From: an uncultured Gemmatimonadales bacterium
GTDB taxonomy: Bacteria > Gemmatimonadota > Gemmatimonadetes > Gemmatimonadales > GWC2-71-9
Direction: 5' to 3'
Length of the DNA: 64,000 bases
Assembly (NCBI GenBank): GCA_963724265.1
Contig: CAVRTU010000004.1
Coordinates: forward strand, 133,263 to 197,262
Positions within the stretch are counted from its first letter, which is position 1. Each line of letters opens with the position of its first letter. This document shows positions 1 to 64,000 of the stretch, one piece after another. The position numbers and the translations under genes are program-made. A model generated the notes under the pieces. That model had not been told where the DNA came from. It did no database searches and saw only the letters and a list, made by a program, of their open reading frames with translations.

Positions 1-1231
1 TCGCGGCCCACGCCGCGGAGGCGGTCGAGCAGGTCGAGCGCGTTGCCGGCGACCTGGGTCGCCGTCACCCGGCCGACAACTTCCCCGTGCATCACCCGCC
101 AGGCCAGAGCGACCGGATGAGAGAACGCCCCGCCGATCACGTTGCCCTGCCCCACGCCCAGGAGCTCGTCCACCAGGAGTCCGTCGTCCACCAGCGCCAG
201 CAGCTCGTCGAAGCCCGAGGCTCCCCGGACTCACCACGAGATTGGTGTAGGCCGGCTGTGGCTTGCCGAAGGTGGTACGCCGGCCGTGGCCGGTGGGAGC
301 GACCCCGGCCCGGGTGGCGCTCTCCACGTCGTAGATGAATCCGCAGATGACCCCGGCCTCCACCAGCGGGAACCGGCGGCTGACCACCCCTTCGTCGTCC
401 ACCGGCCTGGATCCGGAGCGGCCCTGCGGCCAGCGGATCGTCCACCAGGGAGAATGCCGAATCGAAGCGGTGATCGCCGATCCGGCCCGCGAGACGGGGA
501 ACTGCCCTGCAGGACCGTCTTGCCGATGCAGGCCAGCTGGACGGGAAGCAGCAGCGCGGGGAGGGCCGTGGGCGCGAAGCAGACCGGCCGCCTCCCCTCC
601 GGCGCCTCGGAGACGGTCCCGGCCCAGGCCAGCCGCTGGTCGCATCTGCTGCACCATCCGCTCGAGGTCGGCCAGCGCGGGAAGATCGGCACCGGCCCGG
701 TGGTCGTTGATGATCACGATGTCATCGCCGGTGACCCGCACCAGTTCGGCGGAGAGGCTCACGGCGGAGACCGGATAGTGGAACTCGACCCCCCGGCTGT
801 TGGCCACCCGCACCTCGCCCACCGATCGCTCGACGGTCACGTTGACCTGGCAGCCGTCGCTGGCGAGGCGGTCGGCGACGCCGGCCCCGATGTCCCTCAG
901 GGTCTCGAGATCGGCGACCGCGGCTCTCGGCACCGAGGTCAGGACCGAAGGCGGCGGCACGGGGACCGGCAGATCGAGGCGCCCCGCCTCTCCCACGCGG
1001 GCGGAGGCCATCGCCGACGTCGACCAGCTCATCGGGATCGTCGCCGGTCGTTCCGGCGAACCCGATCCGCCGTCGGCCACCACGCGGAGATTCACGCCGC
1101 GCTCGATGGCCCGCCCCGCGCTCCGGAGCTTCCCCGCCTCGAACTGGAGGGTGAGGGTCTCGTCGGTCTTCTCGACGGCGTCGGCGCGACTCGGCGCGGC
1201 GGCTGGCCCGTTCCAGCAGCGGGGCGATCAT
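1..1231 (-). pseudogene. pmbA: PmbA/TldE-family protein, partner of TldD; 3' end runs off the window, frame broken about 7 times
   Basis: Hand translation of the minus strand gives family-like blocks spread over three frames: AAPSRADAVEKTDETLTLQFEAGKLRSAGRAIERGVNLRVVADG, RIGFAGTTGDDPDELVDV, VTVERSVGEVRVANSRGVEFHYPVSAVSLSAELVRVTGDDIVIINDH, GSRPVDDEGVVSRRFPLVEAGVICGFIYD, APTGHGRRTTFGKPQPAYTNLVVSPG and ASGFDELLALVDDGLLVDELLGVGQGNVIGGAFS. The ATG at 1231 overlaps the tldD stop (ATGA). Confidence 0.8.
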
Positions 1232-2605
1232 CGCGAGTCGCCTCCCACCAGCACGTCGCGGATCCGGAGGTGCGGCGCGCCTTCGCTCACCGGAAGCGGG
1301 ACCTGCCCCGCCTTGCCGCAGCCGCCGCCCATTTCATTCCACTGGAAGTCGCCGCCGATCCGCTCGATCCGCTCCAGCGTCTCGAACAGCTTCCCGGCGA
1401 GGACCACCGGCTTGACCAGCTCGGCCAGCCGGCCGTTGCGGATCATCCAGGCGTACCCCGACGTGAAGGAGTAGTCCTCGAGGTGGGTCTGCCCGCCGCT
1501 GGCGTCGCAGGCGTAGATGCCGAGCTTGATGTCGCGCAGCAGGTCGTCGAGGGTCCCGCGGCCGCTGGCGATGTAGGTATTGGTCAGCCGGACGATCGGC
1601 GGGTGCCGGAAGGAGAGGGCCCGGGCGTTGCCGGTCGGGTTCTCTCCCATCCGCGCGGCGGTCTCGCGGGAATGCAGCCGGCCGACGAGCACCCCGTTCT
1701 GGATCAGCTGGGTGTTGCGGGTCGGGGTCCCCTCGTCGTCGTAGGGCAGCGTCCCCCGCCGGCCGACGGCGCTGCCGTCGTCGCCGACGTGGAGATCCTC
1801 GGGGCCGACCCGGCGGCCCAGCCGCATCATCGCGCCGGCGGCGGGGTTTTCGGCCACGAAGTCGGCCTCGCTCAGGTGCCCGATCGATTCGTGGATGAAC
1901 ACGCCGGCCAGGCGGGGGTCCAGCACCACCGGGTAGCGGCCGCCCTGGACCCGGGGAGCCTTGAGCAGGTCGACCGCGCGTTCCGCCGCCTGGTGGAACA
2001 TCGCCTCCCGTCCCTGCACCGAAATCCAGCCCCGCCGGAGCCCCAGCGATTCGAGGCCCCGCTCGACGATGTCGCCCTCGCGGGCGATCGCCACCGCCGA
2101 CAGGGTGACCTCGGGCCGGAGCTGGTGCAGCAGGATGCCGTCGGAGTTGGCGAACCACCACTCGGTGACTTCGTCCCGGTAGGCGGCCTGGGTGTCCACG
2201 ATCCGGCGGTCGCACGCGGAGCATTTCGCCGTTGAGCCGCTGCAGCAGGGCCACCTTCTCCTCGAGCGGGACGCCGCGGACGTCGCCGTCGAGGTCGGGA
2301 TAGAGGTCTTCCTGGCGGACCGGGATGTCGGCCAGGCGGATCGGCTCATCGAGACGGACCGCGAGCGACATCTCGTGGGCCTGCGACACCATCGAGGAGA
2401 GGTCGTCGAGCTGCGTGAAGGTGGCCGTCCCCCAGCCGCAGCCGTGGTTGAGGCAGCGGACGAAGCCGCCGCCGTCGAAGGCGGACTGGGCGCCCTCCAG
2501 GCGCCGGCCGCGCATGGCGACGGTCGCGGACCAGGAGCGCTCCAGCCGGATCTCGGTGTAGTCGGCGCGTGAGGCCCGGATCGCCTCGGTGAGTCGGTTC
2601 TTCAC
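1228..2605 (-). pseudogene. tldD: TldD-family metalloprotease, one frame break near 2218
   Basis: N-terminus MKNRLTEAIRASRADYTEIRLE... lies in the frame of ORF 1334..2605. The rest (RRIVDTQAAYRDEV...FIHESIGHLSEAD...GGGCGKAGQ...) lies in ORF 1228..2349. The HExxGH metal motif is present. GTG start at 2605. Confidence 0.88.
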
Positions 2606-2638
2606 CGGGCCGGGCTCCCGCCGGTCGGAAGCAGGCTC

Positions 2639-3157
2639 AGTCGGTTTCCTCCGCGAGGCGCGCCGCGTACTCCGGCCGGAGGATCAGCTCGCCGCTCGCT
2701 GATCACCTCGCGGTCCCAGGGCAGGATGATGAAGTTGGTGGTCTCGAAGGCGTGGTAGTCGGGCAGATAGGGGCCGGTCCGGAACGAGACCGCGGTCTCG
2801 CACCGCCTTGGGCTTCAGGGCACGGACCTCGGCCAGGGCCAGCTTCATGGTGCTGCCGGTGTCGCAGGTCTCGTCCACGATCAGGACCCGGCGCCCTTGG
2901 ATCGTGTAGGGCGGCCCCGCCACCAGGACCGGCTCGGCGCCGGCGCTCTGGCGGGTCACGACCATCGAGGCGAACTCGCGCTGCAGGATCGAGGCGACCA
3001 CCACCCCGGGAATGACCCCGGCCTTGGCGATGCCGAGCACGACCTCGGGGTCGTATTCGCGGGCCACCTTGAGCGCCAGGGCACGGCAGAGCTCGCCGAA
3101 GAAGGCCCAGTCCACCTCGAGGACGCCTCGGGGGCCGGGAACAGGGGTCGTACGCAT
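2639..3157 (-). pseudogene. Phosphoribosyltransferase (purine PRTase-like), two probable frame breaks (about 2800 and 2697)
   Basis: MRTTPVPGPRGVLEVDWAFFGELCRALALKV...RRVLIVDETCDTGSTMK (PRPP-binding loop), then CETAVSFRTGPYLPDYHAFETTNFIILPWDREVI in another frame. The 3' end is ambiguous: stop at 2639 after a second shift, or at 2602 without it. Confidence 0.7.
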
Positions 3158-3270
3158 GGTGTCCTCCACGCGGGAATGGGCCGGCGATTGCGTTGCGACT
3201 GATCGACCCACGGGCTATCTTACCTTGCAGCCGCCACTTGGACAACGCCCCCGAGGAACTCCCCGGCGAC

Positions 3271-3715
3271 ATGAGCTTCTGGCGACGCCTGTTCGGCTCC
3301 AACCCCTCGGAATCGCTCCGCCCGCAGCGACTCGACTATCTCAACGAGGCGCTCGCCCTCGAGCGCCAGGGCGACTACGAGGCGGCCCTCACCTCGTACC
3401 GGCTGGCCCTGCGCGATCACCCGACCGATCCGAAGATCCTGCAGAACATGGCCATCGCCTACACCAAGACGGGGCTGACCGACGAGGCGATCCGGCACTA
3501 CCGGCGCGCGCTCGAGCTGGATCCGAACCTGGTGGGCGCCCACTACGGCATGGCCTTCCTGCTGATGAAGAAGGGCGAGTCCCGAGCAGGCCGCCTCGCA
3601 CCTGCGTGCGTTCCTGGCCCGCCCGCCGCGGGGGACCGACGCCGAGCGCTGGATCAAGCACGCCGAGGCGACTCTGCGACAGCTGGAGGCGGACAGCGCC
3701 GCGGGCGCGCCGTGA
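3271..3715 (+). pseudogene. TPR-repeat protein, one frame break near 3585
   Basis: MSFWRRLFGSNP...ALALERQGDYEAALTSYRLALRDHPTDPKILQNMAIAYTKTGLTDEAIRHYRRALELDPNLVGAHYGMAFLLMKKGE, then PEQAASHLRAFLARPPRGTDAERWIKHAEATLRQLEADSAAGAP* in the +2 frame. Confidence 0.6.
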
Positions 3716-4472
3716 GCGCCCGCCGAAGGACGGGCCGCAGGACGGGCCGCGGGGCTGGGGTCCTGATCGGCGCCCTGTGGCTGGCCGGCTGCAGCTCAGC
3801 CCAACGGCAACCCGACGAGGTCATCGTCGCTCCAGGTCACGGCCCGCGGCCAAGTCGCTGATCTCGAGCAGGATGATACGCTCAACATCCAGACGATGAC
3901 GCTCTGGGGCACGGCGCTCAACCTGGCCGGCGACAGCATCGCCGCCACCATCATCTGGCGCTGCGCCGATACGACGGCCGCCGTTCCCGACAGCTTCATT
4001 CCCTACATCTACGGCCTCACCACCAGCGGCACCGCGCGGATCCAGGCCAATACGGCAGGGTTGTTCTCCCCGGTGCTGAACTTTACACGTCCGGCCGCGC
4101 ACCGACACGATCATCTTCGCCGGGCCGGACACGATGCGGGTCCTGTCGGGCGACACGCAGTCGGCCGGGCTCAACGTGGAGGTGGATACCTACAATCCGG
4201 CGGGGCCGCTGGTCGGGCGGGCGGTGATCTACAGCATCACCAGCCCGGTCTTCCCGACCGTCGCGTCCCGGACGGTCGAGTTCCCCAACGGCTGGCTGTC
4301 CGACACCGTGGTCACCGCCGCCGCCGGCCAGCCGGCCACACCGCCGGTCATCCAGCGGGTGACGGGACAGACCAGCCCCGACAGTGCGATCGTGGTGGTG
4401 TCGGCCACCCGTCCGAGCGGGCGGCCCGTCCCGGGCCCCGGCTCCGGCTTCATTGTGAGGTTCGATCCCTAG
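3712..4472 (+). pseudogene. Lipoprotein of unknown function (Ig-like beta-rich), about 2 frame breaks
   Basis: GTG at 3712 overlaps the TPR stop (GTGA). Signal plus lipobox GVLIGALWLAGCSS. Later segments sit in ORF 3896..4696 (TLWGTALNLAGDSIAATIIWRC...) and ORF 4134..4472 (MRVLSGDTQSAGLNVEVDTYNPAGPLVGRAVIYSITSPV...FIVRFDP*). Confidence 0.5.
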
Positions 4473-4514
4473 CTGACCAGGGTCCCTCCCGGCTGCGAAC
4501 GAAGGGAGAGCACC

Positions 4515-6335
4515 GTGTCCGTACCCCGCACGCTCAACGACATCTTCTTCGGCTCCGTCGAACAGTACCGCGAGCGCCCGGTGGCGATGCGGCACAAGGT
4601 CGAGGGCCGCTGGACCGACATCACCTACAAGGACGTCCTGGCCCGGGTCCGTGGCCTCTCGCTGGGGCTCAGGGAGCTCGACATCCGGCCCGGTGACCAC
4701 GTCGCGATCCTCTCCGAGAACCGCCCCGAGTGGGCCTTCGCCGACTTCGCCTGCCTCGCGGCCCGCTGCGCCGACGTCCCGATCTACCCCACCCTGCCGC
4801 CATCCCAGATCGAGTACATCCTCAAGGACTCCGGCGCGGTGGCGATCTTCGTCTCGAGCCGGGTGCAGCTGCAGAAGATCACCCAGATCCGCGGGCACCT
4901 CCCCGGCCTCCGGCACGTCATCGTCTTCGATGCGGACCTGGCCGGCAACGGGGTGATGGCGCTCGACGAGGTGATTCGCCGGGGCGAGGCGGTGCAGTCG
5001 CGCTACCCCGACTGGCAGAGCGACGCCCTGCGAGTGGAGGCCGGCGACCTGGCCACGCTGATCTACACCTCCGGCACCACGGGCGACCCCAAGGGAGTGA
5101 TGCTCACCCACGGGAACATCTGCTCCAACGTGGTGGCGGGGCTGGCCCGGCTGCAACTCCGCGACACCGACGAGTGCCTCTCGTTCCTGCCGCTGTCGCA
5201 CATCTTCGAGCGGATGGCCGGACACTACTGCATGTGGCACGCGGGCTCGACCATCAATTACGCCACGAGCATCGACACCGTGTCGGCGGAAATGGTCGAG
5301 TGTTCACCAAAAGTGGTCCTCAGCGTCCCCCGGCTGTACGAGAAGATTTACGCCCGGGTGCTGGAGGGGGCGCTTTCGGGGTCGGCACTCAAGAAGCAGA
5401 TCTTCTTCTGGGCCAAGCGGACGGCGGAGCTCTGGGCGGAATACGCCCTGGCGGGGAAGCCGGTGCCGCGCGCCATCGCGCTCAAGAAGCAGATCGCCGA
5501 CCGGCTGGTCTTCAGCAAGCTCAAGGCGCGGACGGGAGGGCAGCTCCGGTTCTTCGTGTCTGGTGGGGCGCCCCTCGCCCCGGATATCGCCAAGTTCTTC
5601 TTCGCGGCGGGGCTGCCGATCCACGAGGGCTACGGCCTCACCGAGACCAGCCCGGTCATCTCGGTCAACGGGTTCGGTCAGCTCAGGATCGGCACCGTCG
5701 GACGTCCGATCGACGGCGTCGAGGTGCGAATCGCCCAGGATGGCGAGATCCTGACCCGGGGCCCCCACGTCATGAAGGGATACTACGGGAAGCCGGAAGC
5801 CACCGCCGAGGCCATCGACCCGGAGGGATGGTTCCACACGGGGGACATCGGCCTGCTCGATGCGGACGGGTACCTCAAGATTACCGACCGCAAGAAGGAC
5901 ATCATCGTCACGGCCGGGGGCAAGAACATCGCGCCCCAGCCCATCGAGAACAAGGTCAAGACGAGCAAGTTCGTCACCAACGCGGTGATGCTGGGCGACA
6001 AGCGGAAGTTCCCCCTGATGCTCGTGGTGCCGAACCTGGACAACCTGCGGGCCTGGGCCGCGGGCAAGGGACACCCGTTCAGCGACGACGCCAGCCTGAT
6101 CGCCCTGCCGCAATGCGTGGACAAGATCGAGCGCGAGGTCAAGAAGTGCCTGCGCGACCTGGCCCATTTCGAAATTCCCAAAAAGGTGCTGCTGGTCGAA
6201 AAGGACTTCTCCATCGAGTCGGGAGAGCTGACGCCGACCCTCAAGGTCAAGCGGCGGGTGGTGGAGAAGAACTACGCCGGGATCATCGAGGCGGCGTATG
6301 TCGAGCCTCCCGGGTCGAACCATGGTGAACGGTGA
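4515..6335 (+). CDS. Long-chain acyl-CoA synthetase (AMP-dependent synthetase/ligase)
   Basis: Intact 606-aa ORF with AMP-binding signature YTSGTTGDPKGVMLTHGNI, GYGLTETSP, and TGDIG...DGYLKITDRKKDII. Confidence 0.92.
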   Translation: MSVPRTLNDIFFGSVEQYRERPVAMRHKVEGRWTDITYKDVLARVRGLSLGLRELDIRPGDHVAILSENRPEWAFADFACLAARCADVPIYPTLPPSQIEYILKDSGAVAIFVSSRVQLQKITQIRGHLPGLRHVIVFDADLAGNGVMALDEVIRRGEAVQSRYPDWQSDALRVEAGDLATLIYTSGTTGDPKGVMLTHGNICSNVVAGLARLQLRDTDECLSFLPLSHIFERMAGHYCMWHAGSTINYATSIDTVSAEMVECSPKVVLSVPRLYEKIYARVLEGALSGSALKKQIFFWAKRTAELWAEYALAGKPVPRAIALKKQIADRLVFSKLKARTGGQLRFFVSGGAPLAPDIAKFFFAAGLPIHEGYGLTETSPVISVNGFGQLRIGTVGRPIDGVEVRIAQDGEILTRGPHVMKGYYGKPEATAEAIDPEGWFHTGDIGLLDADGYLKITDRKKDIIVTAGGKNIAPQPIENKVKTSKFVTNAVMLGDKRKFPLMLVVPNLDNLRAWAAGKGHPFSDDASLIALPQCVDKIEREVKKCLRDLAHFEIPKKVLLVEKDFSIESGELTPTLKVKRRVVEKNYAGIIEAAYVEPPGSNHGER

Positions 6336-6397
6336 ACCCTAAAGGGCTTCCTCGCGACTGCGTCGCTCGGTCGCGGTGAACGGTGAACGGTGAACGG
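6324..6397 (+). repeat. Intergenic repeat family 1, copy A: core CCCTAAAGGGCTTCCTCGCGACTGCGTCGCTCGGTCGCGG flanked by GGTGAAC heptamers
   Basis: Read directly from the sequence. It matches copy B (10454..10526) apart from 1 nt in the core, and is related to 13823..13885 and 58746..58832 (reverse orientation). Confidence 0.85.
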
Positions 6398-6406
6398 GGG
6401 GCGAAG

Positions 6407-7795
6407 GTGACCACGGCGGAACACATCCAGAGCCAGGGCTTGCTGGCGCTCCTCCTTCTACTGCCTGCCGCTTCCCCCGCAGCCGCCCAGGCTACCCGGG
6501 CCATCGTGGGCGCAACGCTGATCGACGGGACAGGCGGCGCCCCGGTGAAGAACGCGGTCGTCCTGATCCGTGACGGGCACATCGCCTGTGCCGGCGCCGC
6601 GGCCGCCTGCAAGGTGCCGACCGGCGCCAGCCATTTCGCGGCGCGGGGACTGTGGGTCATCCCCGGCCTGATCGACGCCCATGTCCATTTCAGCCAGACC
6701 GGGTGGTTCGATGGCCGCCCCGACGCGATCGACATTCGGAATTTCTTTCCCTACCCCGAGGTCGTGGCGGGTCTCGAGGCCGATCCCGAGCGCTTCTTCC
6801 GGGCCTATCACTGCGCCGGTGTGACGTCGGTCTTCGATGTCGGCGGCTACCCCTGGACCTGGGCGCTCCGGCGCCGGGCCGCCGTCGACCCCGATGCGCC
6901 GCGGATCGCCGCCGCAGGGCCCCTGCTCGCCACGGTTGACCACTGGCTCAACCTCCCCTCCCAGCAGCAGCTGATCTACATGGCCAATGACTCGGTCGTC
7001 CGGGCGACGATCCGGTCTCACGCGGCCTTTCATTCCGACGCGGTCAAGATCTGGTACATCATGCCGCCCCAGCCTCCCGACACGGCGCGGATCCAGGCCC
7101 TGGTGCGGGTGGCGGCGGAGGAGACCCGGGCACAGAACCTCCCGCTCATCGTGCATGCCACCGGGCTCTGGGAAGCGAAGGATGCCATCCGCGCCGGGGC
7201 CCGGGTCCTGGTGCACAGCGTCTTCGAAAGCCCGGTGGACAGCGAGTTCATCGCCCTGGCGCTGGAACACCACGTGATCTATGTGCCCACGCTGATGGTG
7301 ACCGACGACTACCTCCTCGCCGCGCGAGGGGGCCTCGACAGCCTCGGCTACCCGCTGACCTGTGTCGACTCGGTTACGCTGGCCCACCTGCGTATGGGTC
7401 CGCCGGCGGACAGCGCCGCCTATTACCGCAAGCCGGAGACGCAGCGCCGGTACCACGACGCGACCGCAACCGGAATGGCGAACCTCAAGCTGGTCGAGGC
7501 CGCCGGCATCCCGGTTGCCATGGGAACCGATGCCGGCAACCCGGGAACGCTGCACGGCCCCTCAGTCTACCGCGAGATGGAGATGATGCAGGAGTCAGGT
7601 CTGACACCGATGCAGGTTCTGGTCGCCGCCACGCGCACTTCCGCCCTCGCGATGGGCTGGCAGGACAGCGTCGGCACGGTCGAGAGCGGCAAGGTGGCCG
7701 ACCTGGTGCTGCTCGGCGCCGACCCGACGGCCGACATCCGAAACGTCGAGCAGGTCCGGTGGGTGGTGTTGGGGGGAAGGTTCTGGAAGCGGTGA
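6407..7795 (+). CDS. Secreted amidohydrolase-family metallohydrolase
   Basis: ORF 6383..7795. The start was moved to GTG 6407 because 6383-6397 is repeat sequence. Signal-like LLALLLLLPAASPAAAQA, VIPGLIDAHVHF metal motif, C-terminal GKVADLVLLGADP. Confidence 0.82.
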   Translation: MTTAEHIQSQGLLALLLLLPAASPAAAQATRAIVGATLIDGTGGAPVKNAVVLIRDGHIACAGAAAACKVPTGASHFAARGLWVIPGLIDAHVHFSQTGWFDGRPDAIDIRNFFPYPEVVAGLEADPERFFRAYHCAGVTSVFDVGGYPWTWALRRRAAVDPDAPRIAAAGPLLATVDHWLNLPSQQQLIYMANDSVVRATIRSHAAFHSDAVKIWYIMPPQPPDTARIQALVRVAAEETRAQNLPLIVHATGLWEAKDAIRAGARVLVHSVFESPVDSEFIALALEHHVIYVPTLMVTDDYLLAARGGLDSLGYPLTCVDSVTLAHLRMGPPADSAAYYRKPETQRRYHDATATGMANLKLVEAAGIPVAMGTDAGNPGTLHGPSVYREMEMMQESGLTPMQVLVAATRTSALAMGWQDSVGTVESGKVADLVLLGADPTADIRNVEQVRWVVLGGRFWKR

Positions 7796-10446
7796 CGATC
7801 CCGGCCTCCCTCGCCGCCGCCCTGTCCGACCGGTACCGGCTTGACCGAGAACTCGGCCAGGGCGGGATGGCCACAGTCTACCTCGCACATGACCTCCGCA
7901 ACGACCGCCAGGTGGCGCTCAAGGTCCTTCGGCCGGAACTGGCGGCGCTTCTGGGTCCCGAACGGTTCCTCGCCGAGATCAAGACGACGGCGAACCTGCA
8001 GCACCCGCACATCCTGCCGCTGTTCGACAGCGGACGAGCAGGGGAACTTCTCTTCTATGCGATGCCGTACATCCAGGGGGAGAGTCTCCGCGACCGCCTC
8101 AACCGCGAGAAGCAGCTCCCCATCGCCGACGCGGTGCGCATCGCGACCGAGGTAGCCTCCGCCCTCGACTACGCCCACCGGCACGATGTCATCCACCGCG
8201 ACATCAAGCCCGAAAACATCCTGCTCCACGAGGGACGAGCGCTGGTGGCGGACTTCGGCATCGCCCTCGCCGCCAGCCGGGCCGGCAGCAGCCGGATGAC
8301 GGAGACCGGGATGTCGCTCGGCACGCCGCACTACATGTCGCCCGAACAGGCGATGGGCGAGCGTACGCTCGACGCCCGAACCGACATTTACGCCCTCGGC
8401 TGCGTGACCTACGAGATGCTGGTCGGGGAGCCGCCATTCACCGGTCCGACGGGTCAGGCCATCGTGGCCAAGGTGCTGACCGAACGGCCGGCCCCGATCA
8501 TCAGCCGGCGCGACCGGGTGCCGCCACATGTCGATGCGGCCACCCTCGTCGCGCTCGAGAAACTCCCGGCGGACCGGTTCTCCACGGCCCAGGAATTCGC
8601 CGAATCGCTGCTGGGCCAGCGGTCGGTTGGGATGCACACTGGCACGGGTCCGGCCCGTCCGGCGCTGACCCCGGCCCGGCCACTTCGCCAGTTCATGTCG
8701 TCCCCCTTCTGGGTTCTCGCCAGCCTCGCCGCGCTCGGCTTCGCGCTCCTGGAGCGGCGAAGCGCCCCCCAGGCGGGAACCGGCGGCACTACCCGCTTCG
8801 CCCTCGAGCTCACTCCGGGCACGACGGTTTCCTCCCTGCTGTCGAACCCGCTGGCGATCTCGCCTGATGGCCAGGTCATTGCCTTTTCAGGGCGCACCGG
8901 CGACGGACCGCTGCGGCTCTTTATTCGTCGAATGGATGATCTCGCCGAGCACGAGCTCCCCGGCACCGAGAACGGGGAACAGCCGTTCTTCTCCCCCGAT
9001 GGCCGGTGGCTCGGCTTCTTCGCCGATCACCAGCTCAAGAAGGTCGCCCTCGCGGGAGGACCTCCGATCCCCATCGCCGACCTGCCCGGCTTCTTCTTCG
9101 GCGCCTGCTGGGGCGCCGACGACCGCATCGTCGTATCGCGCGGCAACCGGCTGGCGATTGTCCCGGCCGGTGGCGGCGCGGTCAGCCCGCTCTCGCCAAC
9201 CGATACGTCCATCGGGAGGCTCTTCTACTATCCGAGAATTCTCCCGGATGGGAAGACGGTGGTCGTGACCCGCTGGGGAGGCACGGTGGTGACCGCAGGC
9301 CTCTGGCGGGCCACCATCGGCAAGGGCGAGCCTCAGGATCTTCATCTTCCGGGTACCTATTCCCTCGGCATGATCGACGGGGATTTCGTGTTCGCCTCGC
9401 TCAGCGGGGCGCTGATGGCTGTGCCGTTCGACCTGTCCGGCGGGCACCTCTCGGGCCCGCCCGTTCGCGTGATGGATGGGGTCTCCATCATGGCCATCGG
9501 CAGCGCCCAGGCGGCGCTGTCGCGCAGCGGATCGCTGGTCTACGAGCGCGGCGCCCTCCTCAACCAGATGGTGCTGGCCGATCCGCGCGGCGCCACCCAG
9601 GCGGTCATTGCGGAGCGCCGTTCCTTCCTCTACCCTCGCTATTCACCCGACGGGAACCGGATCGCCGTCAGCCTCGAATCCCAGGGATCGGTGGACGTCT
9701 GGGTCTACGATCTCAGGTCCCGGACGCTGGGCCGGGTCACCACCGAGGGCACGCTCAATGACCGGCCCGAGTGGACCAGGGACGGCAGCCATCTCATCTT
9801 CCGATCCAACCGTGGCGGCGGGCTGGCGCTCTGGTCGCAGTCCACCGACGGCACCGGCCAGGCCGAGCTGGTCCTGCGCGTGCCGCAGCGAGACATCTGG
9901 GAAGGGATTCCCACCCCCGATGGACGGTCGATCATCTACCGGGTCGGAACACTGGGAACCGCCGACATCTGGATCCGCCAGCTCACCGGCGATACAACCG
10001 CCCGGCCGCTGGTGGCCACCCCTTTCACCGAGTGGTCGGCCCGGCCTTCGCCCGACGGCAGGTGGCTGGCGTATGAGTCCAACGAGTCCGGGGAGTTCCA
10101 GGTCTACGTCATCCCGCTGGCGGGGCCCGGCGGCCGTCACCAGATCTCGGTCGACGGCGGCGCCGAGCCGGTCTGGTCGGGCGATGGGACCAGGCTCTAC
10201 TATCGGAATGGTGAGGAGCGAATGGTCGCGCGGATCACGACCAGGCCTGAATTTGCCGTGACCAGCCGAGACTCCCTGTTCGGCGGCGGATTCGGAACTT
10301 GGCTGGGCCACGCGGCCTACGATGTCTCCCCCGACGGGACCCACCTCCTGCTGCTCAAACAGGTCAACGACTCCACGCGAACCATTGTCGTGCAGAACTG
10401 GGAGCGGGAACTTCAGGAACGGCTGGGGAAATCGGGCGCGAAGTAG
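7792..10446 (+). CDS. Ser/Thr protein kinase fused to a TM segment and TolB-like beta-propeller repeats
   Basis: DRYRLDRELGQGGMATVYLAHDL...VALKVL, HRDIKPENILL, DFGIA, then repeated SPDG/WSPDG propeller blades. GTG 7792 overlaps the upstream stop (GTGA). The ORF opens at 7759. Confidence 0.88.
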   Translation: MTIPASLAAALSDRYRLDRELGQGGMATVYLAHDLRNDRQVALKVLRPELAALLGPERFLAEIKTTANLQHPHILPLFDSGRAGELLFYAMPYIQGESLRDRLNREKQLPIADAVRIATEVASALDYAHRHDVIHRDIKPENILLHEGRALVADFGIALAASRAGSSRMTETGMSLGTPHYMSPEQAMGERTLDARTDIYALGCVTYEMLVGEPPFTGPTGQAIVAKVLTERPAPIISRRDRVPPHVDAATLVALEKLPADRFSTAQEFAESLLGQRSVGMHTGTGPARPALTPARPLRQFMSSPFWVLASLAALGFALLERRSAPQAGTGGTTRFALELTPGTTVSSLLSNPLAISPDGQVIAFSGRTGDGPLRLFIRRMDDLAEHELPGTENGEQPFFSPDGRWLGFFADHQLKKVALAGGPPIPIADLPGFFFGACWGADDRIVVSRGNRLAIVPAGGGAVSPLSPTDTSIGRLFYYPRILPDGKTVVVTRWGGTVVTAGLWRATIGKGEPQDLHLPGTYSLGMIDGDFVFASLSGALMAVPFDLSGGHLSGPPVRVMDGVSIMAIGSAQAALSRSGSLVYERGALLNQMVLADPRGATQAVIAERRSFLYPRYSPDGNRIAVSLESQGSVDVWVYDLRSRTLGRVTTEGTLNDRPEWTRDGSHLIFRSNRGGGLALWSQSTDGTGQAELVLRVPQRDIWEGIPTPDGRSIIYRVGTLGTADIWIRQLTGDTTARPLVATPFTEWSARPSPDGRWLAYESNESGEFQVYVIPLAGPGGRHQISVDGGAEPVWSGDGTRLYYRNGEERMVARITTRPEFAVTSRDSLFGGGFGTWLGHAAYDVSPDGTHLLLLKQVNDSTRTIVVQNWERELQERLGKSGAK

Positions 10447-10453
10447 GACAATC

Positions 10454-10526
10454 GGTGAACCCTGAAGGGCTTCCTCGCGACTGCGTCGCTCGGTCGCGGT
10501 GAACGGTGAACGGTGAACGGTGAACA
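10454..10526 (+). repeat. Intergenic repeat family 1, copy B
   Basis: GGTGAACCCTGAAGGGCTTCCTCGCGACTGCGTCGCTCGGTCGCGG followed by four GGTGAAC units. Confidence 0.85.
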
Positions 10527-10550
10527 GGAATCCGAAGCTGACGAATTAGC

Positions 10551-10922
10551 ATGCCGAGCACCTTTGCAACCGCCAAGAGCGTGGCGCTGGAGTTTCCGGG
10601 AGTCGAGGAGGGGCTCAGTTACGGCACCGCCGCTCTCAAGGTCCGAGGCAAGCTCATGGCCCGCCTCAGGGAGGACGGGGAGACGCTCGTCGTCAGGGTG
10701 ACGCCTACCGATCGCGACCTGCTCCTGCAGTTCGAACCGGCGATCTTCTTCATCACCGACCACTATCGCAACTACCCCTGGGTCCTGGTACGGCTGCCTC
10801 GCATCGGTCGGCGTCGCCTGGCGGAGGTACTGGAAGAAGCCTGGCGCCTGGTGGCATCGAAGCGGCTGCAAGCCGAGTACGACGGCGAACGTCGACCGCG
10901 GACGCGGCCGCACACGGGCTGA
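10551..10922 (+). CDS. MmcQ/YjbR-family protein
   Basis: 123-aa ORF whose layout matches the family: ...EFPGVEEGLSYGTAALKVRGKLMARL...DHYRNYPWVLVRL... Confidence 0.7.
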   Translation: MPSTFATAKSVALEFPGVEEGLSYGTAALKVRGKLMARLREDGETLVVRVTPTDRDLLLQFEPAIFFITDHYRNYPWVLVRLPRIGRRRLAEVLEEAWRLVASKRLQAEYDGERRPRTRPHTG

Positions 10923-10939
10923 AATAAGGGAGCTCCCAG

Positions 10940-11386
10940 TTGCGCAGCCTGCTCATCGCCGATCACCGCCAGGCACTGCTGGTCCGCTTTCGCCAGCTGA
11001 GGCCGGAGGCGCCGGCTCGCTGGGGCCGGATGAATGCGCCCCGGATGCTCGCCCATCTTACGGATCAGATGCGTCACACGCTGGGCGACGCCACGGCGGC
11101 TCCAGTCGCGGGACCGCTTCGATGGCCGATCATCAAACACGCGGCGCTCTACTGGCTGCCCTGGCCCAGGGGCCGGGTACAGGGCCCGCCCGAGGCGTTC
11201 CTCAGCGCGCCGACGAGCTGGGCCGCCGACCTGGCCACGTTCGAATTCCTGGTCGAGAGATTCGTGGCAGACGAGGACCGCACCGACTGGCCGGAGCACG
11301 CCTTCTTCGGCCCGATGACGCGCCGCAGCTGGGGACACTTCTGCCACCGGCACTTCGACCACCACCTGCGGCAATTCGGAGGCTGA
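10940..11386 (+). CDS. DinB-superfamily protein (DUF1569-like)
   Basis: 148-aa ORF with TTG start. His-rich C-terminus WGHFCHRHFDHHLRQFGG and MLAHLTDQMRH are typical of DinB-like four-helix bundles. Confidence 0.65.
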   Translation: MRSLLIADHRQALLVRFRQLRPEAPARWGRMNAPRMLAHLTDQMRHTLGDATAAPVAGPLRWPIIKHAALYWLPWPRGRVQGPPEAFLSAPTSWAADLATFEFLVERFVADEDRTDWPEHAFFGPMTRRSWGHFCHRHFDHHLRQFGG

Positions 11387-11508
11387 GGAATCACCGCCGC
11401 CCGCATGCCCGATGCGAAGGGCGACGGTGTATCTTGCGCACGATCTCGAGTACGTCAGCGTCGCGGCGCTCGCGGAAACTCTTCTACATCACAGCGGGAG
11501 ACTCCCTG

Positions 11509-12381
11509 ATGACAGCGCCCGTGCAGGGAGCCGACGGCCGGGCCTCGGGCAAATCAGCGGCCGTGACCCCTCCCGCGACGCCCTTCGCGGAGGACGACTC
11601 CCAGAACCCCCCGCCGAGCGGGCGGCTGGACCGGCTTACCCGCCGCTACTCGCGCACCGCCTATGTCGTGGTGGTGCTCGTCGTCTACCTCGTGCTGGCG
11701 ACGGCGCTGGCCCTGGCGCTGGCCCCCGCGATCTGGTGGTGGCATTGGGTGGCCGCCTGGAGCGCATCCTGGAGCTTCCCGGCGCGGGGTGTGGCGCTGG
11801 GCCTCGGCGCCGCGGTGGGCTTCTTCCTGTTCGGGTTCGGGCTCCTGGTGGTGATCCCGGTCTACAACTTCGCGCTCCCAACCCGGGTCCGCCCCTTCAG
11901 GGGCGGCTACTACACCCTCCGGGCCGCCCCCTGGCTGCTGCACAACGCGCTCTTCTACCTGGTGCGATACACCTTCCTGCCCTTTGTGACGCTCACCCCG
12001 TTCGGCATCTGGTTCCTGAAGGCGATGCGAATGAAGATCGGCCGGCACGCCTTCATCAACACCGAGTACATCTCGGACCCCCAGCTCATCCGGATCGGGG
12101 CCGACGCGGCGCTCGGTGGCAGCGTCCACATTTTTGCCCATTACGGGGGCGGCGGGCATCTCGTGGTCGCACCGGTGGAGATCGGCGATCGCGCCACCAT
12201 CGGCCTGGCCGCCACGGTGATGGGAGACGTCCACGTCGGGCCGGACGCCGTGGTGCTGCCGCACTCGGTGCTGCTGCCCGGCTCCAGGGTGGGCGCAGGG
12301 GAGACCTGGGGCGGCGTGCCGGCCCGCCTGATCTCCCGCGAAGAGATGGACGCCTTCAAGGAGGGGATCAGGGGCCTTTAA
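11509..12381 (+). CDS. Membrane protein with C-terminal left-handed beta-helix (hexapeptide-repeat) domain
   Basis: ATG 11509 inside ORF 11122..12381. Several hydrophobic helices (YVVVVLVVYLVLATALALALAP, GLGAAVGFFLFGFGLLVVIPV), then IGADAALGGSVHIFAHYGGGGHLVVAPVEIGDRATIGLAATVMGDVHVGPDAVVLPHSVLLPGSRVG. Confidence 0.6.
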   Translation: MTAPVQGADGRASGKSAAVTPPATPFAEDDSQNPPPSGRLDRLTRRYSRTAYVVVVLVVYLVLATALALALAPAIWWWHWVAAWSASWSFPARGVALGLGAAVGFFLFGFGLLVVIPVYNFALPTRVRPFRGGYYTLRAAPWLLHNALFYLVRYTFLPFVTLTPFGIWFLKAMRMKIGRHAFINTEYISDPQLIRIGADAALGGSVHIFAHYGGGGHLVVAPVEIGDRATIGLAATVMGDVHVGPDAVVLPHSVLLPGSRVGAGETWGGVPARLISREEMDAFKEGIRGL

Positions 12382-12476
12382 TCCGCTCCTAAGCCTCCCT
12401 TCACTCCGGCCTTGCCATATTGAAGCGGTATCCGGCATGGTGCCCGGTGCCTGAGTTCGTCATGCGGGGGGAATCA

Positions 12477-12716
12477 ATGACCAAACTGACCGGACGGCTG
12501 ATCAAGCGGGCGAAGGACGCCGCACGAAGCGCCTATGAGAAGGTGGAGACCCGGGTGCTGGTTGCGGAGGGACGGAAGGCGGTTCAGCGCAAGGCGAACA
12601 CCGTGGGCAGGGTGAGCCGCAAGGCCGCCAAGACGGGAGCAGTGGCTGGAGCGCTCGCGGCGGCGGGCGTCGTGGTGCACGAGATACGCAAGCGGCGGAA
12701 GCTCGACCGCGGCTGA
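12477..12716 (+). CDS. Small basic hypothetical protein with C-terminal hydrophobic segment
   Basis: ATG 12477 preceded by GGGGGGAA. MTKLTGRLIKRAKDAARSAYEKVE...GAVAGALAAAGVVVHEIRKRRKL. Confidence 0.35.
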   Translation: MTKLTGRLIKRAKDAARSAYEKVETRVLVAEGRKAVQRKANTVGRVSRKAAKTGAVAGALAAAGVVVHEIRKRRKLDRG

Positions 12717-12779
12717 TTGGCCCTCCCATATCCGTAGCAGCCAGTCCGCTGCTTTGCACGGACTCTTCGTCCACGTGGC

Positions 12780-12800
12780 CACGCGCGGATTCCGCGCGTG
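12780..12800. terminator. 9-bp GC hairpin between convergent genes (no U-tract)
   Basis: CACGCGCGG-ATT-CCGCGCGTG read directly from the sequence. Confidence 0.3.
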
Positions 12801-12880
12801 ATGCTTGTGGCAACGCCGTCGCGCCGACCCCTCGGCTGAGTACCGGCGCTCGGCTCCTCCCCCCCCGGCGATGGCCCCCC

Positions 12881-13786
12881 TCAGTCCGCCTCCCCCGACG
12901 ATGCCCTGCCGCCCAGGTATGACCCCCGCTCCAGGTCCTCGATAATCCCGAGCCGGTGGGGCTTCCAGCCCAACAGGTCCCTGGCCCTCTTGCCCGATGC
13001 CTGCTGATCGAGCACCAGGGCGTCTGCATAAGGCCCAAGGGTCTTCCGGGCCTCCTCGAGGGGCCAGGGCTCCGTCTTGCCCCCGGCGCCGGCACCACGG
13101 CTGGCCGCCTCGGCCACCTGGGCGACCCTGTGGGACCTGCCGGTGACCGCCAGCAGCAGGGTGCCGGGAGGAGCCTTCTCAAGCGCGAGGAGGTAGAGAT
13201 CGGCAAGGTCATCCACGTGGACGAAGGGCCAGCGATTCCCGCCCATGCCGACATACTGGGCGGCGCCCTTCTCCTGTGCCGACTGGACGAAGCCGGCCAG
13301 GATCCCGGCCCCACGGCCGTACACGATGGCCGGCCGGATCACAATCGCGCGGACACCTCGCTTCGCTGCCGCCAGTACCCGATCCTCCACGGCCACACGC
13401 CACCGCACCAGCTCCACCGGATCAGGAGGAGAGGTCTCATCCACCACCGTGTCGCCGGTGTTGCCATGAGACCAGATCCCACTGGTATAAATGAAAGGTT
13501 TGTTGCTCCCGGCGAGCGCCTCGAGGATGGCATCGATGGCGGGGCCATCGATGGCAGGGTCGTAGGTGGTGGCCAGGTTGATGACGCCATCGGCGGCCCG
13601 GGCGGCTGCGCCGACGCCGGCGGGGTTCGAAAGGTCGCCGGGGACCGATGTGATGCCGGCCGCGGTCGCCTTGGCAGCCGAGGCGTCGCTCCTGACCAGG
13701 CCACTGAGCGAGTGGCCCGCGGCCCGCAGCCGCTCGGCAACCACGGAGCCGATGTAGCCCGTAGCGCCGGTGATGAAAACGTGCAT
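12881..13786 (-). CDS. NAD(P)-binding SDR/NmrA-like epimerase-dehydratase family protein
   Basis: MHVFITGATGYIGSVVAERL (Rossmann GxxGxxG) at ATG 13786. The upstream part of ORF 12881..14044 is repeat or intergenic sequence. Confidence 0.82.
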   Translation of the reverse strand: MHVFITGATGYIGSVVAERLRAAGHSLSGLVRSDASAAKATAAGITSVPGDLSNPAGVGAAARAADGVINLATTYDPAIDGPAIDAILEALAGSNKPFIYTSGIWSHGNTGDTVVDETSPPDPVELVRWRVAVEDRVLAAAKRGVRAIVIRPAIVYGRGAGILAGFVQSAQEKGAAQYVGMGGNRWPFVHVDDLADLYLLALEKAPPGTLLLAVTGRSHRVAQVAEAASRGAGAGGKTEPWPLEEARKTLGPYADALVLDQQASGKRARDLLGWKPHRLGIIEDLERGSYLGGRASSGEAD

Positions 13787-13822
13787 GGGAGAGGCTCCGG
13801 GTGATGGGGAGGGCAATCTAAT

Positions 13823-13885
13823 GGAGGGCCAGAGGGGCAGACCCCAAAGGGCTTCCTCGCGCCTTTGGCGCTCGGTCGGGGGCAG
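13823..13885 (+). repeat. Intergenic repeat family 1, copy C
   Basis: GGAGGGCCAGAGGGGCAGACCCCAAAGGGCTTCCTCGCGCCTTTGGCGCTCGGTCGGGGGCAG. Confidence 0.8.
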
Positions 13886-13895
13886 TCTTGCACGC

Positions 13896-14648
13896 ATGGA
13901 CATCGAGCGGCAGCTTAGTCCGGTGAAGCACACTCCCCTGGATCGCCTTGCCTGGCTGGCAGTGATGTGGCCCCTGACGCTCCGGAGCCAGGCAGCGCCG
14001 GTCCACCCGCCCGACGGGCGTCTCCTTCCCCTCCAGAGCGACACGTTTGCGATCTACTACGTCTGGGACGCCGACACCGTCCGGACAGGCACCGTAGTCG
14101 ATGTTCTCCGCTCCGAAGGCGACCGCCTGATCCGGGTCTTCGACCAGGCCGACCATGCGCTGGGGCCCGAGTTCGATTCGGTGATCTCCCGGGTGGAAGA
14201 CCTCGCGCCCGTCGCCTACCACGGGGCCTCGGACGCCCGGACCGCCCATCTCCAGTTCGGCGCGTCGAGCATCACCGGCTGGCTGCGTAGGGAAAATGGG
14301 GACTCGGTGTCCCTCGACCTCACCCGCCCCGTGGTCGTCTACGATGGATTCAGTTACGACCTTGTCGTGCGGGCCAGCGCGCTCAAGGACGGGTACCGAT
14401 TGACGGTTCCTGTATTCGTGCTCGGGCCCAACAGCATCGTCCCCGTCACCGGCGAAGTCACCGGCAGCGAACTGGTGAACGGCCACGACTGCTGGGTCTT
14501 CGCCGCCGACTTCGCCGGCATGCCGGTGACCTTCTGGATCGACAAGAAGACCCGAGCCTTGCGGCGGCAGTTCCTGCGGCTTCGCAAGAATGGCGGCGCC
14601 CTGTTCGTCACCCCAGCCGAACCCCGCGAGGTCGGACATCCCGCCTGA
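13896..14648 (+). CDS. Hypothetical exported protein
   Basis: ATG 13896 within ORF 13770..14648. The composition is protein-like, and I recognise no motif. Confidence 0.5.
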   Translation: MDIERQLSPVKHTPLDRLAWLAVMWPLTLRSQAAPVHPPDGRLLPLQSDTFAIYYVWDADTVRTGTVVDVLRSEGDRLIRVFDQADHALGPEFDSVISRVEDLAPVAYHGASDARTAHLQFGASSITGWLRRENGDSVSLDLTRPVVVYDGFSYDLVVRASALKDGYRLTVPVFVLGPNSIVPVTGEVTGSELVNGHDCWVFAADFAGMPVTFWIDKKTRALRRQFLRLRKNGGALFVTPAEPREVGHPA

Positions 14649-14734
14649 GGGCATCGATGAATATTGATCATTCGGGGCCCCTCCCTGCGCATGAGAGAAG
14701 AGTAAAGGAAGAGTGAAGGCGACTTCAGGACATT

Positions 14735-14774
14735 ATTGCGCAATCTTCTTACATTCGTACGTAATCTTACGTAC
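14735..14774 (+). promoter_or_regulatory. Two palindromes in the AT-rich region upstream of the multihaem cytochrome gene (candidate operators)
   Basis: ATTGCGCAAT at 14735-14744 and GTACGTAA-TC-TTACGTAC at 14757-14774, 29-68 nt upstream of ATG 14803. This is the most AT-rich stretch I noticed in the window. Confidence 0.4.
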
Positions 14775-14802
14775 CCTAAATCCCTCAACAGGTGGGTTAC
14801 AT

Positions 14803-16485
14803 ATGGTTGCCAATTGGGTTCGGCGTCACTCCGGATTCCTGGCCTTGGCCTTGGCCTTGGGCTTCGGACTCGGCGCGTGTACCACCACCGACACCGTGTA
14901 TGTCGACAAGCCCACCTACAACCCGCCACCGGACTCATTGGGCGGCTTCCTCGGCTACTACACGGCGAGCGAGAAGCTGACGACCTGCGGAAACTGCCAT
15001 GTGGGCCAGCAGCTGGACTGGGTCCAGACCCTCCATGCCAGCGCCTGGGACACGCTCGTGGCCAACCCCGGGCACCAGCCGTTCTGCGAAACCTGCCACA
15101 GCGTCGACTCGCGGGGCAACCAGGCTTTTGCCAATGTGGGCTACGACTCGGTCAAGAGCGAGGCCTATCACGATGTGCAGTGCGAAAGCTGCCATGGCCC
15201 GGGCCTCAACCACGTAAAGAACCCCTCGGTGTCCGCCAACCGGCCGATCCCGAGCGCGCTGACCTATCCGAATGTGACCACCGACGCAACCGTTTTGACC
15301 GCGGCTGATACCGCCGCGGTGGTCAACTCGAGTTGCGGGGGCTGCCACCAGGGCGCCGGCCCGTCGCAGAACCACAATTACCTGAAGGAGTGGCTCTCGT
15401 CCCGGCATGGCCAGCTGCGGGCCTCCCAGGCCGCCAACGCCAGCTGCCAGCCCTGCCACGAGGGAAAGGGAGCCCTGGCCGCCTGGGGCGTGAATACACT
15501 CTACAAGGAGCTCGGTACCTCTACCCTGCTGCCCCAGAACTGCGTGGTCTGCCACGACCCGCACGGCAGCGCCAAGGACGCCAACGGGCAGCCGCTCGAG
15601 GGCCAGCTCCGGTTCCCGATTGATGCGCCGACCCCGGAAGTGAACCTCTGCACTCATTGCCACAACCGGCGCTCCGAGGCCACGACCACCGGGAGCTCCC
15701 CGCACGGCGCTCAGGGCGGCGTGCTGTTCGGCACCGCGGGCTATTTCCCGCCGGGGACCGTTTATGACACGACCGCCATTCTCTCGACCCACGGCTCGAG
15801 CGCCAATCCGCGGCTCTGCGCCGGCTGCCACGTGAATTCGCAGACCGGGGTGGACGCCTTCGGCAATTCGATCTCATTCACCGGCCACACCTTCCACCCG
15901 ATCCCCTGCGTGACGCAGAAGAACCCAACGCTGGTGGATACGACCTACACCAATGCGTGCGCCTACGACGAGCCCAGCCGGTCCTGGGCCGCCTGCACGG
16001 CTTCGGGCTGTCACGGGACGGAGGCGGTGGCCGCATCTCGGCTGAATCTGATCCGGGACGAGGTCAGGAACTACGTCCGGGTCCTCTGGATCGACGCCAA
16101 TGGCAACAAGGCGGTGGATGCCTTCCCCACCGACTCGGGCTACCTGGCCAAGGTCCAGCTGAACGCCCCAACCGAGCTGCTCAACTCTACCAATATCCTC
16201 ACCTCCGCCAAGGGCGCCCGGTTCAACGCCCAGCTGACGGCCGACAGCCTGGCCGATCACCCGGACGGCTCGCACGGGGTGCACAACCCATTCCTGTACC
16301 GGACTCTGCTGCAGTCGTCGATCGCGGACATGCTGGCGACCTACCCGACCTTCCTTCCGGCTCCGCCCGCGCCGGTGCTGTCGCAGATCCAGGCCGCGAT
16401 CCGGAGCGGCCAGCTGAAGGTGGCGCCACGGACCGAGCGCGCGGTGATGGCGCCGCTCTCGTTGCAGGTTGCCGGAACGCGGTAG
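14803..16485 (+). CDS. Multihaem cytochrome c lipoprotein (8 CxxCH plus one CxxxxCH)
   Basis: Lipobox LGFGLGAC. Haem motifs CGNCH, CETCH, CESCH, CGGCH, CQPCH, CVVCH, CTHCH, CAGCH and CTASGCH. Confidence 0.9.
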   Translation: MVANWVRRHSGFLALALALGFGLGACTTTDTVYVDKPTYNPPPDSLGGFLGYYTASEKLTTCGNCHVGQQLDWVQTLHASAWDTLVANPGHQPFCETCHSVDSRGNQAFANVGYDSVKSEAYHDVQCESCHGPGLNHVKNPSVSANRPIPSALTYPNVTTDATVLTAADTAAVVNSSCGGCHQGAGPSQNHNYLKEWLSSRHGQLRASQAANASCQPCHEGKGALAAWGVNTLYKELGTSTLLPQNCVVCHDPHGSAKDANGQPLEGQLRFPIDAPTPEVNLCTHCHNRRSEATTTGSSPHGAQGGVLFGTAGYFPPGTVYDTTAILSTHGSSANPRLCAGCHVNSQTGVDAFGNSISFTGHTFHPIPCVTQKNPTLVDTTYTNACAYDEPSRSWAACTASGCHGTEAVAASRLNLIRDEVRNYVRVLWIDANGNKAVDAFPTDSGYLAKVQLNAPTELLNSTNILTSAKGARFNAQLTADSLADHPDGSHGVHNPFLYRTLLQSSIADMLATYPTFLPAPPAPVLSQIQAAIRSGQLKVAPRTERAVMAPLSLQVAGTR

Positions 16486-16512
16486 CGGAAGTCAGTCAAC
16501 ACAGATCAAGGC

Positions 16513-16553
16513 CGCCGGCCTCGGAGATACTCGCCGAGGCCGGCGTTCTTTTG
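16513..16553 (+). terminator. Rho-independent terminator after the cytochrome gene
   Basis: 12-bp stem CGCCGGCCTCGG / CCGAGGCCGGCG with a 9-nt loop, followed by TTCTTTTG. Confidence 0.7.
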
Positions 16554-16835
16554 CCCTCCAGCCGGACATTTTCCCCAGGCCCGGACTGCTCACTGACCGC
16601 AAGCTCGCAAGGTCAGATCGGGACCCGGCCCCGCTCTGGACCCGGCGTGGGGCTGGCCCACCATGGCCTTCACTGTGCCTGGCTGGCGGAGCGGCGGTGG
16701 GTGGCCTGGGGACCAGAGAAGCCCAGACGGCCGGGGACATGGTGTCCACGGCCGTCAGGAATTCCGTGAGCGCTGTGGCCCCGCCCCGGGGGTCCGGTCG
16801 ACGCCTCCACGGCGCCGGCCGGGCAGTGGAAGCTG

Positions 16836-17765
16836 CTACGCCGGCCCGATCCTGGGGATCGCCGGCGCTTCGCCGCCACCCTCGCGCGGCACCAGCCCAC
16901 CTCCCCCCGTCATCCCCAGCAGGGAGGGGACGTTGAGCGAGTCGGCCAGGCCCGAGGGCACCACCATGAGCGAGCCCCGCTTGACGATGCTCTCGTACAG
17001 CATGTTCATCGCCCGCAGATTCATGGCCGCCGGGTGGTTGCGGTAGGCGTCCGCCGCCTCCACGAACTTGTGGGCGATCTCGGTCTCCGCCGTGCCCAGG
17101 ATGATGCGCGCCTGCCGCTCCCGCTCGGCCTGGGCCTGGCGGGACATGGCATCCTCCAGCGCGGCCGGAATGATCACGTCGCGAATCTCCACCGACTGCA
17201 CGTGGATCCCCCAGTTCGCCATCTTCCGCTCCAGCGCATCCTTGAGCCCCTGGCCCAGCTCCACCCGCGACTGGATCAGCTCCGCCAGATCGTGCTTGCC
17301 GATGGCGTCCCGCAGCGCGGTCTGGGCCGACAGGATCACCGCCTCGTCGTAGTCCTGCACCTCCAGCGCCGCCCGCTCGGCGTCGCGCACCACCCAGAAC
17401 GCGATGGCGTCGACGTTGACCGGCACCGTGTCGCGGGTCAGGCACGATTCGGCCCCGAACGCCGCGGTCCGGATCCGCTGATCGATGGTGTAGGCCACCC
17501 GGTCGAAGATCGGCAGGATGGCGAAGTACCCCGGGCCCCGCAGGCCCCGGTAGCGGCCCAGCCGCAGTACCACCGCCTTCTCCCACTGGTCGGTGAACTT
17601 GATCGAGGCGGCGAGCAGCACGCCCAGCGCCAGCCCCGCCACGCCGGCCAGCGGCGGGGCGATGCCCGCGAGGAACAGTCCGCCGGCCAGCCCGGCCGCG
17701 CCGAGCAGGCCCGCGGCGAGGGCGGCGAACGAATACCGGGTGTCGTTTGGCCTATTCGTGGTCAT
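16836..17765 (-). CDS. SPFH/Band-7 (stomatin-like) membrane protein, copy 1
   Basis: 309-aa ORF with N-terminal hydrophobic hairpin, then WEKAVVLRLGRYRGLRGPGYFAILPIFDRV...RDTVPVNVDAIAFWVV...QAQAERERQARIILG. Confidence 0.9.
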   Translation of the reverse strand: MTTNRPNDTRYSFAALAAGLLGAAGLAGGLFLAGIAPPLAGVAGLALGVLLAASIKFTDQWEKAVVLRLGRYRGLRGPGYFAILPIFDRVAYTIDQRIRTAAFGAESCLTRDTVPVNVDAIAFWVVRDAERAALEVQDYDEAVILSAQTALRDAIGKHDLAELIQSRVELGQGLKDALERKMANWGIHVQSVEIRDVIIPAALEDAMSRQAQAERERQARIILGTAETEIAHKFVEAADAYRNHPAAMNLRAMNMLYESIVKRGSLMVVPSGLADSLNVPSLLGMTGGGGLVPREGGGEAPAIPRIGPA

Positions 17766-17800
17766 GGCAATAACCTCGTGAAAGAAGAGTCAGCCGGCGT
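16915..17800 (-). repeat. Near-identical ~0.89-kb duplicate, copy A (SPFH gene body plus upstream spacer)
   Basis: Base-by-base comparison with 20218..21103 shows long identical runs and only scattered, mostly silent differences. Confidence 0.9.
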
Positions 17801-17815
17801 CAACCGGCGGTCGCT

Positions 17816-19093
17816 TCACCGTTTCCGGACGGGCCGCAGCTCCTGGTAGCGCGGCCGCACGGCCCGCGCCGGGGGCGGCGGGGCCAGGTAGGGACTCCGC
17901 ACATGCCCCAGCTCGATCGGCAGCGCCACCCGCACCAGGACCGTCAGCACGAACAGTCCCAGCGCCCAGATCCCCGCCATCAGGCAGAGCTCGACCCAGG
18001 TCGGGGTGTACTCGACGATCTCGCCCAGGGGCGAGGGAATGAAGCCTGGAATCACCAGCCCGATCCCCTTCTCGACCCAGATGGCGACGAAGAGCGTGGC
18101 GCAGGCCGGCATCAGGAAGCGCGGATTGTGGCGCACCGGGTGGATCATGAGTGAAAGCGTGGCCACGATGTTGAGGGCGACCGCGGTCCTGATCCAGGGG
18201 ACCAGGGCGTGATACTCGCCGAGGCCGAAGAAGAGGTACTTCGCGCTGGTGCTGTGATGCGTGGGGAAGTAGAACTCGAAGACCAGGTCGGAAAACAGCA
18301 TGACCAGGTTGACCTGCGCCGCCACCGTGGTGGCGGTGGCCAGCTTCGACATGGCCACATCCGAGATGGGGTACTTGCTGGTCGACCGGATGAACCCGAG
18401 CAACAGGATCATGAACGCCGGCCCGGCCGTGAAGGCCGAGGCCAGGAACCGGGGCCCGAGGAGCGGTGAGTTCCACAGGGGTCGGGAGGGCGGGGCCGCG
18501 AAGAGAAACGCGGTGATCAGGTGAATGCTGACCGCCCAGATGACCGAGAGATAGATGAACGGGACGTATTTCTTCTTCTCGGGCTCACGCCCGGTATAGT
18601 GGCTGTAAAGAATGTAGAACGGGATGGCCAGATTCAGCACCAGGTAGCCGTTCAGCGCGATCACGTCCCACGCCAGCATCGAGCTGGGCCAGTTGAGCAG
18701 TCCGATCACCGGCGTGAGGCGCCACCACTTCCAGGGATATCCCGGGCTGTTGGCCATCACGAACCCGAGACACATGACCAGGGCGGACACCGCCACCCCT
18801 TCGGCGATGAGGACGGCCCGGCTGAAGTCCACGTCATGCAGGACATAGGCCGGCATCACCAGGATCACCGCAGCGGCCGCCACGCCCACCAGGAAGGCCA
18901 TGTTGGAGATGTACAGCCCCCAGCTCACGTGATCGTTCATCCCCGTGACGACGAGTCCGTGATTGGCCTGGTAGATGTACGCATAGCCCCCGACCAGCAT
19001 GATCACCGACAGGCTTCCCATCCAGAGATGGTACCGCCGGTCGCCGGAGGTCGCCGCGCGCAGCGCGGTTGCAAAGAAGGCCCGGAGATGCAT
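17816..19093 (-). CDS. NrfD/PsrC-family polytopic quinone-interacting membrane subunit, copy 1
   Basis: ORF 17816..19108. The start is set to ATG 19093 (MHLRAFF), 7 nt after the upstream stop, as in the paralog (MHLKPFL). The protein is hydrophobic and multi-pass throughout. Confidence 0.85.
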   Translation of the reverse strand: MHLRAFFATALRAATSGDRRYHLWMGSLSVIMLVGGYAYIYQANHGLVVTGMNDHVSWGLYISNMAFLVGVAAAAVILVMPAYVLHDVDFSRAVLIAEGVAVSALVMCLGFVMANSPGYPWKWWRLTPVIGLLNWPSSMLAWDVIALNGYLVLNLAIPFYILYSHYTGREPEKKKYVPFIYLSVIWAVSIHLITAFLFAAPPSRPLWNSPLLGPRFLASAFTAGPAFMILLLGFIRSTSKYPISDVAMSKLATATTVAAQVNLVMLFSDLVFEFYFPTHHSTSAKYLFFGLGEYHALVPWIRTAVALNIVATLSLMIHPVRHNPRFLMPACATLFVAIWVEKGIGLVIPGFIPSPLGEIVEYTPTWVELCLMAGIWALGLFVLTVLVRVALPIELGHVRSPYLAPPPPARAVRPRYQELRPVRKR

Positions 19094-19100
19094 GATCGCC

Positions 19101-20078
19101 TCAGTCAATGAAGTACCAGAAGCGAGGCTCGGTCCCCAGCTCTTCCTTCAGGCGGAAGACCTGCTTGTTGGCCAGCACCCAGCGGATCTCGGAGTCGGGA
19201 TCCAGCAGGTTGCCGAAGACCCGCGCTCCGGTGGGGCAGGCCTCGGCGCAGGCCGGCAGCCGGCCCACCCGAGTCCGGTGGACGCAGAAGGTGCACTTCT
19301 CGACGCAGCCCTGTTTGCGGGCACGGTTGCCCAGGTAGTGCTGGTTGGGATTGACTTCTTCGTTAGGCACTTCGGGCACGTCCCAGTTGAAGCGCCGGGC
19401 CCAGTAGGGGCAGGCGGCCATGCAGGCGCGACATCCGACGCACCAGTTGTAATCGATGACCACGATGCCATCGGGCTCCTGCCAGGTGGCGCCCACCGGG
19501 CAGACCGGAACGCAAGGCGGGTTGGCGCACTGGAAGCACTGGGTCCCGAGATACGAGTACCCATCCGCCGGCACATCGTGCTGGTAGGTCGCATCAGCGT
19601 CGCTGATATTGAGGGCGTCGTTTCCCTTCTCGAAGATCCGGATGTACTGGGTATCCGCCTTGCGGTCCAGGTTGTTCTCGTTGATGCAGGCCTCGACGCA
19701 GCGCCGGAAGCCCTTGCACCTGGTGATGTTGAAGGCGTACCCGAAGAGCACGCCCGGCACGGCATCGTTGGTGTGGATGGTGACGTCCTGGTCATGCAGC
19801 AGCTTGGCGAGGCGTTCGAGCCGCTGGACGGTCTCGGCACGCTCCTCCGCGGTCATGCGGCGATAGTGCTTCTGGGTGAACTGCTCCCATTGGAGAATCT
19901 TGAGCTCGCGCTCCTCGGGTGTGGCGGCGTTGAGGGGTGAACAGGCGCTCACCGCGGCCGCGCCGGCGGCCAGCCCACCGAGCAGGAGGCCCACCGCCTC
20001 CCGCCGATCGACCCGCTTCTGCAGCACGGTGCCTTCGTCGACGGTCGCGGACATCTCGGTATCTGGATGTGTGCTCAT
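19101..20078 (-). CDS. NrfC/DmsB-type iron-sulfur subunit with Tat signal and lipobox, copy 1
   Basis: VDRREAVGLLLGGLAAGAAAVSAC (RR plus lipobox). Cluster motifs CKGFRRCVEAC (three Cys), CFQCANPPCVPVCP, CVGCRACMAACP and CTFC...CAEACP. Confidence 0.9.
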   Translation of the reverse strand: MSTHPDTEMSATVDEGTVLQKRVDRREAVGLLLGGLAAGAAAVSACSPLNAATPEERELKILQWEQFTQKHYRRMTAEERAETVQRLERLAKLLHDQDVTIHTNDAVPGVLFGYAFNITRCKGFRRCVEACINENNLDRKADTQYIRIFEKGNDALNISDADATYQHDVPADGYSYLGTQCFQCANPPCVPVCPVGATWQEPDGIVVIDYNWCVGCRACMAACPYWARRFNWDVPEVPNEEVNPNQHYLGNRARKQGCVEKCTFCVHRTRVGRLPACAEACPTGARVFGNLLDPDSEIRWVLANKQVFRLKEELGTEPRFWYFID

Positions 20079-20084
20079 GTTAGG

Positions 20085-21068
20085 CTACGGGGCCTTCGGC
20101 CCCGCCTTCGCCACGTCGGGCCCGGCCCCCTTCGCCGGTCCGGCTACTTCGCCGCCGGTCGTCAGGGACACCCGGTGCTCGCCTTCGCTCGGCACCAGTC
20201 CGGCGCCGCCCATCAGGCCCAGCAGCGAGGGGACGTTGAGCGAGTCGGCCAGGCCCGAGGGCACCACCATGAGCGAGCCCCGCTTGACGATGCTCTCGTA
20301 CAGCATGTTCATCGCCCGCAGATTCATGGCCGCCGGGTGGTTGCGGTAGGCGTCCGCCGCCTCCACGAACTTGTGGGCGATCTCGGTCTCCGCCGTGCCC
20401 AGGATGATGCGCGCCTGCCGCTCCCGCTCGGCCTGGGCCTGGCGGGACATGGCATCCTCCAGCGCGGCCGGAATGATCACGTCGCGAATCTCCACCGACT
20501 GCACGTGGATCCCCCAGTTCGCCATCTTCCGCTCCAGCGCATCCTTGAGCCCCTGGCCCAGCTCCACCCGCGACTGGATCAGCTCCGCCAGATCGTGCTT
20601 GCCGATGGCGTCCCGCAGCGCGGTCTGGGCCGACAGGATCACCGCCTCGTCGTAGTCCTGCACCTCCAGCGCCGCCCGCTCGGCGTCGCGCACCACCCAG
20701 AACGCGATGGCGTCGACGTTGACCGGCACCGTGTCGCGGGTCAGGCACGATTCGGCCCCGAACGCCGCGGTCCGGATCCGCTGATCGATGGTGTAGGCCA
20801 CCCGGTCGAAGATCGGCAGGATGGCGAAGTACCCGGGCCCCCGCAGCCCCCGGTAGCGGCCCAGCCGCAGCACCACCGCCTTCTCCCACTGGTCGGTGAA
20901 CTTGATCGAGGCGGCGAGCAGCACGCCCAGCGCCAGGCCCGCGCCAGCGGCCAGCGGGGGGGCGATGCCCGCGAGGAACAGTCCGCCGGCCAGCCCGGCC
21001 GCGCCGAGCAGGCCCGCGGCGAGGGCGGCGAACGAATACCGGGTGTCGTTTGGCCTATTGGTGGTCAT
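20085..21068 (-). CDS. SPFH/Band-7 (stomatin-like) membrane protein, copy 2
   Basis: 327-aa ORF identical to copy 1 over about 290 residues except near PPLAAGAGL. The C-terminal tail is different. Confidence 0.9.
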   Translation of the reverse strand: MTTNRPNDTRYSFAALAAGLLGAAGLAGGLFLAGIAPPLAAGAGLALGVLLAASIKFTDQWEKAVVLRLGRYRGLRGPGYFAILPIFDRVAYTIDQRIRTAAFGAESCLTRDTVPVNVDAIAFWVVRDAERAALEVQDYDEAVILSAQTALRDAIGKHDLAELIQSRVELGQGLKDALERKMANWGIHVQSVEIRDVIIPAALEDAMSRQAQAERERQARIILGTAETEIAHKFVEAADAYRNHPAAMNLRAMNMLYESIVKRGSLMVVPSGLADSLNVPSLLGLMGGAGLVPSEGEHRVSLTTGGEVAGPAKGAGPDVAKAGPKAP

Positions 21069-21103
21069 GGCAATAACCTCGTGGAAGTAGAGTCAGCCGG
21101 CGT
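20218..21103 (-). repeat. Near-identical ~0.89-kb duplicate, copy B
   Basis: See 16915..17800; the offset is 3303 nt. Confidence 0.9.
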
Positions 21104-21118
21104 CAACCGGCAGTCGTT

Positions 21119-22393
21119 TCACCGTCGCCGGACGGGCCGCAGCTCCTGGTACCGCGGCCGGACCGCCCGCGCGACGGGCGGGGCGGCCAGATAGGGGCTC
21201 CGCGCCTGGCCCAGCTCAATCGGCAGCGCGACCCGCACCAGGACCGTCAGCACGAACAGCCCAAGGGACCAGATCCCCGCCGTGACGCCCAGTTCGACCC
21301 AGGTCGGGGTGTACTCGACGATCTCGCCCAGGGGCGAGGGAATGAAGCCGGGGATCACCAGCCCGATCCCTTTTTCGATCCAGATGCCCACGAAAAGTGT
21401 GGCGCAGGCCGGGATCAGCCACCGGGGGTTGTGCCGCAGCGGATGGATCATGAGTACGACGGTCGCGGTGACATTCAGCCCGATCCCGGTCCAGATCCAG
21501 GGCACCAGCGCGCGATGCTCGCCGAGGCCAAAGAAGAGATATCGCGCGTTGATGCCGTGATGGGTGGGCGAGTAGAACTCGTAGAACAGCTCGGAGATGA
21601 GCATGACCAGGTTGATCTGCGCCGCGGCCACAACGACCAGCGCGAGCTTCGAGAATGCGCCATCCGAAATGGCGTACTCCGTCGTCCGCCGGATGAAGTA
21701 CAACAGCACCAGCACGAAGGCCGGCCCCGCGGTGAAGGCCGAGGCCAGGAACCGGGGCCCCAGGAGCGCCGTGTTCCAGAACGGCCGGGACGGCAGCCCC
21801 GCCAGGAGGAACGCCGTCACCAGGTGAATGCTCACGGCCCACATGGCGGAGATGTACATCCAGGGGAGGTACTTGTTCTTGGCCGGCGAGCGCCCGGTGT
21901 AGTGGCTGTAGAGGATGTAGAACGGGATGGCCAGATTCAGCGCCAGGTAGCCGTTCAGCACGATCACGTCCCAGGACAGGAGCGACCGTGGCCAATTCAG
22001 GTAGCCGATGCCGGGCACGAGGTGCCACCCGGCGAAGGGGTTGCCGATGTCCACCACCACGAACCCGAGGGCCATGACCAGTGCCGCCACGGCGACGCCC
22101 TCCGCCATCAGCACCGCACTCCCGAAGTCGACGTCGTGCAGGATGTACGCCGGCAGGACCAGCATCATGGCAGCCGCGGCCATCCCGACCAGGAAGGTGA
22201 AGTTCGAGATGTACAGCCCCCAGCTCACCTGATCGCTCATTCCCGTAACGCCGAGTCCGTAGCGCAGCTGGAGGGAATAGGCATACGCCCCAACGAGGAT
22301 GATCGCCGTCAGACTCCCCATCCAGAGGTGGTAGCGCCGGCCTCCGGAGGTGGCCGAGTCCAGGGCAGTCAGCAGGAATGGCTTCAGGTGCAC
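21119..22393 (-). CDS. NrfD/PsrC-family membrane subunit, copy 2
   Basis: 424-aa ORF colinear with 17816..19093. The protein is clearly diverged, and the DNA is diverged except at the 3' end. Confidence 0.87.
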   Translation of the reverse strand: MHLKPFLLTALDSATSGGRRYHLWMGSLTAIILVGAYAYSLQLRYGLGVTGMSDQVSWGLYISNFTFLVGMAAAAMMLVLPAYILHDVDFGSAVLMAEGVAVAALVMALGFVVVDIGNPFAGWHLVPGIGYLNWPRSLLSWDVIVLNGYLALNLAIPFYILYSHYTGRSPAKNKYLPWMYISAMWAVSIHLVTAFLLAGLPSRPFWNTALLGPRFLASAFTAGPAFVLVLLYFIRRTTEYAISDGAFSKLALVVVAAAQINLVMLISELFYEFYSPTHHGINARYLFFGLGEHRALVPWIWTGIGLNVTATVVLMIHPLRHNPRWLIPACATLFVGIWIEKGIGLVIPGFIPSPLGEIVEYTPTWVELGVTAGIWSLGLFVLTVLVRVALPIELGQARSPYLAAPPVARAVRPRYQELRPVRRR

Positions 22394-22400
22394 GGTCGCC

Positions 22401-23375
22401 TCAGTCGGTGAAGTACCAGAAACGAGGCTCCGTCTTCAGGTCTTCCTTCAGCCGGAAGATGCGCTTGTTGGCCAGCACCCAGCGGATCTCGGAGTCGGGA
22501 TCCAGCAGGTTGCCGAAGACCCGCGCCCCCGTCGGACACGCCTCGACGCAGGCCGGCAGCCGGCCCTGCCGGCTGCGATGGATGCAGAAGGTGCACTTCT
22601 CGACCACGCCCTTCTTGCGCGCGCGGTTGCCCAGGTAGTGCTGGTTGGGGTTCACTTCCTCCCGGGGGACCTCCGGCTGGCTCCAGTTGAAGCGCCGGGC
22701 CCAGTAGGGGCAGGCGGCCATGCAGTAGCGGCACCCGATGCACCAGTCGTAGTCGATGACCGTGATGCCGTCCGGTTCCTGCCAGGTGGCCCCCACCGGG
22801 CAGACCTTGACGCAGGGCGGCTCGGCGCACTGGAAGCACTGGGTCCCGAGATAGAAATGGCCTTCCGCCGGCACCTCGTGCTGGAAGGTCGCGTCGGCTT
22901 CGTCCAGGTCGACGACGCCATTCTCCATCTCGAAGATCCGGATGTACTGGGTGGCGGCCTGGCGATCGAGGTTGTTCTCGTTGATGCAGGCCTCGACGCA
23001 GCGCCGGAAGCCCTTGCACTTCGAGATGTTGAAGGCGTAGCCGAACTGCACTCCGGGCTGCGCGCCGGTGGACTGGATGGTCACGTCCAGGCCTCGCTGC
23101 AGCTGGGCCAGACGCTCGAGACGGGCGATCGTCGCCGCCCGCTCGTCCTCGGTCATGAAGCGGTAGTCGCCCTTGATGTACTCCCGCCAGGCCAGAAGCT
23201 TGATTTCACGCTCCTCGTCCGACTCGGCGCTGAGCGGGGCGCAGGCGCCCAGCGCCTGGCTTCCGAGGATAGCGCCCCCCACCAGCATGCCCAGCGCGCC
23301 CCGGCGGTCGACCGGCTTCTGCAGCAGGGAGCGACCCTCCGCGCCCTCCGGCGGCTCCGCGGCGGAGTCACTCAT
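22401..23375 (-). CDS. NrfC/DmsB-type iron-sulfur subunit with Tat signal and lipobox, copy 2
   Basis: ATG 23375 (MSDSAAEPPEG) overlaps the upstream stop (ATGA). VDRRGALGMLVGGAILGSQALGAC. Same four cluster motifs, including CKGFRRCVEAC. Confidence 0.88.
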   Translation of the reverse strand: MSDSAAEPPEGAEGRSLLQKPVDRRGALGMLVGGAILGSQALGACAPLSAESDEEREIKLLAWREYIKGDYRFMTEDERAATIARLERLAQLQRGLDVTIQSTGAQPGVQFGYAFNISKCKGFRRCVEACINENNLDRQAATQYIRIFEMENGVVDLDEADATFQHEVPAEGHFYLGTQCFQCAEPPCVKVCPVGATWQEPDGITVIDYDWCIGCRYCMAACPYWARRFNWSQPEVPREEVNPNQHYLGNRARKKGVVEKCTFCIHRSRQGRLPACVEACPTGARVFGNLLDPDSEIRWVLANKRIFRLKEDLKTEPRFWYFTD

Positions 23376-24097
23376 GGGATCTGGCTCCGGGTGCGCTCGA
23401 TCTGCGGCGCGCGGAACGGGATGCGCTGCTGGACGGTGGGGTTGTGCGGATCGTGACAGTCCGGGCAGGCCATGACCACGCGCTGCCCCTGCCAGCCATC
23501 CAGCCGCTTGCCGTGTCCGCCGCCGGCCCATGCCTTCGCCTGCTCGAAGTGGCATTGCGCGCAGAGTCGGTAGCTCTCGTCCAGCGGAGCGCGCTCGCCG
23601 CTCTTGAGTGTCAGGAACGCGACATCGTCCGGCAAATGGCAGGTAGAACAGACGGCGCCGGTCTGCTCCGGGTGCACCGGCTGGATGTTCTGGTGCGCGT
23701 CACTGATGCGCTTGTTCTCCATGACCACCTTCCGCCCCTGATGACACGATGTGCAGGGATACTGATTGATGGACGCGGCACGGCTGCGCAGCGCGATGGG
23801 CAGCGTGATCGACCCGAACTGGCGGGCGTGTCCTGCCTCCGGAGCCGCACTCCGCCGGGCAACCTCGAACGGCTTGCCCCCCGGACCCGTCCACCCCTTG
23901 ACCGGAATCGCCTGCACGGTCCCCAGCATGCCCGGCTCGAGGGTCGCGTTGCGGGCCGCGGTCGCGGAGTCGACCGCCGCCACCACGGTGCCCGGCGGAG
24001 GCAACTCAGGCAACGCCTTGCGACTTTCGCGACAGCCGGTGACCAGGCCGGCAGCCGCGACGCAGCAAGCCGCAAGACCCATCCGCATTCGGCTCAT
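23372..24097 (-). CDS. Tetrahaem cytochrome c lipoprotein
   Basis: Lipobox GLVTGC. Haem motifs CTSCH, CSTCH, CAQCH and CPDCH. ATGA overlaps at both ends. Confidence 0.88.
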   Translation of the reverse strand: MSRMRMGLAACCVAAAGLVTGCRESRKALPELPPPGTVVAAVDSATAARNATLEPGMLGTVQAIPVKGWTGPGGKPFEVARRSAAPEAGHARQFGSITLPIALRSRAASINQYPCTSCHQGRKVVMENKRISDAHQNIQPVHPEQTGAVCSTCHLPDDVAFLTLKSGERAPLDESYRLCAQCHFEQAKAWAGGGHGKRLDGWQGQRVVMACPDCHDPHNPTVQQRIPFRAPQIERTRSQIP

Positions 24098-24912
24098 GGC
24101 GCCCCTCCAGATCCGGCCCCGCCGTCAAGCGGGGGTCGTGTGAACGCCCCTGCCTCCGGATCAGGGGCGACGTGACATTGACGGCAGTTGGGCCACGGTG
24201 GGTGTTCCATCCGGATTTCGGCCACGGCGGAGGGACCCGAGTGACAGACCATGCAGTTCTCCCGGAACTGCAGATCGTGGGGAATCGGGGGGGGGTCACG
24301 ATCGGGCGTCGTCGCCGTCAGCACCGGCCAGACCGACGTCGACCAGGTCAGGCTGGCGTCGGCCCGGGGGCGGCCGCCGCTCGGACCATGGCACTGGGGG
24401 CACCTGGCCTTCGGATTGTCAATGGGAACGGCGATTCCCATCAGCGAGTCCTCGCCCGCGTGGCACTGCAGGCAGATGCCCCGCTCGGGGTGCGGGGTCA
24501 CCGGCACGTAGGCGGCAAAGCGCTCGGAGTAGCCGCCGCGCTGGTGACAGGTCCGGCAGCTGGCGGTCTGGAACTCTTCGGGGCCAAGGGCATGCGGGAT
24601 GCGCGGCGGTGCACCCGGAAAGGCCCGGAGGAAACGGTAGGTCTTGAAATCCCGCCGGTGGGCCCGGCGCTCCCGCGGGGCCGCGGGATCGATCGCCAGC
24701 ATGCCGGGGGTGGTGCGAAAGACCTGCGCCTCGGCGCGGATCGGATCGCCGGGGGTCGCCAGCAGCGGTACGGCAACGGGAACGGACTCGGGCGGCTTGG
24801 CGGCAGGAATGCGTCGCACCGCGGTCCTCACCGCCACGACCGCCGTGACCGCGGAGGCGATCAGAAAGAGGCGCAGTACCAGTCCGCCCAGCCGCGAATC
24901 GCTGGAGCTCAC
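24094..24912 (-). CDS. Membrane-anchored pentahaem cytochrome c made of two NapB-like dihaem modules plus one extra haem
   Basis: N-terminal TM LGGLVLRLFLIASAVTAVVAV. Module 1: APPRIPH...CRTCH...CLQCH. Extra haem: CPQCH. Module 2: DPPPIPH...CMVCH...CRQCH. GTG 24912 overlaps the upstream stop. Confidence 0.85.
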   Translation of the reverse strand: MSSSDSRLGGLVLRLFLIASAVTAVVAVRTAVRRIPAAKPPESVPVAVPLLATPGDPIRAEAQVFRTTPGMLAIDPAAPRERRAHRRDFKTYRFLRAFPGAPPRIPHALGPEEFQTASCRTCHQRGGYSERFAAYVPVTPHPERGICLQCHAGEDSLMGIAVPIDNPKARCPQCHGPSGGRPRADASLTWSTSVWPVLTATTPDRDPPPIPHDLQFRENCMVCHSGPSAVAEIRMEHPPWPNCRQCHVAPDPEAGAFTRPPLDGGAGSGGAP

Positions 24913-27254
24913 GAGCCGCTCCCGGTGGCCAGGCGCTCGAGGCGCACCACGCAGCTGGCGGCATCGGGCTGGCCCGAGAGCGGACAGCAGGCGTCGAGGG
25001 TCAGACGGTTCACCGGTCGCGTCTCGTCAAACCATGGGGCGAAGAGCTGGCCGCGCGGAGGCTGGGACCGGTAGTTGATGCGGGCCTGCATCTCGACGGA
25101 GCCGCGCCGACTCACCAGGCGCACGGTATCGTGATTCCGGATCCCGAGGTCGCGCGCGTCGTCGGGGTTGATTTCGACGTAGGCATGCGGCAAGGCGTGA
25201 TGTAGCGTCGGAATGCGCTGCGTCATCGAGCCCGCCCCCCATTGCTCGAGCACGGCACCGGTCATGAGCCACGAGGGATAGGCGCGATCTGGCGACTCCG
25301 CGGGCGGCTGGTAGGGCCGCAGCCAGATCCACGCCCGGTGGTCCGCGTGTCCGTAGAAGTCGAACTCGCCATGAGCGCGGTCGGCCGCCGGGTCCTGGCT
25401 GGTGTTGTAGCGCCACCGGGTCTCGCGGCCCTTGACGTAGGGCCACATCACCCCGGACTCCGCACGAAGCGCGGAAAGCGGCGGGAGCGCACTCGACGGA
25501 TCGGCGTGAAAGCGGCTGTACTCCGTCCAGAGCTGCTCGACGTGCCGCGAGGCCTCGTAGGGGAAGAGATCCTTGAAGCCGAGACGCCGCGCGACCTCGA
25601 TCAACTGCCAGGCGTCGCCGGTCGCATCGCCGGGCGGCGCGACCAGGCGCTGGAAGTACTGCGCGCGCCGCTCGACATTGGCGTAGATGCCCTCGCGCTC
25701 CAGCCACATCGCGGCCGGGAGAACGACGTCAGCCACGTCCGTGGTGGGGGTGGGATACGCCTCCGACACGACGATGAAGCGGTCGCCCTTGCCAGCCGCG
25801 CGCCGATAGCGGTCCAGATTGGGCAGGCTGACCATGGGGTCGGTCGCCATGATCCAGAGGAACTGGATATCCCCGCTCTCCAGCCGGCGGAACATCGAGA
25901 GGGCGGGCCCGGTCGGAGTGGGATCGATGCGTTCCACCGGCACGCCCCAGATCTCGGCGGCGCGGCGGCGGTCCGGTTCATTCTGCACCACCCCGCCCGG
26001 GAGGGTCCCGGTCAAGGTGCCGGCGTCGTGCACCGCGCATCCTCCGCTGGGCTGCCCCGTGGTGGCAAAGGGACTGTTCCCCGGCGACGCGACCTTGCCG
26101 ACCAGCAGATGGATGTTGTAGAGGGCGTTGTTCAGCCAGGTGCCGCGCACGTCCTGGTTCACTTCCCGGCCCCAGACCGACATCACCTTCCGCTGGGGAT
26201 CACCATAGATCGATGCCAGCCAGCGGATGCTGGCCGCCGGCAGGCCGGAGAGCTCCTGGGCGCGCTCCGGGGTGTAGTCCGCAAGAAACTTCACGTAGTC
26301 GCCCCAGGTGGCGTCTGTGGCCGCCTCCTCGACCAGGGCGCCATCGGTCAGCCCGTAGCCGATGTCCGTCTTGCCCCGCTTGAACGCCACGTGGTCCTTC
26401 ACGAATTCGGTGTGTACCCATTTGCGGGCCACGATTTCGGAGCAGATGGCGTTGGCGATCGCCAGTGAGGCGTGGGGGGTGTGCAGCAGGGAATGGTCGG
26501 CCGCGTAGCTGGTCCGAGTGGTGCGGGTGGACACGTCGATGATGCGGACCGCGGGGTTGATGCGCTTCCGATCCAGCATCCGGGAGAAGAGCACCGGATC
26601 GGTCTCGGCCAGGTTGACGTCCCACAGCACGAGGATGTCGGCATGATCGACGTCCTCGTAGCAGCCGATTGCCCCGTCGAGGCCGAAGCTGCCCTGGAGG
26701 CCAGCCATCGCACTGGCGCCGAACAGGCGGGTGCTGCTCTCAACGTTGTTGGTGCCCAGGGCGCCCTTGAAGAGCTTGGACGCGGCGTAGGCATCAGTGA
26801 TTGACCACTGGGCCGAGCCATACAGGGCCACGCTGTCCTTGCCGTGCTGCTTGGCCGTCTCGCGGAGCTTCTGCGCCACCAGGTCGAGAGCCTCGCCGAG
26901 GGGCACCTCCACCAGCGTGCCATTGCGACGCACCTTGGCGCGCCGGATCCGGTCCTGCCCGGAGAGCGCCTGCACCGAGTTGTACCCCTTCACGCAGGCC
27001 AGCCCCCCGCCGACCGGGGAGTCGGGATCGCCCTTGACGGCGACCGGGCGGCCCTCGGCGACCCGCACCAGCAGGCCGCAACCGACGCCGCACAGGCGGC
27101 AGGGCGTCTTGTGCCAGTCGGGTCCTGGTTGGCTCCCGGGCGCCTCCGTGGCGCCCAGGGGGAAGACCATCCCCGGGACCACCACGGATGCGGCCGTGGC
27201 CGCCGAAACGGCGGCCACGTTCCTGAAAAACGTCCTCCGATCGACCGGGTTCAC
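24909..27254 (-). CDS. Periplasmic NapA-like molybdopterin oxidoreductase catalytic subunit (Tat signal, N-terminal 4Fe-4S motif)
   Basis: GGAGG then GTG at 27254. VDRRTFFRNVAAVSAATAAS twin-arginine signal. CRLCGVGCG...C(VKGY) cluster motif. Colinear with NapA as I remember it along the whole length (SAQWSITDAYAASKLFKG, TGQPS, PYPTPT, LPAAMWLEREG, RLTLD). The ORF opens at 27356. Confidence 0.88.
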   Translation of the reverse strand: MNPVDRRTFFRNVAAVSAATAASVVVPGMVFPLGATEAPGSQPGPDWHKTPCRLCGVGCGLLVRVAEGRPVAVKGDPDSPVGGGLACVKGYNSVQALSGQDRIRRAKVRRNGTLVEVPLGEALDLVAQKLRETAKQHGKDSVALYGSAQWSITDAYAASKLFKGALGTNNVESSTRLFGASAMAGLQGSFGLDGAIGCYEDVDHADILVLWDVNLAETDPVLFSRMLDRKRINPAVRIIDVSTRTTRTSYAADHSLLHTPHASLAIANAICSEIVARKWVHTEFVKDHVAFKRGKTDIGYGLTDGALVEEAATDATWGDYVKFLADYTPERAQELSGLPAASIRWLASIYGDPQRKVMSVWGREVNQDVRGTWLNNALYNIHLLVGKVASPGNSPFATTGQPSGGCAVHDAGTLTGTLPGGVVQNEPDRRRAAEIWGVPVERIDPTPTGPALSMFRRLESGDIQFLWIMATDPMVSLPNLDRYRRAAGKGDRFIVVSEAYPTPTTDVADVVLPAAMWLEREGIYANVERRAQYFQRLVAPPGDATGDAWQLIEVARRLGFKDLFPYEASRHVEQLWTEYSRFHADPSSALPPLSALRAESGVMWPYVKGRETRWRYNTSQDPAADRAHGEFDFYGHADHRAWIWLRPYQPPAESPDRAYPSWLMTGAVLEQWGAGSMTQRIPTLHHALPHAYVEINPDDARDLGIRNHDTVRLVSRRGSVEMQARINYRSQPPRGQLFAPWFDETRPVNRLTLDACCPLSGQPDAASCVVRLERLATGSGS

Positions 27255-27459
27255 GTGCACCTCCGGCGACGAGAGCAGCGGCGGGTATTCGCGGCCGCAA
27301 TGAACCGCATGGGACCAACAGAACGTCCGGCCTCGGTACAGAGCCAGAAAAAGCACGGCCCCCGGACCAGGCGCATTGAGTCACGCTGAGGTGAGGCAGC
27401 CTGCGGACTTAAGAGTGGCAGAGGCGGGCTAAAGGATTGGGGAACGATGGATGAAGGCT

Positions 27460-27504
27460 TCTTAAATGCGAAACAGCCAGCCCGACGAGAGTCGGACTGG
27501 CTGT
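27460..27504 (-). terminator. Rho-independent terminator of cspA
   Basis: Minus strand: ACAGCCAGTCCGAC-TCTC-GTCGGGCTGGCTGT followed by TTCGCATTT. Confidence 0.65.
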
Positions 27505-27530
27505 CTTCGCAAGTCAGGAACCGCGGCGGC

Positions 27531-27740
27531 TCAGGCGAGCTTGGTCACGTTCTCGGCTGCGGGGCCCTTGGCGCCCTGGACGACGTCGAACTCGACCTTG
27601 TCGCCCTCGGCCAGGGACTTGAAGCCCTCGCCGGTGATCGCCGAGTGGTGCACGAAGCAATCCTTCGCGCCACCCTCCGGGGTGATGAACCCGAAGCCCT
27701 TCGCATCATTGAACCACTTCACGGTGCCATTGGTACGCAT
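27531..27740 (-). CDS. cspA: Cold-shock protein (CspA family)
   Basis: [35 protein letters not shown] contains the RNP1/RNP2 motifs KGFGFI and VFVHH-like. Confidence 0.95.
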
Positions 27741-27994
27741 TGCAATACTCCTTCAAACTGGGTCGGCTCCCGGACTGGCCGGAGCGCCAACCTACTGTTC
27801 CCGTGACAATCCCTCACGGGGGGGTCCTGTCCACAACGCGGGGAACCTCCCCTCGTTGTCCGCGGTACGATGCCAAAAGGGGCCTCAGCTAGGCTGTGGC
27901 CCCTACGTCAACTCGGAACGTTGTCCGCGTCCTGGCGCATCGACCGCTGGAAGAAGCTACTCTGGCGACCGGAAAAGCGCAATGAGCGGGCTGG

Positions 27995-28594
27995 CTAGCG
28001 CCGTTTCCCCACCCACCAGCCCCCTGCGGCAGCCAGAAGGTCGAGGTCCTCCGAGAGCCCAGGCGGGGTCCCTTGCCCCACCACCCTCAGGCCGGGCAGT
28101 ACCGCACGGGCGGCGTCGGCCCGCCATCTCAGGTCCCCGTAGTCACTGCCGAGGACGACGCCCCGCATGGAGTCCGACTTGAGCGGCAGCGACGGAGATT
28201 GAAGCAGGCTGACAGCCGGCGACTCCGTCACCTCCTCCGGCGGGTTCACCGCCACGATGTGGATCCCGGGAAGCAGTGCCGCGAGCCCGGGCGCGAATCG
28301 AGCCGAATCACCGACCAGCGCGATGTAGCCGCCCGGCCCCGACAACCCGAGAAACGCCGCCATCGCCTCCGCCCCAATCGTCTCAACGGCATTGTCCTTC
28401 CCCTTCGACCTCTCCGACCTCTCCGACCCGAACACAGCCACCCCGTCAACGATCGGAAACTCCCGCCCACAGGCCAGGCATCCCAGCGTCCCGCTCCGCA
28501 CCGAGCGGTCGACCACCGGGCCGGGCAGCAGCACCAGAAACGCCTCGTCGTGGGCGGCGGGACAGCGGAGATGGTCGGTGAGTTCTATGAACAA
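27995..28594 (-). CDS. Trm112-like zinc-ribbon domain fused to a degenerate methyltransferase-like domain
   Basis: TTG start. LTDHLRCP...LGCLACGREFPIVDGVAVFG, then GGYIALVGD. An internal SERSERS comes from a 9-nt tandem repeat at 28406-28429. Confidence 0.5.
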   Translation of the reverse strand: MFIELTDHLRCPAAHDEAFLVLLPGPVVDRSVRSGTLGCLACGREFPIVDGVAVFGSERSERSKGKDNAVETIGAEAMAAFLGLSGPGGYIALVGDSARFAPGLAALLPGIHIVAVNPPEEVTESPAVSLLQSPSLPLKSDSMRGVVLGSDYGDLRWRADAARAVLPGLRVVGQGTPPGLSEDLDLLAAAGGWWVGKRR

Positions 28595-28620
28595 GGGAGC
28601 GGGGAGCAGGGAGCGGGGAC
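28595..28620. repeat. G-rich heptamer array (GGGAGCG GGGAGCA GGGAGCG GGGAC), a half-element
   Basis: Read directly from the sequence. It is complementary to 30227..30259, on the other side of the M23 peptidase gene. Confidence 0.8.
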
Positions 28621-28639
28621 CGGACCTGCCCGTCGAGGA

Positions 28640-30196
28640 TCAGGGCCGGAACTCGACCCAGGTCAGCTGACCCGCCACCACGGTCACCTTGCGGAAGACC
28701 TTCACCCCATCGATGTCGGTCCCGATGACGTAGGTGCCGGGCAGGACGTCGCTGACGGCGAAATCCTCGTTGTACAACGGGTGCGAGTGGGCCTTGTCGC
28801 CGTAGGTCTCGGCGTAGGAGAATGGCGTCTCGGTCGGGTCCGGCTTGACCAGCCCGTAGATTCGTGCCTGCGGCACCGGCCGGCCGGCAGTGTCCCTCAC
28901 CACACCGGCCACGATGCCGGTTCCCTGCAACGGATCGATCCAGAGTTCCGGGTTGGTGGTGTAGCGCGGATAGCGCTCAAGCGAGTCCACGATCAGCGCC
29001 ACGCTGTCCACCGGCGAGGCATGGACCTCGAGATGGAGATGATCGTTGGTGGCCCGGCCGGTGTTCCCGACCAGCGAGATGACCTGCCCGGTGGCCACCC
29101 GGTCGCCGACCTTCACCAGCAGCGACGAGTTGTGGTAATAGACCGAGTAGATGAAGTCCCGCGCGGTCGGCGTCGCGAGAATCGAGTCGTGGCGGATCGC
29201 CACGGTGAGGGCTCCCGCCTCGGCCGGCCCCGCGTAGACCACCACGCCACGCCCGATGGCGTGGACGGGCGTGCCATCGGCGTTGTTGAACTCGACGCCC
29301 TGGTGCTGCTGGAAGTTGCCTCCCATCGTCGAGCCGTACCGGTAGGTCTGATCGATGTAGGAATTGTCGTTCCGGCTGATGGGTCGGCGGAACCAGATGG
29401 TGAGCGGGTCCTTCGCCGAATCGGCCGCGGGAGCGGTGGGATGGTTGTAGCACGGCATCGTATCAACTGCGAGCCTGATGCCGCAGATCGTGCCCTTGAG
29501 TGCCACTCCGCCCACCACGACGCGGTCGAGGGGCGCGAACGACGCCACCGGCACCAGGGCGCCCAGCCAGCCGTCGGCGGTCAGGATGAGGCGCTGGTTG
29601 CCCTTGGGGGTGGCCACCAGGAGTCCGCGGCGATCCAGGCCGAGCCGGCGGATGTACTCGCTCTGGAGCACGGGGTAGGCGGTATCGGCGGGTCCGCGCG
29701 ATGGGGGGCCGACCGAGTCGATCAGGGCGGTCCAGTGCTGACCGTCGTCGGTCGTGAACTGGATGCCGTCGGCGGTTCCGACGAAGGCAGTATCGCCCCG
29801 GACCTGGATCCCGTTGGGTGCGACGTACTGCCACTCGGGGCCCAGCTGCGACAGGGTCCAGTTGCGCCAGGTCGTGCCGCCGTCGAGCGAGAGGCCCCAG
29901 CCGTTGCCGACGGTGCCGTACCAGATCTCGCCCCGCTGGCCGAAGGCGATGGCGTGCACGAAGTCCCAGCTCAGCGAGGTGGCGGTGGTGTCGTGGTGGA
30001 GGTTCTCCCAGGTCCGGCTCCCCGCCGGGAGGCGGAAGACGCCGCGGCCGTAGGTGCCGGCCCAGATCGTTCCCTGGTCGTCCCGGGCCAGCGCCAGGAC
30101 GTGCACCCCCCAGCCGGTGGAATCGGGCAGCGGGGGAAGGCCCTGCGCGGGGAGCAGGGAACGGGGAACGGGAAGCAGTGTGAGGGCAAGGAGCAT
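28640..30196 (-). CDS. Secreted M23 (LytM-type) peptidase with N-terminal propeller-like and C-terminal CarboxypepD_reg-like domains
   Basis: ATG 30196 (MLLALTLLPVPRSLLPAQG). The upstream 39 codons of the ORF are repeat sequence. M23 signature YHNSSLLVKVGDRVATGQVISLVGNTGRATNDHLHLEVH. Confidence 0.85.
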   Translation of the reverse strand: MLLALTLLPVPRSLLPAQGLPPLPDSTGWGVHVLALARDDQGTIWAGTYGRGVFRLPAGSRTWENLHHDTTATSLSWDFVHAIAFGQRGEIWYGTVGNGWGLSLDGGTTWRNWTLSQLGPEWQYVAPNGIQVRGDTAFVGTADGIQFTTDDGQHWTALIDSVGPPSRGPADTAYPVLQSEYIRRLGLDRRGLLVATPKGNQRLILTADGWLGALVPVASFAPLDRVVVGGVALKGTICGIRLAVDTMPCYNHPTAPAADSAKDPLTIWFRRPISRNDNSYIDQTYRYGSTMGGNFQQHQGVEFNNADGTPVHAIGRGVVVYAGPAEAGALTVAIRHDSILATPTARDFIYSVYYHNSSLLVKVGDRVATGQVISLVGNTGRATNDHLHLEVHASPVDSVALIVDSLERYPRYTTNPELWIDPLQGTGIVAGVVRDTAGRPVPQARIYGLVKPDPTETPFSYAETYGDKAHSHPLYNEDFAVSDVLPGTYVIGTDIDGVKVFRKVTVVAGQLTWVEFRP

Positions 30197-30226
30197 GGCA
30201 CGACTGAGCGAGCACGGCAAAAGGCG

Positions 30227-30259
30227 CTCCCGCTCCCCGCTCCCGGCTCCCTGCTCCCT
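30227..30259. repeat. C-rich heptamer array (CTCCCGCTCCCCGCTCCCGGCTCCCTGCTCCC), a half-element
   Basis: Lies between the folE stop (30261) and the M23 start (30196). Confidence 0.8.
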
Positions 30260-30260
30260 T

Positions 30261-30887
30261 CTAGTATTCACTGCCTCCCGCCCTTCCATGGACCAGCCGA
30301 TGGAATTCGGCACGGGTCCGGTTGTCGCTTCGGAAGATGCCGCGCACGGCGCTGGTCACCGTGTGCGAGTTCTGCTTTTCGACCCCGCGCATCGCCATGC
30401 AGAGATGGACCGCCTCGATCAGCACGCCGACCCCGTGCGGCGCGAGCACCCCCATGATCGCGTCGGCGATCTGGTCTGTGAGCCGCTCCTGGACCTGGAG
30501 CCGGCGGGCGAAAACGTCCACAATTCGGGGCAGTTTCGAGAGTCCGATGATCCGCCCACGCGGGATATATGCCACGTGGGCCACCCCGAAGAATGGCAGA
30601 AGGTGGTGCTCGCACATCGAGTAGAACTGGATGTCGCGCACCAGCACCATGTTCTGGTGGGACTGGTCGTCGAACACCGCGTCGCCCACGACGTCGGCCA
30701 CCGACTGGTGGTAGCCGCGGGTGAGAAAGCGATAGGCGGCCTCGACCCGGGCCGGGGTCTTCAGCAATCCCTCGCGGTCGGGGTCCTCGCCCAGCGCCTC
30801 GAGAATCTGGCGGACGGAGGGGGCGATCGGGGCGGGCTCGGCGGCGGTGTCACGCGCGGGGCGCTTACGCCCCTTCGTAGTCGACAT
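30261..30887 (-). CDS. folE: GTP cyclohydrolase I
   Basis: [13 protein letters not shown]-like block, [21 protein letters not shown], and [13 protein letters not shown]. Confidence 0.93.
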
Positions 30888-31278
30888 AGTTCCTAGGGGT
30901 TTCCCAGAGTCGAACCCGCTTGAGGCGGCCGGCGGGGAGGTCGGGCGCCAGGACGTCCCAGCAGACCCGCGCGATGTTTTCGGCGGTCGGGATCAGATCG
31001 CGGAACCAGGGGACGTCGAGGTTCAGGTTCTTGTGGTCGAGGTGGCGGATCAGCCGTTCCTCCACGAGATTCTTGAGGAGGGCGATGTCAAGAACGTAGC
31101 CGGTCTCGGGATCGATCTCGCCCTCGACGGTGACCTCGAGCTCGTAGTTGTGGCCGTGGTAGTTCGGATTGTTGCACACGCCGAAAACCGCCCGGTTCCA
31201 GGCGTCGTCGCGCGCACCATTATGGAGACGGTGGGCCGCGTTGAAATGGGCCCGCCGCGTGACGGCACAGGTCGGCAT
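30865..31278 (-). CDS. queD: 6-carboxy-5,6,7,8-tetrahydropterin synthase
   Basis: The last 137 codons of ORF 30865..32421: [13 protein letters not shown]...[31 protein letters not shown]...LDHKNLN. It overlaps the folE start by 23 nt. Confidence 0.9.
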
Positions 31279-31335
31279 CCGGACTCCGAGGCTCTGCCGG
31301 AAGATGAGCAGGCCCGGGGGGGAGTCAAGTTCCAC

Positions 31336-31372
31336 CCCCAAAAAGCAACGCGCCGGCCCGGGGGCCGGCGCG
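31336..31372 (-). terminator. Terminator-like hairpin inside the queD-folE leader (possible attenuator or riboswitch expression platform)
   Basis: Minus strand: CGCGCCGGCC-CCCG-GGCCGGCGCG followed by TTGCTTTTTGGGG. It lies 58-94 nt upstream of the queD ATG, with no upstream gene on that strand. Confidence 0.45.
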
Positions 31373-31582
31373 AGGATGGCGACAATGAAGAGGGTTATTG
31401 AAGCCCGATGAACAAAGCTTGGCGCCCTCACCACGACTTCTGTCTTCCCCCGGGGGGCATGACATCGGTCACAGCATGTGGGCCCACACCGGACCTGTTG
31501 GCTCAATAAGTGGGCTCCCCAGTGCCGCCGAACGAAGATAGGATTCGCACCCGACACCGTCAATCGGCCAGGATTTGACACT

Positions 31583-31735
31583 ATGCTGACGCTGCTCTTC
31601 GCCGTGATCTCGCTCACGCTCTGGGTGATCCTGACCTTCGTGACGCCGCTGGGCGTCGGCGCCGTCCACCTCCTCCTCGGTCTCGGCGCCGCCCTGCTGG
31701 TTCGCTGGTGGGCGCTGAGGAGCCCGGCACGGTGA
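31583..31735 (+). CDS. Small two-helix membrane protein (lmo0937-like family)
   Basis: MLTLLFAVISLTLWVILTFVTPLGVGAVHLLLGLGAALLVRWWALR. Confidence 0.55.
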   Translation: MLTLLFAVISLTLWVILTFVTPLGVGAVHLLLGLGAALLVRWWALRSPAR

Positions 31736-31764
31736 CTGCGCCGGCGGGGCTCGAGCGCCGCGAC

Positions 31765-33008
31765 ATGGCAGCGGGCATCATCGGGCTGGTGCTCGTCCTG
31801 GCCCTGCTCTGGAGCCTCAGGGAGGTTCTGAGCCCTCCGCTGCTGCTCCCGCTGGTCCTGGCGGTGCTCTGGCCGCTCAGAAACCGGGCGGGCGTGACCC
31901 AGCTGATGGCGGGCGCCACACTCCTGACCCTTTTCTGGCTGCTGCGGCTCTACGGCGGGCTCCTGGGACCCTTCGTCTTCGCGCTGGCGGGCGCCTACCT
32001 GGTTTCGCCGGCGGTGGACACCCTGGTCCGGCGCCGGGTTCCCCGGGCCCTGGCCATCCTCCTGGTCACCGTCCTGCCGCTCGTCATCGTCGGGCTCCTG
32101 GTGGCGGGCACCGGCCCCCAGCTCTGGGATCAGTTCACCGCGCTGGCGGGCCGGATTCCGCGCCTGGCCGAAACCCTCGTCGCCTGGTTCGAGGACATCC
32201 GGACCAACGTCTCCCGCCTCCACTTCCTTACCCGTGAGCAGCGCAACTGGCTGGGCACGCTGGACGCCTCCGATGTCTCGACCTACCTGCAGCGCCACGC
32301 CGACGCCATCCTGGCCCACGCGGTGAGCTGGGGGCTCAACGCCATGCAGCAGGTGGGCACCGTGGTCGGCTTCCTCGGCTATCTCGTCATCACCCCGGTC
32401 GTCACCTTCTACCTGCTCCACGACTGGCCGATGCTGGTGACCAGCCTCGAGAACATGGTGCCGCCCGCCCGCCGGCCCGCCATCCTGGGCTTCGTCCGCG
32501 AGTACGACGCCGCGCTCGGCCGCTGGATCCGGGGGCAGCTGATCGAAGCCACGGTGGTCGGCGTACCCTGACTGCGATCGGCCTGATGGTCGTCGGAGTG
32601 CCGAGCGCCGTGCTCCTGGGTCTCATCAACGGGGCCTTCAACGTGATCCCGTACATCGGCTTCACGATCGCCCTGGTACCGGGACTGATCATCGGGCTCT
32701 CGATGGACGATCCCGTCTCCGGCCTGTTGCGGGTCGGCGGGGTGTTCGTGGTGGTCAACCTGATCGACGGCAACGTCACCGGGCCCCGCTTCGTCGGACG
32801 CTCCGTCGGGTTGCATCCGGTGGCGATGATGCTGGCGATGGTGCTGGGCGGCGCGGTCCTTGGCTTCGTCGGCTTCGTGCTCGCCATACCGCTTGCCGCA
32901 CTGGCGAAGATGATCCTGGGGCGGATGGTGGGGCGGTACAAGAGGTCGGGATTTTACGGAGTTGGTGGCGAAGGGAGCGGGGAGCAGGGAGCGGTGAGCA
33001 GTCCTTGA
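31765..33008 (+). pseudogene. AI-2E family transporter (PerM/YhhT-like permease), one frame break near 32560
   Basis: ORF 31708..32571 joins 32586..33008 through ...LIEATVVG / TLTAIGLMVVGVPSAVLLGLINGAFNVIPYIG. The last codons (GEGSGEQGAVSS) lie in a repeat arm. Confidence 0.8.
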
Positions 33009-33038
33009 GAGCATCATTCACGGCTCCCTGCTCCCCCC
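32972..33038. repeat. Heptamer-armed hairpin between convergent genes
   Basis: GGGAGCGGGGAGCAGGGAGCGG ... loop ... CGGCTCCCTGCTCCCC. Confidence 0.75.
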
Positions 33039-33042
33039 GATC

Positions 33043-33448
33043 TACTGCATCTGCACCGCGAAGTTAATGGTCCCCGTGTAGCTGGTCAGCGTCACCCGAA
33101 TCGTCCAGTTCCCTGCACGCGCCGGTCGGCGGAGTGATGTCCCCGCTGGCGGGAACGGTCCCGTTGTAGACGATGGCCCCGTTGGCGTCCCTCAAGACCA
33201 GGTTGATCGTCCCCGAGGTCGTGTTGGTGGCCGGATGGATGATGACCTTTCCCGAACGAGCAGCTCCAGGTGTACTGGACCACGTCGTCGATGTTCTGGA
33301 GACCGGTCGCCTGGAAGCTGAAGACGACGTTGGGGGTATTCACAACCTGGGGCTGATACTTCGGGGCAAGGGCGTTGCTGCCACCGCACGCCACCGTGAG
33401 GAGGGTCAGGGCGAGGCCGGAAAGGGTGAGACGATGACCGGTGCGCAT
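33043..33448 (-). pseudogene. Small lipoprotein of unknown function, two frame breaks (about 33248 and 33115)
   Basis: MRTGHRLTLSGLALTLLTVACGGS...VVFSFQATGLQNIDDVVQYTWSCSFGK / VIIHPATNTTSGTINLVLRDANGAIVYNGTVPASGDITPPTG / NWTIRVTLTSYTGTINFAVQMQ*. Confidence 0.55.
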
Positions 33449-33763
33449 GATGCCTTTCTCCGTCTGCGGGTGTACGCCGCCAGGCGGCGAGGGTCGCTTC
33501 GCCGGCGGTGCTGCCACGGGATAAGGCAATCGGCGGACCAGCGCGGGGCGCGGGCGTGATTGCTCAACAATCGATTGTCAGGCTGGAGCTTGGAGGTCCG
33601 TGAAAATTTCTTGTGACGACCAGCGACACCGGAAGGCGCAACGGGGCGATACAGCGCGAACCAAGATGGAGACGCGTAGTTCTACCAACGTAGAGCAGAA
33701 CGCCGGGAGCGCTGCCTGTGTTGGACCGCACCGCTCCCAGCTCCCTTCTGCCCGCTCCTTCTC

Positions 33764-34738
33764 TCAGACCTCCCAGTTCGACCACACCACCGCCCCATCG
33801 GCCACCGGAGCCTCGGGATAGCTCCGGAGTGTCATCCGGAGATCGGTCCAATGAACCCGGTACCCCCGGTCGACCAGGAGGTGCCAGGCCTCGAGTGAGC
33901 GGCTCTGGCACCGGAACGACACCCGTGGAAGCTTGATCCTGAGCGCCGCCGCCTCCATCGCCCCGACCAGCGAGGTGAAGGCCCGGACATCCGAGGCGAC
34001 GACCTTGAGCACCCGGACCTCGTCGGCCGGCCGTCCCGCCGCCAGCGCGGCACTGTGCCAGAGCGCGAAGCCGCTGAGCGTTCCCCCCTCCCGGACCATG
34101 GCCACGTCCCCCAGGGCCAGCTCGCGGGTCAGCATAATCTCCCGCGTGTAGTCTCTGCCGGGCGCCAGCCGTGCCAGCAGCGACTGGCATTCCTCCACCT
34201 GCGCCCCGGCTCCCGGCCCCGGGGTCATCAGTTCCGGCGGCGGGGCGCCCCGGACCGGGCCTGCCAGCTCCCGGATCATCGTGACGGTCATGAACCCGGG
34301 TTCGAAGCCAAGCCGGCTGTAGAACCCGATGTTGTCCACCGTGCGCGGCATGGTCTCGAGCCCGACAGTGCGGGCGCCGCGGTCCTGCAGCCACCCGATG
34401 CCCGCCTCGAGCATCCCGCGCCCGATGCCGCGCCCCTGCCAGTCGCTGCTCACCGCCAGCGGCCCCATCCAGCCCTCGGCGCCCGAGCGGTGCACGATGT
34501 TGAAGCCGACGATCCCGCCGTCCCCGTCGCGCCAGACCATGGCGCCCTCCGCCGAATCCTCGAGCGCGTAGCGCCAGATGGCGGGATGGAGGAAGGGGAC
34601 ACGAACCCCCGTCATGCCGTCGCGGCGGTAGCGGTCGGTGAAGGCATCGGAAAAGACCCGATTGAGCGGCTCGATGTCGTCGAGCCCGGCCCGCTCGGGG
34701 CCCCAGACGTCACGGTTACGCGGCAAGGCCACTGGCAC
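33764..34738 (-). CDS. GNAT-family N-acetyltransferase (two-domain)
   Basis: VSSDWQGRGIGRGMLEAGIGWLQDRGARTVGLETMPRTVDNIGFYSRLGFEPG. Confidence 0.8.
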   Translation of the reverse strand: MPVALPRNRDVWGPERAGLDDIEPLNRVFSDAFTDRYRRDGMTGVRVPFLHPAIWRYALEDSAEGAMVWRDGDGGIVGFNIVHRSGAEGWMGPLAVSSDWQGRGIGRGMLEAGIGWLQDRGARTVGLETMPRTVDNIGFYSRLGFEPGFMTVTMIRELAGPVRGAPPPELMTPGPGAGAQVEECQSLLARLAPGRDYTREIMLTRELALGDVAMVREGGTLSGFALWHSAALAAGRPADEVRVLKVVASDVRAFTSLVGAMEAAALRIKLPRVSFRCQSRSLEAWHLLVDRGYRVHWTDLRMTLRSYPEAPVADGAVVWSNWEV

Positions 34739-37139
34739 CTCCCGGCTCCTCGTCGCGCACCCGGGCCACGTGGCTCTCCGGGTCGGCCTCGACCCGGATG
34801 ACCCGGTCGAACCCCTCGCGGACCGATTCGATGTGGGTGATGAGAATCACCTGCGGGAACCGGTCTGCCAGGCTCCGGAGCAGGTCGAGGACGGCCGTGC
34901 GGCGCTCCTCGTCCAGCGAGCCGAAGATCTCGTCCAGCACGAGAAGCGACAGCGGCTGGCCGGCGCGCTCGGCGATCATCTGGCTGATGGCCAGCCGCAG
35001 GGCGAGGTTCGCGATGTCCTCCTCGCCCCCCGAAATGACCCGCTTGGCTTCGCCGTCGTCGACGATGACGGGGACGTGGTCTTCGTCCAGCTCCAGCTCG
35101 GCGTAGCGGCCGTTGGACAGGTCGCCAAGGAAGGTGGAGGCCAGCTCCGAGAGATCCGGCCTGAGCTGGGTGTTGAGGTCGGTACGCAGGTCCCGCAGCG
35201 CCTCGTCCAGGTGGACCGTGATGGCGAGCTCGCGCTCCGATTCCTCAATGGCCCGGGTCCGCTCGGCCCGCTCCGCGCGGCGCTGCGCCACCTGGAGGCC
35301 CGCCTCCTCGGCACCCTGGCGTTCCAGGCCGGCCCGGGCCAGCGCCAGCTCGGCGTCGCGACGCCCCCGCTCGGTGGCTTCGAACGCCTCACGGGCGGCG
35401 CGGAAGGATTCCTCCGTGTACCCCAGTGAACTCATCTGTTCCCGCAGCGCCTTGGCCCGCCCCTCCTCGGCGCTCAGCTCCCGCTCGGCGACCTCGGCCT
35501 CACGCACCAGGACTTCGGCCCGGGCGGCGCTGCTCTTCAGGCGCTCCGCTTCCATGGCCACGGGCTCGATCTCCTCGAGCAGCCGGCGCACCTCGCGGTG
35601 CCGCGCCAGGTCATACACAGTGGCCGACTCGGCGACCTGGCGATCCAGTTCGGCGATCCGCGCGGCGACCCGGCGCTCCTCTTCGCGGAGCGCGGGGCCC
35701 TCCTTTTCCTGCGCCTCGACCCCGCCTACCCGGGTGGCCACCTCGGCCTGCTCCCGCTCCAGCCCCGTCAACTCCTGGTCGATGGCGACCAGCTCCGGCG
35801 GCTCCGCCTGCAGCTGCTCGATCCGCTGCTTGAAGTACTGGCCGTTGAACATCACCTCCTGCAGCTGCCGCTCGAGCAGGCCGAGGACCGTGTCGAACTC
35901 CTCGCCGAGCGGGCGGGAGCAGGTGGGACAGACGCCGGCGGCACCGGCATCGTGGATCCGCTGGTACTGATCCTTCAGATCCCGGTACTGGTCGACGAGG
36001 TTTTCGCGCCTGGAGCGTGCGTCCTGGAGGTCGCGCACCCAGGCGGTGCGCTGTTCCTCCGCCCGCGCCGCGAAAGCAATCACCTTCTCCTGCAGCGCGG
36101 CCAGCTCACCACGGACCGCGACCAGCTGGTCGGGGCCGGGCAGCCGCCGCAGCCGCTCGGCGACGCCGCCCAGCGCGCGGCGCAGCTCCTCGAGCTGGCC
36201 GAGCTGCGCCTGCCGGTCGGCGTGCGCCTCCGCCTGCCGATCGAGCTGCTGTCGCTCCGCCCGGAGCGCCTCGAGCGGGGCGACGCGCGGCCGGATCGCC
36301 TCCAGCTTGCTCCGGGCCTGGTTGGCCTCGACCAGCTGGAGATCGAGCCCCTGGAACCTGGTCCGGGCTGCCAGCACCTTGTGGTCGGCCACCCGCAGGT
36401 CGCCCTCGATGACCCGTACCGTCTCCTGCAGCCGCTGCATCTCCTGCCAGGCCGGCTCGGCCAGCGCCCGTCGGGAGTCGGCGGCGATGATCGCCTCTCG
36501 CGCGTGCCGCTCGTTCTCCGCGGCGTCCGCCACCCGTTCGGCTGCACGCCGGTCGCCGGCGTCGAGCTCGGCGAGCTCGGGGAGTCCCGCCGCCAGTCCC
36601 TGGAGCCGGGCCCTGAGGGTGGCCTTCTCCTCGCGCAGCCGGTCCTGGGCGGTGCGGAGCTTCTCGTACCCGAGGACGCGCGAGAGGAACTGGGCGCGCT
36701 CGACCGGCTTCATCGCCGCCATCACCGCCAGTTCCTTCTGGCCGGTGAAGTAGGTGTTGAAGAATTCCTCCTGGTTCATGCCCAGGAGGCGGCTGACCTT
36801 GTCGGAGACCGCCTGCAGGCTGTTGGCGATGGGCGACGGATCGCCGTCCTGGAACAGCTCGGCGTTGACCAGGCCCCGGATCACCCGGTAGTGGTGCGGA
36901 CCCAGGGTGAAGTCGAGCTCGACCCGCACCGGGGCGCGGGGCGGGGCGCCGCGGCGCCGGATCGACTCGCGGGTGCCGCGGGCCGCCGGGGTGCCGTACA
37001 TCGCCCAGGCGATCGCCTCGAGCAGTGTCGTCTTCCCCGCCCCGTTGGGCCCGATGATGCCGGTCAGCCCGGCGCCGAGCACCAGTTCGGTGTCCTCGTG
37101 CTGCCGGAAGTTCTGGAGCCGGAGGCGGTCGATCAGCAT
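34716..37139 (-). CDS. sbcC: SbcC/Rad50-type SMC-like ATPase
   Basis: Intact 807 aa. Walker A GPNGAGKTT, long coiled coil, zinc hook CPTC, signature SGGEEDIANLALRLA, Walker B LLVLDEIFGSLD. Confidence 0.92.
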   Translation of the reverse strand: MLIDRLRLQNFRQHEDTELVLGAGLTGIIGPNGAGKTTLLEAIAWAMYGTPAARGTRESIRRRGAPPRAPVRVELDFTLGPHHYRVIRGLVNAELFQDGDPSPIANSLQAVSDKVSRLLGMNQEEFFNTYFTGQKELAVMAAMKPVERAQFLSRVLGYEKLRTAQDRLREEKATLRARLQGLAAGLPELAELDAGDRRAAERVADAAENERHAREAIIAADSRRALAEPAWQEMQRLQETVRVIEGDLRVADHKVLAARTRFQGLDLQLVEANQARSKLEAIRPRVAPLEALRAERQQLDRQAEAHADRQAQLGQLEELRRALGGVAERLRRLPGPDQLVAVRGELAALQEKVIAFAARAEEQRTAWVRDLQDARSRRENLVDQYRDLKDQYQRIHDAGAAGVCPTCSRPLGEEFDTVLGLLERQLQEVMFNGQYFKQRIEQLQAEPPELVAIDQELTGLEREQAEVATRVGGVEAQEKEGPALREEERRVAARIAELDRQVAESATVYDLARHREVRRLLEEIEPVAMEAERLKSSAARAEVLVREAEVAERELSAEEGRAKALREQMSSLGYTEESFRAAREAFEATERGRRDAELALARAGLERQGAEEAGLQVAQRRAERAERTRAIEESERELAITVHLDEALRDLRTDLNTQLRPDLSELASTFLGDLSNGRYAELELDEDHVPVIVDDGEAKRVISGGEEDIANLALRLAISQMIAERAGQPLSLLVLDEIFGSLDEERRTAVLDLLRSLADRFPQVILITHIESVREGFDRVIRVEADPESHVARVRDEEPGGASGLAA

Positions 37140-38321
37140 CAGGCCTCCGCCTCGTCCTGTTCGACCGCGTCGATCAGTGCCACGCCGCGCCGGACGAAGG
37201 CCTCGCGGTCGATCTCGCCCGGAAGCAGCCGGCGCGACAGGTAGGCTTCGACGATCTGGGGCAGCGTCTGCCGGTGCCCGGGGGCGCCCACTCCCGTCTC
37301 CCGCTGATCCTCGGGGCGCGTCAGGTCGAGCTGGAAGTGGAGCGCCTCGGTCTTCCGGGCGCGGATGGCCGCGTGGTCCAGCTCGCGGCCAACGTGACGG
37401 GGGACGTTCCGGACAACCAGGCGCACGATCTGGCCCGCGATGCCGCCGGGCACGGCGTCGAGCCGCGCAGCGATCGGCGGCATCGAGCTCGACCGCCGTC
37501 TTGTCGCGTCCATTCGACCGGCTCCAGGTCGAGCACCCGGCGCGCGGCGGCGACGGGGCGGCGCTCGACCCGTCCCTCCGGCAAGGTCACCAGCAGCCAG
37601 CCCTTTCCCGACAGGCGGCGCTTCCGCTCCTCGACCAGTTCACCCCACGGATTGGTGCTGACGTATTCCAGCGCCCCGGAATACCAGACCCTCGGGGCGA
37701 CCTCGGTCTGCACGTGGTAGTGGCCCAGGGCCACGTAGCTCCAGCCGGCGCCGGCGAGTTCCGCCGGCGGGAGGAGGGCTCCGCCGTATTCCACCGAGGA
37801 GCGGTCCGCCGAGAAGAGACCTTCGACTTCGCCGTGCAGCATCAGCACCTGGTGGCGCTCGCTGCCGTCGGGGCCGAGGGCCACCCGCTCGGGTCCCACG
37901 AGCGCGGGGTGCGGGCACGGCCAGGACAGCGAGGTCGAGCGCCGGATAGGACAGCCGCCGGGCCTGGTCGGCGACGACGTCTACGCCCGAGCGACGAGAA
38001 CAGCGCCAGGATCGACCCCGTCTCGGTGGAGCGCGGCGTGTCGTGGTTGCCCGCGATCAGGATGACCGGGGCCTCGGGGAGGGCCTCGCGCAGGCGGGCC
38101 AGTTCCCGGAAGGCGAAGAGAATGGACGGGTTGCTGGGCCGGACCGAATGGAAGATGTCGCCGGCCAGGAGAACGGCATCCGGCCGCTCGGCAATGACGC
38201 CATCGACCGCGGCCCGGAAGGCGTTGGCCACGTCGGCTTCGCGCTGGTTCAGGCCGGTGGAGGTCTGCCGGTGGAACTGGCGAAATCCGAGGTGCAGATC
38301 GGCGAGGTGGGCGAGCTTCAC
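37139..38321 (-). pseudogene. sbcD: SbcD/Mre11-type nuclease, at least 3 frame breaks (about 37985, 37915 and 37505)
   Basis: VKLAHLADLHLGFRQF...LLAGDIFHSVRPS...LIAGNHDTP, then VDVVADQARRLSYPALDLAVL, MLHGEVEG...VALGHYH, and the C-terminal ORF 37139..37513. GTGA overlap with the mgtA stop and ATGA overlap with the sbcC start. Confidence 0.85.
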
Positions 38322-40853
38322 GCCATGAAAGGTAAGAGCCGCGCCTGCCGGCGGAAGAACCAGCGCTTGACCACCTCCACGCCGGCCAGGTAGGCCACCA
38401 CCATCGCCGCCAGCACGAGGAAGAAGCCCCACGGGAGCGGCACGAAGCCCAACCGCGTGCCGAGCACGGTGAAGGGCAGCAGGGCACCGATCAGGACCGC
38501 GCTGAGCGAGGTGACCGTGAGAAGGGTGCTGGGTCGGCTCCGGAACGGATTGCCCTGGGTCCGGATCACGAAGATGACCAGGACCTGGGTCGCCAGGGAC
38601 TCGACGAACCAGCCGGTGTGGAACAGGGCCTCGCCGGCATGGAAGACCCGGAGCATCAGGTAGAAGGTCAGGAAATCGAATATCGAGCTGACCGGGCCAA
38701 CCGAGAGCATGAAGGAACGGATGAAGCGGATGTCCCAGCGGCGGGGGCGGCGCAGCTCCGCCGCATCGACCCCGTCCATCGGGATGGCGACCTCCGAAAG
38801 GTCGTACAGGAAGTTGTTGAGCAGGACCTGGCCCGGCAGCATGGGCAGGAAGGGGAGAATCAGCGAGGCCCCGGCCATCGAGAACATGTTCCCGAAGTTG
38901 GAGCTGGTGGCCATCATTACGTACTTGAGGATGTTCCCCTGGGTGCGGCGGCCCTCGAGCACGCCCTGGCAGAGCACGCCGAGGTCGGCCTCCAGCAGGA
39001 TCAGGTCGGCGGCCTCCCGGGCGACGTCGACCGCCGATTCCACGGAAATGCCGACGTCGGCGGCGTGCAGCGACGGGGCGTCGTTGATGCCGTCGCCGAG
39101 ATAGCCGACGACCCGACCCCGTTTCTTCAGGGCCAGGATCACGCGGTTCTTCTGCAGCGGGGTGACCCGGCAGAAGATGGCGTGGACTCTGCCCGCGCCG
39201 CGAGGGCGTCGTCATCGAGACGGTCGAGTTCCGGACCGGTCAGCATCGACTCGACGGGCAGCCCGACTTCGCGGCAGACGTGCTGGGTCACCCATTCGTT
39301 GTCCCCGGTGACCACCTTGAGGGCGATGCCGTTCTCGGCCAGCCCCTTGAGCGCCTCGCGGGCGCTCGTCTTGGGCGGATCGGCGAAGCCGGCGAAGCCG
39401 GCGAAGATCAGGTCGCACTCATCGGCCGCGGTCGGCATGCGTAGTCCCCGCCGGCATTCGCTTCCAGGCCACCCCGAGGACCCGGAATCCTTCACGGCCC
39501 AGCTCCTCGAACCGGCCGAGCATGACGGTCCGGGCACCGGCGTCGAGCGGCCTCAGGTCGTCCGGTGAGTCGCCCTCGTACTCCCGCGAGAGCCGAAGCA
39601 CGTCCTCCAGCGCGCCCTTGACCACGAGGAGCGGCTCGCCGTCGGCTTCCGCCACCAGCACCGCCACCCGCCGCCGCTCGAAATCGAACGGGAGTCTCGT
39701 CCAGCTTGGTCCAGCCCTCGCCGGTGATCTGGCGTGCGGCAGGATCGCGTCATCCATCGGGCTCTTGAGCCCGGACTCGAAGTGACTGTTGAGCCAGGCA
39801 AGTTCGAGTACCCTGCTCGCTCTCCCGCCCCAACGGGTCGAGATGCCGCTCCAGCCGGATGCGGCCCTCGGTGAGCGTGCCCGTCTTGTCGGTGCAGAGC
39901 AGGTCCATCGCGCCGAGGTCGTGGATCGCGGCCAGCCGCTTCACGATGACCTTGCGCGCCGCCATCCGGAGCGCCCCGCGGGCCAGCGTCACGGAAACGA
40001 TCATCGGCAGCAGCTCCGGGGTCAGGCCGACCGCGAGCGCGATCGCGAAGAGGAAAGGACTCGAGGCCCGGCCGCTGCCTGAACAGGTTCACCAGAATGA
40101 CGAATCCGACCATCAGAATCGCCAGGCGGAGAATGAGCAGCCCGAAGGCACGAGCGCCCCGCTCGAACTCGGGCGTAGGCGGAGCCGACTCGAGCCGCTG
40201 GCCGATCTGCCCCAGCGTCGTCGAGCGCCCGGTCTGCAGCACCAGCAGCCGGGCCCAGCCGCTTACCACCGAGGAGCCTTGGAAGAGGGCGTCGTCCTCG
40301 GTGCCGGGACGCTTCTCCACCGGGAAGGGCTCGCCGGTGAGCATCGCCTGGTTGACGAAGCAGTCGTCGCCGTCGAGCAGGCGCCCGTCAGCGGGCACGA
40401 GGTCGCCGGCCGAGAGCAGCACCACGTCGCCGGGACGATGTCGCGGGCCGGGATCTTTCGCTCCGGCCTGCTCGCACGACGCGCGAGGTAATCGCCACCG
40501 ATTCGCGCAGCTGCTCCGCGGCCTTCCCGGCGCGGTACTCCTGCAGCGCGTCCAGGAGGACCGACATCGCAACATCACGGTGATCACGACGGCGCTGGTG
40601 GTGTCGCCGGTCGCTGCCGAGAGGGCGCTGGCGAGATGAGCAGGATGATCAGGGGATTGCGGAAGCGGCTGGCCAGCAGGCGGAGCAGCAGGAATCGCCG
40701 GTGCGACTCGAGCAGGTTGGGCCCGGCGGTCCGGAGCCGCTCGGCGGCTTCGGCATCACCCAGCCCGTCCGGGGAGCTGGAGAGCTGCCGCAGCAGGTCC
40801 GCGACCGGCACCGCACCAGTCGGTTGCGCCTGCTGGGTGGGTGGGCCGGTCAT
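38318..40853 (-). pseudogene. mgtA: Mg2+-importing P-type ATPase (MgtA/B type), at least 8 frame breaks
   Basis: Fragments in all three frames: LLASRFRNPLIILLI, GDVVLLSAGDLVPADGRLL...QAMLTGEPFPVEK, CTDKTGTLTEG, LVVKGALEDVL, KVVTGDNE, GDGINDAPSLHAADVGISV, and an intact 274-aa C-terminal membrane part. Confidence 0.85.
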
Positions 40854-40857
40854 CGGA

Positions 40858-42809
40858 TCACCCTAGGAACGGAAGGGATCCTCGATGGCCCGGACCGGAC
40901 GTACACCGGCTGGGGAGCGGGATCTCGGCCGTCACCCGGCGGCCGAGGGCGGAGCGGAAGAAGGCGAGCGGACGATCGGGGCGGGCCCGGAGCGTGGCGC
41001 CCAGCGCCTTGCGGACTTCATCCTCGCGGTGTCCCTCCACCAGGTCGGCCACCTGGTCGTGGGTGATCGACGCATCGAGGGCCTTGAGCCGCCGGGCCAC
41101 CGCCGCGGCGAATTCGAGATCGGGCTCGGGCGGGAATCGCTCGACCCCCTCGCGGCCCGACAGCACCGCCGGCCGGGGAAACCGCACGAAGATCGGCTGG
41201 GTGAAGTGCGGATGCCGGATCATCAGCTCGCCCTTGGGCAGCGACGCGAGCTTGGCCCGTGTGGCCGGGCGAGATGTTGGCAGTAGCCGGGAGTCGCGAG
41301 CTCGTCCATGTCCATCCGGCCGAAGAGCGCCGTGCCGGCGTTGCCGACCACGCGCCGCTGGACCTGGGAGCGGAACTGCTGGGCCGAGAAGAGCACGAGA
41401 CCCAGGTACCGCCCCCGCTCGGAGAGATCGAGCAGCATCCGGCGGACGTAGCTGTCCTGGCCGTCGGCCGGGGCGTACTTGTTGAGCTCGTCCACGAAGA
41501 CCACGACGTGGTCCACGCCGAGGTCGCGGCGCTCCAGGTGCTCGCGGAGCTTGGAGACCACGCGGGCGAAGACCAGGTCCTGGGCCAGCGGATCCATCCC
41601 GGCGACATCGATGACCTGGATCGCGCGGTCCTCGAACTCGCCCCAGGGCAGGTCGTTCACGTGGCCGGTGTCGGTCACCAGGCCGCGGGCCCTCGTGCTG
41701 ATGTTGCCGAGGCGGTTGCGGACCTTGCGGATGGTGGCCACGTGGTGGGTCTTCCAGACCTCGCTGCCCCGCGCCATCGCCTCCATGAAGTCGAAGATCG
41801 CGCGGAAGAACTCCTCGAGGTCGGCGAACGACTCGACCCGGAAGGGCGCGTCCCGCAGCGAGGGGTCGGCGTATTCGCGGCCGACCACCCGCTCGGCCAG
41901 GAAATCGATGAAGGCCCCCGCCTTGGCGTCCACGTCGTCCCGGTTGAGCAGCACTTCGGCGTAGTCGAGCACCTCGCGGAGGCCCCAGACCAGCGGCTCG
42001 GTGTTGCCGGCGAGCGTCGGGATGGGTCCGCAGGGTGTTGAGGTTGACGCCGTCGGCCTTGTGGGGCGCGAAGTAGCGCACCGACCGGAACGGCTCCGCC
42101 ACCAGCCCCAGGCGGGCGTAGAGCCGCTCATCCTCCTCGGTCAGCGCGCCGGGCTGGTCGAGGAAGCAGAGGTCGGGTCCCTTCACGTTGAAGCAGACGG
42201 CGCCGATCGAGCCCTTGGCCTGCGGGAAGGTCTGGAAGATGCTGGCGAGGAGGAACTCGATCGCGCTGGTCTTGGTGGCGAGCCCCGACACGCCGGTGAT
42301 GTTGAGGTGCGCCGCCTCGGGGCCGAGCAGGAAGTCGGCATCGAGGTAGACCGGCGCCTCGAGCCCGGCGGCGGAGTAGACGCCGACCGGGATCGGCGGT
42401 CGACCGTTCCGGCTGTCGAATAGGCGTCCATCCGAAGCGCGGTGACCACGTCGGCGTCGGACGCCATGTGGACCGCGCCGATCGGCACCGGCTGGAGCGG
42501 CTCCTCGGGCAGCTGGCGCAGCACCGCGGCGGTGTAGAGCCGGACCTCGGTGCGATCGGTGGGCGCGTCGCCGGCCCGGCCGGGATCGCCGTCGGCGCCA
42601 ACCACGTCGACCAGCGGCACTGGGCAGGTCGGAGTAGGCGAAGCCGTCGGTCACGATGCCCAGCACCGTGCGGCCCGGCCCCTCGACCCGCACGATGGCG
42701 CCGATGCCGACCGGCGACTCCAGCGCGGTCCAGAAGTGGAACTGGTGCGGGGTCGAGGGCTTGAGCTCGGTGGCGACGACCCGACCGACCGGGGGATTTC
42801 GTCAGTCAA
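40858..42809 (-). pseudogene. herA: HerA-like (DUF87/FtsK-HerA superfamily) ATPase, at least 5 frame breaks
   Basis: TTG 42809, MTDEIP then VGRVVATELKPSTPHQFHFWTAL after a break in a C5 run. Walker A region NITGVSGLATKTSAIEFLL. Walker B VVVFVDELNKYAP. LVLFSAQQFRSQV. C-terminus LPKGELMIRHPHFTQPIFVRFP. Confidence 0.8.
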
Positions 42810-42826
42810 CTTGGTTCTCGTTTCAA

Positions 42827-42903
42827 GGGAGCAGGGAGCGGGAGCAGGGAGCGGGTTGGCGCGGCGGGTTCACCGCTCCTGCTCCCTGCTCCCAGCTCCC
42901 CTT
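42827..42903. repeat. Heptamer-armed hairpin at the nurA/herA junction
   Basis: GGGAGCAGGGAGCGGGAGCAGGGAGCGGG - loop - CCGCTCCTGCTCCCTGCTCCCAGCTCCCC. The second arm encodes the last nurA codons. Confidence 0.8.
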
Positions 42904-43816
42904 AGTCCTACCTCCACCGCGCGTATCCCGTACAGCATCCGGTCCCACCGCGGGTCGGGAGCACTCACCGGCGCGCGCTCGGCCAGGAGCCAACGCGACA
43001 ACTGGCCGGCGAGGGCGATCGTGGCGTCGGTTGGTGCGGCCTCGATGCGGACCAGGCCGTGGAGCAGGTCTTTCCCCTCCCAGGGCCAGAGCCGGAGGGC
43101 CCAGCTGTAGACCGGCGCGACCATCCGCTGCTCGGCGGCGAAGACGGAGCTGCGGTGCGCCCAGGGGAGCCGGAGGTAGCGCACCAGGTCCTCTCCTTCG
43201 AAGGGGAGCGCGCTGTGGCTCTTGATGACCCCGACCATGCGGGCATCGCGCGGCCCAGAGCGGGCTCTGCGCCAGGGAGCCGTCGACAATGACCCAGCTG
43301 TCGGCCTGCGCCCGGTACAGGCCGCCCGCCTCGAGCTCGAGCCGGCCCCGCTCGTCGTCCACGACCCGGCGGGCCAGGAGCTGGTCGCGCACCGGGTGGG
43401 GCGGATCGTCCTCCGGAATGGCGACCGCTTCATGCCCCTCGGGCGAGGACGCCCAGCGCCGCGAGCGCCGCGCGGCGGCCGATCACCAGGCGCCTTCGCA
43501 GGCTCACGACCCGCGTCAGTCGGCGGGCCCGCCGCTCCCGGACTGCGGCGCCGATGTCGGCGGCGAAGATCGGGCTCGCCCCGTCGTAGGCGATGATCTC
43601 GTAGTGCTGGGTGCCATCGAGGAACGCCACAGGGTCGGGCCATGGCTCGGCGGCACCGACGGGGTGCCAGGCCAGCGCGGTCCCTTCGACCAGCCTCGAT
43701 TGGCGGGTGACGGCCTCGAGTGCCCGGCCCTCGCTCGCCTCCGGCGTGAAGCGGGCCGGCTCCAGCCCGGCGCGGGCCGCCGCCTGCCGCAGCCTGGCAA
43801 ACGAGCGCGGGGTCAC
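42870..43816 (-). pseudogene. nurA: NurA-like nuclease, 2 frame breaks (about 43435 and 43250)
   Basis: GTG 43816 overlaps the upstream stop (GTGA). VAFLDGTQHYEII, ...SWVIVDGSLAQSP (DGS motifs), then VGVIKSHSALPFEGEDLVRYLRL...VRIEAAPTD. Confidence 0.65.
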
Positions 43817-44347
43817 AGGTAGGCTTCGTCGTCGTCGAGGGCGGTGTCGAGTTGGGGGAGATCGAGCAGCCAGAGGCCGGCCAGCCGCTGGCGGTCGTCG
43901 ATGTCGGCCAGGAGGTGATCGGCCAGGCGCACCGTTTCGGCCAGCCGGGAATGGCCCAGCTCGAGGTGGAGCAGTGTCCCGGCGTCATTGGTGGAAGCGA
44001 GCAACGGGGTTTCCAGCTCGACCGCGGCCGCCGCGATCGCCGAGGGCTTGGCGGGCCAGAGTACCTCCGCGTCGCGCGAAGGTGGCGGGCGGCCTCAATC
44101 CGGGCACCGGATCGAGTGCCGGCCAGATCACGACGTCCAGTCCGGTCAGGCGGCCAGCCACCACGTCGAGGACCACGATGGCCCCCTCGTCGTCCGCCAG
44201 CTCCACCGTGATGCTGGCCCCGCGGCCCTTCGCGACGGGTTTGAAGCCGCCCGAGAGGATTTCGGTCTCCTCGTCGCGCCGCCAGCGGATCGCCGGGAGC
44301 GCCCCCTGCAGGGGCTCGAGCCTGACCTCCAGCCCGGCGGCGGCCAT
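43813..44347 (-). pseudogene. Hypothetical ~178-aa protein translationally coupled to nurA, one frame break near 44045
   Basis: MAAAGLEVRLEPLQGALPAIRWRRDEETEILSGGFKPVAKGRGASITVELADDEGAIVVLDVVAGRLTGLDVVIWPALDPVPGL... then ...LLASTNDAGTLLHLELGHSRLAETVRLADHLLADIDDRQRLAGLWLLDLPQLD. I recognise no family. Confidence 0.45.
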
Positions 44348-45560
44348 CACCCCACCCGCGCCCCCTGGAGCGAGGTGACGAACCGGAGGATGCGCTCCAG
44401 GGCGGCGTCCAGTTCCTTGTCCGAGACGGCGTAGCTCATCCGGACCCAGCGATCGTCTCCGAAGGCGGCGCCCGGCACCATCGCCACCCCTTCGCGCTTC
44501 ATCAGGTGCTCGCAGAAGGTGCTGCCGTTGGTGACCTCTCCGCTGGCGACGCCGTCCACCCGGAAGAAGAAGTAGAACGCGCCGTGCGGATCCACGAACT
44601 CGACGCCGGGCGCCTCGGCCCGGAACCGGCTGACCACCGTGTCGCGCCGCCGGCGGAAGGCGGCGGTCATCTTGTGGACTTCGAGCTCGACCTTCTCGTC
44701 GGCGTAGGCCGTGGCCGCGGCCCACTGGGCCGGGTGGCCGGCGCCGGTCGTGGTGTGCGACTGCAGCGCGGCCATCGCCTTGACCAGGTGGGTCGGGGCC
44801 AGCGCCGCGCCGATCCGCCAGCCGGTCATCGCATACGCCTTGCTCGCGCCGAAGATCAGCACCACCCGCTCCAGCAGCTCGTCGGGCAGGTCGAGGAAGG
44901 ACGGGGCCGGGCCGCTTCCATAATGGATGGGGCGGTAGATCTCGTCGGCGACGATCCAGACCGAGTGCTTCTTCGCCCACTCGGCGATCGCCCGGACCTC
45001 GGCCGCGCGTGTAGACCGCCCCGGTCGGATTGCAGGGCGAGCAGATGATCAGGCCCGCGGACCAGCTTGTCGGTGTGCCGCTCGAGGTCGGCCACGCCGA
45101 CCTTGAGCCCCCACTCCGGGTCGCCCGCCACCGCCACCGGCTCGGCCCGGCAGAGGTGCACGATCTGGGGGTAGGACACCCAGGCCGGCGAGGGGATCAG
45201 GACCTTGTCCCTGGGGCCGAAGAGCGAGAAGCAGGCGTTGAAGATCGACTGCTTCGAGCCGTTGCTCACCACGATGTTGTCGGCGTTGACCGGGCGCCCG
45301 CCGGAAAGCTTCGAGAGGCGCTGGGCCATGGCGGCGCGCAGCTCGGGAATCCCGATGTTGGCCGCGTACCGGGTCATCCCCTTCTGGATCGCCTGGATGC
45401 CCGCCTGCGCCACGATCGCCGGGGTGTCGAAATCGGGCTCGCCGACGCTCAGGTCGATGACGTCCTCGCCCAGCGCGCGGCGGCGCTTGGTCTCGTTGCT
45501 GATCGCCACCGTCTCCGATGGCCTGAGGTAGGCGAGGTTGGTCGAAAGGGGATCGGGCAT
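44347..45560 (-). pseudogene. Class-I pyridoxal-phosphate aminotransferase (aspartate/aromatic type), 2 frame breaks (about 45055 and 45003)
   Basis: MPDPLSTNLAYLRPSETVAISNE...IDLSVGEPDFDTP...VVSNGSKQS / GLIICSPCNPTGAVYTR / AEVRAIAEWAKKHSVWIVADEIY...IFGASKAYAMTGWRIG (PLP lysine). Confidence 0.85.
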
Positions 45561-45724
45561 CTCGGCGTGTCCGTGCGGTAGAGGTACTGAGGCGAGCGGG
45601 AAAACTCCGCCCCTCATCGTGCGAAGTCAACCGGCCCGCGAACGGCCGCGGACTTGGCCCCACCCTGCCGCGGGCTTAGCTTCCGTCCCCTGCAGGAAAC
45701 GGCTTTTTGACAACCGAGGGTGCG

Positions 45725-47224
45725 ATGGCGGGATTCGAGGAAGTGCACGTGACGGCCGCGCTGACGGCTGAACTGACACGGCTGGGCTGGCGGGCGGACG
45801 ACCAGCGCACCCGCGATCTGGTGGCAGGCGCCGCACGCGGCGTCAACCTCGTGGTGGAGACCCCTCCGGCCGCGGTTCACTCCCAGCCGCTGCTCGCGGG
45901 ACTGCTCTCGGCCGAGGCGGCTGCACCGCCGCGGCTCCTTGCCATCGTCCCTCCTTCCTCGCTCGAAGGCTGGGCCGAGGCGCTGGCACCACTGGCCGCG
46001 GCCGCCGGGCGCTCGCTCCACGTCGCCTCGGGGCCCGCCCGGGCCGGCCGCCTGCTCCGCGAAGCGCCCCCCGCGATCCTCCTGACCACTCCCGTCACCG
46101 CGCTTGCCCTGGCCCGCCGTTCATCACTCAAGGTGGGTGAGATCAGCCACCTCCTGCTGGCCTGGCCCGAACTTCTGGAGAATGAAGCCGAGCTCGATGC
46201 CCTGCTCGCGGATCTCGACAAGGACACGCCCCGGATCATTCTCACCACCCAGCCCGACCAGGTGATCCGCTGCGGCGAACGCTTTGCCCGCCGGGCGCTG
46301 ACGTTCCCGCTGCCAGCGGTGGCGCCGGTGTCGACCAATGTCCGGGTCGCGGTGACCAGCCATGCCGATCGACTGGCGGCGGCCGCCGCGGTGCTCGAGA
46401 CCTTTGATCCCGCCCAGGTCACCCTCTGGACGGCCATCGAGCCAGATCCGGTGATCCGACGCTTCGCGACGGTGTCTGGAGTGCCGCTCGCCGTGGGCGA
46501 GGCGAGCGCGACCGGACTGGTCATCGCCCTCGATCTGCCGGCACCGGGCCGTCTCCACCAGTGGGCCACCGCGGGCGAGGTCGTGCTCCTGGCGCCCGCG
46601 CTCGCCCTGCCGTGGCTGGCCCGGGTCGCACCCGGCTACCGGCCCCACCGTCTGCCGGGAGTGCTCGAATTGGCCGAGGGCGAAGCCGCGGCCCGGCGGG
46701 CGACGATCGCCGCGGAGCTGGCGGGCGGCGCGCCGGAGACGGCCCTGATCTCTCTGGCGCCGCTCTTCGAGCGATTCGAGCCCGCCGCGGTGGCGGCGGC
46801 CCTCTACCAGCTCTGGACGCGGCGCGGGGTGGCAGCGGCGGGGGCGCCCGCGGAGGCGCGCGGCTCGGCGCCAGCATCGGCGACCGCCCGGATCTGGGTC
46901 GGAGTGGGCAAGAAGGACGGAGCCTCGGTCAATGACCTGGTCGGGTGCCTCACCCGGGAGGCCAGGGTGGACCGGACCATGATCGGCCGAGTGGATGTGC
47001 GGGAGAACTTCTCGCTGGTGGAGGTGCCGACCGCTGAGGCCGAGCGGATCGCGGACCGGATCACCGGACTCTCCATCAGGCAGCGGCGAGTGCTGGCCAA
47101 GGTGGACCAGGGTACAGGCACGGGAGGGGGAGAGCGACCCGCCCGGACGCCGCGCGGCCCGGGCGGACCACGGGGCGCGGGCGGGCCGCGGGGCGCGGGC
47201 CCGAGGACTACTTCCGGCGGTTGA
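45725..47224 (+). CDS. DEAD-box-helicase-like protein with degenerate catalytic motifs and an intact DbpA-type C-terminal RNA-binding domain plus RGG tail
   Basis: Colinear with DEAD-box cores, but motif I reads VVETPPAAVHS, motif II LLLAWPELL and motif III LTT/TTQP. C-terminus ARIWVGVGKKDGASVNDLVGCLTREARVDRTMIGRVDVRENFSLVEVP, then GPGGPRGAGGPRGAG. Confidence 0.65.
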   Translation: MAGFEEVHVTAALTAELTRLGWRADDQRTRDLVAGAARGVNLVVETPPAAVHSQPLLAGLLSAEAAAPPRLLAIVPPSSLEGWAEALAPLAAAAGRSLHVASGPARAGRLLREAPPAILLTTPVTALALARRSSLKVGEISHLLLAWPELLENEAELDALLADLDKDTPRIILTTQPDQVIRCGERFARRALTFPLPAVAPVSTNVRVAVTSHADRLAAAAAVLETFDPAQVTLWTAIEPDPVIRRFATVSGVPLAVGEASATGLVIALDLPAPGRLHQWATAGEVVLLAPALALPWLARVAPGYRPHRLPGVLELAEGEAAARRATIAAELAGGAPETALISLAPLFERFEPAAVAAALYQLWTRRGVAAAGAPAEARGSAPASATARIWVGVGKKDGASVNDLVGCLTREARVDRTMIGRVDVRENFSLVEVPTAEAERIADRITGLSIRQRRVLAKVDQGTGTGGGERPARTPRGPGGPRGAGGPRGAGPRTTSGG

Positions 47225-47498
47225 CCAGGTTCTTCAGCGCCTTGCCGGGACGGAACGCGGGCGTGATCGACGCCTTGAGCTTGATGGCCCGGCCGGTGCG
47301 CGGGTCGCGCCCGGTGCGCTCCTTGCGCTTGCGGGTCTCGAAGACTCCGAAGCCGCTGATCTGGACGGTGCCGCCCTTGCGAAGCTCCCCGGCGATGAGC
47401 CCGTCCTCGCCGAAGAGGGCATCCACCATCCGGGTGGCGATCGCGCGGGAGAGCTTCTGGCGTTCGGCCAGTGCACGCACCAGTTGCTGCTTGGTCAC
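47208..47498 (-). CDS. HU/IHF-family nucleoid-associated DNA-binding protein
   Basis: MTKQQLVRALAE...GTVQISGFGVFETRKRKERTGRDPRTGRAIKLKASITPAFRPGKALK. Confidence 0.92.
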   Translation of the reverse strand: MTKQQLVRALAERQKLSRAIATRMVDALFGEDGLIAGELRKGGTVQISGFGVFETRKRKERTGRDPRTGRAIKLKASITPAFRPGKALKNLVNRRK

Positions 47499-47605
47499 GA
47501 GGTCGCTCCTGGCAATGCGGAGGGAGAGCGCGGCGCGAGCCGCAGGGGTCGGGGCGCGGAATATGGAGCGCGGGGCGAGGACACCGCAAGGCGGACGTTC
47601 TTCGC

Positions 47606-47634
47606 TTGACCCGCGCCCCGTCGGGCAGTAACGT
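47606..47634 (+). promoter_or_regulatory. Candidate sigma-70-type promoter for tdk
   Basis: TTGACC, a 17-nt spacer, then TAACGT, ending 30 nt before ATG 47664. Confidence 0.35.
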
Positions 47635-47663
47635 CACGCCGCACCATCAAACAAGGGCAACCG

Positions 47664-48269
47664 ATGTATCACGGGGCGCGACCCGGGTGGATCGAGGTAA
47701 TCTCCGGGGTGATGTTTGCCGGCAAGAGCGAGGAAATGATCCGCCGGGTGCGCCGTGCCGTGATCGCGCGGCGCCGCGTGCAGGTGTTCAAGTCCCACTT
47801 CGACGACCGGTACGGCGGCCTGCAGAGCGTCTCCACCCACGACGGCCTGGAGATCGAGGCGGCGCCCGTCAACAACGCCGCGGAGATCTTTCGCCTCGTG
47901 CGTCCCGATACCGAGATCGTCGCCATCGACGAGGCCCAGTTCCTCGACGGCGAGATCGGGATGGTCGCCTCGGCGCTGGCCTCGCGCGGAGTCCGCGTCA
48001 TCCTGGCGGGCACCGACACCGATTTCCGCGGCGAGCCGTTCGGGCCGATGGGACAGCTGCTGGCCATCGCCGAGAGTGTCACCAAGCTGCAGGCCATCTG
48101 CGTGGTCTGCGGCGACCTCGCCACCCGCAACCAGCGCCTGGTCGACGGCAAGCCCGCGCGGTACGACTCTCCCACCATCCTGGTCGGCGGGCGGGAGAGC
48201 TACGAGGCCCGCTGCCGGCACTGCCACCGGGTCCCCCGGAAGGATGAGGATCAGACCGCGCTGTTGTAA
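47664..48269 (+). CDS. tdk: Thymidine kinase
   Basis: [14 protein letters not shown] (P-loop), IDEAQFL, and zinc-ribbon cysteines CVVCG...CRHCH. Confidence 0.93.
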
Positions 48270-48270
48270 T

Positions 48271-48350
48271 GGTGAGCGGGGAGCAGGGAGCAGGGAGCGG
48301 TGGGTTCGATCCTGCTCCCCGCTCCCCGCTCCCCGCTCCCCCTCCCACCC
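48271..48350. repeat. Heptamer-armed hairpin between tdk and coaE
   Basis: GGTGAGCGGGGAGCAGGGAGCAGGGAGCGG - TGGGTTCGAT - CCTGCTCCCCGCTCCCCGCTCCCCGCTCCCCC. Confidence 0.8.
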
Positions 48351-48356
48351 GTCCGC

Positions 48357-48973
48357 ATGATCCGCATCGCTCTCACCGGCAACATCGCCTCGGGCAAGTC
48401 CACGGTGGCGGCGCTGTTCCGCCGCTGGGGGGCGACGGTGATCGACGCCGATCAGCTGGTCCGCGAGGTGCAGCGGCCCGGCACTCCCGCACTTACGGCC
48501 ATCGCCCGGCGTTTCGGCCCGCAGGTCCTGCTTCCCGACGGCTCCCTCGACCGCGGCGCGCTGCGCCGGCGGTGCTCGCCGACCGTGCCGCCCGGCACGA
48601 CCTGGAGGCGATCGTGCACCCGGCGGTCCGGCGGCTGCGGGAGCAGCGCGAGGCCGCGGCCGCCGCCCAGGGAGCCACTCTCGTCGTCCACGACATCCCC
48701 CTGCTCTTCGAGGCGCTGGACCCCGCGGCATTCGACGCCGTGGTCCTGGTGGATGCCCCCGAGCCGGTCCGCCTGGCCCGCCTGGTGGCCGACCGCGGGA
48801 TGCCCGAGGCCGAGGCCCGCGCCCTGATCGCGATGCAGATGCCCGCCGCGGTCAAGAAGCGGTGGCGCGGCGGCGATCCCGCGCGCGGCCCGCTGCTGAT
48901 CGAGAATGACGGCGACCAGGCCCGGCTGGAGCACCGGGCGAAGGAGGTCTGGCGCGAGCTGGGCGGCGCTTGA
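48357..48973 (+). pseudogene. coaE: Dephospho-CoA kinase, one frame break near 48568
   Basis: [34 protein letters not shown]...LDRGALR / [20 protein letters not shown]...[10 protein letters not shown]. Confidence 0.88.
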
Positions 48974-49029
48974 CCACCCTGCGCCCTGTGTCTATCCTTG
49001 CCCCCGTCCGACCCACCCTGGAGCCCGAG

Positions 49030-49424
49030 TGTCGAACGTCCCGAACGATCTCCGCTACACCCCCGACCATGAATACGTGAAGATCACCAGCGACGCGGCC
49101 GTGGTCGCAGGTCGGGATCACCGACTACGCCCAGGGCGAGCTGGGCGACGTGGTCTTCGTCGAGCTGCCCAAGATCGGCGCCAAGTTCACGCAGGATGCA
49201 GGTCTTCGGCACCATCGAGGCGGTCAAGGCGGTCTCCGAGCTGTTTTCGCCCATGGCCGGCGAGGTCGTGGCGGTCAACGCCGCGCTCGACGCCGACCCC
49301 GGCCACCATCAACCGCGATCCCTACGGTGAGGGCTGGATGATCCGCCTCAAGGTGGCGGACACCAGGGCGAGCTCGACCAGCCTGCTCTCCGCCGCCGAC
49401 TACAAGAAGAAGATCGGCCAATAG
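49030..49424 (+). pseudogene. gcvH: Glycine-cleavage system H protein, 3 frame breaks
   Basis: [19 protein letters not shown] / [24 protein letters not shown] / [26 protein letters not shown] (lipoyl-Lys) / [17 protein letters not shown]. Confidence 0.88.
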
Positions 49425-49454
49425 GCCCGCCGTGTCCGTCGTGCGTCAACATCC

Positions 49455-49491
49455 GGCGCCCCGCCAGCGGCACGGGGGCGCCGTTGTTCTG
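49455..49491 (+). terminator. GC hairpin with a weak T-rich tail between gcvH and gcvP
   Basis: GGCGCCCC - 12-nt loop - GGGGCGCC, followed by GTTGTTCTGTC. Confidence 0.35.
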
Positions 49492-49512
49492 TCAGACCCC
49501 AGAGGAGCAGCA

Positions 49513-52425
<2,913 letters not shown>

Positions 52426-52426
52426 T

Positions 52427-52514
52427 GGCGGGAGGGCGGGAGGGCGGGAGGGCGGGAAGTGTCCTGCCAGGACCGGATCTCCTCCCGCCCTCCCGCCCTC
52501 CCGCCCTCCCGCCC
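52427..52514. repeat. Octamer-armed near-perfect ~30-bp hairpin with strong G-quadruplex potential
   Basis: GGCGGGAGGGCGGGAGGGCGGGAGGGCGGGAAG - TGTCCTGCCAGGACCGGATC - TCCTCCCGCCCTCCCGCCCTCCCGCCCTCCCGCCC, starting 2 nt after the gcvP stop. Confidence 0.9.
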
Positions 52515-52559
52515 ATAGCCCGCATCGTCGACCGCGAGCCGCATCCAGGCTCCCACAAC

Positions 52560-53291
52560 ATGGCCACCGACCTCTCCCTCCTCGATCTGGCCGATCGGGA
52601 GGGAGTCGCGTTTCTGCGCCTGTACCGCTGGGCGCCGTACTGTCTTTCATTCGGCCGCAACGAGCCGGCCCTGCGGCGCTACGACCGCGAGGCCATTACC
52701 GCCCGCGGGCTCGACCTGGTCCGCCGGCCGACCGGCGGGCGCGCGGTCTGGCATGCCCGGGAATTGACCTACGCGGTCGCGTCACCCATCGCGCACTTCG
52801 GTTCGATGGTCACGGCCTACCGGGTGATCCACGAGATCCTGGCCGACGCCGTCCGCCTGCTGGGCGCCGAGGCCACGCTCGCCGCGGCGCCTGTGCGAAT
52901 GGGCCGTCTCGAGGCAGGCGCCTGTTTCGCGCGGCCCGCCGGCGGCGAAGTCCTGGTGCGGGGGCGGAAGGTCGTCGGGAGCGCCCAGCTCAGGAAGGGG
53001 GACGCCTTCCTCCAGCACGGCAGTCTGCTGCTCGAGGACGGCCAGGCCCTGGTGTCGGAACTGCTCAAGCGTGGCGGCGCATCCGACGGGGCGGAGGCGG
53101 GGTTCCCCCTCTCCGGCCTCGTCGGCCGCCCCGTCTCCTTCGACGAAGCCGCCAGTGTGGTCAGCACTGCGACTGCCCGGAAGTGGGGGCCGGCGATGCC
53201 TCCGGATGCTGCACTCGCGGACGCGGTTCGCCTGGGGGCCGACCGCCACCGTCCCCACTTCGAGTCCGATCGCTGGACGTGGAGGCGTTGA
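52560..53291 (+). CDS. Lipoate-protein ligase/octanoyltransferase (LplA/LipM, BPL_LplA_LipB family)
   Basis: [58 protein letters not shown]. Confidence 0.8.
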
Positions 53292-53329
53292 GCCCGATAG
53301 CTTTGAGCAGGCCTCCCTCAAGGAATCCG

Positions 53330-54995
53330 ATGCGCCGCCAGAGACGAGTCGAGTTCCTCCAGTTGTTCTGTGTCATGTTCGCCGGCGCGCCGCTTGCCGG
53401 GCAGGCCGCCCCCGCCATTCCCGGCACCATCGTCATCCTGCAGCCCAGCGAAGCCACGGCACCGGTGCCCCTGCTCTGGGTCGGAGACGCCGTCAGCAGG
53501 GAAGTCGGCGATCAGCTCTTCCTGCGATTGGCCGAGCTGGGTCCGGCCCGGAATACCGCCGACGAGAAGAGCTTCGAGCCGAGGCTGGCGCGGCGCTGGC
53601 AGCGGCTCGATTCGCTCACCCTGGCATTCGATCTCGACCCCCGGGCCCGCTGGCACGATGGGACGCCGGTCACCTCGGCAGACGTCGTGGCGACCATGGA
53701 TCGGGCCAGGAACCGCACCGACTATCCGCAGACGGCCACTCTCCTCCGGCACATCGTCTCGGTCACTGCCCCGAGTCCGACCCGGGTCGTCTTCCGGTTC
53801 GATCGGGTCTACGCGGAGCAGCTCTACGATGCCACGTATCACGTGCCACCGCTTCCCGCGCACCTGGTCCGGGGCATCAACGCGGCCGACCTGCCTAAGT
53901 CGTCGTTCGCGGCCAGTCCCGTCGGCAACGGGCCCTATCGATGGGTGCGGCGTGATGCCGCGCGACAGCTGATGGAGCTCCGGGCCGATCCCGCGTTCTT
54001 CCTCGGCAGGCCGGGAATCGGCAGGGTGATCTTTCAGGCGGTGGGCGATGGGCAGGCCCGGATGAACCTGCTGCTGAGCGGCGAGGCCGACGCGATCGAC
54101 AACATCTATCAGTTCGGCGCCCCCGATCAGGTCCTGGCCCAGCCCGCCTTCACGACTTACCAGGTGCCTTCGCTCAACCTGGGCTATTTCCGGTTCAATT
54201 CCAGGGATCCCGCCGATACCTCGCGGCCTCATCCGATTCTGTCGGACCCGGAGGTGCGTCGCGCGCTCGCGCTGGCACTCGATCGCACCCGGCTGGCTCA
54301 CACCGGCTGGGGTCCTGCCAGCGTGGCCCCCGCCGGCCCGGTGCCCCAAGCGGTCTGGATCTACAACCCGAAGGCGCCCCAGCCCGCCTACGACACCACC
54401 GGGGCCAGGGAGCTGCTCGCACTGCGTGGCTGGGCCGACACCGACGGCGACGGAATTCTCGACAAGCAGGGCCGGCCGCTCGCCTTGACGATGCTGGTGC
54501 CCGGAACGAGTGTGCCGCGCGGGAGGATGGCCCAACAGGCGCAGGAGGAATTGCGGCAGGTCGGGGTGGACCTCCGGATCCTCGTGCTCGACCGGGGCGA
54601 GATTCAGGCCCGGTGGAAGACCAGGAGCTTTGACATTGATTTCGGGGCCAGCACGATGGATCCGTCTCCCTCCGGCCTGGTACAGAGCTGGAGCTGTGCC
54701 GGCGCCGGCCCGGGCGGGCTCAACTACACCGGGTACTGCGACCCGGTGGTCGATTCCCTCTTCGAGCAGGCCATCACGAGTGCCGGGAAGCCCGGGCCGA
54801 TCTGGGCCCGGGCAATCCAGCGGATCGAGGACGATGCGCCGGCCATCTTCATCTACTCCCCGACCCTGGTCCCCGCGGTCCACCGCCGGTTCGACCGGGT
54901 GACGCTTGCGGCCGCAATCGACCTGGCTCGATCTCTGGCGCTGGCACCTCGTGCCGGGCGCCGAGCTGCCCCGCGATCGCACGGACGGGCGCTGA
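53330..54995 (+). pseudogene. ABC transporter substrate-binding protein, family 5 (peptide/nickel type), one frame break near 54915
   Basis: Tail of the artefactual ORF 50009..55003: [28 protein letters not shown]...[15 protein letters not shown]...VGNGPYRWV...YFRFN.... The last part, [23 protein letters not shown], is in another frame. Confidence 0.8.
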
Positions 54996-54999
54996 GCAC

Positions 55000-55972
55000 G
55001 TGAACCGCCTCTGGCTCCGGCTCGGGCAGGCGGTGCTGACCTACGTCGTGGCGGTCACCCTGGCGTTCGTCCTGATGCGGCTGACGCCGGGGGATCCCGA
55101 TTCCCCAGCTCGACGACCAGCAGCGATTCACCGTCGAGGAGGCGGCACGCCTCCGGGCGCTCTACGGGCTCGATCGTCCGATCCTGGTGCAGTACGGCAC
55201 CTTTCTGTCCGGCGCGATGCGCGGCGACCTCGGTGGGTCGATCCGTTACGGCGGCCGCCCCGTCGTCCAGCTCCTCCGTGAACGTCTTCCCGCCAGTCTC
55301 CTCCTCGGCGGCCTGGTCCTGGTAATCAACTTCACCCTGGGAACCTGGCTCGGTGCATGGCAGGCGGTGCGCGCCGGCTCACGCTTCGACCGGGCCACGA
55401 GCGCCCTGTCGCTGGTGCTCTACGCGACGCCCTCCTTCTGGCTGGGTACGATGCTCGCCTGGCTGGTGGCCGTCGAATGGCATCTCCTTCCCGCGGCGGG
55501 CATGCACGACCCCACCCTCGCCCCCAACGCCGCCCTGGGCCTCCGGATCGTCGATCTCGGCCGGCACCTCCTCCTCCCCGCCCTGACCCTGTCGGCGGTG
55601 AGCATCGCTGCGGCCATGCGCCTGGAACGGAGCTCGATGCTGGAGGTCCTGGGACTGGATTTCGTCCGTGCCGCCCGGGCCCGCGGCCTCGACGAGCGGC
55701 GGGTCGTCTGGCGCCACGCCTTCCGCAATGCGCTCGGCCCTCTCCTGACTCTCTTCGGGCTCTGGTTGCCGATCCTGGTCACCGGCTCGGTGTTCGTCGA
55801 ATCGGTGTTCGGCTGGCCCGGCCTGGGCTTGCTTGCCGCCGAAGCGATCGGCGGCCGCGACTACCCCCTGATGATGGGCACCACGCTGCTGGCCGCCGGG
55901 CTGGTCATCGCGGGCGGGCTCGTCAGCGACCTGATGCACGGCTGGCTCGATCCGCGGGTGCGCGCGCTGTGA
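55000..55972 (+). pseudogene. ABC transporter permease (DppB/OppB-like), one frame break near 55098
   Basis: [33 protein letters not shown] / IPQLDDQQRFTVEEAARLRALYGLDRPILVQYGTF...FVRAARARGLDERRVVWRHAFRNAL. Confidence 0.85.
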
Positions 55973-55977
55973 AAGGG

Positions 55978-56766
55978 ATGCGCTGGGGCCTGGCCATCCT
56001 GGTGCTGGTCGCCGCCAGCGGCATCCTCCTGCCGCTACGTGCTGCCCGACTACCGGGCCCAGGTCTTTCCTCCGCTGTCGTCGCCGAGCCTGGCCCACCC
56101 CTTCGGCACCGACTGGGCCGGCCGCGATCTGCTGGCCCGGGTGGCGCGCGGCGCCCGGATCTCGCTCACGATCGCGCTGACGACGGCGGCGATCGCCGCT
56201 ACCCTGGGCGCCACGGTCGGACTGGTGGCGGGCTACGTCGGCGGCATCGTGGACGCGGTCCTCATGCGGAGCGTGGACGCCGCGCTGGCGATTCCCCGTG
56301 TCTTCGTCCCACTGCTCGTCCTCGCTGTGCTCGGACCGGGTCCCGCTGCCGGTGCTCATCCTCGTGCTGGGAACCACCGGGTGGTTCAGCACCAGCCGCC
56401 TGGTGCGCGGCGAAGTACTGCGGGTGAAGGAGGAGCCCTTCGTGCGGGCCGCCGAGGCGCTGGGGGCCGGTCGAGCCACGGGTTATCTTCCGACACCTGC
56501 TGCCGAACTGCGCCGGTCCGCTCATCGTCGCCGCGACGCTTTCGGTGGCCGACGTGCTCCTGCTCGAGGCCGGCCTCTCGTTTCTCGGGCTCGGCGTCCA
56601 GCCCCCGACGCCCTCGTGGGGCGGCATGATCCTCGACGGGCGATCGTCCCTGGTCACCGCCCCGTGGCCCAGCCTCTTTCCCGGCCTCGCCATCGTGGTC
56701 ACCGTGCTGGCGGTGAACCTCCTCGGCGAGGGCCTCCGTTCATCCCTGATCGCCGGTACGCCGCGC
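55978..56766 (+). pseudogene. ABC transporter permease (DppC/OppC-like), at least 3 frame breaks; no in-frame stop before the next gene as sequenced
   Basis: MRWGLAILVLVAASGILLPL / YVLPDYRAQVFPPLSSPSLAHPFGTDWAGRDLLARV...GGIVDAVLMRSVDAALAIPRVF / ...[34 protein letters not shown] / [48 protein letters not shown]. Confidence 0.8.
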
Positions 56767-57803
56767 ATGAGCCTGCTCGAAGTCGACGGCTTGCGGTCTC
56801 CTTCCCCGGGCCCGGGGGGCAGGTCGCGCCCGGTGGACGGGGTGAGCTTTTCCCTCGACCGCGGCGAGACGCTCGCCCTGGTCGGCGAATCGGGATGCGG
56901 CAAGAGCCTCACCGCGCTGGCGCTTCTCCGGCTGTTGCCGCCCACCGGCGCGCTCGCCGCACGACAGCATCATCCGGTTCGACGGGGTATCGATTCCCAC
57001 CCTCGATCCCGAATCGCTGCGCCGCCTGCGGGGCCGGCGGATCGCCGTGGTCTTCCAGGATCCGATGACCAGCCTCAACCCCGTCTTCACCGTCGGCGAC
57101 CAGATCGCCGAAGGGATCCAGGCCCACTTCGACGTCCCGCGCGCCGAGGCCTGGCGCCGCGCGGTGGCGCTGCTGCACGGAAGTCGGCATCCCCGACCCG
57201 GAGGCGCGGGCCCGCGCCTATCCGCACCAGATGAGCGGCGGGATGCGTCAGCGGGTCATGATCGCGATCGCCCTTGCGGCGGAGCCCGACCTGCTGATCG
57301 CCGATGAGCCGACCACCGCGCTCGACGTGACCGTGCAGGCCCAGATCCTCGAAGTGCTCGACCGGCTGCGGCAGGCGCGCGGCATGGCGGTGCTGCTGAT
57401 CACCCACGACCTCGGCGTCGTGGCCGGCCGGGCCGACCGGGTGGCCGTCATGTACGCCGGGCAGATCGTCGAGACGGCGACGACCGTCGACCTCTTCGCC
57501 CGGCCCTCGCATCCCTACACCCGCGGCCTCTTCGCCTCGATTCCGCGGCTCGACCGGCCCAGCGGGCGCCTGACGCCGATCACCGGGCAGGTGCCCTCGC
57601 CCGACCGCTGGCCCGCCGGGTGCCGGTTCCAGCCCCGCTGCCCGGAGGCGATGCCGGCCTGCGAGGTCGCTCCGAAGGAGCGCATGGTCGGCGCCGGCCA
57701 CAGGATGCGGTGCTGGCTGGCGGAAAAGCCGGGGAACGGTGGACGCGGTGAGCGGGGAACGGGGAGTGACCGAAGCCGCTGCTCGAGGTCCGCAACCTCG
57801 TGA
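56767..57803 (+). pseudogene. ABC transporter ATP-binding protein (DppD/OppD-like), 4 frame breaks
   Basis: MSLLEVDG / [14 protein letters not shown] / [27 protein letters not shown] / [31 protein letters not shown] / [20 protein letters not shown]...[12 protein letters not shown]. Confidence 0.85.
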
Positions 57804-58740
57804 AGCACTACGAGGGGGGCGGGATGTTCCGGAAGGGGCCGGCCATTCGCGCGGTGGACGGCGTCTCCTTCACCATCGGCCGAGGCGAGACGCTGGCCCT
57901 GGTGGGCGAGTCGGGCTGCGGCAAGTCCACCGTGGGACGCACGATTCTCCGGCTGATGGAGCCGACCGCCGGCGAGGCGATCTTCGAGGGCCGCGAGGTC
58001 TTCCGGCTGGAGCGGGAGGAGCTGCGCACCACCCGGCGCCGGATGCAGATCGTCTTCCAGGACCCCTACAGCTCGCTCAACCCGCGGATGACGGTCGGCG
58101 ACTCGATCGCCGAAGGGATCGAGATCCACCGCCTGGCGCCGCAGGCGCGAGATCCCGGCCCGGGTGGCCGCCCTGCTCGACGAGGTCGGTCTCGACCGCG
58201 AATACGCGTCGCGGTACCCGCACGAGTTCTCCGGCGGCCAGCGGCAGCGGATCGGCATCGCCCGGGCCCTCGCGGTCGAGCCGGCGTTCCTGGTCTGCGA
58301 CGAACCGGTCTCGGCGCTCGACGTCTCGGTCCAGGCCCAGGTCCTCAACCTGCTGATGGATCTGCAGAGCCCGCCGCGGGCTCTCCTACCTGTTCATCGC
58401 GCACGACCTCGCCGTGGTGCGACAGATCGCCCACCGGGTCGCCGTGATGTACCTGGGCCGCATCGTCGAGACGGGGTCGACCGACGAGGTGCTCGGCCAC
58501 CCCCGACATCCCTACACCCAGGCCCTGCTCTCGGCGGTCCCGGAACCCGACCCCGAGTCGAAGCGCCTGCGCATCGTTCTGGCCGGCGATCCGCCCAGCC
58601 CGTCGAGCCCGCCACCGGGCTGCCACTTCCACCCCCGCTGCTTCCACCCGGCCAAGGACAGCCGCTGTTCGACCGAGGGACCAGTCCTCCGCCCACTCGG
58701 GCAGGCCCAGGTGGCGTGTCACCACGCCAAGGAGGCCTGA
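57767..58740 (+). pseudogene. ABC transporter ATP-binding protein (DppF/OppF-like), 3 frame breaks
   Basis: GTG 57767 (VTEA) / [14 protein letters not shown]...[16 protein letters not shown] / [35 protein letters not shown]...[11 protein letters not shown] / [30 protein letters not shown]. Confidence 0.85.
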
Positions 58741-58745
58741 CTCAG

Positions 58746-58832
58746 CCGTTCACCGTTGCAACCGCCCCCGACCGAGCGCCCTGGCGCGAGGAAGCCCTTT
58801 AGGGACTGCCCCTCTGCCCCTCCGCCCCTCCA
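58746..58832 (-). repeat. Intergenic repeat family 1, copy D (reverse orientation)
   Basis: The reverse complement reads GGAGGGGCGGAGGGGCAGAGGGGCAGTCCCTAAAGGGCTTCCTCGCGCCAGGGCGCTCGGTCGGGGGCGG...GGTGAACGG. Confidence 0.8.
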
Positions 58833-58850
58833 AGCGTTACACTCTCCCCG

Positions 58851-59180
58851 ATGACCGGCCCCGACGCCTTCGCCACCCTCGACCTCAGGGTCGGCCGGAT
58901 CACCCGGGCGGAGCCCAATCCGACGGCACGGAAGCCCGCCTACCGGCTCTGGCTCGACTTCGGCCCGCTGGGCCACCGGACCTCGAGCGCGCAGCTCACC
59001 GCGCTCTATACCCCGGAGGAACTGGTCGGTCGCGAGGTGGTCGCCGCGATGAATCTCGGCACGCGCCGGATCGCGGGGTTTGACTCCGAGGTGCTGGTCC
59101 TTGGCCTGCCGGATCTCGAGGGCCGGGTGGTTCTCCTGGCAGTCGAGCGCGACGTCCCGCTGGGCGGAAGGGTGTACTGA
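58851..59180 (+). CDS. tRNA-binding domain protein (CsaA/YgjH-like)
   Basis: LDLRVGRITRAEPNPTARKPAYRLWLDFGPLG...VVAAMNLGTRRIAGFDSEVLVLG. Confidence 0.85.
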   Translation: MTGPDAFATLDLRVGRITRAEPNPTARKPAYRLWLDFGPLGHRTSSAQLTALYTPEELVGREVVAAMNLGTRRIAGFDSEVLVLGLPDLEGRVVLLAVERDVPLGGRVY

Positions 59181-59567
59181 ATGCGCAAGAACATTTCGAG
59201 CGGCACCCACTGGGAACCGATCGTCGGCTATTCGCGCGCGGTCCGTGTCGGCAACGTGATTCACGTCAGCGGAACGACGGCGACGGGACCGGATGGCAAG
59301 CTGGTCGGCGGACGCGACGCGTACCTGCAGACGGTCCAGACCCTCAGCAACATCAAGAGCGCGCTGGAAAAGGCCGGCGCGACGCTGGCGGACGTCGTCC
59401 GGACCAGGATCTACGTGGCCGACATCGGGCGGTGGGAGGATGTGGGGCGGGCCCACGGTGAGGTGTTCGGCGCCATCCGTCCCACCACATCCATGGTGGA
59501 GGTCAGCCGGCTCATCGATCCCGAGATGCTGGTCGAGATCGAAGCGGAAGCGATCGTCGAAGGCTGA
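59181..59567 (+). CDS. RidA/YjgF-family protein
   Basis: [19 protein letters not shown]...[10 protein letters not shown]...TSMVEVSRL...VEIEAEA. Confidence 0.85.
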
Positions 59568-59580
59568 TTGAGGGATTCCC

Positions 59581-60369
59581 GTGCACCGTCTCACCGTCGT
59601 CGACGCCTTCACTCCCCGCCCCTTCGCCGGCAATCCCGCTGCGGTCTGCCTCCTCTCCGAACCGGCCGACGAGCAGTGGATGCGTAACGTCGCCGTCGAG
59701 ATGAACCTCGCCGAGACGGCGTTCCTGCTGCCCGAGAAGGACGGATACCGCCTCCGCTGGCTCACCCCGGAAACCGAGGTCGATCTCTGCGGCCACGCCA
59801 CGCTGGCCAGCGCCCACTTTCTGTGGAGTGATGGGCATCAGCCGGCCGGATCGGAAATCCGGTTCTATACGAAGAGCGGCCTGCTGACGGCGCGGCAGGA
59901 AGACGGGATGATCTGGCTCGACTTCCCCGCCAAGCCCGCCAAGGAGGCTCCCGATCCCGGCGGGCTGGTTTCGGCGCTCGGCGCGAAGGCGCTCTGGATC
60001 GGCCGGAACCAGTTTGACTACCTGGTCGAGCTGGCTGACGAGGCGACAGTCCGCGGACTCAGCCCCAACCAGGCCTCCCTTGCCGCCGTCGAGGCGCGCG
60101 GTATCATGGTCACCAGCCGGGCCAAGGGCGGCGACGGGTATGACTTCGTCTCCCGCTTCTTCGCCCCACGCGAGGGTATCCCCGAGGATCCGGTGACCGG
60201 CTCGGCCCACTCCGCCCTGGCACCCTACTGGGCCGCCAGGCTCGGGCGGACCACCCTGACCGGCTACCAGGCGTCGCGGCGTGGCGGCCTGGTCAGGACG
60301 GTCGTGAAGGGCGACCGTGTCCTGCTCGGCGGGCAGGCGGTGATCGTCTCGCGAGTGGAGTTCGTGTAG
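59581..60369 (+). CDS. PhzF-family isomerase
   Basis: VDAFTPRPFAGNPAAVCLL...NLAETAFLL...RWLTPETEVDLCGHATLASAH...VTGSAHSALAPYW. Confidence 0.88.
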   Translation: MHRLTVVDAFTPRPFAGNPAAVCLLSEPADEQWMRNVAVEMNLAETAFLLPEKDGYRLRWLTPETEVDLCGHATLASAHFLWSDGHQPAGSEIRFYTKSGLLTARQEDGMIWLDFPAKPAKEAPDPGGLVSALGAKALWIGRNQFDYLVELADEATVRGLSPNQASLAAVEARGIMVTSRAKGGDGYDFVSRFFAPREGIPEDPVTGSAHSALAPYWAARLGRTTLTGYQASRRGGLVRTVVKGDRVLLGGQAVIVSRVEFV

Positions 60370-60412
60370 TCCCGCGCAGTTCCGTTCTCGTCCTCATCCA
60401 GAGACCGAGGCT

Positions 60413-63400
60413 ATGCTCCTCATTCCTCTGGCGCTGACGCTCGCCGTCGTCGGCGCCACCGATACCGGCCAGACTGCCGCAAAGCAGGACAGCCTCCCGC
60501 TCAAGACCACCCGCACCGTCGCCTTCGAGACCACCGAGGGCACCTGGCTCTCGCTCGATGTCTCGCCCGACGGCCAGACCATCGTCTTCGAGCTGCTGGG
60601 CGACATCTACACCATGCCGGCCTCGGGAGGCACCGCTTCGCGGATCACCTCGGGGCCCGCCTTCGACTCCCAGCCCCGGTACTCGCCTGACGGCAAGCGG
60701 ATCGTCTTCCTCTCCGACCGCAGCGGCGCCGAAAACGTCTGGCTGATGAACGCCGACGGCTCGCTGCCCAAGCCGCTCACCAAGGGGGAGACGTCGCTGT
60801 TCGTCTCCCCGGAGTGGACGCCGGACGGCAAGTACATCGTGGCCTCGAAGACCGAGGGCGTCCTGGGCAGCGCCTATACGATGTGGATCTGGCACGTGGA
60901 CGGCGGGAGCGGCAGCAAGCTGATTACCGACAAGGGTGACGGCGCCCCCGGCGCCAGCCGGAGCACCACGATCTCGGCACTCGGCGCGGCCTTCGGGCCC
61001 GATGGCCGCTATGTCTGGTTCAGCCGGCACCGGGGCGGGTTCGGGTACAACCTGCAGTTTCCCGAATGGGAACTGGCCATCTACGACCGGGTGGAGGGCA
61101 AGGTCTTCCCGCAGACCGACACCTACGGCAGCGCCATGCGGCCGGTGCTCTCGCCCGACGGGCACTGGCTGGTCTACGGCACCCGGTTCGATGCCCAGAC
61201 CGGCCTCCGGCTCCGCGACCTGCGCACCGGCGACGAGCGCTGGCTGGCCTGGCCGGTGCGTGCGCGACGACCAGGAGTCGCGATACACCCGCGACCTGAT
61301 GCCCGGCTCCGTCCTTCACCCCGGACAGCAAGGCACTCATCACCTCCTGGGGCGGCAAGTTCAGGCGCGTCGACATCGCCACCGGAAATGCCACGGAAAT
61401 TCCGTTCACGGCGCAGGTCGAGCAGCAGCTGGGCCCACTGGTTCGCTTCGCGAACCGGGTGGATACCGGGGTGGTCGAGGTCAAGCAGGTCCGGAATCCG
61501 TCACTGTCGCCCGACGGGAAGCGCCATTGACGTTCAGCGCGCTCGACCGGGTCTACGTGATGGACTACCCCTCGGGGCGTCCACGCCGGCTGACTTCCAG
61601 CAACGAGCATGAGCAGGCGCCGGCCTGGTCGCCCGATGGGAAGTGGATCGCCTATATCACCTGGTCGGATTCAGGCGGAGCGCTCAAGCGGGTAAAGCAG
61701 CGGCGGGCGGCAAGCCCCGAGACGCTGACGAGTGAGCCGGCCTACTTCGATGCGCCGGCCTGGTCGCCCGACGGACAGCGGATCGTCTTCATCCACGGGC
61801 CCGCGGGCTCCAAGGATCATCGAGCGGAACGGGCCCGGCTACGACCTCTCCTGGATCCCGTCCAGCGGAGGCGCCATCACCCGGGTCCTGCCCACCAGCG
61901 GTGCCGGGCGGCCGCAGTTCAGCCGGAACCCGGAACGGATCTACCAGTACGACCCGTCCGAGGGTCTGGTCTCCTTCCGCTTCGACGGCACCGACCGACG
62001 GGTGCACCTGAAGATCACCGGCTACTCCTACCCCGGCCCCAACCAGGAGCCGAACCAGGCCGACGAGATCATGATCGCGCCCGACAGCGAACAGGTCGTC
62101 GCCCAGATCGGCAACAATGTCTACCTGGTGGCCCTGCCGGTCATCGGTGCGGTGGTTCCCAGCATCAGCATCAGCGATCCCAAGGGAGCGGCGTTTCCCG
62201 TCAAGCGGCTGACCAGGGTGGGCGGAGATTTCATCGCCTGGGCCCGCGACGCCAGGAGCATCACCTGGTCGATCGGGCATTCTTTCTTCCGCTACGTCCC
62301 GGTGATCGCCGACTCGCTGGAGAAGGTCAAGGCCCGCACCGACTCGATCCGCGCCGACTCGCTCAAGGCCGACACTGCCAAGGGGAAGCCGGACTCGGCC
62401 GCCAAGGCACGGGTCGATTCGCTCACCAAGCTCCCCGCCTACGACCCGCAGCGGACCGATGTGGTGATCGACGTGCCGCGCGACGTCCCGTCAGGGACGG
62501 TGGTGCTCCGCGGGGCGCGGATCATCTCGATGAAGGGCGACGAAGTCATCGAGCAGGGCGACGTGATCGTCCACGATGACAGAATCGTCTACGTCGGTCC
62601 GACTGGCGGCGGCAGCCCGCCCGCCGATGCGAAAATCATCGACGTCACCGGCAAGACGATCATCCCCGGCTTCGTCGACCTGCACGCCCACCCCTGGCCC
62701 ACCTGGGGGGTGCACGAGACCGAGGTCTGGAAGTACCTGGCCAATCTGGCCTGGGGGGTGACCACTACCCGCGACCCGCAGACCGCCACCACCGACGTGC
62801 TGACCTACGCCGACCTGGTGGAAGCCGGCGACCTGATCGGCCCCCGGATCTACCACACCGGCCCCGGGGTGTTCTGGGACGAGAACCTCCAGAGTCTCGA
62901 CGACGCCCGGAACGCGCTCAAGCGCTACAGCGAGTACTACAAGACGTTCACGATCAAGGAGTACATGACCGGGAACCGCAAGCAGCGCCAGTGGGTGATC
63001 ATGGCGGCCCAGGAGCTCAAGCTGATGCCCACGACGGAGGGCGGGCTCGACTTCAAGATGAACCTGACCGAGGCGCTGGACGGCTACCCGGGACACGAGC
63101 ACAGCTATCCGATCATGCCGCTTTATCGCGATGCAGTGCAGTTGATCGCGCAGTCGGGGATCACCTACACCCCGACGCTGCTGGTTTCCTACGGCGGGCC
63201 CTTCAGCGAGAACTACTTCTACGAGCACTACGACATCCACGACATGCCCAAGGTGCGCCGGTTCATTCCCCACGAGGAGATCGACCAGCGCGCCGAGCGG
63301 CGCGACGGATGGTTCCGGGACAACCAGTACGTCTTCCCGCTGATCGCGGCCAGCGCCAACGCGATCCTCCAGGCTGGTGGCAACGTCGGCTTCGGCGGCC

Positions 63401-63729
63401 ACGGCCAGCTCGACGGCCTGGGCGATCACTGGGAGCTCTGGGCCATGGCGGCGGGCGGGATGAAGCCGCACGACGTCCTGCGGGTGGCCACGATCAACGG
63501 CGCCCACGGCCTGGGCATGGACCAGGACCTGGGGAGCCTCGAGCCGGGCAAGTTCGCGGACCTGATCGTCCTCGACGCCAACCCGCTCGAGGACATCCAC
63601 AACACCAACACGATTCACTACGTGATGAAGAACGGCAGGCTCTACGACGGCAACACGCTCGACGAGGTCTGGCCCAGGCAGCGCTCGCTGCCGACGCCGT
63701 GGTGGTGGGGGCAGGACCCGAAGCAGTAG
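60413..63729 (+). pseudogene. Secreted TolB-like beta-propeller / amidohydrolase fusion protein (~1100 aa), 4 frame breaks (about 61258, 61308, 61525 and 61815)
   Basis: Repeated SPDG blades (SPDGQTIVF, SPDGKRIVF, TPDGKYIV, SPDGHWLVY, SPDGKR, SPDGKWIAY, SPDGQRIVF). Intact C-terminal ORF 61732..63729 with IIPGFVDLHAH and GKFADLIVLDANP. Confidence 0.85.
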
Positions 63730-63753
63730 CGTCGTCGGAAGATCGCCCGACCG

Positions 63754-64000
63754 CTACGGCACCACGCGCCAGGCCGCCATGTCCAGCGTTGCGGCGGGGG
63801 TAAGGCTCCGCCCCGCCACGACGATGCGGCTGGAGCCGTCGATCCCGATGCCCCGCCCCGCGTCATTGCCGCCGACGGCACCGGCCGCGCCGCCCTCGAC
63901 CAGGTAGCCGGCGCCGCCGAAGATCACGTCGGAAGTCCCGTCGGCCAGGAAGCGCCAGACGACCATGTCCAGGTCGCCGGCTGCCGTCGTGCTTTCGCCG
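63754..64000 (-). CDS. C-terminal part of a repeat protein (gene continues beyond the right edge)
   Basis: The minus frame is open to the window edge and ends ...FLADGTSDVIFGGAGYLVEGGAAGAVGGNDAGRGIGIDGSSRIVVAGRSLTPAATLDMAAWRVVP*. The Gly/Asp-rich beta-repeat look is the only basis for the call. Confidence 0.4.
   Translation of the reverse strand, partial: GESTTAAGDLDMVVWRFLADGTSDVIFGGAGYLVEGGAAGAVGGNDAGRGIGIDGSSRIVVAGRSLTPAATLDMAAWRVVP

Follow-up and report, generated by a model that had tools for sequence, protein, structure and literature searches.

What does a NapA-like enzyme do in an operon that holds none of the usual nap partners and in which each quinone module is followed by a stomatin gene? 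The operon in question lies on the minus strand (16836-27254) of the window, the whole 64,000-nucleotide stretch of DNA from a soil Gemmatimonadales bacterium that was analyzed here. Its nine open reading frames are co-directional and tightly packed, and all of them gave strong family matches in Pfam/NCBIfam profile searches. The first three junctions, linking the genes for the NapA-like subunit, a pentaheme cytochrome, a tetraheme cytochrome and the iron-sulfur protein FeS1, were 4-nt overlaps; FeS1 starts at the ATG at 23375, in an ATGA overlap with the tetraheme gene. Gaps measured 7 nt between FeS and NrfD genes, 50 nt between NrfD and SPFH genes and 6 nt between SPFH1 and FeS2. A sigma-70 scan gave no promoter match anywhere in the region. 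A hairpin terminator (16507-16545) with terminator-like sites on both strands is common to the operon and a convergent cytochrome gene, and lies between that gene and SPFH2. The same gene order recurred in ten further independent Gemmatimonadota contigs and is therefore neither due to chance nor to an assembly artefact.

The preliminary description had seen here a single operon for a periplasmic redox chain, with a NapA-type subunit but no orthodox nap partners, two copies of an NrfC/NrfD-type quinone module and, after each copy, an SPFH gene without NfeD partner. All of this was supported, and neither napC, napD, napF, napG or napH nor an NfeD gene was found when 39 ORFs of the window were compared with Pfam and the small ORFs upstream of the operon were read. 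The claim that the set of redox partners is unusual did not hold, however, and the plain "NapA-like" call overlooked the main anomaly: the subunit has lost the Cys that ligates Mo, the Arg of the active site and further invariant residues.

Cytochromes and canonical relatives

The pentaheme cytochrome c (24094-24912, minus strand) carries five CxxCH motifs and is predicted to be membrane-anchored by an N-terminal hydrophobic segment (residues 10-28). It consists of two NapB-like diheme units plus one extra heme. Each half follows the pattern PPxIPH...CxxCH...PHPE...CxQCH and the halves align with one another (hhalign probability 97%, E 3.9e-11), so the "double NapB" initially proposed is real, even though NapB matches were weak and the Pfam NapB score of 18.4 bits stayed below the cutoff of 25.1. 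The tetraheme protein (23372-24097, minus strand; four CxxCH) is a lipoprotein with a signal peptide and the lipobox ...LVTGC, and showed weak cytochrome c7/c3 matches only. The convergent 9-heme lipoprotein (14803-16485, plus strand), also noted before, was borne out by eight CxxCH motifs, one CxxxxCH and the lipobox GLGAC. Its homologues adjoin the cluster in L009, L012, L015 and L020, making it a recurrent but not universal neighbor. Multiheme clusters with 16- and 18-heme proteins border the operon in L009, L015, L018 and L020, and multiheme genes are convergent to it in the window, L016 and L019; no such neighbors were found within 10 kb in the closest relatives, L001 and L010. The bordering clusters also encode a signal-peptide protein of about 495 aa, rich in Gly and aromatic residues and beta-barrel-looking.

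A NapA with pentaheme, tetraheme, FeS and NrfD partners is not unusual but widespread in metagenomes, where 571 stretches hold a NapA gene of this type in its canonical form, with the Cys present. The full five-gene string of NapA, double-NapB pentaheme, tetraheme, NrfC and NrfD was present in 43 of the 80 fetched loci, and the organisms carrying this canonical arrangement range from 35 to 70% GC. It is missing both from the four nap operon types of a 2026 review and from the NrfD-complex catalogue. The Bryobacteraceae-type NapA retains both Cys and Arg and is accompanied by these four partners; in L008 it sits next to nrfA. All 80 of its metagenome relatives keep GQP[SN]ACG..RE and 73 show R.CM[AS]SA. 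It scored 955 bits, the NapA equivalog cutoff being 904 bits. Failing this cutoff is uninformative by itself, since P0244, a more distant NapA homologue with canonical motifs, fails too (765 bits).

Active site of the NapA-derived subunit

The catalytic subunit (24909-27254, minus strand; 781 aa) is a NapA-derived protein of the Mo-bisPGD type, with an RRTFF TAT motif, Molybdop_Fe4S4, Molybdopterin and Molydop_binding domains and the [4Fe-4S] motif kept. Aligned to the solved structures 3ML1, 2NYA, 1OGY, 9PXT and 2JIO, it found its best matches in NapA throughout (E 4.8e-189 to 3ML1), with an identity of about 50% as judged by eye from the alignment. Phylogenetically its clade was monophyletic, nested within NapA and sister to the Bryobacteraceae-type NapA. 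Clustering inside ordinary NapA together with orthodox nap accessory genes elsewhere in the genome had been named beforehand as speaking against the proposal; the nesting was seen, the accessory genes were not found within the 64 kb.

In the window subunit, the Mo-ligand Cys is replaced by Phe178 and the active-site Arg by His409. In 120 sequences of the clade, Tyr (111), Phe (5) or His (3) stands at the Cys position and His (110 of 120) at the Arg position. The Gemmatimonadota clade has also exchanged six more residues of the active site or channel that are invariant in NapA. Mapping onto 2JIO and 9PXT gave, in D. desulfuricans numbering, Cys140, Met141, Glu156, Met308, Arg354, Arg617 and His623 as replaced, all of them invariant in 13 diverse canonical NapAs. 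These 13 were invariant at all 14 tabulated NapA-conserved positions, two other tabulated positions (417 and 588) being variable among canonical NapAs as well. Arg174 and Asp191 are the only ones kept of six C. jejuni NapA channel residues. From its sequence, the pocket is predicted to be less cationic and probably also roomier. The four FeS cysteines and the electron-relay Lys equivalent to Lys79 are retained, and 87 of the 118 columns invariant in canonical NapA have not changed. Another 14 became fixed to a new residue (Tyr, His, Asp, Gly and others), shared by at least 92% of the 120 sequences.

The duplicated modules and their SPFH genes

The remaining six genes form a tandem duplication (16882-23332, minus strand) of two FeS-NrfD-SPFH units of about 3.15 kb each (23332-20185 and 20032-16882), 84.4% identical over 3176 nt in blastn. 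In the first module type, FeS1 (22401-23375) is a TAT-exported NrfC/DsrO-type poly-[4Fe-4S] protein with a Fer4_11 match and 197 bits to the DsrO model (cutoff 200); its nearest solved chains are ArrB, PsrB and ActB. NrfD1 (21119-22393) is a quinone-interacting membrane subunit of the NrfD/DsrP type with about ten hydrophobic helices (Pfam NrfD 112.6 bits; NCBIfam DsrP 393.8 bits, cutoff 350), closest among solved chains to ActC of alternative complex III. Their paralogues in the second type, FeS2 (19101-20078) and NrfD2 (17816-19093; NrfD 103.9 bits, DsrP 363.1 bits), gave matches in the same searches. All four genes lie on the minus strand. FeS2 shares 80% of its nucleotides with FeS1 and 88% with its orthologue in L001, and for NrfD2 the values are 79% and 88%. 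The modules are an old tandem duplication with diverged FeS and NrfD paralogues. Some relatives carry one module only, which may be of either type, so that the two seem to be alternative isoforms that do not depend on each other.

SPFH1 (20085-21068, minus strand; Band_7 129.8 bits) is a stomatin/slipin-type protein with an N-terminal hydrophobic hairpin (segments 14-32 and 35-53). It matched human stomatin (E 6e-35) as well as PH stomatin and QmcA. SPFH2 (16836-17765, minus strand) is near-identical apart from its C-terminal tail, with 97.7% nucleotide identity over 886 nt, about 500 nt of it at 100%. The SPFH paralogues, at 97.7% identity in the window and 99.9% in L001, are thus closer to each other than to their counterparts in other genomes (about 90%), whereas for FeS and NrfD the pattern is reversed. 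Between the two units, identity was 56-91% across FeS and NrfD but 94-100% from the 3' end of NrfD through SPFH, in a tract that includes the C-terminal tail of NrfD as well as the spacer and SPFH. This pattern reflects gene conversion that homogenized the SPFH copies while the FeS and NrfD paralogues stayed diverged.

SPFH proteins are general membrane scaffolds, and a housekeeping slipin gene that landed after nrfD might simply have been copied along, without any specific role in the complex, as a tandem duplication copies any contiguous gene. Canonical relatives function without SPFH: none followed NrfD in the 29 canonical metagenome loci whose downstream sequence extends for 2.5 kb or more, nor in the Bryobacteraceae locus L008. 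Each 50-nt spacer before an SPFH gene also bears a small conserved hairpin read from the sequence, GCCGG-TTGACG-CCGGC at 21096-21111 and an identical one, terminator-like in the scan, at 17792-17807 (both minus strand), and the SPFH genes could have their own promoter. We nevertheless consider such a passenger role, a question independent of the enzyme's function, rather unlikely. In all 11 Gemmatimonadota loci each NrfD gene has an SPFH gene directly behind it, although other operon proteins diverge to 51-86% identity, and every high-scoring SPFH homologue with examined context sits in this operon; the conversion tract, too, takes in the NrfD tail along with SPFH. Among the operon proteins SPFH is the best conserved (85-92% identity, compared with 68-86% for the NapA-like subunit). 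SPFH genes accompany the modules only in the Cys-less clade of Gemmatimonadota, and their correlation with Cys loss counts as one evolutionary event, not many. A literature search found no paper linking NrfD with SPFH, in line with the initial impression that dedicated copies in a respiratory operon are unfamiliar.

Possible function of the complex

Our tentative reading, held at somewhat less than even confidence, is a Nap-derived quinol-oxidizing complex re-tooled for a non-nitrate substrate and equipped with a dedicated stomatin scaffold. Its ancestor would be a Nap system using NrfC/NrfD in place of NapC or NapGH, and the complex itself would be of the NrfD (CISM) type, periplasmic and anchored to the membrane. 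By homology, the 10-helix NrfD subunit would oxidize quinol and hand the electrons to the periplasmic poly-[4Fe-4S] protein, from where the tetraheme lipoprotein and the double-NapB pentaheme would carry them to the NapA-derived subunit. There they would reach the [4Fe-4S] cluster and then the pterin cofactor, and an acceptor other than nitrate would be reduced. The canonical relatives suggest, by analogy, that electrons run from quinol to the Mo subunit; in other complexes, NrfD modules can work in both directions. The two FeS-NrfD modules may let electrons in from the quinone pool, either as alternatives or in parallel. The SPFH protein, predicted from hydropathy and the positive-inside rule to face the cytoplasm, might form an oligomeric ring or cage corralling or stabilizing the NrfD subunits, and copies kept identical by gene conversion would suit co-assembly into one ring. 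Solved stomatin, QmcA and HflK/C entries are ring or cage oligomers of 16, 26 and 12-48 chains, and one published stomatin cage encloses membrane transporters (PMC12407830).

A catalytically dead subunit is unlikely in our view but has precedents. Qrc and alternative complex III join a cofactor-less Mo-family subunit with a multiheme cytochrome, an FeS protein and an NrfD protein (PMC8076601), and the NapA-derived subunit could be a structural or electron-transfer scaffold like QrcB or ActB1. The complex would then be a quinol:multiheme-cytochrome oxidoreductase, or its reverse, linking the quinone pool to periplasmic and outer-membrane multiheme cytochromes, including the 9-heme lipoprotein and the porin-cytochrome-like clusters of relatives. 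Loss of the Mo ligand and substrate-binding residues, the ACIII subunits as nearest solved relatives of NrfD and FeS, and the bordering or convergent multiheme genes agree with this. Several former active-site positions also vary within the clade (363 T/R/A, 364 E/D/N, 667 A/P/T), which would fit a decaying site and counts against our preferred reading. The similarity to solved NapAs, the retained FeS cysteines, relay Lys and invariant columns argue for a working enzyme, however, and the 14 newly fixed columns resemble a new constrained site, not decay. The QrcB model scored only 73.5 bits (cutoff 440), and the closest relatives lack multiheme neighbors within 10 kb.

Reverse electron flow appears improbable. 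In this case a Cys-less Mo site without a protein ligand would oxidize a periplasmic donor, and cytochromes and FeS proteins would pass the electrons on until NrfD reduced quinone, in the manner of Arx- or Qrc-type complexes. To our knowledge, arsenite oxidase is the only enzyme of the DMSO reductase family without a protein ligand to Mo, and it is an oxidase; the loss of cationic residues runs contrary to an oxyanion acceptor, and NrfD modules act as quinone reductases in Qrc (PMC8076601; PMC13059093). Ancestral-type clusters, however, pair the module with canonical NapA, and in L008 also with NrfA, both quinol-fed reductases. No donor-specific accessory genes are present, and the arsenite_ox_L model scored 99.7 bits (cutoff 359), with no arsenite-oxidase-like signature.

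That the enzyme is still an orthodox periplasmic nitrate reductase in an odd operon, with another ligand or a ligand-free Mo site, is very unlikely: it has NapA as its best matches and closest kin, JGI pipelines and MAG surveys label it NapA or NapAB, and 110 of 121 clade sequences have a Cys at position 397 or 406, in a pattern of compensatory covariation, that might serve as the ligand instead, but all seven residues invariant in canonical NapAs are replaced, the C176D change alone lowers nitrate kcat/Km of C. jejuni NapA about 2000-fold (PMC12769810), napD and other nap accessory genes were not found in the window, and NCBI annotates only a "molybdopterin-dependent oxidoreductase".

In conclusion, the operon probably encodes an uncharacterized respiratory enzyme, the catalytic subunit of which gene surveys count as a nitrate reductase.

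Gene organisation and electron-transfer partners

The preliminary description had proposed a nine-gene redox operon at 16836-27254, and the open reading frames (ORFs), family matches and gene junctions bear this out. Nine ORFs lie between these positions, all on the minus strand and all with third-position GC as high as expected for real genes, in a window of about 69% GC; the organism-named best-scoring homologues of the window proteins are from Gemmatimonadales. The NapA-like gene (24909-27254) encodes 781 aa with an RRTFF TAT motif and the domains Molybdop_Fe4S4, Molybdopterin and Molydop_binding. It is followed by genes for a pentahaem cytochrome (24094-24912; five CxxCH motifs, N-terminal anchor) and a tetrahaem lipoprotein (23372-24097; four CxxCH motifs, lipobox). 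Next come FeS1 (22401-23375), a TAT-exported poly-[4Fe-4S] protein, NrfD1 (21119-22393), an NrfD-family membrane protein, and SPFH1 (20085-21068), a Band-7 protein of 327 aa. The same triplet then returns as the paralogues FeS2 (19101-20078) and NrfD2 (17816-19093) and as SPFH2 (16836-17765; 309 aa), a copy nearly identical to SPFH1. Neighbouring genes overlap by 4 nt or are separated by 6, 7 or 50 nt. In the relative's locus L018 (10001-13153), the NapA-like protein and the pentahaem were called as one product of 1050 aa, which may be a true gene fusion or may stem from a one-base assembly error where the two genes overlap by 4 nt.

The sole strong terminator, a hairpin at 16507-16545, is common to the operon and to a convergent gene for a 9-haem cytochrome lipoprotein (14803-16485). 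On the other side, 276 nt separate the NapA-like gene from a cspA-like cold-shock gene upstream (27531-27740, minus strand; 69 aa); the genes upstream of the operon were different in every relative examined. A sigma-70 promoter scan of 14000-28600 returned 0 sites against 0.9 expected, a scan that is uninformative for this phylum, and an Rfam scan of the whole window found no RNA family, riboswitch or Moco riboswitch. Both 50-nt nrfD-SPFH spacers carry an identical hairpin, GCCGG TTGACG CCGGC (21096-21111 and 17792-17807, minus strand), followed in both copies by a GAGG ribosome-binding site. This hairpin may act as an attenuator or as a site of RNA processing that sets the SPFH stoichiometry. 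Neither nap accessory or partner genes (napD, napC, napGH, napF) nor an NfeD gene was found among the ORFs scanned in the 64-kb window, with small ORFs covered non-exhaustively.

Some housekeeping genes of the window are split into adjacent same-strand ORFs or oddly fused (31708-33008, 44347-45617, 50428-53291 and 57231-57803). They comprise an AI-2E transporter and an aminotransferase, each in two pieces, glycine-cleavage P fragments with an LplA-like domain, and a truncated ABC ATPase, which suggests assembly indel errors or pseudogenes. Despite these split genes elsewhere in the assembly, the operon genes are intact and agree with independent assemblies.

The pentahaem cytochrome is an internal duplication: residues 98-158 align approximately with residues 203-254 (hhalign probability 97%, E 3.9e-11), and both halves contain PPxIPH...CxxCH...PHPE...CxQCH, which we take to be the NapB signature. 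Direct matches to NapB were sub-threshold (Pfam NapB 18.4 bits, cutoff 25.1; 3ML1_B, E 0.08). Among solved structures, the pentahaem gave marginal matches to MtrA (E 1.4e-4) and NapB (E 0.08), and the tetrahaem to NrfA (E 0.014).

NrfD1 and NrfD2 (Pfam NrfD, 112.6 and 103.9 bits) each have about ten hydrophobic helices and no CxxCH, and the FeS proteins have an RR signal and Fer4_11 domains. A cofactor-less NrfD with a TAT-exported poly-[4Fe-4S] partner is the composition of an NrfD-family (CISM-type) module. The nearest solved chains of the NrfD and FeS proteins are ActC and ActB of alternative complex III (ACIII), ArrB and PsrB. Judged by sequence, the operon encodes an NrfD-type molybdoenzyme complex. 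It follows the same logic as NrfABCD of the E. coli type, where an NrfD quinol dehydrogenase feeds an NrfC FeS protein, a pentahaem cytochrome and a periplasmic reductase. Here, however, the catalytic subunit is a Mo enzyme and not NrfA, the FeS protein scores only 121 bits on the NrfC equivalog (cutoff 378), and NrfD is of the ten-helix DsrP/ActC type. A periplasmic c-type cytochrome together with FeS and NrfD also recalls the DsrJOP module: both NrfD proteins exceed the NCBIfam DsrP equivalog cutoff (394 and 363 against 350), and both FeS proteins fall just below that of DsrO (197 and 188 against 200). DsrJ is a trihaem cytochrome, whereas those of the operon are tetra- and pentahaem. The operon lacks DsrM, DsrK and DsrJ, and the window yielded no dsr genes; membership in DsrMKJOP was rejected since these other subunits are missing.

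In several relatives the operon adjoins multihaem clusters (L009, 3126-9792; L015, 11039-20954; L018, 1-7425 and 17791-23153; L020, 17165-22316). Their cytochromes are very large, with 9-18 CxxCH motifs each, and flank a conserved protein (about 495 aa) with a signal peptide, a Gly- and aromatic-rich, beta-barrel-like composition and no Pfam match. This protein is likely an outer-membrane barrel, to judge from its composition, and the arrangement resembles porin-cytochrome conduits; the L015 cluster also has a cytochrome b. Homologues of the 9-haem lipoprotein of the window adjoin the operon in L009, L012, L015 and L020. In L001 and L010, which are the closest relatives, no multihaem neighbours were found within 10 kb; the association thus recurs without being obligatory.

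A duplicated FeS-NrfD-SPFH module

The FeS, nrfD and SPFH genes form a tandem repeat (23332-20185 against 20032-16882) with 84.4% identity over 3176 nt. Identity is 56-91% through FeS and nrfD and rises to 94-100% from the nrfD 3' end across the spacer and along most of the SPFH gene, where about 500 nt are the same in both copies. Both NrfD proteins end in a common Arg-rich tail, ...RSPYLA.PP.ARAVRPRYQELRPVR.R (approximately 21119-21240 and 17816-17940), a candidate contact site for SPFH. The gene-conversion tract starts at this tail and continues into SPFH. Within a genome, the FeS and NrfD paralogues are 78-81% identical and the SPFH paralogues 97.7% (window) or 99.9% (L001), whereas orthologues between genomes are 88-89% identical for FeS and NrfD and about 90% for SPFH. 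The duplication thus predates the split of the window and L001 genomes, and since SPFH paralogues are closer than orthologues, the SPFH copies have been kept alike by gene conversion within each lineage. An assembly artefact was rejected as the origin of the repeat, given the divergence of the FeS and NrfD copies and the presence of the double arrangement in L001 and L017 as well.

Other relatives have a single module, either of the FeS1-NrfD1 type (L005, L007, L009, L016, L019 and L020) or of the FeS2-NrfD2 type (L002, L010, L015 and L018); one module is evidently sufficient alone. L004 carries a hybrid (13877-15977) with FeS of the first type (83% vs 75%) and NrfD of the second (88% vs 73%), which points to recombination between the two.

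The SPFH proteins are of the stomatin/slipin type, with a Band-7 domain (Band_7, 130 bits) and an N-terminal membrane hairpin formed by the adjacent hydrophobic segments 14-32 and 35-53. They match human stomatin (E 6e-35), the P. horikoshii stomatin PH1511 (3e-31) and QmcA (1.5e-23), with HflK/C more distant, and share with them the Band_7 domain, the hairpin and a coiled C-terminal region. From the positive-inside rule, the SPFH domain would face the cytoplasm. SPFH1 and SPFH2 diverge only at the C-terminus, in tails of about 25-45 residues (20085-20200 vs 16836-16900); in stomatin cage structures, the cap is closed by this part of the protein. A look-up of the exact SPFH2 sequence returned no record.

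An NfeD operon partner is typical of prokaryotic stomatin operons. The SPFH genes described here differ in that they have no NfeD, are fixed after a respiratory nrfD, with FeS2 or the terminator downstream, and were duplicated along with nrfD. The nrfC-nrfD-SPFH gene order, to which the preliminary description had drawn attention, recurs in relatives: an SPFH gene follows each nrfD in 11/11 Gemmatimonadota loci extending past nrfD (the window, L001, L002, L009, L010 and L015-L020; L017 has a fragmented first SPFH copy). The contigs of two high-scoring SPFH homologues were looked up, and both homologues lie inside the same operon type. SPFH is also the most conserved operon product, with 85-92% identity among relatives, compared with 68-86% for the NapA-like protein, 51-73% for the pentahaem, 59-76% for the tetrahaem and 77-90% for FeS and NrfD. 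Such synteny and conservation make it unlikely that the SPFH genes are mere passengers, a question separate from the other alternatives. The correlation of SPFH gain with Cys loss in the NapA-like subunit stems from one lineage only. Stomatin cages around membrane transporters have been described (PMC12407830). By analogy with these and with the solved stomatin, QmcA and HflK/C assemblies, SPFH would form a ring on the cytoplasmic face that organises NrfD.

Replacement of the active site in the NapA-like subunit

The NapA-like protein has the Mo-bisPGD fold, the N-terminal [4Fe-4S] domain and the TAT signal (three Pfam domains, E 1e-50, 9e-21 and 1e-15) and matches C. necator NapA (3ML1) with E 4.8e-189. 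It scores below both NCBIfam NapA equivalogs (740.8, cutoff 904; 723.3, cutoff 930.55), which is weak evidence alone: P0244, a distant homologue with the canonical motif, also fails (765), and Bryobacteraceae NapA passes (955.5 vs 904). In a quick neighbour-joining tree without support values, the Gemmatimonadota proteins without the Mo-ligand Cys form a monophyletic clade, sister to Bryobacteraceae-type NapA and nested among heterodimeric NapAs. The preliminary description had named as counter-evidence a NapA-like gene inside ordinary NapA together with orthodox nap accessory genes elsewhere in the genome; the nesting was found, and the accessory genes were not present among the window ORFs scanned.

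Residues were mapped by alignment to D. desulfuricans (Dd; 2JIO) and C. jejuni (Cj; 9PXT) NapA, with chain numbering read from the alignments. The Mo ligand Dd Cys140 (Cj Cys176) is replaced by Phe178 and the active-site Dd Arg354 (Cj Arg463) by His409. Further replacements are Dd Met141 by Gly179, Dd Glu156 (Cj Glu192) by Gly194, Dd Met308 by Arg363, Dd Gly309 by Glu364, Dd Arg617 by Ala667, Dd His623 by Gly673 and Cj His715 by Ser588. The substrate channel of Cj NapA consists of Arg174, Asp191, Glu192, Arg463, Arg471 and His715 (PMC12769810). Arg174 and Asp191 are kept in the window protein, as are the four [4Fe-4S] cysteines and the relay Lys (Cj Lys79).

The replacement extends over the clade. 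At the position of the Mo-ligand Cys, 120 clade sequences have Tyr (111), Phe (5) or His (3), compared with Cys in 13/13 canonical NapAs, and the active-site Arg is His in 110 of the 120. The 13 canonical sequences, which were drawn from clusters below 50% identity and include Bryobacteraceae NapA, are all invariant at 14 tabulated positions matching NapA-conserved residues. Among 118 columns at least 90% conserved in canonical NapA, 87 are kept in the clade; 26 columns are changed, 14 being fixed to a new residue and 12 variable. Since Phe cannot ligate Mo, the aromatic residue is not a Mo ligand, at least in the subclade of the window. Mo in the Phe178 protein would likely have no amino-acid ligand, as is the case in arsenite oxidase AioA, itself a Mo-bisPGD enzyme. 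AioA differs, however, in its place in the family, on a separate branch (the window protein scores 99.7 bits on arsenite_ox_L, cutoff 359), and in its partner, a Rieske protein in place of cytochromes and NrfCD.

Another observation concerned cysteines 397 and 406 (window approximately 26064-26066 and 26037-26039), one or the other of which is present in 110/121 clade sequences. Position 406 is Cys in 15/26 sequences without Cys397 and in 15/95 of the others, a compensatory pattern that may reflect a structural thiol or an alternative ligand to Mo. In the window protein the two residues are Ala397 and Cys406.

The NapAB proteins of C. necator (3ML1), E. coli (2NYA) and R. sphaeroides (1OGY) have the same fold, domain order, TAT export, N-terminal [4Fe-4S] and relay Lys, and the partner cytochrome of the window appears to be built of NapB-like dihaem units. 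The window subunit, however, lacks the Mo-ligand Cys and the active-site Arg, Met and Glu, as well as an insert of about 40 residues found in heterodimeric NapAs. In addition, its operon is without napC/D/E/F/G/H, and the NapB-like protein is doubled, membrane-anchored and extended by a fifth haem.

We tentatively favour, with a confidence short of even, a reading in which the Gemmatimonadota clade, which comprises thousands of metagenome sequences, is a new molybdoenzyme that has given up the Cys ligand and the residues binding nitrate, with a different periplasmic redox reaction and with NrfD inside a dedicated stomatin cage. Electrons would pass from quinol via NrfD, FeS, tetrahaem and pentahaem to the Mo subunit, and the acceptor at the latter would be other than nitrate.

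A dead scaffold is the Mo subunit's presumed fate in Qrc and ACIII, which likewise combine a Mo-family subunit without catalytic residues with a multihaem cytochrome, FeS and NrfD. ACIII moreover contains a lipoprotein cytochrome besides two subunits resembling NrfD, and its chains are the nearest solved relatives of the window NrfD. Here, however, each NrfD has its own FeS partner, the Mo subunit resembles an active enzyme far more closely (by eye, about 50% of its residues match NapA) and its FeS site is intact. Scores on the Qrc families are low (QrcB 73.5 bits, cutoff 440; QrcC 153, cutoff 400; QrcD 49.6, cutoff 570), and ActD, ActE and ActF were not found. We regard the relation to both complexes as one of analogous architecture only, and a dead scaffold in the window operon as doubtful. 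A reversed electron flow, making the enzyme an oxidase, is improbable: the ancestral module feeds reductases, so quinol oxidation is the more likely direction. That the NapA-like subunit still reduces nitrate is the least credible explanation. With nitrate, the kcat/Km of Cj NapA dropped from 1.7e6 to 7.4e2 per M per s after a C176D exchange (PMC12769810). In the window subunit the side chains trend smaller and less basic, which would argue against a small-anion site.

Canonical relatives and significance

In the Bryobacteraceae loci L006 and L008 the genes run NapA-pentahaem-tetrahaem-FeS-NrfD, as in the window, with no SPFH gene after them. Their NapA keeps the RLCMSSA and GQPSACGTVRE motifs. 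In L008 (57% GC; five-gene cluster region 8557-15813), where genes were taken from plain ORF lists and not from the GC3-based filter, nrfA lies directly upstream; the NapA ORF of L011 was left out of the comparison. This canonical Nap-NrfCD cluster shares 57% identity with the window proteins in NapA and 62-69% in FeS and NrfD; it differs in keeping Cys and Arg and in having neither SPFH nor a duplicated module. A metagenome scan with Bryobacteraceae NapA gave 571 confirmed stretches, and 80 loci (L021-L100) were fetched. The full five-gene string was present in 43 of the 80, the remainder being cut by contig ends; the Arg motif was found in 80/80 and the Cys motif in 73/80, at 35-70% GC. The five-gene clusters came from soil, sediment and seawater metagenomes. 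None of the 80 loci, 29 with at least 2.5 kb downstream of nrfD, contained an SPFH gene, and the gene after nrfD was not conserved. The Gemmatimonadota operon is derived from such a canonical cluster, with SPFH gained and the nitrate-reductase active site lost.

The four nap operon types in a 2026 review exclude a NapA-NrfCD cluster (PMC13223375), and a catalogue of NrfD-containing complexes has no such system (PMC8076601). The canonical Nap-NrfCD cluster appears to be a widespread nap operon type outside current reviews. Our literature search found nothing on a Cys-less NapA clade, on a link between NrfD and SPFH, or on Gemmatimonadota NapA with NrfD.

Gemmatimonadota are among the most abundant phyla in soil and sediment. 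The NCBI pipeline labels the clade proteins only as 'molybdopterin-dependent oxidoreductase'. MAG surveys routinely take Gemmatimonadota napAB as a sign that nitrate can be reduced (PMC11316326, PMC10581226); if the clade has lost the catalytic residues, these inferences are wrong for it. Should our preferred reading hold, Gemmatimonadota napA counts in nitrogen-cycle surveys would not represent nitrate reductases, and the operon would be the first case in which an SPFH scaffold is genetically tied to a respiratory enzyme of bacteria. For enzyme evolution, it would mean that a catalytic Mo subunit on an NrfCD module can be re-tooled or silenced, presumably the route taken by Qrc and ACIII, here seen in a subunit still about half identical to the active enzyme. 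For SPFH biology, NrfD would be a genetically defined client of a bacterial stomatin, making the function of prokaryotic SPFH cages testable.

Follow-up and report, generated by a model that had tools for sequence, protein, structure and literature searches.

The window analysed here, a 64-kb stretch of DNA from an uncultured Gemmatimonadales bacterium (L001 among the loci compared), encodes a protein, A', that is colinear with the periplasmic nitrate reductase NapA but carries a phenylalanine where NapA has the cysteine that ligates molybdenum. This raises the question of whether A' is still a nitrate reductase, a different enzyme whose cofactor has no protein ligand, or a subunit that has lost catalysis altogether. 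The features of the gene that bear on this question are as follows, with canonical residues in E. coli NapA numbering.

24909..27254, minus strand: A', NapA-derived subunit of 781 aa, MopB fold, without the Mo-ligating Cys
27156..27254, minus strand: Tat signal peptide, VNPVDRRTFFRNVAAVSAATAAS..., identified from sequence; R6 and R7 at least 90% conserved across the alignment
26994..27101, minus strand: FS0 [4Fe-4S] motif C52-x2-C55-x3-C59-x27-C87, fully kept
26721..26723, minus strand: Phe178 (TTC), at the position of the Mo-ligating Cys179 of E. coli NapA
26595..26624, minus strand: pterin patch 1, WDVNLAETDP (canonical WGxNMAEMHP); Gly213 and His220 each replaced by Asp, Asn215 and Glu218 kept
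26142..26159, minus strand: NQDVRG (canonical NQHTRG); Asn, Gln and Arg of the active-site region kept, His replaced by Asp
26019..26057, minus strand: GQPSGGCAVHDAG loop (canonical GQPSACGTAREVG); Arg418 replaced by His, Gly415 relaxed
25227..25262, minus strand: pterin patch 2, TGAVLEQWGAGS (canonical TGRVLEHWHTGS); Arg720 replaced by Ala, His724 by Gln and His726 by Gly

The open reading frame of A' reaches upstream to 27356 (24909-27356, 815 aa), and the 781-aa protein, which is identical to P0001, starts at GTG 27254; the Phe is residue 212 of the former and residue 178 of the latter. HMMER alignments to the solved NapA proteins 3ml1, 2nya and 1ogy place 'nnvesstrlFgasam' opposite 'nnidpnarhCmasa', and a MAFFT alignment with E. 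coli K-12 NapA sets F178 on Cys179 (precursor numbering). The phenylalanine reported in the preliminary description, read as TTC at 26721-26723, thus does occupy the Mo-ligand position, and since the three HMMER alignments and MAFFT are concordant, a misalignment masking a nearby Cys, Ser or Asp ligand was rejected. The same description stated that no Cys, Ser or Asp lies nearby, which holds for the ligand position itself but not for its surroundings, where Ser occurs at -5, -4 and +3 (ESSTRLFGASAM). The +3 Ser corresponds to the Ser of the canonical C-M-A-S, and canonical NapA has Asn at -4 and a residue other than Ser at -5; none of these three positions is known to ligate Mo in canonical NapA. 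Three neighbouring blocks that had been described as divergent were all seen to be so in the HMMER and MAFFT alignments: WGREVNQDVRG in A' against wtmgfnqhtrg in NapA, TGQPSGGCAVHDAG against tgqpsacgtarevg, and EQWGAGSMTQR against ehwhtgsmtrr.

All three Pfam domains of the molybdopterin oxidoreductases, Molybdop_Fe4S4 (PF04879), Molybdopterin (PF00384) and Molydop_binding (PF01568), were found in A' above cut-off, and its alignment to NapA 3ml1 scored 633 bits. The two NapA equivalog models scored below their thresholds (NF010055, 740.4 against a cut-off of 904; TIGR01706, 723 against 930.55). The AF2 model of A' (pLDDT 89.6; TM-score 0.88-0.91 to NapA structures) supports, at the level of the fold, a NapA-like protein with the four-domain MopB architecture. 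A dN/dS of 0.12-0.26 indicates purifying selection; with the open reading frame intact in all loci, a pseudogene was rejected on these grounds, and membership in AioA, ArrA, Psr, DMSOR or Nar was rejected because the family models scored far below cut-off. Compared with the NapA proteins of solved structure (E. coli 2nya, C. necator 3ml1, R. sphaeroides 1ogy and D. desulfuricans 2nap), A' is 36-38% identical in structural alignment and has FS0, the conserved Lys and the NQxxRG Arg in common, but the Cys ligand, Met180, Gly213, His220, Arg418, Arg720, His724, His726 and Lys819 are replaced. In addition, the quinol module encoded in its operon is NrfCD/DsrOP-like, not NapC or NapGH as in the structurally characterised enzymes. 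The sub-cut-off NapA scores, the missing ligand and the different genomic context indicate that A' belongs to a distinct clade and is very probably not a nitrate reductase, as had been surmised from the sequence alone.

Cysteine was found at the ligand position in none of the nearest 120 database proteins, the recorded states being Tyr (111), Phe (6), His (3) and Thr (1), with Gln, Ala or a deletion in more distant members of the clade and at least two origins of His. In a neighbour-joining phylogeny with bootstrap, the Cys-less clade (Gemmatimonadales) is monophyletic (bootstrap 1.0), and its sister is a canonical, Cys-type NapA clade (bootstrap 1.0); the sequences thus point to a clade-wide loss of Cys with a single origin. 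Whether homologues with Phe form a clade with the same operon had been proposed as a check; the Cys-less clade has the operon, and within it Phe is a minority state and Tyr the usual one. In two deep-branching members, P0123 and P0135 (660 aa), the ligand loop and/or the GQPS..REVG loop has been deleted in frame, and the operons are intact; the GQPSGGCAVHDAG loop, which is deleted in both, is also the sole internal low-confidence stretch of the AF2 model. As this series of states (Y, F, H, T, Q, A or deleted) shows, the ligand position drifts freely and without constraint. Tyr as a new Mo ligand was accordingly disfavoured, because neither Phe nor Ala could take the place of a ligating Tyr-OH, and Phe, Ala, Thr, Gln and His all occur at this site where operons are intact.

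The sister clade comprises Cys-type NapA proteins of about 770 aa from Fulvivirga kasyanovii, Bryobacterales, Rhodothermales, Calditrichia and some Gemmatimonadetes, which are 55-57% identical to A' and share with it gene order, partners, Tat signal and FS0 but keep the Cys and every canonical pterin and active-site motif. Their operon reads (NapD)-NapA-NapB-like tetrahaem-tetrahaem-NrfC-like-NrfD-like. In the window, the corresponding genes and their additions lie downstream of A'.

24094..24912, minus strand: cytB, pentahaem cytochrome c with a membrane anchor, NapB-like dihaem repeat present twice, with an additional CxxCH in the linker
23372..24097, minus strand: cytM, tetrahaem cytochrome c, 4 CxxCH, lipoprotein-type signal (LVTGC)
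22401..23375, minus strand: Tat-exported four-cluster ferredoxin (NrfC/DsrO/PsrB type), copy 1, 16 Cys
21119..22393, minus strand: NrfD-like integral membrane quinone/quinol subunit, copy 1, PF03916
20085..21068, minus strand: SPFH/Band 7 protein, copy 1, PF01145, accessory gene specific to the Cys-less clade
16836..20054, minus strand: tandem copy 2 of the FeS, NrfD-like and SPFH genes
19101-20054, 17816-19093 and 16836-17765, minus strand: FeS, NrfD-like and SPFH (start uncertain) genes of copy 2, respectively

The cytochrome cytB, with 5 CxxCH, has a weak match to NapB (3ml1_B, E = 0.08), and its orthologues match PF03892 NapB faintly; five haems were counted in 11 of 11 Cys-less loci and four in all four Cys-type loci counted. 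cytM is conserved in all loci. The copy 1 FeS protein scored 197.5 bits with the NCBIfam DsrO model (cut-off 200) and 153 bits with QrcC, with PDB matches to ArrB, PsrB and ACIII ActB, and its NrfD-like neighbour exceeded the DsrP cut-off (393.8 bits against 350) and matched only ACIII ActC subunits in the PDB; the FeS and NrfD-like proteins of copy 2 are 72-73% identical to those of copy 1. No Rieske-type match was listed among the genes called in the A' operon. An SPFH gene follows NrfD in L001 (twice), L002 (twice), L003, L010 and L011, and the Cys-type loci, among which L009, L018 and L025 reach beyond NrfD, gave no SPFH match. In Fulvivirga and in one Gemmatimonadetes MAG, NapD immediately precedes the Cys-type napA, whereas none was found in the 64-kb window or in any Cys-less locus. 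It is likewise absent near the Cys-type operon of Bryobacteraceae, and given this case the gene is only partly useful for telling the two types apart.

The residues around the cofactor also differ between the two clades. A 2026 review (PMC13223375) describes two pterin patches, Ec 212-219 (Gly213, Asn215 and Glu218) and Ec 718-729 (Arg720, Val721, His724, Trp725 and His726), and counts Gly213, Arg720, His724 and His726 among the conserved residues that hydrogen-bond the pterins. Four of the eight named contacts are changed in A' (G213D, R720A, H724Q and H726G), with Val721 and Trp725 kept in addition to the two in patch 1, and the His724 replacement is a feature of the window lineage. In 105 diverse Nap/Nas/Fdh representatives, the Gly of patch 1 is present in 100% and the His in 93%. 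Out of 97 superfamily-conserved positions, 83 are kept in the Cys-less clade, at 98.5% conservation, and 14 differ, including Gly213 to Asp, His220 to Asp, Arg418 to His, Arg720 to Ala/Pro/Val, His726 to Gly, Asp264 to A/E/G and Lys819 to S/G/T (E. coli numbering); basic residues were lost and acidic ones gained at sites where the anionic cofactor binds. Asp264 and Lys819 are putative cofactor contacts, judging from their superfamily conservation and from the Rossmann-like fold. A paper on C. jejuni NapA contains no list of the hydrogen bonds from the protein to the guanosine parts of the cofactor. NuoG of complex I has no such cofactor. In an alignment with A', E. coli NuoG keeps Gly213, Arg720 and His726, so that these three residues do not cleanly indicate whether a cofactor is present.

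Since the two clades are matched in divergence (mean pairwise identity 0.764 and 0.754), their constraint can be compared directly: 45 sites are invariant in the Cys-type and variable in the Cys-less clade, and 21 show the reverse. Relaxed sites are found, among other places, in the ligand loop, in the pterin patches, in the GQPS loop and in the C-terminal YKK. The FS0 cysteines C52, C55, C59 and C87 are kept at 100% in the Cys-less clade, Lys89 (CVKGY), just downstream of the FS0 motif, at 99%, and the NQxxRG residues at 95% (N), 92% (Q) and 99% (R). Within the complexes, A' is less conserved than the FeS protein (identity among Cys-less complexes 49-84% versus 78-89%) and usually also than NrfD, whereas NapA is the slowest-evolving, best-conserved subunit of the Cys-type complexes (74-79% versus 73-76% for FeS). 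The loss of Cys thus coincides with the replacement of pterin contacts, relaxed constraint and faster evolution of A'. It also coincides with the absence of NapD, a fifth haem in cytB, the gain of SPFH and a change of neighbouring genes.

Because the Mo-binding Cys and several cofactor-binding residues were lost across the clade, A' is probably a non-catalytic subunit. With moderate confidence, we favour the explanation that the Mo-bisPGD cofactor or catalysis was lost, and that A' may now serve as a scaffold or as an FS0-only subunit of a quinol:cytochrome c complex resembling ACIII or Qrc; it would probably be a NapA-derived pseudo-molybdoenzyme miscounted as a nitrate reductase. The comparison with the sister clade shows descent from a true periplasmic nitrate reductase complex that depended on quinol and in which a Cys-containing NapA was combined with two tetrahaem cytochromes, one of them NapB-like, with an FeS protein of the NrfC/DsrO kind and with a membrane subunit of the NrfD/DsrP kind. 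The Gemmatimonadales lineage then replaced the Cys that ligates Mo, together with several residues that hold the two pyranopterins, and Mo-bisPGD would probably no longer be bound or at least would no longer be catalytic. Today's A', which keeps the Tat signal, the FS0 cluster motif, the predicted fold and purifying selection, could have a scaffold or docking role comparable to that of ActB1 in ACIII, QrcB in Qrc or NuoG with its N7 cluster. Menaquinol or quinone would be handled at the NrfD-like subunit, which the four-cluster ferredoxin would connect with the tetrahaem lipoprotein and the pentahaem NapB-like cytochrome. These two would presumably pass electrons to, or receive them from, large multihaem cytochromes of the periplasm or the cell exterior whose genes lie in the vicinity.

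The NrfD-like membrane module resembles that of known cofactor-less complexes. ActB of ACIII is without Mo/W-bisPGD (PMC10100899), and ACIII (ActABCDEF) shares with the A' operon a MopB-fold module, a four-cluster FeS module, a pentahaem cytochrome with a membrane anchor, a further cytochrome that is a lipoprotein, and one or more NrfD-like subunits. Unlike ActB, A' is nested in NapA, is a polypeptide separate from the FeS protein and keeps FS0, and no homologues of ActD, ActE and ActF were identified for the A' system; the likeness is architectural (convergent), not one of descent. Qrc (QrcABCD) of sulfate reducers likewise combines a multihaem cytochrome, a MopB-like non-catalytic subunit (QrcB, which has no cofactor), an FeS protein and an NrfD-like protein, and QrcC and QrcD are the second-best models for the FeS and NrfD-like proteins of the window, but A' itself scored only 73 bits with QrcB (cut-off 440), and Qrc belongs to a different lineage and occurs in a different group of organisms. 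A' is not an orthologue of ActB or QrcB, as it nests inside NapA; the traits of the ActB1/QrcB type that it does have are the missing protein ligand, the degraded cofactor-binding residues and the matching operon partners. By analogy, A' would work like these subunits without being a member of either group by descent.

An alternative hypothesis, possible but in our judgement doubtful, is that A' binds Mo- or W-bisPGD without a protein ligand, in the fashion of AioA, in a remodelled acidic pocket (Tyr/Phe178, Asp212, Asp219, Glu/Asp364, Asp368 and His409) where it would reduce or oxidise a neutral or cationic substrate and exchange electrons with the quinone pool via the cytochromes, the FeS protein and the NrfD-like subunit. 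The retention at 99-100% of FS0, of the Lys for electron transfer and of the Arg in NQxxRG speaks for it, as do the 83 of 97 conserved positions kept, strong purifying selection, the kept Tat signal and the NapA-like fold predicted with high confidence. Neither the Lys between FS0 and pterin nor the Asn, Gln and Arg of NQDVRG have an obvious purely structural role, and the latter three count in favour of a pocket still under constraint. In the same direction, 36 sites are conserved but different in the Cys-less clade, and fixed new residues (Asp212, Asp219, His409, Gly673 and Tyr178, each at least 92%) could be the mark of a remodelled functional pocket. However, the pterin contacts are replaced, with Asp brought in at Gly213 and His220, the sites near the cofactor are relaxed, the ligand position is variable, some clade members have no active-site loops, A' evolves faster than its partners, and the operon contains neither NapD nor another maturation chaperone. 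AioA, which likewise has no Cys, Ser, Asp or Sec at the equivalent position, retains its cofactor alongside a [3Fe-4S] cluster and has a Rieske protein as partner. A' differs from it in its score (TIGR02693, 99.3 bits against a cut-off of 359), its four-Cys FS0-type motif, its cytochrome c, FeS and NrfD partners and its degraded pterin contacts. A loss of cofactor or catalysis is more plausible than a new oxidase because of the ligand drift, the loss of pterin contacts, the relaxed sites, the loop deletions and the non-AioA sequence and partners; the evidence thus argues against the earlier suggestion of a ligand-free yet active Mo-bisPGD site as in arsenite oxidase.

It is very unlikely that the putative vacated acidic cavity has instead come to bind another metal or cofactor as a new, non-molybdopterin catalytic or sensing site, with Asp212, Asp219, His409, Tyr/His178 and Glu364 as putative ligands: these fixed replacements are typical metal-ligand residues and at least 92% conserved, but residue 178 is also Phe, Ala or Thr, residue 364 is relaxed (E 50, D 36, N 14), and the new acidic residues are equally explained as salt-bridge partners of leftover basic residues in an empty site. 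The caution that TTC might be a miscalled TGC in an ordinary NapA was rejected, for although the two codons are one base apart and the contig is apparently a long-read assembly, the same Phe occurs in four independent assemblies (the window, L002, L003 and L011), Cys is absent from all 120 nearest homologues and throughout the clade, and over a dozen further canonical residues have changed in concert.

The full-text literature that we searched, whose coverage was incomplete, contained no description of the Cys-less NapA-like clade. The JGI annotation of its proteins reads 'nitrate reductase NapA', and as Gemmatimonadota are abundant in soil, homology-based napA inventories may therefore overestimate the nitrate-reducing potential. 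Should A' prove instead to be a Mo/W-bisPGD or other-metal enzyme with an acidic, Tyr-lined pocket, no covalent ligand and a non-nitrate reaction, connected by nine haems and an ACIII-type module to quinone, which we consider improbable, it would represent a new catalytic family abundant in soil Gemmatimonadales. For a cofactor-less A', the interest is evolutionary: such MopB subunits arose so long ago in ACIII, Qrc and complex I that their origin is difficult to follow, while here a catalytic enzyme and its putative non-catalytic descendant coexist as sister clades with a common operon, and graded stages are present (Tyr, then Phe, His or Ala, then loop deletions). With these sister clades and stages, it can be tested directly how a reductase is converted into an electron-transfer module.

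Gene neighbourhood makes multihaem cytochromes candidate partners of the A' complex, which may be an inner-membrane quinol dehydrogenase or quinone reductase for large multihaem cytochromes in uncultured soil Gemmatimonadales; such a role, if true, would bear on extracellular electron transfer in soils. The window contains such a gene, convergent with the operon.

14713..16485, plus strand: 590-aa cytochrome c with 8 CxxCH, candidate redox partner

Neither the PDB nor NCBIfam yielded an informative family for this octahaem cytochrome, and multihaem neighbours are absent in the three closest relatives (L002, L003 and L011) within the available flanks. Its homologues adjoin the operon in L010 and L013 (40-41% identity). 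Whereas Cys-type operons adjoin nitrite-reductase genes (nirK-like/ScdA or NrfA), Cys-less operons adjoin genes for cytochromes with 8 to 32 haems and, in L010, also a porin-like gene.

The NapA-like gene of the window is encoded as follows:

24909-27356, minus strand, NapA-like open reading frame; the 781-aa form starts at the GTG at 27254, as in the identical database protein P0001

This protein (hereafter A') has Phe at residue 178 (781-aa numbering), encoded on the minus strand by TTC at 26721-26723. Phe178 lies opposite the Mo-ligating Cys in HMMER alignments to the NapA structures 3ml1, 2nya and 1ogy (E-values down to 6e-189), and a MAFFT alignment equates it with Cys179 of E. coli K-12 NapA (precursor numbering; reference sequence from NC_000913.3). 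The two methods thus agree on the Phe that the preliminary description had placed at this position, and the three further divergent blocks recorded there are seen in the same NapA alignments. Its statement that no Ser is nearby does not hold, as Ser is present at -5, -4 and +3 of Phe178, with none at the ligand position; the +3 Ser is that of the canonical C-M-A-S motif, and canonical NapA has Asn at -4 and a residue other than Ser at -5. A sequencing error for TGC, which had also been considered, can be dismissed, because all 120 of the closest proteins lack the Cys and Phe recurs in three other genomes (L002, L003 and L011).

These closest proteins, retrieved from a collection of 5.8 billion, share 72-100% identity with the window protein; JGI labels many of them 'nitrate reductase NapA', and a Gemmatimonadales assignment exists for some. 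Their ligand column holds Tyr (111), Phe (6), His (3), Thr (1) and Cys (0). Among species-representative genomes, all Gemmatimonadales or Gemmatimonadaceae MAGs, the residue is Phe in the three already named, Tyr in L004, L005, L006, L008 and L013, and His in L010, while the remoter members obtained at 50% clustering have Gln (P0161), Ala (P0163 and P0123) or a deleted loop (P0135). The ligand has been lost in this Cys-less clade. The clade-wide counts identify Phe as a minority state, and the Phe sequences form a terminal subclade nested among Tyr-bearing ones (bootstrap 1.0). Four other Nap/Nas/Fdh representatives (P0260, P0228, P0270 and P0237) are also without Cys/Sec at the ligand column, the motifs listed for them being RLYHSS (Fdh-like, Tyr), RVSMGP, RLGMAS and SSRLSMAS; the superfamily may have lost the ligand repeatedly.

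The gene order A subunit, cytochrome, cytochrome, NrfC-like FeS protein and NrfD-like membrane protein is kept in every Cys-less locus and is shared by Bryobacteraceae, the cultured Fulvivirga kasyanovii and one Gemmatimonadetes MAG. The A subunit encoded in these three shares 55-57% identity with the window protein and is fully canonical (RLCMSSAV, LWGNNMAEMHP, CMGFNQHTRG, TGQPSACGTVREVG and TGRVVEHWHSGSMTRR), and the 120 homologues nearest to the Bryobacteraceae protein all have Cys in the ligand column. In a neighbour-joining tree (200 bootstraps), the Cys-less clade, this Cys-type clade and their union each received a bootstrap of 1.0, with the union falling inside the NapA radiation. A distinct clade, which the preliminary description had considered possible, is supported by both bootstrap and gene order.

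The Cys-type operon of Fulvivirga adjoins a nirK-like fusion of Cu-oxidase and cytochrome c, ScdA/hemerythrin and SCO1 (L018, 3880-7997), that of Bryobacteraceae adjoins an NrfA-like pentahaem gene and a 4-haem NrfH-like gene (L009, 8108-9936), and NapD lies directly upstream of the Cys-type napA in two lineages. Given the nitrite-reductase-type neighbours and NapD, the Cys-type operons look like genuine nitrate reductases with an NrfCD/DsrOP-type quinol module. The term 'Nap' is absent from the text of a review of NrfD-type complexes, so that NapA with such a module goes unmentioned there. The Bryobacteraceae napA (L009, 10001-12321) was recovered as three tblastn pieces owing to frameshifts; this is probably an assembly error rather than decay, as the gene is intact in L007 of the same family.

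Residues of the cofactor region have been replaced and relaxed in a coordinated fashion in the Cys-less clade. Compared with 105 diverse Nap/Nas/Fdh representatives and 120 sister sequences, 14 of 97 superfamily-conserved positions are changed.

Superfamily-conserved residues changed in the Cys-less clade (E. coli numbering)
Asn76 to Ser
Gly149 to Ala
Asn175 to Ser
Cys179 to Tyr
Gly213 to Asp
His220 to Asp
Asp264 to Ala, Glu or Gly
Gly373 to Glu, Asp or Asn
Gly415 to Ser or Cys
Arg418 to His
Asn482 to Asp
Arg720 to Ala, Pro or Val
His726 to Gly
Lys819 to Ser, Gly or Thr

In addition, Met180, beside Cys179, is Ala or Gly. In a review of NapA structures from 2026 (PMC13223375), the pyranopterin hydrogen-bonding patches are placed at residues 212-219 and 718-729, and Gly213, Asn215, Glu218, Arg720, Val721, His724, Trp725 and His726 are named as conserved; four of these eight are changed in the window protein. 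Asp212 of A' is located at the end of beta-strand 207-211, just ahead of helix 215-218, in the AF2 model, a setting that would match a phosphate-binding turn of the Rossmann type. The cofactor-contact residues replaced are mainly basic and several of the replacements are acidic, and over the 36 sites conserved within both clades but differing between them the net charge changes by -2.5.

The internal divergence of the two clades is nearly equal (mean pairwise identity 0.764 and 0.754). At 45 sites the Cys-type clade is invariant but the Cys-less clade variable, against 21 in the reverse direction, and relaxation affects, among others, the ligand loop, both pterin-contact patches (1 and 2), the Asp of PGTD, the MG in CMGFNQ, the GQPS loop and the C-terminal YKK. 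NapA is the best-conserved subunit of the Cys-type complexes (74-79% identity, versus 73-76% for the FeS protein), whereas A' always ranks below the FeS protein in the Cys-less complexes (49-84% versus 78-89%). In the deepest Cys-less branch, P0123 (L016) and P0135 (L017), each of about 660 aa, have in-frame deletions of the GQPS..REVG loop and other loops, in P0135 including the ligand loop, and nevertheless retain the cysteines of the N-terminal [4Fe-4S] cluster (FS0) and the full operon. The GQPS loop is the only internal low-confidence stretch in the AF2 model of A'. Values of dN/dS of 0.12-0.26 for the A' gene indicate that purifying selection persists.

The partner subunits have co-evolved with the loss of the Cys, and the genomic context has shifted. 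The NapB-like cytochrome comprises two NapB-like dihaem repeats (NapB matches are weak) and has five CxxCH motifs in 11 of 11 Cys-less loci versus four in all four Cys-type loci counted, the extra motif being located in the linker. Wherever a Cys-less locus extends far enough, the NrfD-like gene is followed by an SPFH/Band 7 (HflK/C-like) gene, as in L002, L003, L010, L011 and the window:

20085-21068, SPFH/Band 7 gene
16836-17765, SPFH/Band 7 gene

No SPFH gene was found in any Cys-type locus, those extending past NrfD being L009, L018 and L025. The FeS-NrfD-SPFH module is tandemly duplicated in the window (16836-23375), where the copies have 72-73% amino acid identity, and in L002, and is single in L003, L010 and L011; a pair of NrfD-like subunits is reminiscent of ActC and ActF in alternative complex III (ACIII). 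The NrfD-like subunit scores 394 bits against the DsrP model, above its cut-off of 350, and ActC subunits of ACIII are the only solved structures that it matched. The FeS protein matches DsrO, QrcC, ArrB, PsrB and ActB. Neither the Cys-less loci nor the 64-kb window gave a match to a NapD profile.

The most economical reading is that the molybdoenzyme subunit of an ancestral quinol:nitrate oxidoreductase ceased to be catalytic and that the complex was then kept as a quinol:multihaem-cytochrome oxidoreductase, or one working in the reverse direction, in which A' would be a scaffold and a docking subunit that bears FS0. Such a role has known counterparts in ActB1 of ACIII, QrcB, and NuoG with cluster N7, and ActB is listed as lacking Mo/W-bisPGD (Wells et al. 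2023). We infer that the Mo-bisPGD cofactor is likewise absent from A'; the multihaem cytochromes are candidate redox partners, and electrons may flow in either direction. Asp substitutions within the pterin patches, free variation of residue 178 across the clade, the existence of loop-deleted relatives and the accelerated evolution of A' speak against its being a cofactor-containing enzyme without a protein ligand that acts on a new substrate; this alternative is possible, given that the clade retains 83 of the 97 superfamily-conserved positions (at 98.5% conservation), the FS0-to-pterin Lys (99%) and the Asn (95%), Gln (92%) and Arg (99%) of NQxxRG, and that several of the replaced positions have settled on one new residue instead of varying, but we consider it rather unlikely. 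The A' clade seems to represent a separate and fairly recent case in which a non-catalytic MopB subunit arose, here from NapA, and the catalytic sister of this putative non-catalytic subunit is still extant. Full-text literature searches and papers on NapA and MopB phylogeny, whose trees cover cultured organisms only, yielded no account of a NapA lineage lacking the Cys; this coverage is incomplete, and a prior description is possible.

Multihaem cytochrome genes are also found beside the operon. In the window, the neighbouring genes are:

13770-14648, plus strand, DUF3108 protein, preceding the cytochrome c gene
14713-16485, plus strand, 590-aa cytochrome c with eight CxxCH and one CxxxxCH, convergent with the operon

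The 590-aa cytochrome gave no informative PDB or NCBIfam family, and its homologues (40-41% identity) adjoin the operon in L010 and L013. Upstream of the operon are genes for 32- and 23-haem proteins in L005, for 16- and 23-haem proteins in L008 (with CcmE directly upstream) and, immediately adjacent, for a 16-haem protein in L017. Near the operon of L010 (3126-9792) and L013, a divergently transcribed cluster encodes an 8-haem, an 18-haem, a 493-aa porin-like and a 16-haem protein, and by analogy its layout resembles that of a porin-cytochrome electron conduit. Further away in the window, an apparently unrelated gene (7759-10446, plus strand) encodes a fusion of a Ser/Thr protein kinase with PD40 (WD40-like beta-propeller) repeats, 895 aa in length.
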